This document shows, piece after piece, positions 1 through 64,000 of a stretch of DNA of 64,000 nt (position 1 is its first letter; every line of letters begins with the position of its first letter). The notes under the pieces were generated by a model. That model saw nothing but the letters and a program-made list of their open reading frames with translations. It made no database searches and was not told the DNA's origin. Origin of the DNA: Okamejei kenojei (lineage: Eukaryota). A program made the translations under genes and the position numbers. The stretch is taken from assembly GCA_035221665.1 (NCBI GenBank), contig CM069142.1:744001-808000 (forward strand), read 5' to 3'.

Positions 1-660
1 TTTCCAAATGCGCTGCTATCCCATCTTTAATAATTGACTCTAGCAGTTTCCCCACTACCGATGTTAGACTAACGGTCTGTAATTGACCGTTTTCTCTCTC
101 CCTCCCTTTTTAAAAAATGGGGTTACATTAGCTACCCTCCAATCCTCAGGAACTACTCCAGAATCTAAAGAGTTTTGAAAAATTATCACTAATGCATCTG
201 CTATTTCTGGGGCTACTTCCTTAAGTACCCTGGAATGCAGCCTATCTGGCCCTGGGGATTTATCGGCCTTTAATCCATTCAATTTACCCAACACCACTTT
301 CCGGCTAACATGGATTTCACTCATTTCCTCCATCTCATTTGATCCGCGATCCCCTGCTAGTTCCGGCAAATTATTTATGTCTTCCTTAGTGAAGACATAA
401 CCAAAGTAGTTATTCAATTGGTCTGCCATGTCCTTGTTCCCCATGATCAATTCACCCGTTTCTGACTGCAAGGGACCTACATTTGTTTTAACTAATCTTT
501 TGCGCTTCACATATCGATAAAAACTTTTGCAGTCTGTTTTTATGTTTCCTGCCAGTTTTCCTTCATACTCCATTTTCCCTTTCCTAATTAAGCCCTTTGT
601 CCTCCTCTGTTGGTCTCTGAATTTCTCCCAGTCCCCTGGTAGGCTGCTTTTTCTTGATGT
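1..660 (-). mobile_element. CR1-clade LINE ORF2 fragment, 5'-truncated, running off the window start
   Basis: ORF 64..675(-) has KSPGPD, PEDWRVANVTPFFKKG and NYRP, and resembles CR1 ORF2 at 51967-53766. Confidence 0.9.
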
Positions 661-984
661 TTCAAAAGTTGACATCCAGGTAAGGATTGCAGGTTTTATA
701 TCCTAAAAGAACACTAGTAACCATTTTTTTTTTTTAAAATAACCACCAACAATTTTACTAACACCATTTTTTTTTAAATTGCAAACTAATTCTTAAGCTG
801 GGTTCAAACTCAAACTGCTATAATGGAATATAATTTGAGTTTGTTGGGAGTATTTCAGAAAGTTTAAAAGTAAATTAATTTTTCCAGCAAACAATAATGT
901 TATCAATGTTTCACTTAACAAATGATGTCAATACGCTGACTAATTCTACTTGCAGAGCAGATAAAATATTTGAAGATGCATGAT

Positions 985-1066
985 GACGGTTGATGACGCG
1001 CGCGACCGTTTCGCGTCAGTCACTACCGGCCTGTCGCGTAAATGACGGCCAAGTGGGACAGGCCCT
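985..1066. mobile_element. One end of a probable PIF/Harbinger-type non-autonomous DNA element
   Basis: Ends in AAGTGGGACAGGCCC followed by TTAA, resembling fish Harbinger-type termini (recalled, not searched). No partner end seen. Confidence 0.4.
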
Positions 1067-1384
1067 TAAAGAAACGAGACTTGCGGTATGTCCGTGTAAG
1101 TGCCGTAGAAGAGATTCGTGTCAGGCCGAATGAATGAAGACACAAAATTCTTCGTATATTTGTGGAAAGAGGAACTAAGATGCTGGCTTACAAGAAAAGA
1201 GGCAGAAAGTGCTGGAGTAACTCAGCGGCCCAGGCAGCTTGGCTGGAGAACGTGGAGAGGTGATGTTTCGGGTTGGTTCCTATTCATGTTCTCTAGAGAT
1301 GCTGCCTGATCCGCTGAGTTACTTCAGCACTTTCTGCCTCTTTTCTTGTATACCAGCATCTTCAGTTCCTCTTTCCACAAATGT

Positions 1385-1526
1385 ACGAAGAGTTGTTTCA
1401 CTGAACTACCGTCCAATCTGCGGTCGATCTGACGCACAGCAGCGCAGAAAAACTCGCAGCGGTTGTGAATTCTGCAGAATGACCAGCGGCTCCGTGTGAT
1501 CCGTGTCTCGACACTTCCCTCACAAG
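1385..1526 (+). promoter_or_regulatory. Probable proximal promoter/5' UTR of the IgSF gene
   Basis: Non-repetitive, CpG-containing stretch directly upstream of the ATG, with CCAAT (~1413), a RUNX-like TGCGGT (~1419) and a CRE-like TGACGCA (~1430). Motif matches only. Confidence 0.35.
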
Positions 1527-1575
1527 ATGTCATCGTTTGCAACATTCATCTACACACTCTGCCTCCTTCTCCCAG
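1527..1575 (+). CDS. Exon 1 (leader peptide) of VJ-C1-TM-ITIM Ig-superfamily receptor: MSSFATFIYTLCLLLP(G)
   Basis: AAGATGT start, 16 mostly hydrophobic codons, then a phase-1 donor CAG|GTAAGG. Joins in frame to the exon at 2353, the usual split-leader arrangement of IgSF genes. Confidence 0.85.
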
Positions 1576-2352
1576 GTAAGGCATTCATGTTCACCCTTGC
1601 CAACCTCTGTTCACGTTGTCTTCCGATAACGTGTTTCTTTCTATCCCTTTTGCATTAATGTTTGATGCTTTTTTGCCGTCTTTTTGAAATTTAACGTGTA
1701 ATTTATGTTCAATTTGTTTTTGAATACGTGTTTGTTTCAGTGTAGGTGCATTCGATGCTGTTGCAAGCAAGTTTTTAATTTAGACCCAAAAGCAGAAATT
1801 GAAAATGCAGTTAAAATAAGTTTATGTCAGAAAGTTAACACGACTATGTTTAAGCGAAGGGTTCCGACCCGAAACGTCACCCGTCATTTTTCTCCAGAGA
1901 TGCTGCCTGACCCGCTGAGTTACTCCTGCACCTTGTGTCTATCTTAAATATAAGCGACACAAGGAACTGTAGATGCTGGAATCTTCAACAAAACACAGTG
2001 TTGGAGTAACTCAGCGGGTCAGGCAGCATCTGTGGAGAACATGGACAGGTGACGTTTCACACAATGTTGGAGTGACTCAGCGGGTCAGGCAGCATCTGTG
2101 GAGAACGTGGATAGATGGCGTTTCGCTTCGCGACCTTTCTTCAGATATGTTCTCCAGAGATGCTACTAGCGTCTCCAACACTTTGTGTCTGTCTTCGATA
2201 CAGATCAGCATCTGCAGTTCCTTCCTACACAAGTAGTTACAGGTGAGAGAGGGGTGGTTTATTTGCGCCTGGACCTCACTGTCCTTGTGCCCATGATAGT
2301 AAACTCGAGTTACTCGGAAGACGTCGTTAACTATGTTCACTTTCCGTGCCAG

Positions 2353-2688
2353 GGCCCGCTGTCGGTGTGAGGGTGATCCAGTCTCCTGCTGCTCTGACGC
2401 TTCTCCGAGGGCAGACAGCTACGTTCACCTGCTCCATGCTACCCGGAGAGGGGGAGGAAGTTTCAATGAGGATATTCTGGTTTCGGACGAAAGACAACCC
2501 GGAGCTCTGGGACAACAAGACCGAGAGTTTTCTGAAGACAGGCGACCGACTGTCCGTATCTATGGGCTCGCTGGTCATTCGGGAGGTGACTGTGCACGAT
2601 GCAGACACTTACCATTGTGTGGTACTGATAGGTGAAGCATTCCCCTGGAAAATGTTTATAGGAAATGGAACAACATTACACATCCAAG
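2353..2688 (+). CDS. Exon 2: Ig V-set domain with fused J-like strand (VJ type)
   Basis: Acceptor tttccgtgccag|G, donor CAAG|GTAATT, 336 nt, phase 1-1. Motifs VIQSP, TATFTC, IFWFR, SLVIREV, DADTYHC and J-like FIGNGTTLHI (G-x-G bulge). Confidence 0.95.
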
Positions 2689-5110
2689 GTAATTAATATA
2701 GAACATACAACAGGAACAGGCCCTTCAGCCCACAATGTTCGTGCGGACCATGAGGCCAAATTAAACTAACTTGTATATTCATGTGTCTATCCAAACGTCT
2801 CTTAAACTCTGCGATCGTATCTGCCTCCACAGCCACCCCGAGGATCTGATGCGGTGGGATTGGTGAATCACACGAATCCCAAGTTCTCCAACCCGAAACG
2901 CCGCCTGTCCATTCCCTCCACAGATGCGGCCTTAACCGCTGAGTTCCTCCAGCATTTTGTGTTTTGCTTAAGACTGCATCCCCTGCAGTTCCCTGTCTCT
3001 ACTTCCATTTCATTCCTGCATTTCATCTCTCTCTATTAATGCTCATTTTCCGGCACAAACCAACCCAGTCTGACAAAAGGTCCCGAACCCAAACGCCATC
3101 TATCCCTGATTTCCAGAGACGCTGCCTGACCCGCTGCGTTAACTCCAGCGCTTTGAGTCTATCTTTGGTTTAAAAAAAACTCGCATCAGGTGTTCCTCCG
3201 TCTCCCTAATGATACAAAAATAGATAATGAAAACAACCTCAACCTCGGTCGCAGTGTTTACATCCCCAACAGGTCTAGTGCTGCCATTTAATTATCTTGG
3301 TTTCCTTACACGGAGGGAGTGTGGAAACAAAAGCCTCTTTGTTTCTCCCAGTTTTCTCTAGATTCCCTCTTGACCTGAATGGCTGAAGGATTCTTGTCTT
3401 TGTCAAGTTCGGTTTAACATTTGCTTCCGGGCTCCAGGGAAGTAGAGTAACTGGCCCTGAAACAATTCCCGGCTGCGATAACCAAATGTGCGGCAGATGC
3501 ATCATGTTTACGTGTGAAAATGAACACAACTAAATATAAGCGACAGAATCAATGAGGGCAGCAGTGAGAGAGGGCAGACTCAAAGTGCTGGAGTAACTCA
3601 TCGGGTCAGGCAGCATCTCTGGAGATCATGGATCGGCGACGTCTCGGTACGGGGCCCGACTACAGACTGCGAGAGAGGTTATTACAGAACTGCGTCGGAG
3701 GAGGATAAATTCTTCAAAGAAGGCATACCTTGATGGATTTCACAGTGGAGCAGTCACATGTAGACACTGGTTTATAGCGGGTCAGGCAGCACCTGTGGGG
3801 ATCATGGATAGGTGACGTTTAGGGTCAGGGCCCTTCGCCAGCCTGGGTTGGTTTGTGCCTCAACATGCACCTTAATAAAGAGAGAAAATGCAGGAAGGGA
3901 AAGAAATAGAAGTGGAGACGGGGAACTGCAGGCGCTGGAGTCTTATTTAAACAAAACACAAAGCACTGGGGAACTCGGCGGTTAAGGCAGCATTCGGGTT
4001 GGGAACTTGGGACGCGTGTGAGGTCCCCACCCCACCGCATCAGCGGCCAGTGGGGATGGTCGCACACATTCCTCACGCTTCATTGAAGGTGGGGGGGGGG
4101 GGGGGTTTACCGATTCACATTGAAGGCTTCCAGCCGAAACCCTGACCCTGAGACACAAGGAACCGGAGGTGCTGGTTAAAAAAAAGACGCAAAGTGCTGG
4201 AGTAACTCATCGGGTCAGGCAGCATCTCTGGAGAACGTGGACCGTCAGCCTCTTCCCGCGAATCAGGCCTGTCCGGCTGAATATTTATATGTTCTGTTTT
4301 AGATGTCCATCATCTGCTTTGATTTAGTTTACCGTCTACAAGATATTCACGTCTATTTAATGCATTAAAATACACAAAGTGCTGGAGGAACTCGGCGGGT
4401 CCGGCAGCATCTGTGGAGGGAATGGACACGTGGCGATTCAGGCCGAGGAAGGGTCCCGACCCGAAACGCCGCCTGTCCAATCCCCCCGCAGATTCAGTGT
4501 GATCATGGCTGATCATCCACAACCAGTATCCCGTTCCTACCTTCTCCCCATATCCCTGGACTCCACTATCTATAACTCGCTCTTGAAACCATCGAGAGAA
4601 TTGGCCTCCACTGCCTTCTGAGGCAGCGAACTCCACAGATTCACAACTCTCTGGGTGAAATATTTTTCCTCATCCCCATTCTAAATGGCCTACCCCTTAT
4701 TCTTAAAAAATCCAGCATCTCCAATCTCCAATTCCATTTCATTCGCTTCCTGTATTTTTCTCTCTTATTTGTGCATTTTGAGACACAGACTGAAGAGATG
4801 TAGTCTGTAGAAGTAACCCGACCCGAAACATCACATATCATCCATGAAGAGTTACTCCAGCACTTTGGTGTCTCGTTACCTATCCATGTTCTCCAAGATG
4901 CCGCCTGACCCTCTGAGTTACTCCAGTACTTGTGCCTTTCTTTGATATAAACCAGCATTTGCAGCTCCTCTCATTCCGCTACTAATCCATTGAATTACGT
5001 GGTTTCCCCTTCTGCACGGTGCACGGCGTGCCGTGTTATCACAGTTGCTCCAGGCATGACTGAGAGCGACTGGAAGATTCACAAGCGTGCTATTTTCCTA
5101 CTTTACGCAG

Positions 5111-5409
5111 CGAAGCCTGACATCTCCCTGACCTGGATCCCGGGTAGAAGGCGCAGAGACGCGGAGCCTGACTTGTGTGGCCGCCGGATTCTTCCCGAGG
5201 GAGCTGAACATGTCCTGGGCTGTCGTGGGCCAGTTGTCCTATGAAACAGAAGCGGGGCCGCTGAGGGAGAACGGGGATGGAAGCTTCAACGTGAGCTTCC
5301 CGGTTGCGGCTCACCGACCCTCGGCTAGAGGCGGGCACGGTCGCCACCTGCCTGGTTCAGCACCTCACGGGGACGGGCTCGGTGAGCGAACGCTTCTCTC
5401 CCACCCCAA
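5111..5409 (+). CDS. Exon 3: Ig C1-set domain, with two +1 frameshifts as assembled
   Basis: Acceptor ttttcctactttacgcag|, donor CCAA|GTAAGT. Read across three frames: AKPDISLTWIP / VEGAETRSLTCVAAGFFPRELNMSWAVVGQLSYETEAGPLRENGDGSFNVS / SRLRLTDPRLEAGTVATCLVQHLTGTGSVSERFSPTP. C1 hallmarks CxxxGFxP, W, NxDGxF and CxVxH are present. Length 299 = 297+2. Confidence 0.9.
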
Positions 5410-7914
5410 GTAAGTGGCTTGAATGAACGTGGCAGCCAGCGTCCTCCAATTACTGAAGATACACAGAGTGCTGGAGGAACTCAGCGGCTCAGTTACTGCC
5501 GAGTTACTCCAACATTTTGTGTCGATCTGCGGTGTAAACTAGTATCTGCAGTTCCGTCCTACACATGTCCAAGATTGCAAGGTTTAATAGTACATTTGCA
5601 CAAATTTGTTCAACGTAGCCAGCGGAGTAACTCAGCGGGTCAAGTAGCATCTCTGGAGAACGTTGAACGCAATTCATTTACCTGATCAAAAGTGTATAAG
5701 ATCACTCAATATGTACAATATCTACTGCAAATATGCATTTAGACTTTTAGACTTTAAAGATACGCGGAAAAGGGCATTTCGGCCGATCAGCGATCACCTC
5801 ATACACTGGGTAGACAACAAAATGCTGGAGGATCTCAGCAAGTGAGGCAGCTTCTATGTAGAGAAGGATATGCGACGTTTCGGGTCGAGACCCTTCTTCT
5901 TAAACACATCATACATTAACACTATCCTGCCCATTAGGGACAATTTACAATTTTACCGAAGCCAATTAACCTACAAACCTGTCCGTCTTTGGACTGTGGG
6001 AGGAAACCGGAGCATCCGTAAAGAAAACCCCACGCAGGTCACGGGGAGAACGTACAAACTCCACACATCCAACACCCGTAGTCAGGATTGAACCCGCGTC
6101 TACGGCGCTGTGAGGCAGCTACTCAAGTACAGTTCATCTGTGCATCGATATATATATATACATATATATATATATTTGAGTTGCTGCCTTATATATTATA
6201 TATATGTATGTGTGTATGTATACATCGATGATATCAGCTCATATATACACATCTTTCTTCATTATTATTTGAAACATTTACCGTTATATTATATTATATA
6301 TATCTTGGTCTAATAAAGCACTTACGCCGTGTTTTAACGGTAAATGTTTTCAAATAATAATGAGAGTTGAAGAAAGATGTATAAAATTGATACTCGAGAA
6401 ACTGCAGATGCTGGAATCTTGAGCAACACACAAAGTGCTGGAGGAACTCAGCATCTGTGGAGGGAATGGACATGCGTCGTTTCGGGTCGGGACCCTTCTT
6501 CAGCCCACAGATGCTCCCTGACCCACTGAGTTTCCCCAGCACTTTGTGTTTTGCTCAAGATTCCAGCATCTGCAGTTCCTTGTCCCTCCATAAAACTATA
6601 CAACTGTACTTAATTGATTACCATTTCAATATCGCTCATGGAGCCCCACTGGTTATAGTGCTGCTGCTCAGGAGTATGAAGAATGGGATTAAAGTGAGGG
6701 GGAAAGATTCAATAGGAACCTGAGATGCAACAGTTTTCTGAATTCAGGCTGCCAGAGGAGGTAGTTGAGGCAGGTACTATCACAATGATTAAAAAACATT
6801 TGGACAGGTACATGGATAGGATAGGGGTATCTTGGTCACTGTACGCAAAGGGCCTGTTTCCACATTGTACGATCAATGACTTTTTATGACTCACATGAGA
6901 TGGGATGTTGCTAAATTTGGTGATGACACAGACAGTTGGAAAGTAATGTGGAGACACGGGAATCTCAGATGCTGGAATCCTGCATAAACACAAAGTGCTG
7001 GAGGAACTCAACGGGTCAGGCAGCATCTGTGGAGAAACATGGGATAGGTGATGTTTCGGGTCAGGACCCTTCTTCAGACTGAATATTGTATTATGAAATA
7101 TTGTAATGTATACGACTCCTATGTGATGTTGCTAAATTTTCGAATGATACAAAGACAGATAGGAAAGTTGACTGTGGATAGAATATGTGAACAAGAAAAT
7201 AGATGTGAAGTATAGCATAATGTGGGGAAAAAGTTCAAAATTGTATATTTTGATGAGAAAACAAAAGCTTTTTGCTGTATCTCAGTCCACGTGACCATAA
7301 ACTAACCTAAACTAAAACAAAATAGTTAAAAAAAGTTCTGACACAGGTTGCGACCTGAAAAGTTGAATCTGATTTTCTCTTCACAAATGCCGCCTGATCT
7401 TATGAGCATTTAAGTTTTTTTGAGGGTGGTGTGAGCTGGGGCGTGCTGCCAGGGGTGGTGCGGGAGGTAGATGCCATTTGTGGTGTTAGACGTTACAGGT
7501 TTTGATAGGCACATGGAATTACAGGGAATGGAGGGATATGGATTATTTGCAAACATGGAATTGCTGGGAGTGGAGGGATATGGATATATGCAAACAGAGA
7601 TTAGTTTAACTTGGCATCATGTTCTTCATGGCCATAGTGGGCTGAAGGACCTGTTCCTGTATTGTTATATGTTCTACTTTACAGTAGTTTTCTTGTTTTC
7701 ATTGGTCTATCTTCGGTATAAACCAGCATCTGCATTTCTTTCCTACATTCTCTATCTATCTGTCTGAAAAAGGGTTGCGACCCGAAACGTCACCTACAGT
7801 ATTTCATTTCTTTAGACAAGCTGACTGAACTGCCGAGTTACTACAGCCATTTGTGTCTACCTTCTGATTTTTATTTACTTTTTATTTACTTTTGGAATTA
7901 TTGCCACTTTTCCC

Positions 7915-8665
7915 CCAGGAAAGAATTCCCCTGCAACCGCAAGAGATGCAACACCTGTCCCTATACCTCCTCCCTCGATTCCATCCCGGGATCCCGGTAG
8001 TCCTTTCAGGTTAGGCAGAGGTTCACTTGCATCCCCTCCAACCTCACCTACTGCATCCGTTGTTCGAGGTATGGACTCTTATACATCGTCGAGACCAAAT
8101 GTAGACTGGGCGATCGTTTCGCTGAACACCTTAGCTTAGTCCGCCTGGACCTACCTGATCTCCCAGTTGCTAAACACTTTGATTCTCCTTCCCATTCCCA
8201 CACTGACCTTTCTGTCCTACCTCCTCCATTGTCAAAGTGAGGTTAAATGGAAATTGGAGGAACAACATCTCATATTTCGCTTGGGCAGCTTACAGCCCAT
8301 GGCATGTATATTGATTTCTCTAACTTACAAGTAACCCTTGCATTCCCTCGCTCTCTCTCTCCACCCCCCTCCCCCCCCCCCCCCCCCCCCCCCCCCATCC
8401 AAGTCACAACAGCTTTTTGTTCTCACGTAGCTACAGCTAACAATTACCTGTTTCTTTATCATCAATACTTTTTTTGCATATCTATATCTCTCTACATCAG
8501 TGTCGATATCTCTTGTTTCCCCTTTCCCTTGACTTTCAGTCTGAAGAGGTCTTGACTCAAAACGTCACCTATCCTTCTCTCCAGAGATGCTTCTGTCCCA
8601 CTGAGTTACTTCAGCATTTTGTGTCTATCTTCGGTTTAAACCAGCAACCGCAGTTCCTTCCTATG
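7915..8665 (+). mobile_element. Penelope-like element 3' fragment: GIY-YIG endonuclease remnant plus pLTR
   Basis: Translates to CNRKRCNTCP...FTC.PSNLTYCIRCSRYGLLYIVETKCRLGDRFAEHL (GIY-YIG with CCHH region). Followed by a terminal repeat with a degenerate CTGAAGA...AAACGTC core. Confidence 0.85.
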
Positions 8666-8837
8666 AAATTCTGCTCATCTCTCTATCGTCTAATTTGCTC
8701 CCTGTTCTCACGATCGGTCATTGACCTGTTTCTTTAACTTTCTCTTTCCACATTTGCTGCCTGACCTGCTGCATATTTCCAGCATTTTATTTCTTTTCTT
8801 TATTTAGGTTAAGGGGGTTAAGAAGGTTATTTAGGTT

Positions 8838-9247
8838 AAGAAGGTTAAGGGGGGACTTGATTGAGGTCTTTAAAATGTTGAAAGGGATAGACAGAGTTGA
8901 CGTGGATAAGTTTTTCCCATTGAGGGTAGGGAAGATTCAAACAAGAGGGCATGACATGAGAATTAAGGGACAGAAGTTTAGGGGTAACGTGAGGGGGAAC
9001 TTCTTTACTCAGAGGGTGGTGGCTGTGTGGAATGAGCTTCCAGCAGAAGTGGTGGAGGCAGGATCGATTTTAACATTTAAAAGTAAAGTGGATAGGTATA
9101 TGGACGTGAAGGGAATGGAGGGGTATGGTCTGAGTGCAGGTAGATGGGACAAGGGGAAAACCAAATGGTCGGCACGGACTGGAAGGGCCGAGAGGGCCTG
9201 TTTCCGTGCTGTAATTGTTATATGGTTATATGGTTATATGGTTATAT
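8838..9247 (+). mobile_element. Young CR1 LINE 3' fragment, in intron 3
   Basis: Nearly identical to 53908-54307; ends in a (TATATGGT)n tail. Confidence 0.92.
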
Positions 9248-10186
9248 ATTTTTTTAAAGCTTCTTATTGTAGATTGGTTACTTTACTTACTAACCAATGT
9301 AGTGCTTTATTATTATATGGCAGAAGGCAGCGTTTATCGTCAGTGACTTGGGAGATCTTGGTTTCATCGTAAATGATTTGCTGAAGTCAGTAAGCAGATA
9401 CAGCAAATCAACGTGAAAGCTAGATAGTGGAAATGTCAAGGACTAGAGGACATAGCTTCAAGGTGAGAGAGGCAAAGTTTAAAGGAGATGTACGGGACAA
9501 GTTGTTTTAAACAGAGGGTGGTGAGTACATGGATCATGCTGCTAGTAGTGGCGGTGCAGGCTGATATGATAGTGGCATTTAAGAGGGCGTTCAGATAGGC
9601 ATATGGATGTGCAGGAATGGAGGGATATGATTCACGTGTAGGCAGAGAAGATTGGTTTGACTTGGCTCCATGTTGGTCCTCAGACATTTGCAGGCTGAAG
9701 GGCCTGCACTATGTTCTATGCTTTATGAGGTTGGCAGATTCCGTGCACACAACACGTTCCAAGACAGACCACTATATTAAGGATTCACTGTTGATTTTGC
9801 ATAATGATTTTTCCTTGTTCTTTGTTTATAAGGGGCAAAGTTTAACAAAGATGTGCAGGGTGAGTTTTTGTACACAGAGGGTGGTGGGTGCCAGGAACAC
9901 GCTGCCAGGGGTGGTAGTGGAGGCAGATATGATAGTGGACATGTTTAAGAGGCTTTTTTTGGAAGCAGTTTTACAGTTTGATTTTCCAATAAACCCAAGC
10001 GGTTTGTGAAATGTTTCACTTCTCATAAACAGCTCGGTAATTTTACAACACTTATCGAGTCCACACCCAGATTAGAAGTTGTTTCAGCCAGAGCCAGACA
10101 ATGATGTCATCTTGTGCTTGTTGTGCTTCTTGTGTGTGCTGGTGGAAGAGACTGGTGGAAACAGGGCCGCGACCCCATCCCCCGAT

Positions 10187-12035
10187 TCACCCCCCCTCCC
10201 CCAGGCCACGGGGGCAGACCCAACCGGGGCGCTGGCAGCCATAGTAAATCGCTTTTAAAACATGAGGGGGGGGGACGGACACACACAAATTCCCATGGCG
10301 GCGCCGGCAAGTGTGCATGACAACGGGCCGATGACAAGTGCATTTTTTGACAAAAAAAAAACGAACAATTTTTAACAACCCAAAATCTCTACCAATATAA
10401 ACACACAACACAAAACACAAAAAAAAAAAAAAAAAACAACAACAAACAACAAACAACAACCAACACCTAAACACCCCCCCCCCCCCCTTCGACAATAAGC
10501 ACGTTTTAATTATTTAAACACAGTAATACCATCTGGTTGCCGGTGTAACGCACGCACGCCACACGCCGGGTTGACTGTAATCGTCGAAACAGGGCGGACC
10601 ATGTGAAGGTTGCAATCTTCCACCCCATGCGTAATGCACGAAACACCAGATAATCTGTATTTTTTCAGTTTATTTGCAGTTAATTTGTTTTTTTGAACTT
10701 TGCGCATTTAACAGCGCCATTTTAGCAGCGGTGTCGAGTACATCGTACTTTTTCCCCCCCGCAGGCGATACATTACTCTCAAATCACATACCTTACCTCT
10801 ATTACCGCTCTACATAAAAACAAAGTGTCAATGCCTCTTCAAGGTCTACTAATCCACCCCATAGCTTCAGTTGCAGGTACAGCTGAAGGGATTTGGCGCT
10901 CGGAACGATGACCACATTAGAAGATCATCTGAGCATCTTGAAATCAACCTCATGAGTACGAGTGAAAGATAGCCGAGCAAGGCGGTATCGATCAGCCCAC
11001 ATCGCACAGATGGAAAAGAATGAAATGGAAATTGCAAATTATTCAACTGCAACTTTCACCCCCATGAGATGAACACTTCCGTGCTTATGAGATTGATTTC
11101 AAGATGCTCAGATGATCTTCTAATGCGGTCATTTATGTAGAGGGGTAATAGAGGTAACGTATGTGATTTGAGAGTAATGCATCGTCTGCGGGGGGAAAAA
11201 TGTACAATTTACTCACACCACTGTGAAAATGCGCAAAGTTCAAAAAAATAAATGAACTGCAAATAAACTGAAAATAATCTGGTGTTTCGTGCGTGGGAGC
11301 TTGTTGTGTGCGTTATGCAGGCAACCAGACGGTTTTACTGAGTTTAAACAATAAATAAAATGTGCTTCTTGTTGTCGGGGGGGGAGGGGTAGTGGGAGGA
11401 GATCAAATTGTTAGGTGTGGGTGTCGCGGGGTGAATCACCTTGGTGTGGGGGTCGGGGTACGGTGGCGGTGCATTGCGGTCAGTGACTCTGGGCGGGCAG
11501 AAGGACCAGACTGTCCCCAACTCTGCTGCAGCTGACGGGCCGGGGACGTTGCCGGGTTTTCGTCCCCGTGTGTGCGCGGCCCCACTCCACCCGGCCCCGT
11601 GTGTGTGTGCGCTGCCGACCCACAGCCTGTCACAGTGCGGCCGCACGGGGGAGACGAGGGCGGCCATGGCCGGACAGTGCTGACCCTGTGGGGGGGGGGG
11701 GAAGAGTGGGGGCTGTCCCGAGGGATGCGCTCCTTCGGCCGCTTATACCTTGGTGCTCGGATTCCGAGCACCCAGTCTCCCCTAGGTCCGGGTGGTCTTG
11801 TGTGAGGAAAATGACCCCCACCCTCCTGTCTCCCCCAGCCAGTGATGTGATGGACGCGGGGGTCTGGACCAATCGCTGACAAGTGCCGCCCATTATTTGG
11901 CTTTTCGGCGTTGCGTCCGTTCAGTGAGTTGGCTTTTCCGCGTTGCACCCTCTCAGTGAGTTGGCTTTTAGGTGCCCCGACCTTTCGGTTATTTGGCTTT
12001 TCGGCGTTGCGCCTGTTGGATTATTTGGCTTTTCA
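10187..12035. repeat. Head-to-head inverted pair of an unclassified repeat family
   Basis: 10187-11063 is the reverse complement of the element at 49820-50078 + 54314-54720. 11081-12035 is a forward copy ending in tandem TTGGCTTTTCGG-type units. Confidence 0.8.
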
Positions 12036-12593
12036 GTGTCATTTCCGTTTGATTATATGGCTTCCACTTGTTCGCTTTGGCTTCTCGTCCTTCGATGCCC
12101 ACACACAGCTGTATCTATATTAACAGACGTATTGGTGATATTTACCATGGAATTCCTGCAGAAAGAATCCTATTGACATATTTCACAAGAGAAATATCTC
12201 GGAAATATTAGATTTTAATATATTTCTGTTTCAATCGTCTGTGCGGAGATTGCCTGTTTTAGCTGTGACCACGTGGGTTTCCTCCGGGTGGTCTGGTTTG
12301 TAATTCGATTGATCCCTGCACGTTGCTTCTAGTGTGTAGAGAGAGTGGATGTGAAAGTGGGACAATATAGAATTGGTGTGAGCGGGTGATCGATGGGCAG
12401 CGATGGACTCGGTGGGCAGATGCACCAGGTTCTATTCTGTTTCTCTAAACAGAATGAAACTAAACTAAATACATGTTTAATGATGCATTTACTGAAATGA
12501 TGATTATATTAACGTAACATGCATTAGTCATGATTATATTTGTAATTCATTGGAGCATAGCTTTGATTTCACATTTCAATTGTTATTTTCAAG

Positions 12594-12695
12594 GATTCCT
12601 TAAGTATTATTTCATCCTACTGAGTCTGATCCTAATAGTACCAATATGCGTCTGGATCGTGTATAATTATCACAGTAAATTGAAGAAAGAAAAAG
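12594..12695 (+). CDS. Exon 4: transmembrane segment FLKYYFILLSLILIVPICVWIVYNYHSKLKKEK
   Basis: Acceptor ttattttcaag|, donor AAAG|GTAATG, 102 nt, phase 1-1. About 20 uncharged hydrophobic residues followed by a basic stop-transfer cluster. Confidence 0.85.
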
Positions 12696-12904
12696 GTAAT
12701 GTATACATTCTTCATTTTAATTTTGTAATTTTAACTAAAAACTGAGCATTTAAAGTGAATATTGTCTTTTCTTGGTTCTTGGTTCTTGGTTCTTGGTTCT
12801 TGGTTACTTGGTCCTCCAAAATATTCCAACTGGAATTTAAACTGGAGGTGGTGAAGGGAATGTCTTTAGTTCCCAGAGAGATTTACATAATTTAAACACA
12901 ATTA

Positions 12905-13205
12905 GGGCAACACAGTGTTGAAGCTTGTAGAGCTGCTGCCTCACAGCGGGTTCAATCCTGACTGGGTGCTGACTGTGTGGAGTTTGCACGTTCTCCCTGT
13001 GACTGCGTGGGTTTCTTCAGAGTGCTCCAGTTTCCTCTCACATCCCAAAGATGTTTTGGGTTTGTAGGTTAATTTGGCCCTCTGTAAATTGCCCTAAGTG
13101 TGTAGGGAGTGGCCGAGAAAGTGGGATAACATAGAACTAGTATGATCGATGGTCAGCATAGACTCGTTGGGCTGAAGGGCCTGTTTCTGTCCTGTATCTG
13201 AAGTA
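12905..13205 (+). mobile_element. HE1-type tRNA-derived SINE
   Basis: tRNA-like head (GGGTTCAATCC B-box), conserved body TGTGGAGTTTGCACGTTCTCCC and CR1-like 3' end GGGCTGAAGGGCCTGTTTC. Related copies at about 5900-6130(-), 12235-12460, 13433-13700, 14300-14590(-), 22288-22570, 24899-25130, 26740-27025(-), 27480-27720(-), 27895-28190, 30045-30345(-), 37515-37770(-), 56462-56715, 58920-59105, 61040-61266(-) and 61830-62430. Confidence 0.8.
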
Positions 13206-13232
13206 CACTAAATATTCATGATATTTTTATAG

Positions 13233-13300
13233 ATTCATCTGTCCATGACACAACTGTTGATATTCAAAGAATGAGAAAACGAAAGAACTCAGTAAATGAG
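13233..13300 (+). CDS. Exon 5: cytoplasmic linker DSSVHDTTVDIQRMRKRKNSVNE
   Basis: Acceptor atatttttatag|, donor GAG|GTGAGT, 68 nt, phase 1-0. Open, and bridges the phases of exons 4 and 6. Confidence 0.8.
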
Positions 13301-16039
13301 GTGAGTAATTTAGTTTGATATTTACCCTTATGTTGCGTGCACGATGCTCTAATGTACACTGAGGTATTGTCAGCTTATATGAACTGATTCATCAGCACTA
13401 TTGGATGTAATGGACTAATAACACAAGCCATTTGGCAGCAAGGTGGCGCAGCGGTAGAGTTGCTGCCTTACAGCACCAGAGACCCGGGTTTGATCCTGAC
13501 TACGGGTGCTGTCTGTACGGAGTTTGTAAGTTTTCCCTGTGACCTCGTCGGTTTTCACCGGGTTCTGGCTACTCATTCTCCAAAGGCGTACAGGTTAATT
13601 AGCTTCTGTAAAAATTATCGCTAGTGTGCAGGATAGTGCTAGTGCAGGGGTTAATCGCTGGTCGGCGCAGACTCGGTGAGCCGAAGGACCTGTTTCTCTA
13701 ATATATCTGCAGTTCCTTGTGTCAGCAAACCCAAATGGTCACTCTACTTTACCGATCGAGAGAATTTTTCAATGCATTTAACTTGTTTGCCCTGTTTGCT
13801 TCCATCAGCTGGAATTAAACTGCCAACAAAGTGAGATCCATATTCCAAAGCACACTTCCTCTTCAAGGAAGCCTTGTGATCAACTGCATACCAGCCATTT
13901 GACATTGCTCGTGTAATGAGTTTCGTTGTTAATAACCAGTTGAAGAAGTGATGCTGCTACTAATTTGCATTGGATTTCATTCTTTTCAACTAAATCTCCT
14001 ATGCGTAAAATGACCTCAAGTGCCTGGTTTACACAAAATAGTGACTGCAGGGTCATTTACCCAGGATAGGGAAATCTGGCTGTTTTATTAAAACATTTTG
14101 TCTTTTTTTCCAAGCCACCATCTGCAGTTCCTTGCGTATTTATTAAAGAAGTACAGTTCTGTTACTTTTTTTATTCTTCTACTCTGTGAACTTGGAGTAT
14201 AATCCAGGGTCTCATTGCCCTCAATGTTATTTCTCACTTCTTCAAGTGTATATCCTACCGTTGATGAAATGACATATCTTGACCAAGTCTGGTTAGACTT
14301 TCAAGATACATTCAAGAAACAGGCCTCTTGGCCCTCCGAGTCCGCTCCGACCAGCAATCACCTCTTACACTAGCGCTAACCTACACACTAGGGACATTTT
14401 ACAAATTTACCAAAGCTAATTAACCTACAAACCTGTACATCTTTGGAGTGTGGGAGGAAACTGGAGCATCTGGAGATCCCGCGCGATCAAGTGGAGAACA
14501 TATAAACTTTGTACAGACAGCACATGTAGTCGGGATTAAACCTGGGTCTCTGGCGCTGTGAGGCAGCAACTCTACCGCTGCGCCAATGTGCCCCCCTATC
14601 ATGCACCTTTTTGCACATGACATTAGTTGCACTCCGCAGACTCACGTTCACCTCTGTATCATTTTACACACACAAATCCTGATAGCGCGAGACAAACAAA
14701 ATAGCTGTTAATCTTGTCCTTTTAGAGTTGGTCAGACACCAGGTCACATTGTCAGATTATAGCAGGCACAGATATTCCCTACACACTGGGGGCAATTTAC
14801 AGAAGGCCAATTAATCTACAAACCCGCACGTCTTTGGGACATGGGAGGAAATTAGAGCATGGATGAATGAATTAATTCTGCCCGGTATCTTTCCCTGGAT
14901 TCCTCGTACTGAATGTGCAGCAGCTGAAAGTGATGGGGGTGGGTTTTCTCCTTAAACAGCTCAGTGAGTGGTCGGATGAGTTTTAGCAGTTGGATGTCAC
15001 TTCAGTAATATGTGAATTGCCAGCGTAAAGTTTTCTGATTCTAGCAATATTCCACCGTCATATCACACTGTCCCCTACCAACAACAATCCCATCAGAACC
15101 ACCCTAACTGAGGTCATCTGTTGCTGGCCCTGATTTGGCCCGATCTTTTCTTACTTCCATTTCCACATCCCTACTCCTCCCCCCCCCTCCTCCCCCCTTC
15201 CTCAGTCTGAAGAAGGGTCCCATCCCAAAACGTCACTTATTCACCACACAGACATGAGACTCATTGACTTTCTCCAGCACTTCGTGTCTATCAATGAGAT
15301 TAAATCGTGGCCAGGGTGGGTCTCTGATGATATTGGTTCACTTTTTGAGGCAGTGCCTCCTGCAGATTACTCCGATGTTGGGGAGGTCTGTTCCTGTGAT
15401 GGACTAGGCAGTGTCCACCTTTCTTTGTAACCTGCTTCATTCCTGGGAGATGTTGGCAGTGATATCAGTGAAACAGAAATTGCCCACAAGTGTCACATGC
15501 CCATCGATCACTGACTAGTCCATGGACACACACATCCACACTTTAGCTTTTGCCCATTTGGTGTTTACTAATCAAATTCTTTATTGATTTTCACATGACT
15601 TTTCAACATAGAGCATTTATACCTCATTAGATTCAGCTAAAAATAAAATGACCATAAGATCATCAGACATAGTAGCAGAATTAGGTCATTCAGCCCATCG
15701 AGTCTGCTCCGACATTCACTCATGGCTGATCTAATTTTCCCTCTCAACCAATTCTCCTGCCTTCTCCCCGTAATCTTTGACACCCGTACTAATGAAGAAT
15801 CTATCATTCCCCGCTTTAAAATTATCCAATGTCTTGGCCTCTACCACTGTCTGCGCTAATGAATTCCACAGATTCACCACCATCTGGCTAAATAAAATCC
15901 TCTCATCTTCATTCTATTGTTTTCCTCAATTTTCTAAAGTTCTAAAACTCTCCTCTTTGCCAATTCTAACATGAAGAATAAAATGTTTATAACAATAAGG
16001 TGAATGTATGCAGAGAAGATTTAATTGTTTTTTTTTTTT

Positions 16040-16248
16040 ACAATTACAGCACGGAAACAGGCCCTCTCGGCCCTTCCAGTCCGTGCCGACCATTTGTTTT
16101 CCCCTAGTCCCATCTACCTGCACTCAGACCATACCCCTCCATTCCCTTCACGTCCATATACCTATCCACTTTACTCTTAAATGTTAAAATCAATCCTGCC
16201 TCCACCACTTCTGCTGGAAGCTCATTCCACACAGCCACCACCCTCTGA
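16040..16248 (-). mobile_element. Young CR1 LINE 3' fragment, in intron 5
   Basis: Reverse complement of the CR1 3' end seen at about 54080-54285. Confidence 0.9.
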
Positions 16249-16579
16249 GGGTGGTGGCTGTGTGGAATTTATGATTATGAATTTACAATTATGTTGCCAG
16301 GACCTGAGGGCCTGAGCTGTTGGGAGAGGTTGGATAGGCTAAGACACTATTCCTGAAGCACAGGAGCATGTGGCGATATTATAGATGTATAGAAAATCAT
16401 GATGGGAATAGGTGAGTCTTTTACCCAGAAAAGGGAATTGGGAAATAGAAGGCATATATTTAATGTGAGAGGGAAAAACCTGCGGGGCAACTTTATCACT
16501 CAGAGGGTGGTGGGTATATGGAACAAGCCACCAGAGGAGGTAGTTGAGGCAGGGACTATAGCACCATTTAAAAGATATT

Positions 16580-16800
16580 TGGACAGGTACATGGACATGT
16601 GCATGGACAGTTGCATGGACAGGTGCATGGACAGTTGCATGGACAGGTGCATGGACAAGTGCATGGACAAGTGCGTGGACACATACATGGACAATACATG
16701 GACAGGTACATGGACAGGTACATGGACAACTGCATGAACAGGTGCATGGACAGGTACATGGATGGGTGCATGGACAAGTGCATGGACAGGCGCATGGATA
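16580..16800 (+). repeat. 12-bp minisatellite (CATGGACAGGTG/A)n inside an old CR1 3' fragment (16290-16920)
   Basis: About 18 tandem variant units, each containing ATGGAC or a near variant. Confidence 0.9.
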
Positions 16801-16987
16801 GGAAAGGTTTGCAGGGACGAGAGCCAAACACGGGCAAATGGGACAAGCTTAGATGGGGCATCTTAGTCAGTGTGGACAAGTTGGGCCGATGGGTCTGTTT
16901 CCATACTGTATAATTCTATGATATGAACTCTATAACACTAATATTTACCAGTGAGTCTTATTGTTACTTATTATTTTTGTGTTACAG

Positions 16988-17134
16988 GATAATGTTTCAA
17001 TAAACAAAGAAAATCTGCATTATGCGCCTGTTTATTTCAACAAGGGACAGCAAAGACAGGAATTGAGATGGACCGAGCAATCCCAAGAAACAGAATATGC
17101 CATCTTAAAGGTCAAAGATAAAAGTAATTTATGA
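16988..17134 (+). CDS. Exon 6 (terminal coding): DNVSINKENLHYAPVYFNKGQQRQELRWTEQSQETEYAILKVKDKSNL*, with ITIM and ITSM-like motif
   Basis: Acceptor ttatttttgtgttacag|, phase 0. LHYAPV at 17015-17032 fits [ILVS]xYxx[LV]; TEYAIL at 17090-17107. TGA at 17132-17134. Confidence 0.88.
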   Translation, partial: DNVSINKENLHYAPVYFNKGQQRQELRWTEQSQETEYAILKVKDKSNL

Positions 17135-17457
17135 AGAACCCATAACCCAGAGTAATAATTTGTCCGTCTTCAATGAGACCACAAACTGATAATTATCATA
17201 AAACCACACACTCTTCTCACAAACAATATACGTAGAATATAAGAAACAGAAACTAGAGGCCATAGCATGGCTTCTGAAACTTACTTCTCTATTCAATTAC
17301 TTTCCTTGAGCTCAAACCCAATTTATCTTAGTGACTGGGCATTGATCGCCTTCTGAGAGTTCCAAAAGTTTAGCTTTATTATTGTCATGTGTAGCGAGGT
17401 ACAGTGAAAAGCTTTGTTTTGCATGTTATCCAATCAAATCAGATACTATTATACATA

Positions 17458-19696
17458 CAGTGGCTTGCAAAAGTATTCATACCCCTTGAACTTTTCCACA
17501 TTTTGTCACGTTACAACCACAAATGTAAATGTATTTTCTTAGGATTGTATGTGATAGACCCCAACACAAAGTGGCGCATAATTGTGAAGTGGAAGAAAAA
17601 TGATACACGGTTTTCAAATCTTTTTACAAATAAAAAACTGAAAAGTGTGGCGTGCAAAAGTATTCAGCCCCCTTTACTCTGATACCCCTAAATAAAATCC
17701 AGTGCAACCAATTGCCTTCAGAAGTCATTAATTAGTAAATAGTGTCCACTTGTGTGTAATCTAATCTCAGTATAAATACAGCTGTTCTGTGAAGGCCTCA
17801 GAGGTTTGTTAGAGAACATTAGTGAACAAACAATGTTCCTTGGGCATCATGAAGCCCAAGGAACACACCAGACAGGTCAGGGATGAAGTTGTGGAGAGGT
17901 TTAAAGCAGGGTTAGGTTATAAAAAAATATCCCAAGCTTTGAACATTTCACGGAGCACTGTTCAATCCATCATCCGAAAATGGAAAGAGTATGGCACAAC
18001 TGCAAACCTACCAAGACATGGCCGTCCACCTAAACTGACAGGCCGGGCAAGGAGAGCATTGATCAGAGAAGCAGCCAAGAGGCCCATGGTAACTCTGGAG
18101 GAGCTGCAGAGATCCACAGTTCAGGTGGGAGATTCTGTCCACAGGACAACTATTAGTCGTGCACTCCACAAATCGGGTCTTTATGGAAGAGTGGCAAGAA
18201 GAAAGCCATTGTTGAAACAAAGCCATAAGAAGTCACATTTGCAGTTTACCACAAGCCATGTGGGGGACATAACAAACATGTGGAGAAGGTGCTCTGGTCT
18301 GATGAGACCAAAATTGAAGTTTTTGGCATAAATGCAAAACGCTATGTGTGGTGGAAAACTAACACTGCACATCACCCTGAACACACCATCCCCACTGTGA
18401 AACATGATGGTGGCAGCATCATGCTGTGGGATGCTTTTCTTCAGCAGGGACAGGGAAGCTGGTCAGAGTTGATGGGAAGATGGATGGAGCCAAATACAGG
18501 GCAATCTTGGAAGAAAACCTGTTAGAGTCTGCAAAAGACTTGAGACTGGGGTGGAGGTTCACCTTCCAGCAGGATAACAACCCTAAACATACAGCCAGAG
18601 CTACAATGGAATGGTTTAGATCAAAGCATATTCATGTGTTAGAATGGCCCAGTCAAAGTCCAGACCTAAATCCAATTGAGAATCTCTGGCAAGACTTGAC
18701 AATTGCTGTTCACAGACGCTCTCCATCAAATCCGACTGAGCTTGAGCTATTTTGCAAAGAAGAATGGGCAAAAATTTCAGTCTCTAAATGTGCAAAGCTG
18801 GTAGAGACATACCCCCATTGTTGAAACAAAGCCATAGGAAGTCACGTTTGCAGTTTGCCACAAGCCATGTGGGGGACATAACAAACATGTGGAGGAAGGT
18901 GCTCTGGTCTGATGAGACCAAAATTGAAGTTTTTGGCATAAATGCAAAACGCTATGTGTGGTGGAAAACTAACACTGCACATCACCCTGAACACACCATC
19001 CCCACTGTGAAACATGATGGTGGCAGCATCATGCTGTGGGGATGCTTTTCTTCAGCAGGGACAGGGAAGCTGGTCAGAGTTGATGGGAAGATGGATGGAG
19101 CCAAATACAGGGCAATCTTGGAAGAAAACCTGTTAGAGTCTGCAAAAGACTTGAGACTGGGGTGGAGGTTCACCTTCCAGCAGGATAACAACCCTAAACA
19201 TACAGCCAGAGCTACAATGGAATGGTTTAGATCAAAGCATATTCATGTGTTAGAATGGCCCAGTCAAAGTCCAGACCTAAATCCAATTGAGAATCTCTGG
19301 CAAGACTTGACAATTGCTGTTCACAGTCGCTCTCCATCAAATCCGACTGAGCTTGAGCTATTTTGCAAAGAAGAATGGGCAAAAATTTCAGTCTCTAAAT
19401 GTGCAAAGCTGGTAGAGACATACCCCCAAAAGACTTGCAGCTGTAATTGCAACGAAAGGTGGTTCTACAAAGTATTGACTCAGGGGGGCTGAATACTTTT
19501 GCACGCCACACTTTTCAGTTTTTTATTTGTAATAAAATTTGGAAACCATGTATCATATTCCTTCCACTTCACAATTATGCACCACTTTGTGTTGGTCTAT
19601 CACATAAAATCCCAATAAAATACATTTACGTTTGTGGTTGTAACGTGACAAAATGTGGAAAAGTTCAAAGGGTATGAATACTTTTGCAAGCCACTG
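17458..19696 (+). mobile_element. Tc1-family (DD34E) DNA transposon with long IR/DR terminal repeats and TA target duplication
   Basis: TA|CAGTGGCTTGCAAAAGTATTCA...TGAATACTTTTGCAAGCCACTG|TA. TIRs of ~215 bp carry an inner repeat GCAAAAGTATTCA. Transposase remnants lie inside. Confidence 0.97.
17849..19478 (+). pseudogene. Tc1 transposase, frameshifted, with duplicated catalytic domain
   Basis: Paired-like HTH with GRP, then [14 protein letters not shown] and SPDLNPIE (34 residues between D and E). The C-terminus ...GGSTKY* follows a +1 slip. Confidence 0.92.
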
Positions 19697-22600
19697 TACA
19701 CCTGTAAATTAAGTCAAATACAATAGGTAGAGCAAAGGGGAAGATACAGAGTGCAGAATGTAGTTCTCAACGTTGCAGCGAATCAGTCCAATGTCCGCAA
19801 TGGGGTAGAGGTGAATTGTACAATACCCTAGCTTATGAAAGGACCGTTCGGAAGCCTGATAACGGAGGGGAAGAAGCTGTTCCTGAATCTGGTGCGCATT
19901 TTCAAGCTTCTGTACCTTCTGCCTGGGGAGCAGGGAGAAAAAGGAATGACCGGGGTGGGGCAAGTCTTTGATTATGTTGCCTGCCAATCCGATGAACCCC
20001 ACACCTCTACTTTCAGAAGAAGGGTTCCGACCCAAAACATCACCTATTTTTTTTGCTCCAGAGACCCGCTGAGTTACTCCAGCACTTTGTATCTATCTAG
20101 AGCTGGGTCACACTGAAGATGGGTCTTGCCCTAAAATATCACCCATCCATGTTCTCCAGAGATGTCGCTTTGATAAATATCAAGTATTTTGGGTGCTTGA
20201 CGAAATGAACGATTTCTGCTTCTGTAAAAACTGCTTGTCATCTTTTTCAAAATCTGTAAAGACCATGAGGATTATGGCCTGGGAAGGGGTTGAATAGAGG
20301 TTGATGTCCAGATGGCCTTTAATTGTTAATATGTATGAGATTTTGCAGAAGGAGCTAGGTCCTGTAGGAGAATATTTCTTTACCTAACAGAATTGTTTCC
20401 CCTATCGATAATTGGCTTGTCGGGGTTGCCCCCTCCATGTATTTTCGTGCCAAGGGTCTATAAAGGTATAAAAGAGGGGAGAGCACATTGGGGTGTGCTG
20501 ATCTTCTGCGGTTTGTTCTATTTGCATGAGGCTGTTGGGCTCAAAAAGTAGAGACAAGGATCAGACTGATGGTATTGGATTAGGTATTGTATTTTGATTG
20601 TGTAATACATTTTCAGTGCTCTTATTCGGGGTTTGACTGAGGGGGGTAAGTTTAGGAACCGGAATTACAGCTTGACTCTTTCTCAGTTTGAAGGAGTGTC
20701 CTGACCCGAAACATTGCCTGTCCTTCTTCACCAGAGATGCTGCCCGTCTTGCTGAGTTACTCCAACATGATTAGTCCGGCTGATTATTGATACTTTAAAT
20801 TCTTAACATGCATGTTGTCAAATGAATTCATTGGACCTTTACATGCTTCATTCTGTTGTATTTTAAAATTACAGTCCATTAAAGTCATAGAGTGGAAATA
20901 GGCCATTTGGCCCATCTTGTACATGCCGATCAAGTTGACATACTGGGCTAGTCCCATAAGCCTGCACTTGGCCCATAGGCTTCCATACCCTTCCAATCCT
21001 ATTAATAAATATATTTTAGATTTAACAATATTCATTGCAGTCCCCCCTTTGATTAAGAAGGAACAAGGAAAAGATCAGAAGGATAAGATGGCCATTAATC
21101 TCTTGTGCCTGGTCCTCCACTGAAGAGGATCTTTGGTGATCATTCACCTCAGCCCCATCTTGCCGGATACACTCAGTTATTGACCTCCTTTGACCCTCTA
21201 GGTGAGTGAATTCTAATGATTCCCGATTATTTGGGCAGCTATGCATTTTTCACACGTTATGTAAAATCAAACTGGAGGAACATATTCTGCTTGGGTCGTA
21301 GACAATCCAACAGTTGAACTTTGAATCCTCCAATTGTAAGTTATAAAGTCCTTTCCCTGCACCCCACCCCCCTTCTTTTTCCTGTGCCCCTTCTCTTTCC
21401 ACCTTTTACCCATTTACCCTTTCCCCCTATCCCAGCGAGCACCCACTTCTCCCACTATTACTCTATCGTTTTCCATCTACCCACCACACCCATCCCCCTT
21501 CCACCCTCAACCTGGGCTTTACATTTCACTCCTTTACTCTCCTTACCTGACACTCTTTTGTCTCCTTTCAAAGTCTAAAAGTCTTAAAGTATAAATCCCA
21601 CTTCCCCCCCACCACCACTCTTTTCCAGCTTTCTCTCTCCACCCTCCCCCAAATTACAACTAGTCTGAAGGAGGGTCTTAGCCCAAACCGCTGCTTGTCC
21701 ATTGCCTCTCCGTACGCTGCCTGTCCTGCTGAGTTCCTCCAGCACATTGTGTTTTGTTCCAGGTTCAATCGTCTTGCAGACCACAGTTCCTTGTGTCATC
21801 AAAATTAACATCCATCTTTCTTTTTTTTAATGGAGTTTTCCTGTCAGAGAGGTTGATACAGGGATTTAGATTGTGGGGATAATTTTCACTTTTACCTGGC
21901 ACTGGAGAAAACAGGAGCAATAGACCGCGGAATCTAACACGGCAATAGTTTGTTCTGTTTACCACTGTATCTCTAGTTGGTCAGATCTGTGGTCAGATCA
22001 ATTCCAGACTACTGCTTCAAAACATGCGCAAGCCATTACAATAAATTACGCAGAAGCAAACAGGGTGATATTTACTCATATTTTGCAATCACCCTCTGCT
22101 CCCACCACATCCTGCCCCTGAACATCACCACCCAGCTTAGTTCACTTTAGTTTCGTTTATTGTTAAGTGTACCAAGATACAGTTAAAAGCATTTTTTGTT
22201 GTGTGCTAACCAGTCAGCAGAATGACAATACATGATTCCAATCATGTCTTCCACAGGGTAAAGGGAATAATGTTTAGTGCAAGATTTGGGCGGCACGGTT
22301 TCACAGCTGTACAGTTGCCGCCTTACAGCGCCAGAGACCCGGGTTCGATCCTGACTATGGGTGCTGTCTGTACGGTGTTTGTATGTTCTCCGTGTGACTG
22401 CATGGGTTTTCTAAGGGCGTCCCACATTCCAAAGACGTGCAGTCTGTTGGTTAATTGGCTTCTGTAAATTGGCCCGAATTAGTAGGATAGAACTCGTATA
22501 CATACCTGTGTTGACTGGCGCAGACTCGGTGGCCGAAGGTCCTGTTTCCACGCTGTATCTCCAAACTAATCTAAAGTCCTGTAAAGTCCAGTTAAGGATA

Positions 22601-25600
22601 GTCTGACGGTTTCCAATGAGGTGGATCAGGACCACTCTCCAATTGGTGATAGGATGGTTCCGTTGCCTGCTAGGAGCTGGAAAGAAACTGTCCCTGAATT
22701 TGGAGGCTTGCGTTTTCAAGCTTCTGTACTTCTTGCCTGACGGAAGAGGGTTGAATCCACTTTAAATGCAATTTTAAAGGATCCCTCCCTGTTGTCAAGC
22801 GATCTTATTGTATATTTGTAGATAGCTGTTTTGTTATGTCTAGAGTAAATGATAAAGCACTTGAGTAACTCAGCGGGTTAGGAAGCAACTGTGGGAGATA
22901 GGTGGATACAAGTGATGGTGGGCGGGGTTGATAAGGAGAGAAGAGGAGGAGTGAAATATACAGTCAGAGGGTGGGATGTGGGTGGAAGAGGCGAGTATGC
23001 GAGGGGTGGGGGGGAGGTCTGAAGAGATTGTTGAAAAATAAGTGTGCATTTGGGTGGAGAGAACAGAAAAAAGAAAGCGAGAGGAGGAAGGTATTTATTA
23101 AAATAGGAGATTCAATTTTCATACAGTGCAGTCCAAAGAAACATTGCCTATCCATGTCCCTCAGAGATGCTGCCTGACCCGCTGACTTACTCCAGCACTT
23201 TCAATGTTTATACCGCTGGGTGTAAGTTACCCAAGTGGAATATGAGGTGCTGTACCTCCAGTTTGTGTGTTGCAAATTGATGGGTCTCTAACATTCCCAC
23301 TGCTTGATGTTGACACCATCTTCACGTGTAATTTTTGAACTACATCTATCAGGCCAAGTTACTGGAGAGTCTGAATTAGGTCAACACCAACAGTTTGTTT
23401 GTCTTGGTCAGGTGACCATCTTAATTAGGTCAACATGGACCCTGTTGTTTCTCTTAATCGGGCCAGACGTTGAGGCATCAACATCTAAAAGTCTTCATTT
23501 TATTATTGTTTCCTTTGATCATATCAAAAGGATGTGTAAAGTGAGCTAGAAACATGATGCAAAAATTCTGTTATCAACCTGCACATAATCCATACATGTC
23601 CATTCCCTGTGTATCCATGTGTCTGTCTAAAAGTTTCTTCAACGCCATTATTGTATCTGCCTTTGCAGTGCGTTCCAGGTGTAAAACAACGCGTCTGCAC
23701 ATCCCTTCAAACATTAGCCCTCTCACCTTAAAGCTTTGCCCTCTAGTATTTGATTTTTCCAATCTATGCTTCTCATAACTTAATTAATTATAACCTAAAT
23801 ATCAATAACAGAACACAGATCAGTACAGCACAAGAACAGGCCCTTCAGCCCACAATGTCAGTGCTGAACACGATGCCAAGGTAAACTGATCTCCTTTGCC
23901 TACACGTGACCCATACCCCTTCTCTCCCTGCATATCCATGTGCCCATCTAAATACCGGTATTCCCATTCATTGTATCTTAAATGCCACTATTGCACCTGC
24001 CTCCACCACCACCCCTGGCAGCATGTTCCGCGCACCCATTGCCCTCTGCGTAAAACAAAACCCAGCCCCGCATACCTCCCTTAAACTTTGCTCAGAGGGT
24101 CAGTAAAAATCTTACTATGCAACAGCACATTCATGCTTCAGTTGAAGAGTGTAAGAATATTGCACTGAGTCAGTGCACAAGAGTGTCGGCATGTTTCCGG
24201 CGCCATCTTGTATCCTTCAAGATCACCGTTTAGTCAAGTTAATTATTGTCACACGTACACGTGAAGTAAAAAGCTTTTGTTGCATGCTAACCAGCCGGCG
24301 GAAAAACTACGCATGATTATAGCTGTGAAAAGCTGTAAAGCTATCTACAGTGCACAGATACACGATAAATGCTGTAATGTTTAGTGCAAGGTAAAGTCCA
24401 GTAAAGTCAGTTTAAAGATAGTCCAAGGGTCTCCAATGAGGTTGATGGTACCACAGGACCACTCTCTAGTTAGTGAGAGGACGGTTCAGTCGCCTGATAA
24501 CCGCTGGGAAGAAACAGAAACTGTGAATTGTTAAAAATGTTAGCGCCTTAACGGCCGTAAAAGCCTGTTGTCATTGGCCCCTCTCACATTAAAGCTATAC
24601 TCTTTCTAGTCTTTTATATTTCTACTCTGGGATAAGATTCTGACTGGCCAGGAAGAACAATCCAAGTTTGTCCAATTGTAGTTTTATGCGTCTCGAATCT
24701 TGGAAGGGTTCTTCTGCTCTGTTGAAAATCTGAGCATTTTGGGCCTTGTCAGTGAATATCCATCATGATTCAGAAGGTAGGTTAAAACATGAACTGTAAG
24801 TCACCTAAGGAACAGCAGATTCAACAAAATAAGTGACATCACAGGGTTAATTATCTGAGCTCCCACCAAAGCTACATTGACAACACAGTGTTTATTGTGT
24901 GGCACAGTGGCACAGCTGGTAGAGCCGCTGCCTCAGAGCCCCATGGACCAGGGTTCAATCCTGACTTCAGGTACTGTCTGTGTTGAGTTTGTACATCCTC
25001 ACTGTGACCATGGATTTCCTCTGAGTGCTCCGGCTACCTCCCACATCCTAAAGCCGTGCAGGTTTGTAGGTTACTTTGCCTCTGTAAATTGCTCCCTAGT
25101 GTGTAGTGAATGGGAAAGTGGTATAACTAGGCCATTCGGCCCATCAATTCTGCTCCGCCATTTGATCATGCCCAATCTAGTTTTCCCTCGACCCCATTCT
25201 CCAGCCTTTTCCCCATAACCTTTGATTCAAGAACCTGTCATTCTCTGCTTTAAAAATACCCATAACAAAGACCTGTTTAAGAAGGAACTGCAGAAGCTGG
25301 AAAATCAAAGGTAGACAAAAATGCTGGAGAATCTCAGCAGGTGAGGCAGCATCTAGGAGCAAAGGAACTTGGCAATGTTTCGGGTCTAAAAAAGGGTCTC
25401 GATCCGAAACGTTGCCTATTTCCTTCGCTCCATAAATGCTGCCTCACCCGCTGAGTTTCTCCAGCATTTTTGTCTACCCATAACCCATGTGAATGGCTGA
25501 CCGGTGGGCGGCGTGGACTAGATGGCCCAAAAGGCCTATTTCCACGCTGTACCTTTCAATCAATCAATCAATGTTAAAGTCAGTCATAAAAAGTGTTTGT

Positions 25601-28600
25601 GCTATATTTGCAAGATGATCAGCCATGATCACAATGAATGGCAGTGCTGGCTCGAAGGGCCGAATGGCCTCCTCCTGCACCTAATTTCTTTGTTTCTATG
25701 CCAAACAAGCTAAAAATGGACATCTGTATACTGCTATACTGCTGAAGACATCGCTTATCCATGTCCTCCAGAGATGCTGCCTGATCCGCTGAGATTCTCC
25801 AGTGCTCTGTGTCTTTTTTTGTAAACCAGCATCTGTAGTTCCCTGTGTCGACATTTTACTGCTCCATTGCAAAATCTCCTCAAGGTCTTCCTACTTTGAA
25901 GTTCTCCTCCTCTCTCTGAGGAGACTTCTCTCTTATTGCCTCTCTGTCTGTGATTCCTCTTCCAACTTTCTCCCCTCCACAAAATCAATCTGTAGAAAGG
26001 TCCCAACCCCAAAAGTCACCTATCCATGTGCAGGTTGGAATTGCAGATGCTGGTTTATACCGACGATAGACACAGAGTGCTGGATTAACTCAGCCGCTCA
26101 GCCACATCTCCGGGGGAAAAGGATGGGTGATATTTCGGGTTGGGACCCTTCTTCAGACACCTGTCCATGTTCTCCAGAGATGCTGTCTGTCTCGCTGAGT
26201 TACTCCAGCACGTTTTGTATTTTGGTTTTGTAAACCAGCATCTGCAGTTCCTGTTGCTCAGGGTCGATTAAGCATTTCACAAGGTTTGAGACTAACCACA
26301 AAAATGGCTCTCTTTCCATTCGGGCTATATGACTAAGTTACAACAGAGTAGAAATAAGGGCAAGGGTTGGGTAGTCATTGGGCTGACTGACCACAATAAG
26401 ACATTTCCTGCCTTCCTGGCTCTTTATTGTATATATCATTACCGATGCCCAGGCAGCAAACCTTTGTAATACTCTTAATGGCTCTTTGGTGAAAAAAATA
26501 GTTTAGCAAGACTGGAGTTGAAAGGGCATGGATATTTGTTAGACACAAAAAGCCAGAGTAACTCAGCGGGACAGGCAGCATCTCTGGAGTTATTCCAGTT
26601 TTTTGTGTCTCTCCAGAGATGTTGTCTGACACACTGAGTTACTCCAGCATTTGGGGTCTATCCTTGGTTTAAACCAAGCATCTGCAGTTCTTTCTTACAC
26701 ATGGATAATTGTTAAAAGCATTCAAGTTTCGCTTAGTTCATAGATACAGCAAGGATACAGGCCCTTCAGCCCACTGAGTCCGTGTCGACCAACGATCCCC
26801 GCACACTAACACTATCCTACACTGGAGTATTTACAATTTTACCAAAGCCAATTAACCCACAAACCTGTACGTCTTTAGAATGTGGGAGGAAACCGGAGCA
26901 TCAGGAGAGAATCCACACAGATCACAGGAAGAATGTAGAAACTCCATATAGACAGCACCCGAAGTCAGGAGGGACCACGGGTCTCCGGTGCTGTAAGGCA
27001 GTATCTTTACTGCTGCGCCACTGAGTCTTTAGACAGAATGTTTGCAGGAACTTAACTGTTCATCACAAAGTAAATATTCACAAAATAGTTAGTTTAGTTT
27101 ATTGTCACATGTACAGCGGTACAGTAAAAGGCTTCTGTTGCGTGCTAACTAGTGAGCACAAAGGCTATACATGATTGTAATCAAGTGTACATTTGCAGGA
27201 CAAAGGGAATAAGGTTTAGTGCAAGGTAAAGTCCAATAAAGTTGGAATAAAATTAGTCCCAGGGCCTCCAATGGGGATAGATGGGAGGTCAGGGCTGCAC
27301 TCTAGATAGTGGTAGGATGTTTCAGTTGTTCGATAACAGCTGGGAAGATACTGTCCCTGAATCTGGAGGTGTGCGTTTTCCCACTTTGCTACCTCTTGCT
27401 TGATGGGAGAGGGGAGAAGAGGGAGTGACCGGGGTCCAACTCACCCCACCGTGTCCTCGCTGAACATCGATCTCCTGTTCAAACTAGTGCCCCCATTTTC
27501 TCATCCACTCTCTACACACTAGGGAGCAATTTTACAGGGGCCCATTAACCCACAAAATCATGTGTCTTTGGGATGTGAGAAAATTGGAGCACCCGGTGGA
27601 TATCCATGTGGGCACGGGGAGAACGTGCAAACTCCACACAGACACTAGAGAGGTGAGAATCGAACCTGGGTCTCTAGTGCCACGAGGCAGTGGCTCCAGC
27701 AGCTGCACCACTGTGCCACCCTATACTCGCAGGTCCAAAGACGATCTACAAAGGGAGATTTACAACATTTTACAAGGTGATGGCCACAGGTAAAGAAAAC
27801 GTTGAGGACAAACCGGCCGTGGCTCGGTGTGGCTTGGCACAGACTCAATATGCTTTGCCCATTTCAGCTGCTCCTACCACTCAATGCAAAGGATGGCACG
27901 GTGATGCAGCCACCTCACAGCACCAGCGACCCAGGTTCCATCCTGTCCTCTGGTGTTGTCTATGTGTGGAGTTTGCACGTTCTCTTTATGACTGCCTGGG
28001 TTTTCTCCGGATGCTCCAGTTTCCTCCCACATCCCACATCCCAAATGAGGTGAATTGGCTCCGCAAATATTGATCCTAGTGCGCAGAGAGAGGATGAGAA
28101 AGTGGGATGGATAACATAGAACTCGTATGAAGGGGTGATCGATGGTCGGTGTGGACTTGGTGGGTTGAAGGGCCTGTTTCCAGGCTGCCTCCTTCAATTA
28201 ATCATTCAATCAACTCGCTGAATATTATTCTGTTGCATTCTATCTTGCACATGGTAGAAGCATCAGTGGGAGATGGAGGTTAAAACCATCGTGGCTTTTT
28301 GAGGCATGGATATATATGTAAGGACTTGCAGATGGAAATGTTGAGTGACTTTAGACCTTACTTTACTTTAGAGATACAGTGTAGAACCAGGCCTCCGGCC
28401 TACCGATTCCATGCTGACCAGCGATCACACCATGCACTAGCACTAGGGACACACTAGGGACAATTTACAGAAACCAATTAACCTACAAACTTGTACATCT
28501 TTGGAATATTTGAAGAAACCGGAGAACGCGGAGAAGCCCCCGCGTCGGGGTGATCATAACTCCCACGCCGGGGCGGTTGAAACTCCCGTGCCCGAACCAT

Positions 28601-30611
28601 TCGCAGTTGGGGCGATCGAAGCTCCTGCGGCTTGGAGCTCCCGAAGTTGACTCTATCCAGGGACCGCTAGCTCCACGATGTTAAAGTCCGCAGGCTCCTG
28701 CGGTTGCAGCCCCGAGGTTGGATCCCCCACATAAAACAAGCTAAAGAACTCTAAAAACATACATTTAGCACATACAAACAAACAACAAAGAAGGAAGGGT
28801 CGGACAGACTGTTGGTGAGGCAGCCATTGCTGGCGCCACCCGGTGGTCACAGGAAACATACAAACTGCGTACAGACAGCACCTGTGGTCTGGATTGAACC
28901 CGGGTCTCTGGTGCTGCCACCATGCCACCCTCTTGACTCTCTTAAATCCTTGAAACAAGTTAAAAAACCATTACAAAACAGGGGCTTCAATTCATGGAGA
29001 GGACGTATTGGTCATAATCATAGTCATAGAGCTATTCTGCACAGAAACAGGCCTTTTGACCCAATTTACCCAAATTTTAGATTGAAAATTAAAGATTAGA
29101 TAGTCTAGTATTCAGTTACAGGAAATAGAGGGGCTCATGTTCTCGACCTCCCCGTGGTGAGTCCTGTCAACTGACCTCAGCCAGGCTAATGACAACAAAC
29201 AGAGATAGCAGCTCAGTCGCCGCAGCTCAGCGCCAGCCCGGAGCACGCGCCCTTTTTAGGGCGGGCACCTTCGGATGTCGAACCAGATGGCATCACCCTG
29301 CTGCAGACTTCTGCTGCATCAAACGCACAAAGAAGACAGGAAATCGAGCTTATCTTTCAAACCATGCTGTTCTCATCCTCTGTAACTGTCTGAAGAAGGG
29401 TTGCGACCCAAAACGTTGCCTATTTCCTTCTCTCCATAGATGCTGCCTCACCCACTAAGTTTCTCCAGCATTTTTGTTTACCTCTGTAACTGAGAGTTGT
29501 ATTTCTTAATAACCTGACAATGCCAGCCAGCAAAGCAACAGCTTGACAAGGGCCTATCCCTCATTGTTCACTGGCTTCGCAGGGACCCTGAGAGAGATTT
29601 GCCAATCGCCCCCTTGCTGATTGGAAATGTCTGAAGCATACATCACGGTTTCAAACCCTGCAAAAGTCTCAGAATCTGTGCTCGGTCCAAAACCTGATCA
29701 TGCTCTCCACATTCTCGTGGGGGTTGTCCAAGGCGCGGTTGTGGCACAGGAATACTCTCTAGCTGAAATATGGCAGGTTAGGCGGACAGCATGTCACCAC
29801 ATGCTGAGAGGAATGAAGATTTTCCAGCTTATGTGGATATGCTGGTTTATCTTAGGAGGCCATGCATCACTTGCAAACGACAAGAATCTGTCAATTCAAA
29901 TGCTATACAGAGTCACACAATACGGAAACAGGCCCTTCAACCCAACTCGTCCATGCTGACCCAATGTCCCATCTATGTTAATCCATTTTCCCATGTTAGG
30001 CCTTCTAAAGCTTTCCCATCTATGTAATTTTCGTTTAGATTAATTTAGAGATACAGCGCAGAAACAAGTCCTTCGGCCCACCAAGTCCATGCCGGCCAGC
30101 GATCCCCACTCACTGACGCTATTCTACACACACAAGGGCCAATTTACAATGACACCAAGCCAATTAACCCACAAACCTGTACGTCTTTGGAATGTGGGAC
30201 GAAACCGGAGCAGCCGGAGAAAGCCTACACAGGTCACAGGGAAAGCGTACAAACTCCGTACAGACAGCACCTGTAGTCAGGATTGAACCTGGGTGTCTGG
30301 CGCTGTGAGGCAGCAGCTCTACTGCTGTGCCACTGTGCCGCCCAAGTAGCTTTTAGTTGACTTTAGTTTAGTTCGGCATGCTAGTGCCACGTTTAAGGAG
30401 CTTTGGCAGGTCACCAAATACTGTTAACAAATTCAACTGTTTAGTTTAGTTTGGTTTAGGTTATTGTCACAAGTACTGAGGTACAGTGAAAAGCTTTTGT
30501 TGCGTGCTATCAAGTCAATGGAAAGACAATACATGATTACAATCGAGTCACCCACAGTGTACGGATCGTGCGCGGATGTGGCATTGAAGGATGAGAAGCC
30601 GAAGCGAAGAA

Positions 30612-31303
30612 GGGGAAGCCAAATAACCGAACGGAAATGACACTTGTCAGCGATTGGTCCAGACCCCCGCGTCCATTACATCACTGGCCGGGGGAGGGGC
30701 GGGTGGGGGTCATTTTCCCACACAAGACCGCCCGGGGCTGGAGGGTGACTGGGCGCTCTGAACCCGAGCACCAAGTTGTAAGCGGCCGAAGGAGCGCATC
30801 CCTCGGGACAGCCCACACTCTGCCCCCCCCAGGGTCAGCGCTGTCTGGCCACTGCCGCCCTCCACCTCATGTCCCCCTGTGACGGTCTGTGGGTCGGCAG
30901 CGCACACACACACACACACACACATGGGGCCGGGTGGAGCAGAGTTGGGGACAATCTGGTTCCTCTGCCCACCCAGAGCCACCGGACCCTGACCCCCACA
31001 CCAGGGTGATTCACCCTCCCGACCCCCACACCCCGACCCACACACGGGGTGAATCACCCCCCGACACCCACACCAAGTGATTAACCCCCGGCCGTGGGGA
31101 TAGACGGCCTGCGTCGCATTAGAAGATCAGCTGAGCATTTTGAAATTAATCCCATGAGCACAAGTGATAGATAGCTGAGCGAGGCGGTATCGATCAGCCC
31201 ACATCGCACAGAGTGGAAAAGAATGAAATGGAAATTGCAAATTATTCAACTGCAACTTTCCCCCTTCCCCGACACAAAGGCAGCAATAACATATTTGCCA
31301 CAT
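30612..31303 (-). repeat. Internally deleted copy of the unclassified repeat family seen at 10187-12035 and 49770-55238
   Basis: Reverse-complement similarity to 11420-11900 and 49775-49965. Confidence 0.8.
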
Positions 31304-31423
31304 GTTTAATCTTTTTCCTGAATATGCATTGTAGTGGCAGATATTTCTATCGTTCAAGAGATTACTCTTGTCTTTGTACGCATGCGAGCTCTCCGCCGGG
31401 ACCTTCAGAGCTTCTTCACAGAT

Positions 31424-31740
31424 AAAGATTCAAACAAGAGGGCATGACATGAGAATTAAGGGACAGAAGTTTAGGGGTAACGTGAGGGGGAACTTCTTTA
31501 CTCAGAGGGTGGTGGCTGTGTGGAATGAGCTTCCAGCAGAAGTGGTGGAGGCAGGATCAATTTTAACATTTAAAAGTAAAGCGGATAGGTATATGGACAT
31601 GAACGGATGGAGGGGTATGGTCTGAGTGCAGGTAGATGGGACTAGGGGAAAACAAATGGTCGGCACGGACTGGAAGGGCCGAGAGGGCCTGTTTCCGTGC
31701 TGTAATTGTTATATGGTTATATGGTTATATGGTATGGTTA
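31424..31740 (+). mobile_element. Young CR1 LINE 3' fragment
   Basis: Matches 54000-54307, including the (TATATGGT)n tail. Confidence 0.92.
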
Positions 31741-33934
31741 TAAATCTTCAAAACACAGTCTTTTGATTAATAAATTCTTTATTGTTGATGAAAAACAATA
31801 AGGTACATCCAAACCTCTTCCGACTCGTACACTATAATCTTCATCGAACTCCAGCTTATTGCACTAAACATTAGAAAATTCCTCATGTCTCCATTACACT
31901 TCGCATGATCAAAGGGTAAACCTTCCTCATGCTGGTCCGAAACTAAACTAAAAACTAAGCTTCTGTACAAGAAACTTAGCTCCAAACACGCCCTAAAATA
32001 CGTCATAAATCCCACCCACAATATAACAGGCAGTCTAAAATTTAAAGATGCATGCCACCATCAGTGATGGAACTAAGTTTTAGGAACTAGGGGTATGCTA
32101 AGGCCCGTGAGGCTGAGATTGGGAAGAAATGGGGGGGGTAGACGCTGTAAGCCCCCGTGAGAATTCTTTTGTAATATAGTAAATTTCAGGGCCATTTTGA
32201 GCTCTGGGTGTGATGATTACATACACAATGTATCAGTAACTCAGTCAAATAAAGATAGGTATATCAGTAAGGGAAGCTGGTCGCTGATTGGTCGCAATGC
32301 CCCTCGGAGACTGCGTCTGATTGGCCGCCGAGTGACTCGCGCTTTTTGTGATTGGACACAATGCCCTTGGAGACAGCGGCTGATTGGACAGGAGGAGACC
32401 GATTTGTTGATTGGACGGGAATTTTAAGGGAAGCTGGTCGGTGATTGGATGCAACCCCCTTAGAGACAGCGGTTAATTGGCCGCCAAATAATCGGGCATG
32501 AGAAATTGACAAATAGGAAAACAAAACAATCGTAATTCCGATTTAAATCTGATATAAGGTACAGGGTGGGTATCAATTAATTCTAGACAACAGATTAAAC
32601 AAAATAATCTAACCCCATTAAATCACTCAGTGTGTATTATGATGTATTCCACAGTATGAAGTGTTCGGCAAAACTTGCACTTCCAGAGTGGTCTATCGTG
32701 TTGTTTCTTCAGTGAACCACGGATTTATTTTAAGAGCAAAACATAAAACGCTAGAGAACTCAGCATGTTAGGCTGGGTCCGAAGAAGGCCTCAACCCAAA
32801 ATGTTACCTATTCCTTCTCTCCAGAGATGCTGCCTGACCCGCTGAGTTACTCCAGCATTTTGTGTCTGTCTATGGAGTGAATGGCTAGGCGACGTTTAGG
32901 GTCGGGTCCCTTCTTCAGGCATTTTTTTAAGGAGTTGGGAAAGATAAAATGTCACCTATTTAAAAATGTTGTTACGGATATAACTAGTAGTGTGGGAGAA
33001 AATTCCATGAGCCATAATTGCCATATACATATCCAAAAGTAGAAGTGTCGAAAGTTACAGCGTGTAAAAAAAATAGATATTGCGAGCTTTGTTGTCTCCT
33101 TGTACCAAACAAGCGCCAAATTCAAAATTCTATATTTTGAAAATGGGCAAAGCAAAAAGTAGCATGTTCTGAATATGATTCAGATTCAGATTCAATCTTT
33201 ATTGTCATTGTGCAGTGTAGAACACTCGGAGCGTCGGAAGAACACTCGCAGCGGCTTGGAGTTCCGAATTGGCCGCTTCCTCCGCCACAGGCCGAGCCGG
33301 GCGGAGCTCGAACACTGGCGACCTCAGCGAAAGATTCCAGGGCACCGCGATGTTAAAGTAAGCGCCAGCATCAGCATAATTTCCAAGAATGATGGGGATC
33401 ATAGATAAATTTAATTTTTATGCAGGATATAAAGTGAATATTTCAAAAACTCAAATCCTCCTATTTAATTGTCCTCCTCCAGAAGAAATCAAACAAAATT
33501 ATAATATTAATTGGGATTCAAAATCAATCAAATACCTAGGGGTACATATAACAAAAAATATATCAATGTTGTATGGGGCCAATTATAATCACATCAACCA
33601 AGACATAAGAAAGGATATAGAAAGATGGTCCATCTACTCAATGGATTTTAGTAGTAAGATAAATGTGGTGAAAATGAATATTTTGTCGAGGCTATTGTAC
33701 TTGTTTCAATCTCTGCCAATAGAGGTACCATTAAAACAATTCACGGAATGGGATAAATTAATATCTAGATTTATTTGGGGATGAAAGAAGGCCAGAATTC
33801 GATACACTACGTACTGACACTAAACTGCATTTCGTTGTACCCATACTTGTATCTGTGCAATGACATTAAAGTTGAATTGAATTGAATTGAATACACTCCA
33901 GTTGCCAAAGGACAAAGGTGGAATGGCACTTCCA

Positions 33935-36900
33935 CTTACCAGTTCAAAGTTTGATCGTTATTTTATGAGGTGTAACGATGAGGGATTACGTGAAGAAGCC
34001 CCGCCTGGCGCTTGATCGGCATACTTCAAAGCAACGGCATGAAAAACACAGAACATAATAGCCGGAGTAAGATAGTAAGGCTCAACATAGATTTAGAACT
34101 ACCAGATGATCATTTATTTTATGAGGGGCGGGAGTGGAGGGCACATAATCCCTCATCGTTACTCCTCATAAAATAATGATCAAACTTCGAACTGGTATGT
34201 TCTCGTTTAATCTTACTATTTTACTTCGGAGTCACGTGAGTGACTACGTGAAGATTTTGTAGCGTCTGTGTTTTTTATATCGTAGACTCATTCCATATGA
34301 CACTCTGGCTCAATCAACACAGTAATGAGCAAATAACACATTTTTTCCCAAACATTGCTTCAGTTTATGTGATAAGTTTTTTCATAGTAAAAGAATGAAA
34401 GTAATGCCCTTTCTACTGAAAGGCAAATTTATCACCAAAATATCAATTGATAATATAATTTGATAATATAAACAAAGCAACAATTACAGAGAAACCAACA
34501 CTCCGTGTCCAATCCTGACACCATGACTGGTTCCTTGTAACTTTAATATTTATTTTACATCCTCCTACGGCCTTGAATCTTTGCTCGATCCTGTGCCATT
34601 CCTGTGAATGTATCTACCTCCTTTTGGTCGGCATGGACTGGAAGGGCCGAGAGGGCCTGTCTCCGTGCTGTAATTGTTATATGGTTATATAGTTATATGG
34701 TTAATGGAGTGATTTTCCACATCTCAATGTCTAGTTCCACTGAGTCTTAAACATGTTTTAACCATCTAGAATGTAATTATCTAGAACCATCAGTTTTTAC
34801 TGATACTTAATGTGGTTTTTGTGTGTAATAAGTAGTGCTGGCTCACCATTGAGAAAAAATGCAATCCACAAGGAACTCCCATATATATAATATGATAAAA
34901 TAACTTTTACTGTCTGCAAAAGACTTCCAATTTCTTATAAAAACAAAATATTGTTTTTTAATGCTATTTCTCCAAATTGCAGGTATAACATTCCTTTTCT
35001 ACATAATTGTTATATTGTTATATTTGTTAAAACATTCATAGACCTCTTCAACCGTCAAACTGTTATAATGGTCTGGTCAAACCTGCAGATAGCCAAATTC
35101 ATATCTTCATGCCATGGATGAATTTGTACAACGATAAATTACTGCAACTATGAGTTATCATAACTGGTTCAAACGTCACTCTCAACATTAATGAGAACCA
35201 TGACAGTCCGGTTTGGGCCACCAAAGCGCCCCTGGCAGCGTCCTGCTACATTTTCATCAGACACTTCCCTATCAGACAGAATGAGGAACATAAAAGAACA
35301 TCTTTCCTCATGTAATTTAGCGAAATGCATCCACCACTCCTGCTCCCGGTTTTCCCATGAGAAACATTTGAGCAATTGGTGATTTAATCTGGACACAAAC
35401 AGATTAATGATAAATAATCCATATTACTGACAATGTTTTTTTCCCGTGATTTGTTGTCGGCAACAACATTGTCTCATCCTTAGAGATAAACAGCTGAACT
35501 AAAACATTTTTAGAATACGCCACATCTGGTGACCCAGATAATCACTTGATAATGATCTTACTTGACCCATGTGATTGATATATGCCACAGCCGTGGTATT
35601 GTTCACCTGATTGGACATGCACACTTTCATAGTAGAACAATAGGCATTTAATCCACGAAAAGATACTGATACTCCAATAATTAATACAAATGTTTGGAGA
35701 AAAAAGTTTCTTAGGACAATCCATTTGCAATTTCCTGGTGTTATTGTCCGTAATCCCCTAAACAAGGGCCGTATCAAATATTAACTTGATAAGAATAGAT
35801 ATTATACTTATTTTAGCCCAAATAATCAGAGAATCTATCCATCATCCAAGAATACTTGCTTCAGTTTGCAACGGCTGCTAAGCTTATATATTTAAAGCAG
35901 CTTGTGGAACCTTTTCTATCCACCACTTTAATTCTGATAAAGTATCCTTTGGTAATTGCTTAGGCCTGTCAAAAAGGCCTGCATACACTTATAATGCTTG
36001 TGTTTTCCCTTTTTTGGAGCTTTTTTACTCTTTTACCTGAGCGCCTTCTCGGATGGAGGGACAAAGTTTGTCAACAAAGCAATGAGACATATTTGTAATA
36101 TTGACATTTTGTTTCAAAAAAAAAAAAATCCCCCATATGGTGCTGAATTACTCCTAAACCCAGAATAGTAATTTGGGAATGTTTATGAATGCCTAAACAT
36201 AGTTTTTATTGGATAGGTCAGGACCCTTGCCTCTCAACAGGCTTGTAATTGCTGCACTAATTTGCAGCTGACTCCTGATCAACCTTCCAATTTAAAATGT
36301 GATCAAGATAAACCATGATCATGTGTCCTCATTAGTGCAAGTGCTGATCTTCTATCACTGCAATTGCTGTTCCAATAATTGTGTGAACAACCTAGAACTG
36401 AGTTTAATCCATTAGACAATGTCTTAACTTGCAACAGCTAACCCATTCTAATTAATTTCAAGCACCTGTAAATATGATAATAAATTGGTACTAAAAGACT
36501 TCAAGTCTTATAGTAATGATTAACAATTTGTTAATAACAACTATTTTTCATTGTTGAAGATGTCAATTTTGATAAAATGTTTTTACACTGTAAAAGTGTA
36601 TTTAAAATGATGTCTCGTATGGCTTTACCACCACATCTTCCTTTTCCCTGGGGAAATTTATGATACAAATTTACGTACCTCTTCTTTATTGGAGATATTT
36701 CGGGTGCAAACCTAAAATCAATTTTTAGGTTTTCCTATACAGGTGAACCAATTCCTTCTACAAATTTTTTGTAGATCCTTTACACATTAAAATAAATCAA
36801 TCCGTTGTTATGCCATATCATTGATCATAACACACCTGTAGTCGCCCACAATTGGAGATTTCATCAACTTCTTCTGTAACAAGTTTTTGCACCTCTTCAA

Positions 36901-38520
36901 ATGTACATGAAGCCTTCTCTCCCCAACCATATGGGTTCACATAAGGCTGTGTTGGATAAATATTTATTTATCATACTCCTGCCTCTGTTTGATCCATTGT
37001 CAAATCTTTACATTGGATCATAATTTTGCCAAAGTTTAATAACCAATAGTCTTTCCTTTGTAATCAATGTCTTTGATTTATCCTGAGGCAGGTTTACTCC
37101 ATAAATAATCAGGAGTTTAACATAACTTGATCTGTATTGACCTGCAAATCTAAAGTGCAAAAATGGTCCCAATAACAATTACATATATATATATTTATAG
37201 CATTGAGCTCCACAAACTAATGGCAATTTGTCTTTCTATTTTAAAAATGTTTTGGTCATTGCACAATGTTTTACTTGTTTTACATAAATAGTGATGCCAC
37301 GCACCAGCTTGAAATTTTTTGAAATCGTATTTCCTTATGTCTCCATATAATTGAGACATGGGTACTGTAATCGGATTCACCGTTGGTACCTTTAATAAAA
37401 CATAAATGTTTTATCAATAACTCTGCTGTTTCAACCATAATAGCTTTATGAAGCTGGTGAGAGACCAATTAATGTTGGTTACCATGGTTTCCTTCCATGG
37501 CCTCACTCCTGTTTAGTTTCGAGATACAGCGCAGAAACAGGCCCTTCGACCCACCGAGTCTGCACCAACCAGCGATCCCCGCCCATTAACATTATCCTAC
37601 ACACACTAGGGACAATTTCCCACTTATTACCCAGCCAATTAACCTACAAACCTGTACGTCTTTGGAGCGTGGGAGGAAACCGAAGATTTTGGGGAAAACC
37701 CACTCGGTCACGGGGAGAACGTACAAACTTTGTACAAACGAGCACCCCTCATCGGGATTGTACCCAGGTCTCCACTCCTTCATTCAGGTATCGTACTTAG
37801 TACACCTGTATGTATATTTGTGCTGTGGTGGGTACTTATGACCAGCCACCACTATCAATGCACCTTCAGTGTCATTTTTTTCATTTTCTTTAACTGCCCT
37901 GGTACTCCTGCGATTTTTCTCAAGGAGACTACCTCCAAATCAATCTGAGGTAGATATTCCCACATTGGTAAATCCCACCATATATATTAGTATATAGAAA
38001 CCCCTCAGGGTCTGTTTTTGGGAATATTCTGGGCCTTTTTTAAACCCTTTTGGTTGATTTTTTTTTTTTTAATTTGGAGTCTTTCTCCATTAATTTATTC
38101 TAAGCCATAAAGCTTTTTTGTCTGAAGGCCTTTTTTATTAGAACTTTTAAATCATGGCCTCTCTAACTTCTTAAAATTTCTCCTCACTTGAGTTTTTCTC
38201 ATAGCCAAAAGTCTTCCTAACGGTAACTTTAACGGCCACCGGTATCGGAACCGGCTCCGCACTAATCTGCCGTCCTGATCGCTGAGTTTCCCCCCCCCCC
38301 CGGGACGCTTTTTAAACTCCGTTTTTTTCCCGGAGTATTTTCTTTTCTTTTTAGCTTTTAAACTCCGTTTTTTTTATTTTCCCTCTTCCCCCCGGAGTAT
38401 TTTTTTTCTTTTTAACTCCCGGTGGCTCTATACATCAGACATGGAGTTTGGATATGCCCTGTAAGTAATTCAACTGTACTTACCTGCGGGCCTGTACCTA
38501 CCGCTGAGAGGAGCTGCGAA
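33935..38520 (-). mobile_element. Decayed DIRS-type (tyrosine recombinase) retrotransposon
   Basis: RNase H motif NTTAVAYINHMG in ORF 35499..35777(-), and a recombinase-like remnant SRWLKHV...HS near 34705-34775(-). A 56-bp inverted repeat (33937-33992 / 34142-34197) fits the DIRS terminal/internal complementary region layout. Confidence 0.8.
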
Positions 38521-39781
38521 GTAAAATTGGTGTGAGGCCAGCTATATATCTAAGTGGAAAGAGATTGAGACATATAACCCTGTCTTCCACATCCAAACAC
38601 TTTTGGGAGAAAAAGCACTTCCTGGACATATCAGCAGTATAATCGATCCAATAACGATATTTACTTTAGAAACCTGGTTCACTCTTACCAGACAACTTAA
38701 ACTGAATAAACGACAAAAGGTTTTAAGATGGATAGCTTTGGATAATGAATTTAAACCAGGGATGTATGACTCAACATTTAAAGAGTGAATGAAGAAAGGA
38801 ATGACTGCATCTTGTACTGTTACTGAAAATGGAGACCTAAGAAGTTTTCAAGATTTGAAGGATAGATTTGCACTTCGGAACCAAGACTTGTTTAGATACT
38901 TCCAACTGAGAGATTATTACAACAAAAAGGTAAAAAGGGAGGAACTAGAAGAAAAGAATCCAGTGATAGAAGTGATAGTTATTGCGTATCATCAAAACAC
39001 ATTAAGGATTATTTCTAAACTGTATCATAGTTTAATGGAATGTCAAGCTGAAACTACATTTTATGTAAAATGTAAGTGGGAAAAGGAATTGAACATTACA
39101 ATCTCAGAAGAAGAATGGCAGCATATGTGTGTAACACTACAGACATCCACTAATTTACAAAATTGGAGAGAATTTAATTGGAAACATTTGATTTGTTTCT
39201 TTATTACGCCTAACATAAAAAGCAAGCAAATTCTAAGGCAGCAGACATGCTGGAGGCAATGTGGTCAAACAGACACAAATCATGCACATATCTTCTGGAG
39301 TTGCCCAAAAATAAAACCATTTTCGGACAGAGTGAATTCAGAATTAACGGAGGTATTAGGATATATAGTCTCCAAGAAGTGTTCCATTTTATACCTGGTG
39401 CTGAAAGAAGATCATTACTTGGTTAAAATCCTAATCACTGCTGGCAGAAAGGCCATTACAAGAAACTGGCTTGCAGCGGACACACCATGACTTAGACAAT
39501 GGTTAGACATAGTACATTAAATATTTGCCATGGAGAAAATGACATATTCTCTAAGAGTGAAAGAAGACGAGTTTAACAGAAAATGGGAAAAATGGATTAG
39601 GTATAGAAATAAAGACGACTTCCGGTAGCGCTATGGAGGGCTAGAGGATAACGCCAGCCAGCTCCTCATAAAAAATGGGAAAAAAATCGGGGATTAACGG
39701 ACCTGCCTGCTGCCTGCTGCCTGCTGCCTGCCGTCTCTGCACCGATTGCTGTGAGTGACGTCATCAGGCGCGCAACTTGTT

Positions 39782-40795
39782 ATGGCTACCCACCCGAAAA
39801 ATCGAAAAGTCAAACTACCAGGCTGAGACCGGGGGAAGGCCTGACTGAAGCCTCGGACTCAGGTAGGACATTATCCCAAGAAGATGTGATGAAAAAAACG
39901 ACAAAAAAGATCGGAAAGTGAAGAACTTAAAACTTTTATTGCACGTGAAATTGCTGGTTTAAAGGAGGAAATAAACCAGATGAATGCTGAAATGAAAGAA
40001 TTGAAACGTGAAATTAATACCAATATTAATACTAAGACTAAGAAAATATCAGATGAATTGAAAAAATAAATTGCAGAAATGATGATTGAAATGTCAAAGG
40101 AGACGAATGATAAGATTAAAAATGTGAAAACTGATTTTGAAGAAAGGCTGAATCCTGTGGAGAAGGCACTGGACCAACAGACGGCTGGCATAAAAAGCCT
40201 TGAAGAACTAGCTGAAACAAGTGCTCAGACTGCAGCAAAGCTTATCACAGAAAATGGATGTCTAACGGATTTATTGACCAAAATAACCGAGAAATGTACT
40301 GAACTAGAAGGTCGCCAGAGAAGACAAAACCTAAGAATTGCAGGTATTCCTGAAAGGGAAGAGGAAGATAAAGATCTCCGAGAATTTACTGCGAATTTAC
40401 TGCAACATGTTTTATCTCTGGAACAAAAGCCTTTGCTAGCCCGAGCACACAGAGTGATGAGACGTCAGACAAGACCAAATGCTCCCCCAAGACAAATGAT
40501 AATAAAAGTACAATACGACTACGTCTTGGAGGAGATAATGCAAAAAACATCGAGAAACAGAAACCTTACATTTGAAGGACACAAGATCAGCATCTATCGA
40601 GATTATCCAGCAGAAGTCGTCAGGAAACGAAAAGTGTTTAATGAGACTAAAAGTCTCCTGAGGGGGGTGGAAAACTTGAAATATGGCCTGATTTACCCAG
40701 CTACTCTAAGAGTCACTTTCAACAAGAAGGAATATTTCTTCTCCAACCCTGTGGAAGCGCTGGACTTTGCCGGGAAGATTAAGATTAAGACTTGA
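39782..40795 (+). pseudogene. L1 ORF1p (coiled coil + RRM + CTD), disrupted toward the N-terminus
   Basis: Motifs LEGRQRRQNLRIAGIPE, RAHR, PRQMI, IYRDY and YPATLRV. Confidence 0.88.
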
Positions 40796-40933
40796 GAAGG
40801 CCTCATCATTGAATACACTGACTTTGCAGGACTTTACAGGACTGGATGGAATTCGTCTATTCCGTGTTCGGCTGTAAGGTCGGGTCTGTCGAACTGAACC
40901 ATTGGCTCTATTACAGACCTCCATAGACAAAAG

Positions 40934-43900
40934 ATGCAAGACTTAAAAATGAATACGGGGAATGAAGGAATAACGTTTTGCAGCTGGAATGTTAAAGGTA
41001 TTAATGAACCAATTAAGAGAGGTGAAGTATTAGCACATTTAAAAGCAATTAAAGCTGATGTGATTTTCATTCAAGAAACTCATTTAAAAAAAGATGCTGA
41101 GCATAGGCTGAAAGCTAAATGGATAGATAAAACATATCATTCTTCTTTTACACACAAATCAAGAGGTGTAGCAATATTATTTCGTAAAGGCATTTTATTC
41201 AAACATACATCAACTATAACTGATAATGATGGCAGATACATTATTGTAATAGGAGAATTAAATGCACAAAAAATGATTTTTGTTAATGTATATGGACCAA
41301 ACTTTGACAGTCCATTGTTTTTCAAGAAAATATTTAACAACATTCCGGAAATAACACAACATAACTTAATAATTGGAGGAGATTTAAATTGTACATTAGA
41401 TTCTTACTTAGACAGATCTACAAGACAAAGGAAAATTAAATCCCATTCCAGTGAATTATTAAATGCATATATGGAAACTACTAATATTAAAGATGTTTGG
41501 AGAGTAGAAAATCCAACTGGACGAGAATATTCCTTTTATTCACCTGTACATAAAACTTACTCAAGAATAGATTACTTTTTGGTCGATGCCAAACTTATTT
41601 CACTCACTTATAATTCAAAATACCATAATATTATAATCTCAGATCACGCACCTTTAAATTTAAGATTAAAATAAATGGTAAAATGGAAAAACGGGGAAAA
41701 TGGAGATTTAATCCACAAATTTTAAAAAACAAAGCAACTCAGGAATATATTACAGAACTGATCACGATTTTCTTTGAAATAAATGATAAACCGGATATAT
41801 CTTCTTCCTTAATATGGGAAACTTTTAAAGCATATGTCCGTGGAATTATGATTTCCTCTCAAGCATTTTATAATAAAAAGAATCGGAGGGATCAACAGGA
41901 ACTGGAAAAGGAGATTAAACAACTAGATACAGAGAATGCAGCTAATCCATTCATAACAATACAAAATAAAATCGCAGCACAGAAATATAAATTAAATAAA
42001 ATATATTCAGATCAAGTTGTAAAACTCTATCAATACACTAAACAATTACAGTTTGAATTTGGAGATAAACCGCAAAAATTATTGGCTCGCCAATTAAGGA
42101 GGATGGAGGGAGAAAAAATAATCCATAGGAACTAATAGAAAATAATCCATAATGGCGAACCCTTAGTACAACAAAGATACAAAGATATTAATGAGAGATT
42201 TTTGCAATATTATAAAAACTTATACACTGCTAAAACAACAGAAAACAGAATAGGAATAGAAGCATTAAAAAAAAATGTAATCTGATTGGGTTGGATTCAC
42301 AAAATAGAGAATCATTAAATGCTGAAATTTCAGTAAAAGAAATCCAAGAATCTATCAGATCATTAAAAAATGGTAAAACACCGGGACCAGATGGTATTGG
42401 CTCGGAATGTTATAAAACATTTCATGATCTGATTGCACCATGCTTGAAGACACTCTATGAATATATTTATACCCAGCAGAAACTACCAGAAACGTTAAAT
42501 GAATCTATTATAACACTTATACCTAAAATAGACAAAGATCTGGATGACCCAGGATCATAATATCAAAAGATATTAACTAAAATATTAGCACAAAGGCTAA
42601 GTACAGATATTAATGAATTAATTCATCCCAATCAAACAGGATTTATACCAAAACGATATTCCTCAACGTTTATTCAATATTATATACTCAAAAAGAGGTA
42701 TTAATAAAGATCTAGTAGTTATTTTGTTAGATGCGGAGAAAGCCTTCGACCAGGTGGAATGGTCCTAACTGTTTTCGGTTATGGAAACTTTTAAATTGGG
42801 AGAGAAGTTTATTACTTGGGTCAAATTATTATACACTAACCCAACAGCCAGAATAACAACAAATCAAACGCTATCAACTAAATTCAGTCTATCTCGAGGC
42901 TGTAGACAAGGTTGCCCTTTATCCTCACTATTATTTGCACTTGCAATAGAACCATTAGCTCAACGTGTGAGATCACATCCTGAAATATATGAGTATGATA
43001 CCAGAGATACTGAAAATAAAATCTCCTTATATGCGGATGATGTATTACTTTATATTACAAAACCGGAAATTAGTATCCAAAATTTATTAAAATTAATAAC
43101 TGAATTTGGATCTATTTCAGGATATAGTATTAATTGGAATAAAAGTGAACTCATGCCAATAACGGTAAATAACTTACCTATATTACAACAACTTCCTTTT
43201 AAGGTAACAAACGAAAAAATCAAATATCTTGGAATTTATGTAACAAAAAGATTTGATTCTTTATTTAAATCCAACTTCCCACTCTTATTGAATAAATTAA
43301 ATAAGAACATTTTATATTGGAAAACTCTACCCATCTCAATGCTAGGTAAAATTAATGTAATAAAAATGATTTTTCTTCCGCAATTACTGTATCTTTTCCA
43401 ATTGATTCCGATATATCTTCCTAAAAATTTCTTTAGGAAGGTGGACTCTTTAGTTACCAACTTTATCTGGGATTATAAGAGCCATAGAATAAATAAAAAA
43501 CATTTATGTAAATCAAAAATAAATGGAGGTTTAGCACTACCATTAATATTAAAAATATGAATTTTTGGTTAGTAGAGACAGATAAACAACCAATTTGGTT
43601 AAAACAGAAAAAGAAGATTGTTCGCTTTTTGAAATTATTTTGATTATAATTGCCAATATTAATTTAGGTAAGAAAACCTATAGTGAAAACCCTATAATAG
43701 AAAGTGGAATACGTATCTGGAAATAAATAAAGAAAACATTAATATGGAAACTATACCACTAGCCCTTACCATTGTAAATAATGTTACATTTAAACCAATG
43801 ATGGATAAAGGCTTTTTACAATGGAAAAATAAGGGAATTAATAAGACAGGAGATCTCTACAGGGAAAATTCTTTCCTTTCATTTCACGAATTACAACAAA

Positions 43901-44697
43901 TTTATGGATTACATTCAAATGATTATTTTAGATACTTACAAATTAGAGACTATGTAAAAGCAAAAACACAGGAAATTAGAAATAGAAAGACAGAAATTTT
44001 AGATGAATGTCTAAATAAACATCCGAACACAGAAAAATTGATATCATACATTTATAATATCCTATTGGAAAATGATGTCCCATTGACAGAAATATATAGA
44101 CAATCGTGGGAAAACGAATTAGGTCAAATTATTAGACCAGAAGTATGGGATGAAAGTTTACAACACATACACCACTGTTCGTTAAATGCTAGACACTCTC
44201 TTATACAATTTAAAATATTACATAGACTACATTACTCAAAATCCAAACTACATAACATTTTTTCAAATGTATCTGCCATATGTGATAAATGTCAGCACTT
44301 AGAAGCTAACTTGACACACTCATTTACAAATTGTGTAAAAATTACAAAATTTTGGATAGAAATATTTAGGATAATTTTGAATGTTATTAATATGAATCTG
44401 ACTCCTGACTCAAAGTTAATAATACTGGGAATACTGGAAACAGATCAATTAATAACAATGAATCAAATAATTTTTATTGATTATAGTTTAATAATTGGGA
44501 AAAAATTAATATTAAAATTCTGGAAAGGTCCCACATCCCCCACAATCAAAATGTGGATTACAGGAATGTCGGAGACACTCCATCTGGAAAGATTGAGGCT
44601 CGTCCTAATGGACAGGTTGGATCTTTTCAGAGGAATATGGTCTCCAGTCATTGAATATCTAAAGGGTCAAAATGGCTCGGTGCGAGAGCCTGGCTGA
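40934..44697 (+). pseudogene. L1 ORF2p (APE endonuclease, RT, C-terminal Cys domain), with several stops/frameshifts
   Basis: Motifs SWNVKG, IQETH, GGDLN, SRIDY, SDHAP, PGPDG, GCRQGCPLS, LYADD and CDKC...HSFTNC. Confidence 0.93.
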
Positions 44698-45259
44698 AAC
44701 CTGAATAATGGAATAGATGAAGGAATACGTATAACAAATCATGGATATATCTCCAACGATGGATAACTTTTTAATACTCCATTCACTTCTTTATTTTTGA
44801 TTTTTTATCTCTATATTATTTTTCTCTATCTTTTCTTACTTATTAAAAGAAAATGTATAGAAATATAAATAAGTCTTAAATGTTAATATTAATAATATTA
44901 CGAATGTATGTAAGAAGTATTTTCTATTAATATGTATTTACAACTAATAAAAATATTCATCAAACAAAGAAATAAAGACATCAACACTATATAATTTTAT
45001 TGACAATAATGTAAGTTTTTGGAAAATGTTTTAATATGAAAATAGTTCTGTATACTTCATCATTAATTATAAACTGAACCCCCCGCTACACTGTTGTACG
45101 TTTCACTGTATTGTTGTATGTTTCGTTGATATTTTTGCGTTTTATTTGTGTATACATAAAAGCAACAAAAACTAAAGTGGAAAAAAAGTCAGCGCCGCCC
45201 ACGGCTGGAAGCTCCGCAGACCGCAACTCCACGATGTTAAAGTCGGCAGTCCCAGCACT

Positions 45260-45437
45260 CAGATTCAGATTCAAAATCAATCTTTATTGTCATTGTGCTG
45301 TGTACAGTACAGGAACAACGAAATGCAGTTAGCATCTCACCCAGAAGAGTGAACATAGAATAATGGAACAACAAAATATATATATGTACATACAGTAGCA
45401 GTAGTGCAATTTTTCTGGGGAAGGAATGTCCGGGGGT

Positions 45438-45476
<39 letters not shown>

Positions 45477-48460
45477 GATTAGCAGTCACCAAGGTGCAGA
45501 GTTAAGTTGTGTAACAGTCGCAGGGAAGAAGCTGTTCCTGAACCTGCTGGTCCGGCAATGGAGAGACCTGTAGCGCCTCCCAGATGGGAGGAGGGTGAAC
45601 AGTCTGTGGCTGGGGTGAGAGCAGTCCTTGACGATGCTGCGCGCCCTTCGCAGACATCGCTTGCTCTGGACAGACTCAATGGAGGGGAGTGAGGAACCAG
45701 TGATGCGTTGGGCAGTTTTCACCACCCTCTGCACTGCTTTCCGGTCGGAGACAGAACAGTTGCCATTCAATACTGTGATACAGTTGGTAAGGATGCTCTC
45801 GATGGTGCAGCGGTAGAAGTTCACCATTATCTGAGGAGACAGATGGACCTTCTTTAGTCTCCTCAGGAAGAAGAGACGCTGGTGAGCCTTCTTGATCAGT
45901 GTTGAGGTATTGTGGGTCCAAGAGAGGTCATCAGAGATGTTGACCCCCAGAAATCTGAAACTGGAAACACGCTCCACCTCCAATCCGTTAATATGGATGG
46001 GGGTGTGCGTGCCACCCCTAGACCTTCTGTAGTCCACAATGTGCTCCTTGGTCTTCTTGGAGTTAAGGGCCAGATTGTTGTCAGCGCACCATGCTGCTAG
46101 GAGCTGGACCTCCTCCCTATAGGCCAACTCATCGTTGTCGCTGATGAGGCCAATCACCATTGTATCATCTGCATACTTGATGATGGTGTTAGAACCATGT
46201 ACAGGTGTGCAGTCGTAGGTGAAGAGGGAGTAGAGGAGGGGGCTCAGCACACAGCCCTGTGGAACACTGGTGTTCAGGGTGAGGGTTGAGGAGGTGTCAT
46301 TGTCTAACATAACAGACTGTGGTCTGTTAGTCAGGAAGTCCAGTAACCAGTTGCAGAGGGAGGGGTTGATACCCAGGTCGATGAGTTTGGTGATCAGTTT
46401 GGAGGGGATAATGGTGTTAAATGCTGAGCTATAGTCGATGAACAGCATTCTCACGTAGATGTCTGGTATCGAGGTGGGAGAGGGCAGAGTGAAATGCCGT
46501 GGAGATGGCATCCTCCGTACTCTTGTTCTTGCAGTAGGCGAGCTGATGTAGGACCAGTGTGGGAGGTAGGCAGCCTTTGAGGTGTGCCAGGACCAGCCTC
46601 TCGAAGCACTTGGTGATGATGGGAGTAAGTGCAACTGGGCGGAAGTCGGTGAGGCTCGCCGCAGTGGAGTGTTTTGGCACCGGCACGATGGAGGTGGTTT
46701 TAAGGCACGTGGGGACAGCTGCTTGGGCAAGTGACAGGTTGAAGATGTCCGTCCAGACGTCTGTCAGTTGCACAGCACAGGCCCTGAGGCCAGGCCCGGG
46801 GATGCCGTCAGGGCCAGCAGCCTTACGTGCATTAATCCTGCTCAGTGCCGCATACACGTTGATGGGGGTGAGTGTGAGGGGCTGGTGATCAGCAGGGAGC
46901 ACAACCTTGATGGCTATCTCTTAATTGTCCCTGTCAAAGCGGCAATAAAAGTGGTTAAGCTCCTCAAGGAAGGACGCGTCGCTGGATGTTGGGGTGGTGT
47001 TGGTGGGTCTGTAGTCCTTGATGGCCTGGATGCCTTGCCACATGCATCGGGTCGGAGTTGTTCTTGAAGTGCTCCTCGATCCTTAGCTTGTAGCTGTGCT
47101 TGGCCTTCTTGATGCCCCTCTTCAGGTTAGCCCATCGATGAACTGTAGGCCCGAGCATCGCCTGACCTGAAAGCGGTGTCACGTGCCTTCAGCAGTAGTC
47201 TGACCTCACTGTTCATCCATGGCTTCTGATTCGGGAAAGTGGTATCCATTTGAGGGTGGTGACACTGTTGATGGTGGAGTTGATAAAGTCCAAAACGGAG
47301 GAGGTATATGAGTCAATATCCGTGTGGGAGTCAAGGGTGGCCTGAGCTGCAAACACACTCCAGTCAGTGTTTTCAAAATGCTGCTGAAGTGTGGAGTCAG
47401 CCTCCTCTGACCAAACTTTAACTGTTCTCACTGTGGGTTTTACCCGTCTGATGAGTGGGGAGTACTTAGGGAGCAGGAACAATGAGAGGTGATCAGACTG
47501 ACCAAGGTGGGGGAGGGGGATGGCTTTGTAAGCTTCAGCCATATTTGTGTAAACTTTGTCCAGTATCTTGTCTTCTCTAGTGGCGAAGGAGACCTGTTGG
47601 TGGAATTTGGGGAGTACAGTCTTCAGGTTGGAGTGATTGATGTCACCCGCAACAATGAAGGCTGCCTCGGGGTTGTGAGTCTGTTGTTTGCTAATGGCAG
47701 TATGCAGTTCTTTCATTGCAAGCTTAGCATTAGCATCAGGAGGAATATAGGCTGCAGTCACAACAGTGGAGGTACACTCTCTGGGCAGATAGAACGGTTT
47801 GCATTTAACCAAGAGGAACTCTAGGTTAGCTGAGCAGTGATTCTCGATGATGGTGGTGTCCGTGCACCATGCTTTATTCACATAAATGCACAGACCCCCA
47901 CCTCTGGTCTTACCGGAGTCTGGTGTTCTGTCCGCTCGGAGTATATGACGCCCCGTTAGCTCGATGGCGCTGTCAGGAACGTCGGTGTTGAGCCAGGTTT
48001 CTGTGAGGATCAAGAAGCTGCTGTCTTTGATTCAGTTGTGGGAGGTAATCTGTAGCCGGAGTTCGTCCATTTTGTTTGCCAGTGAGCGTATGTTGGCGAG
48101 GAAAAGTCTAGGAATCGATAGCCTGTGTGGGGCAAGCTCTAACCTAGCCTTTAACCCACCTCAGCATCCGCAGCGGTGCGTGCGTTCGTGTCGCCGTCTG
48201 TGGGTGTTTCCGGTCGGCCAAGCTGGCTTGGTACGCTTTGCTGTTCCGCCGCTCCGCTGTTCTGGCTAGTTCCGGAGCGAGACGGAGTTCGAACAAAATG
48301 TTGTTGTAGCCGCAGGAAGCGAAGTTCAGAAGTTCCTGTCGGCTGTATGAAAGGAACGCAAGATTGTTCCGTGTGAGCAGACTTGAAACAAGTAAGTAAA
48401 TTATTGCTAGTTTGCAAATTCTCGTGAGGCACGGGGCATCATGAGAATTGTTTTGCAGGT
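45260..48460 (-). mobile_element. Rex1/Babar-type LINE, near full-length and frameshifted
   Basis: APE motifs LTETWL, RGGGLCIYVN and SDH; RT motifs [21 protein letters not shown] and KYADD; (TGAATC)n tail. Related 3' remnants at about 19850-19985, 22600-22750, 33178-33222, 57400-57700 and 63710-64000. Confidence 0.88.
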
Positions 48461-49255
48461 AGATTGGACTAGGGGAAAACAAATGATTGGCACCATCTGG
48501 AAGGGCCGAGAGGGCCTGTTTCCGTGCTGTAATTGTTATATGGTTTGAAAGGCTTATCCTAAAAATAATTGATCGGAAGGGTGTGATTTTCAGTCAGGAT
48601 GTCTGTATCATTCAGTCAGTGAGCTTGTGGTCCGGAGCCCTTCTCTATTACCCCTCTACATAAAAACAAAGTGTCAATACCTCTTCGAGGTCTACTAATC
48701 CACTCGGAGTTTCAGTTGCATGTACAACTGAAGGGATTTGGTGCTCGGCGATGCTATGAATTTATATGAATTTTAAAAATCTGATACGTTTAAATCGTTC
48801 AGAAGCTACAACCACGAGATAAATAACACTAAATAAAACTGAAGCAAATAAAGGCAAACAGAAGAACTAACCTTGAAGGTGAGAGAGAAAACAACTCACC
48901 TAAACTTTTTTTAAAAAATCATATAACATCCCTAAATGACGGGTACAAATTACTAAATAACGTGGGTGGACAAAAATGCTGGAGAAACTCAGTGGGTGAG
49001 ATGCTGCCTCTCCCGCTGAGTTTCTCCAGCATTTTTGTCCTTCAATTGTTCCAGCATTTGCAGTTCAGTGGGCCAGGCAGCATCCGCGGAGGGAACGGAC
49101 CAGGAGCCGCCACAGGCCAGGGCTCCCCCCCCCCCCCACAGGAAGGAACTGCAGATACAGCCGTCCCCGCAAAACACCAAATGATTCCAGGAATGCCGGG
49201 GCGAGAGGGTGAGAGAGAGGAAGTGAGGGAGCAGGAGAGACGAGATGGGGAGCAG

Positions 49256-49403
49256 NNNNNNNNNNNNNNNNNNNNNNNNNNNNNNNNNNNNNNNNNNNNN
49301 NNNNNNNNNNNNNNNNNNNNNNNNNNNNNNNNNNNNNNNNNNNNNNNNNNNNNNNNNNNNNNNNNNNNNNNNNNNNNNNNNNNNNNNNNNNNNNNNNNNN
49401 NNN
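49256..49403. other. Assembly gap (others at 60172-60606 and 62740-63707)
   Basis: N runs. Confidence 1.
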
Positions 49404-50392
49404 GTGGAATAATAAAATAACGTGACTACCTGCACACCAGAAGAAGCCTGTGCTCGCGGTCCGGAGCAATGACAGTGAGTTTTAAGAAATTCTCCCGTGA
49501 ATTTTATTCAAAGGAACTCGGCATCATTAGTATATGGTCAAAACACAATTACATTCACAGAGGAATGTGGATCGATGTATTGATAACACATTGTATAACT
49601 GTGTGTTAACTACTGGCTGTTAACAAGTGTTAACAGTGGTAGTGGGCATTTGGCCGAAGATGGACACAAAAAGCTGAAGTAACTCAGCGGAACAGGCAGC
49701 AACTCTGGAGAGAAGGAATGGGTGACGTTTCGGGTCGAGACCATTCTTCTGACCCGAGGACTGGGTCTGAAGGCAAATATGTGGCAAATATGTTATTGCG
49801 GCCTTTGTGCTAGGGAAGGGGGAAAGTTGCAGTTGTATAATTTGCAATTTCCATTTCATTCTTTTCCACTCTGTGCGATGTGGGCTGATCGATACCGCCT
49901 CGCTCGGCTATCTATCACTCATGCTCATGAGGTTGATTTCAAGATGCTCAGATGATCTTCTAATGTGGTCATCATTCCGAGTGCCAAATCCCTTCAGCTG
50001 TACCTGCAACTGAAACTATGGGTGGATTAGTAGACCTTGAAGAGGCATTGACACTTTGTTTTTATGTAGAGGGGTAATCACAGAGGCCCACAGGAGCCGT
50101 TGGAAGAGGAGGAGGGGGAGGAGCGACACCCGACCGGTAAGCTATAAAATCCAGCGCGGGGCTTGTTTTTTCAGAGGCCCACAGGAGCCGTTGTTTTTAC
50201 CCAAATCCATAACGTTCCATTTGGAGAAGTGGGTTTTTTTGAGGAAGCCGCTGATTGGTGGGAAGTGGACTAGGGAAAGCAGCTGATTGGTGGGAAGTGG
50301 ACCAGGGTAAGCAGCTGATTGGCAATCAGATCCCAGCAGTTTGTAGTGATTTTATATTGTGTTGCTATTGTATCCTGTGTAGGGGGGGCAGT

Positions 50393-51325
50393 ATGAAGGC
50401 CAGGGCAGTGTACTGTTCTGGATGTCAGATGTGGGAGGTCAGGGAATCTGATAGCCCTCCAGACGTACACATCTGCGCCAGGTGTGTCGAGATGGGGCTC
50501 CTAAAGGATCGTGTTAGGAACCTGGAGCAGCAGTTCGACGACCTCCGTCTGGTCAGGGAGAGTGAGGAGGTCATAGAGAGGAGCTACAGGGAGGTAGTCA
50601 CTCCCAGACCACAGGAGGCAGACAAGTGGGTCACGGTTAGGAAGGGCAAGGGGCAGAGGCAGGGGCTAGAGAGTACCCCTGTGACCGTACAACTGGAAAA
50701 TAGGTACTCGGGTTTGAGTACGATTGGAGGGGACAGCCTAGCTGGGGGCAACAACAGCAGCCGGGCCTCCGGCACAGAGACCGGCCCTGATGCTCAGAAG
50801 GGTAGCAAAAAGAGGAGGGCAATTGTAATAGGGGACTCTATAGTTAGGGGGTCGGATAGGCGATTCTGTGGACGCAGTCGGGAGACCCGGATGGTAGTTT
50901 GCCTCCCTGGTGCCAGGGTCTCGCATGTGTCAGAACGTGTCCAAAAGATTCTGATAAGGGAGGGAGAGGAGCCTGATGTTGTGGTACACATAGGTACCAA
51001 TGACATAGGCAGAAAAAGTGACGAGGTCCTGAAGGGAGAATTTAGGGAGTTGGGGGGAAAGTTAAAGAGAAGGACCAAAAGGGTAACGATTTCAGGATTA
51101 CTGCCTGTGCCGCGTGACAGTGGGAGTAGGAATGAAATGAGGTGGAGGCTAAATGCGTGGCTGAGGGACTGGTGCAGTGGGCAGCGATTCAAGTTTCTTG
51201 ATCACTGGGACCTCTTTTGGAGAAGGCATGATCTGTACGCAGAGGACGGGTTGCACTTGAACCCGAAGGGGACCAATATCCTGGCAGGGAGATTTGCAAA
51301 GGCTACTGGGGAGACTTTAAACTAG
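50393..51325 (+). CDS. CR1 ORF1p: N-terminal zinc finger/leucine zipper plus SGNH esterase domain, open frame
   Basis: CSGC...CARC finger, VIGDSIVR, CLPGA, HIGTND and DGLHLN. Start placed at the ATG of MKARAV. Confidence 0.9.
   Translation: MKARAVYCSGCQMWEVRESDSPPDVHICARCVEMGLLKDRVRNLEQQFDDLRLVRESEEVIERSYREVVTPRPQEADKWVTVRKGKGQRQGLESTPVTVQLENRYSGLSTIGGDSLAGGNNSSRASGTETGPDAQKGSKKRRAIVIGDSIVRGSDRRFCGRSRETRMVVCLPGARVSHVSERVQKILIREGEEPDVVVHIGTNDIGRKSDEVLKGEFRELGGKLKRRTKRVTISGLLPVPRDSGSRNEMRWRLNAWLRDWCSGQRFKFLDHWDLFWRRHDLYAEDGLHLNPKGTNILAGRFAKATGETLN

Positions 51326-64000: not shown

Follow-up and report, generated by a model that had tools for sequence, protein, structure and literature searches.

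The window analysed, a 64-kb stretch of Okamejei kenojei DNA, carries a six-exon gene at 1527-17134 on the forward strand. All splice sites are GT-AG, the intron phases run 1,1,1,1,0, and 17 full-length homologues are colinear with all six exons in tblastn. Exon boundaries, homologue matches, translation and Pfam agree with the original prediction in its six exons, splice sites and phases as well as in the leader, the V domain with FIGNGT, the C1 domain, the uncharged membrane span and the motifs LHYAPV and TEYAIL, while its repair of exon 3 and its coding length did not hold. The features are as follows:

1527..1575, + strand: exon 1, with the start codon and the larger part of the split leader (MSSFATFIYTLCLLLP), phase 1 at its end; placed by translation, the GT donor at 1576 and the leader of a Mobula homologue, which matches in tblastn
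2353..2688, + strand: exon 2, last leader residues and V-set domain with fused J-like G strand; 336 nt, phase 1 to 1
5111..5409, + strand: exon 3, C1-set domain; 299 nt in the window copy, 300 nt and in frame in the true exon
12594..12695, + strand: exon 4 (102 nt, phase 1 at both ends), encoding a short stalk, the membrane span (YYFILLSLILIVPICVWIVYNY, uncharged) and a basic stretch for stop-transfer; placed by translation and tblastn to homologue residues 222-259
13233..13300, + strand: exon 5 (68 nt, phase 1 at its start and 0 at its end), encoding a cytoplasmic spacer; matched in tblastn by homologue residues 260-284
16988..17134, + strand: exon 6, cytoplasmic tail with ITIM LHYAPV and ITSM-like TEYAIL; stop codon at 17132-17134
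17130..17232, + strand: distal-tail relic (YEEP..., then VIICPSSMRPQTDNYHKTTHSSHKQ), past the stop codon and in two pieces that use other frames

The rest of the window (17-64 kb) contains only Tc1/mariner and LINE open reading frames, and no neighbouring host gene lies within the 64 kb.

Exon 3 and the coding sequence

As written in the window, exon 3 is spread over three frames, and this, together with a truncated tail followed by decayed remnants past the stop, might suggest a pseudogene with genuine frameshifts in its C1 exon. Comparison with sequencing runs (all of them assembled contigs) covered exons 1-3 (4.2 kb) and gave a different picture. Set against the contigs, the window is short of two bases, a C after 5131 and a G after 5141, and carries a surplus one at 5297. 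The same three indels recur in each of the three DNA runs, which represent two individuals of the species plus a sister species, at full depth except for 5297 in two runs. The in-frame exon also occurs in a probable RNA run (X20), in which a 163-nt contig spans 5246-5409 and stops exactly at the exon-3 donor, while unique intron parts and the V exon have zero depth; the RNA label of this run is a guess. Apart from the indels, exon 3 differs from the contigs at one position at most, and synonymously. The errors fall within short stretches of one base (cc, ggg, tt), like the other private single-base indels of the window in introns, and the private differences of the window across the 4.2 kb, six single-base indels versus about eight to ten substitutions, point to an error pattern rather than to divergence. 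The frameshifts are assembly errors and the gene is intact; a pseudogene is hardly credible, and we reject it since the contigs carry the exon in frame.

The read-corrected coding sequence is 1002 nt long and encodes 333 aa plus stop. The original prediction had instead removed two bases from exon 3, arriving at 999 nt and 332 aa, which is wrong in view of the three single-base differences, and the C1 start that it gave (KPDISLTWIP...) is replaced by KPDISLTLDPGVEGAE in the contigs, compared with KPDVSLTLDPEVEAAG in the Pristis orthologue. Corrected exon 3 aligns to Pristis over 96 residues without gaps at 67% identity. Single-base indel errors in short base runs of this assembly may also make other genes look like pseudogenes through frameshifts.

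Domains, tail motifs and proposed function

The V exon matches Pfam V-set (E 1.2e-9), has its cysteine in FTC, its tryptophan in IFWF and the sequence DADTYHC, and ends with FIGNGTTLHIQ, where GNGT marks the J-like G strand; it is 63% identical to the Pristis orthologue. Because V and J form one exon, there is no recombination signal, as had been claimed before: no CACAGTG heptamer adjoins the V exon, and the nearest ones, at 1994 and 3741, are both intronic. Separate V and J segments with recombination signals, as in rearranging receptors, are thus absent.

Ten of the 14 listed V-exon variants are non-synonymous, and most differences fall in residues 28-40 and 92-100, accompanied by a two-codon indel, while the C1 exon shows by comparison a single synonymous difference. 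Part of this apparent polymorphism could stem from paralogues, as contigs were matched at 88% likeness, and one contig of run X1 has 10 gapped letters somewhere within 2214-2611.

The C1 domain was recognised by Pfam (C1-set, E 1.3e-6) on a 52-aa piece. The C1-set hallmarks given in PMC2785349 are the motif (F/Y)(F/Y/H)P, a Cys-Trp spacing of 13 residues and xVxH following the F-strand Cys, and corrected exon 3 displays all of them, with FFP, C-VAAGFFPRELNMS-W (13 residues) and C-LVQH after the second Cys. The two-C1 homologues, used as tblastn queries with E up to 1, gave no second C1 exon in the window.

In the cytoplasmic tail, which is 56-62% identical to homologue tails in tblastn, the tyrosines of LHYAPV and TEYAIL are 25 residues apart, and the second motif is of the ITSM type with Thr at -2. 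Shark, chimaera and caecilian homologues have four tyrosine motifs, of which only the first two are kept here; the third and fourth have been lost, and homologue C-termini match 17152-17232, downstream of the stop. Since the assembly has indel errors, the tail might extend past the stop at 17132. PD-1 and the first half of SIRP-alpha likewise have an ITIM and an ITSM about 25 residues apart, and across the family both motifs show little or no variation. This conservation and spacing make it very unlikely that the receptor is not inhibitory but a switch, an adaptor-dependent molecule like the SLAM-family ITSMs, or a decoy, although the loss of the distal tail half, with two of four ancestral motifs left, and the threonine of the second motif would fit such a role.

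Taken as a whole, the locus holds an intact gene for a 333-residue type I membrane receptor, probably of an inhibitory, SIRP-like, paired-receptor family. From the N-terminus it consists of a split leader, a V domain that is joined in the germline and has a GxGT bulge in its G strand, a single C1 domain, a very short stalk, an uncharged span and a tail with ITIM and ITSM-like motifs. The V domain might bind a ligand on cells or pathogens by way of its CDR1-like and CDR3-like loops, the parts that vary between individuals. Src-family kinases would then phosphorylate the two tail tyrosines, the tandem SH2 domains of SHP-1/SHP-2-type phosphatases could dock on both phosphotyrosines, and the docked phosphatases would damp the activation of the receptor-bearing cell, of whatever cell type. 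The NK/myeloid checkpoint role named in the original prediction is a putative one.

Distribution of the family and its paired forms

The gene belongs, as its batoid orthologue, to a family spread across the cartilaginous fish. Members, which automatic annotation mostly calls SIRP-like, occur in at least 14 species of sharks, rays and chimaeras, with orthologues in Pristis, Hypanus, Mobula, Hemitrygon, Narcine, six shark genera and Callorhinchus, and full-length homologues exist in amphibians. The earlier statement that no ortholog could be assigned is thereby superseded, and the architecture is not a lone discovery. The RefSeq models of cartilaginous fish (e.g. Pristis pectinata XP_051870356, Scyliorhinus canicula XP_038658211, and Hypanus sabinus XP_059824346) share the same exon order and the conserved tail motifs; identity over V and C1 is 63-67% to Pristis and 47-58% to other rays, sharks and the chimaera. 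The gene of O. kenojei differs from these models in having the shortest tail, and myliobatiform members differ by a duplicated C1: those of Hypanus and Mobula have two C1 domains from a recent duplication. A tree of C1 domains places the O. kenojei gene in a batoid clade with support of 99/99. No skate member was among the protein-search matches.

A caecilian protein aligns end to end, and its four tyrosine motifs line up with those of shark proteins; used as query in a homologous-protein search, it returned only itself. Structure prediction from an 11-row alignment gave a poor model of the closest full-length homologue (mean pLDDT 44.5).

Activating relatives are present in batoids, namely Pristis P0084, Mobula P0094 and Hemitrygon P0095, in which the membrane span contains an arginine and the tail is short, while their ectodomain is almost the same as that of the inhibitory form. 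Such a near-identical ectodomain on two kinds of membrane span and tail indicates a paired inhibitory/activating system, as in SIRP-alpha/SIRP-beta. Within the window, tblastn of introns and downstream sequence (E up to 1) revealed no activating membrane-span exon.

Possible kinship to SIRP and to antigen-receptor chains

SIRP appears from sequence comparison to be the nearest named family. The nearest named matches beyond cartilaginous fish are SIRP-like (Podarcis, E 1.6e-16, plus the caecilian protein), a language-model search called orthologues SIRP-like (score 0.96), and there is a contiguous V-C1 match to the structures of SIRP-alpha and SIRP-gamma. The earlier description of a SIRP-like, non-rearranging receptor with single-exon V(J) and C1 and with ITIM and ITSM-like motifs is in line with automatic annotation and with this search. 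Likenesses to the SIRP family comprise a single-exon, N-terminal and variable V-set domain with a J-like G strand, a membrane-proximal C1-set domain with FFP, 13-residue Cys-Trp spacing and xVxH, an uncharged membrane span, YA-type ITIM-like tail tyrosines and, here in relatives only, paired activating members with a basic membrane-span residue. In contrast, the SIRP ectodomain is V-C1-C1 whereas that of the O. kenojei gene has a single C1, and SIRP-alpha recruits SHP-1/SHP-2 through four ITIM-type tyrosines, compared with two motifs here. Features of the SIRP family also include a human cluster at 20p13 and binding to CD47. A literature search turned up no paper on SIRP-like genes in sharks. 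Among relatives of the SIRP checkpoint receptors of mammals the family is uncharacterised, though not without precedent; its kinship to tetrapod SIRP is suggested by weak sequence similarity, architecture and the language-model score.

Whether this kinship amounts to true orthology with tetrapod SIRP-alpha, i.e. a proto-SIRP with one C1 to which a second was added by later exon duplication, is doubtful, though a real possibility. The same order of parts, the four YA-type motifs in sharks, chimaera and caecilian, the activating forms and the position of SIRP as nearest named family all speak for orthology, and the myliobatiform members illustrate how easily a second C1 arises by exon duplication. 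Identity to the lizard SIRP-like protein, however, is only 26-30% and confined to the C1 domains, SIRP V is absent among the best 60 solved-structure matches of the V exon, and the C1 tree groups the amphibian sequences with the chondrichthyan family, apart from the lizard SIRP-like protein (on long branches, with the separating branch below the support threshold). It is distinctly unlikely, on the other hand, that the gene is a relic of the antigen-receptor lineage, closer to TCR, Ig and UrIg than to SIRP, whose non-rearranging chain gained its inhibitory tail later. This would agree with the split leader, the J-like G strand, the best solved-structure matches of the V exon (VL, VNAR and TCR V-alpha in the PDB) and the best whole-chain match of the C1 piece (UrIg2, E 6e-10), and in RefSeq, where names are inconsistent (SIRP-beta-1-like, SIRP-alpha-like, Ig kappa-like, TCR-beta-like), some members are indeed called Ig kappa-like or TCR-beta-like. 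Yet the UrIg2 score is a sum over several domains of 8-16 bits each, and generic V and C1 similarity cannot resolve lineage: in single-domain scores SIRP and Ig are not separated, the C1 piece being equally close to IgG CH3 and SIRP, while the V exon scores better with VL, VNAR and TCR V-alpha than with SIRP V. Used alone, the C-terminal C1 piece had no match among solved structures.

With TCR and Ig light chains the gene shares the V(J)-C1 order, the split leader and V sequence similarity, but it differs from them by the lack of a recombination signal and of a membrane-proximal interchain cysteine, by a membrane span without charged residues for CD3-type partners, and by inhibitory motifs in its own tail; the earlier label "TCR-chain-shaped" is therefore a loose one. 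UrIg and UrIg2 (Flajnik et al. 2023, 2025; PDB 9dmx) resemble it as elasmobranch genes with a non-rearranging single-exon VJ and a split leader followed by C1-type domains. Both, however, have at least three C domains (three in UrIg, which is secreted, and up to 9-11 in UrIg2) and lack an ITIM (PMC12227049), and they are located in the MHC or beside the Ig/TCR cluster, whereas the O. kenojei gene combines one C1 with an ITIM tail and thus belongs to neither. A J-like V domain and ITIM plus ITSM-type tail motifs are also found in PD-1 and PRARP (chicken VJ-type ITIM receptors). To our knowledge, both of these are without a C1-set domain.

Hatherley et al. (2009) reportedly postulated a membrane-bound single VJ-C1 receptor as the common root of SIRPs and antigen-receptor chains. 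The family might be the closest living form of such a root, extending from chimaeras to amphibians with a four-tyrosine tail, diversifying selection in the CDR1-like and CDR3-like loops and gene-converted activating partners, but we regard this as unlikely. If true, it would imply a germline-encoded, polymorphic system for sensing self/non-self or pathogens that predates or parallels RAG-based diversity. The origin of antibodies and T-cell receptors is currently approached through non-rearranging VJ-C1 genes (UrIg in 2023, UrIg2 in 2025), and the present family adds to them a membrane-bound one-C1 form with a built-in inhibitory tail and activating twins, from chimaeras to amphibians. Treating its members, which carry five different names in public annotation, as one family would tidy that annotation. 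It would also provide a candidate ancestor-like form for the SIRP checkpoint receptors, together with a tractable paired-receptor system in the oldest jawed vertebrates.

Gene structure and the reading of exon 3

The gene is real and intact. It adds a new member, in all probability one without annotation, to an uncharacterised family of SIRP-like V-C1 paired receptors that public predictions already contain. Reading of the six exons together with their separate translation upheld the original prediction in its splice sites (all acceptors AG, all donors GT), its exon phases (1,1,1,1,0) and its protein features, i.e. a V domain with fused J strand, an uncharged membrane span and a tail with LHYAPV and TEYAIL.

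Exons of the receptor gene (window coordinates)
1527-1575, + strand: exon 1, most of the leader (translation by exon)
2353-2688, + strand: exon 2, end of the leader, then the V-set domain (Pfam V-set, E 1.2e-9)
5111-5409, + strand: exon 3, C1-set domain, 299 nt as written in the window
12594-12695, + strand: exon 4, uncharged membrane span
13233-13300, + strand: exon 5, sequence read directly
16988-17134, + strand: exon 6, tail with LHYAPV and TEYAIL, then stop

The leader begun in exon 1 is finished in exon 2, and such a split leader is typical of antigen-receptor genes. Exon 2 carries the canonical Cys and Trp and DADTYHC, and its G strand terminates in FIGNGTTLHIQ, so that V and a J-like strand lie in one exon. 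A scan of the whole window found no CACAGTG heptamer at the borders of the V exon, as had been predicted; the nearest ones are intronic (1994 and 3741), and the window holds 15 vs. 8.5 expected by chance. A rearranging receptor gene is therefore rejected, given that V and J-like strand share exon 2 and its borders lack the heptamer. The joined model is supported at the level of homology, by 17 family proteins that are colinear with all six exons in tblastn.

Exon 3 as written runs through three reading frames in its 299 nt. The original prediction had removed two bases to obtain 999 nt, which regains the frame but gives the wrong one at the start of the C1 domain. We compared window positions 1400-5600 with contigs of four public sequencing runs: X1 and X5 (samples of one species, each from a different study), X6 (a close relative, the sister species) and X20 (a small run, RNA by guess). 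X1, X5 and X6 all have an additional C behind 5131, an additional G behind 5141 and one letter fewer at 5297, the last difference being also carried by X20. Both insertions are carried by all depth in the three DNA runs, and the missing letter by all depth in X1, 56.7 of 91.2 in X5 and 76.6 of 95.5 in X6. Since the runs agree on these three single-base differences, the true exon 3 has 300 nt and keeps the frame, which brings the coding sequence to 1002 nt (333 aa).

The broken frame could also be that of a pseudogene allele. This reading is disfavoured because each of the three sites is a short run of bases, the private differences of the window from all three DNA runs are rich in indels (six single-base indels vs. 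~8-10 substitutions in 4.2 kb), and exon 3 holds at most one further difference, a synonymous one. Assembly error is thus favoured. Indel errors seem to occur at short runs of bases in this assembly, and frameshifts elsewhere in this genome therefore call for comparison with reads.

Single-base indels of the window against all three DNA runs (contig comparison)
2842, 3197, 3216, 5131, 5141, 5297

With the read-supported letters the C1 domain starts KPDISLTLDPGVEGAE, and the corrected exon 3 aligns without gaps to the Pristis orthologue (67% identity, 96 residues). Judged by the sequence criteria for C1-set domains of Hatherley et al. 2009 (PMC2785349), it has FFP opening the BC loop, LVQH after the F-strand Cys and exactly 13 residues from the B-strand Cys to the C-strand Trp. 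The Pfam C1-set match covers a 52-residue middle piece (E 1.3e-6). A 163-nt contig of X20 (5246-5409) ends exactly at the exon-3 donor with the in-frame letter at 5297 present, and X20 has no depth on unique intron stretches. All runs were seen as contigs and none is recorded as RNA, and with X20 taken for RNA by guess this faintly hints at transcription of the gene and use of the exon-3 donor.

A receptor family of cartilaginous fish

When the V exon was searched exhaustively with HMMER, one match reached 65% identity (Pristis pectinata) and three lay at 49-51%. Family membership, compiled from cluster look-ups and two word-based searches, spans batoids (Pristis, Hypanus, two species of Mobula, Hemitrygon, Narcine), sharks (Scyliorhinus, Mustelus, Stegostoma, Hemiscyllium, Heterodontus, Heptranchias) and chimaeras (Callorhinchus and one unlabelled chimaera-like sequence), with no skate among the matches of the HMMER, cluster and word-based protein searches. 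Their RefSeq names range from “signal-regulatory protein beta-1-like” and [quoted passage not shown] to “immunoglobulin kappa light chain-like”, “T cell receptor beta chain-like”, “Ig heavy chain Mem5-like” and “uncharacterized”. A maximum-likelihood tree of C1 domains places the window gene inside the batoid clade (support 99/99). The earlier statement that no ortholog could be assigned is thus superseded by a Pristis orthologue and a family across batoids, sharks and chimaera. The inhibitory forms of Hypanus and Mobula have two nearly identical C1 domains, the result of a recent exon duplication.

Three database proteins, P0084 (Pristis), P0094 (Mobula) and P0095 (Hemitrygon), combine an ectodomain nearly equal to that of the inhibitory forms with an Arg-containing membrane span and a short tail; in Pristis, the C1 domains of both forms are identical. 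By their sequences, these proteins bear the signature of activating partners in paired receptors. No activating-type membrane-span exon was found in the window by tblastn with family proteins.

The family tail is strongly conserved, with four tyrosine motifs in the family alignment (LHYASV, TEYAVL, VxYSTV and TTYASL). In exon 6, the tyrosines of LHYAPV and TEYAIL are spaced 25 residues apart and the stop follows directly after the second motif, as given by an assembly that carries indel errors. Behind it lies one further feature:

17130-17232, + strand: relic of the family distal tail, after the stop (tblastn of homologues and translations)

The relic is in two other frames with an internal stop, and its tyrosines are gone, so the third and fourth motifs are lost and read-through of the stop would add no tyrosine motif. 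Pristis likewise lacks the third tyrosine. In RefSeq isoforms of two shark members, P0090 (Heterodontus) and P0091 (Heptranchias), the membrane-span exon of 102 nt is left out without a change of frame, which would fuse C1 directly to the tail and possibly yield soluble forms.

Possible kinship with SIRPs and antigen receptors

Only two V-exon matches outside cartilaginous fish have a family-like C1, one from a caecilian (named SIRP-alpha-like by RefSeq) and one from a frog. A shark and the caecilian protein align from leader to C-terminus (26% identity, 369 residues) with all four tyrosine motifs in register, and the alignment of the frog protein extends as far as TEYA. From these alignments, the V-C1-tail architecture is no younger than the common ancestor of jawed vertebrates. 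The match of a lizard SIRP-like protein is confined to its C1 domains.

SIRP was the nearest named family in word-based and, with a score of 0.96, language-model searches, and the structures of SIRP-alpha and SIRP-gamma give a contiguous V-C1 match to the family profile. These results point to SIRP. Tetrapod SIRPs have a V-C1-C1 ectodomain, which the window gene lacks, and the scores of single domains are unspecific. The top solved-structure matches of the V exon (VL, VNAR and TCR V-alpha) are not family-specific; the C1 piece scores best with UrIg2, although summed over several domains, and by single domains IgG CH3 is as close as SIRP d3. The SIRP-like label is therefore limited to architecture and a probable mode of action and does not extend to orthology. 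Identity with UrIg or UrIg2 is rejected, as both carry at least three C domains and lack an ITIM (PMC12227049). The window gene encodes a very short stalk without cysteine, which argues against a disulfide-linked dimer like that of the TCR. Its interest for the origin of SIRPs and antigen receptors is moderate.

V-exon variation, proposed mode of action and surrounding sequence

Among the differences listed between the V exon and the runs, 14 variants fall at 13 positions (2436-2666), and ten of them, at eight positions, are non-synonymous: three such positions lie in residues 28-40 (CDR1-like) and four in 92-100 (CDR3-like). An in-frame indel of two codons (six bases, 2636-2644) is carried by part of the depth in both species samples and by all depth in the sister species. 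The C1 exon shows one difference, which is synonymous. SIRP-alpha combines a conserved stem with a tip that binds the ligand and varies, and the V-exon variation looks like this pattern, which we regard as a lead. The differences may be alleles or stem from a near-identical paralogue, as contigs placed at 88% likeness could mix paralogues. In the proposed mechanism, the V loops would bind a ligand, the two tail tyrosines would be phosphorylated, and tandem-SH2 phosphatases, recruited to the ITIM/ITSM pair, would inhibit the cell. The activating twins, with Arg in the membrane span, would signal through an acidic adaptor.

Past 17.2 kb, only transposons and no host gene were seen. A Tc1/mariner element (17400-19500; Sleeping Beauty-type HTH domains and a DDE_3 domain) is rearranged or nested, since its transposase part occurs twice (18426-18824 and 18788-19492). 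LINE-type retrotransposons lie at 38789-44697 (AT-rich, endonuclease and reverse transcriptase), 45486-48013 (- strand) and 50255-54222 (a GDSL-esterase first frame, then endonuclease and reverse transcriptase), the last of which we take to be of CR1/L2 type from the Pfam GDSL match. Intron 3 contains a foldback-like repeat (10636-11292), whose nested inverted arms measure 48-83 nt and are 90-96% complementary, with related copies near 30641-31264, 48643-50078 and 54308-55204 (72-96% identical). Runs of N occupy 49256-49403 (148 letters), 60172-60606 (435) and 62740-63706 (967). The G-rich low-complexity stretch at 59006-59970 can be read in long open frames in either direction, rich in Gly/Trp on one strand and in Pro on the other, and is probably a degenerate repeat, not a gene.
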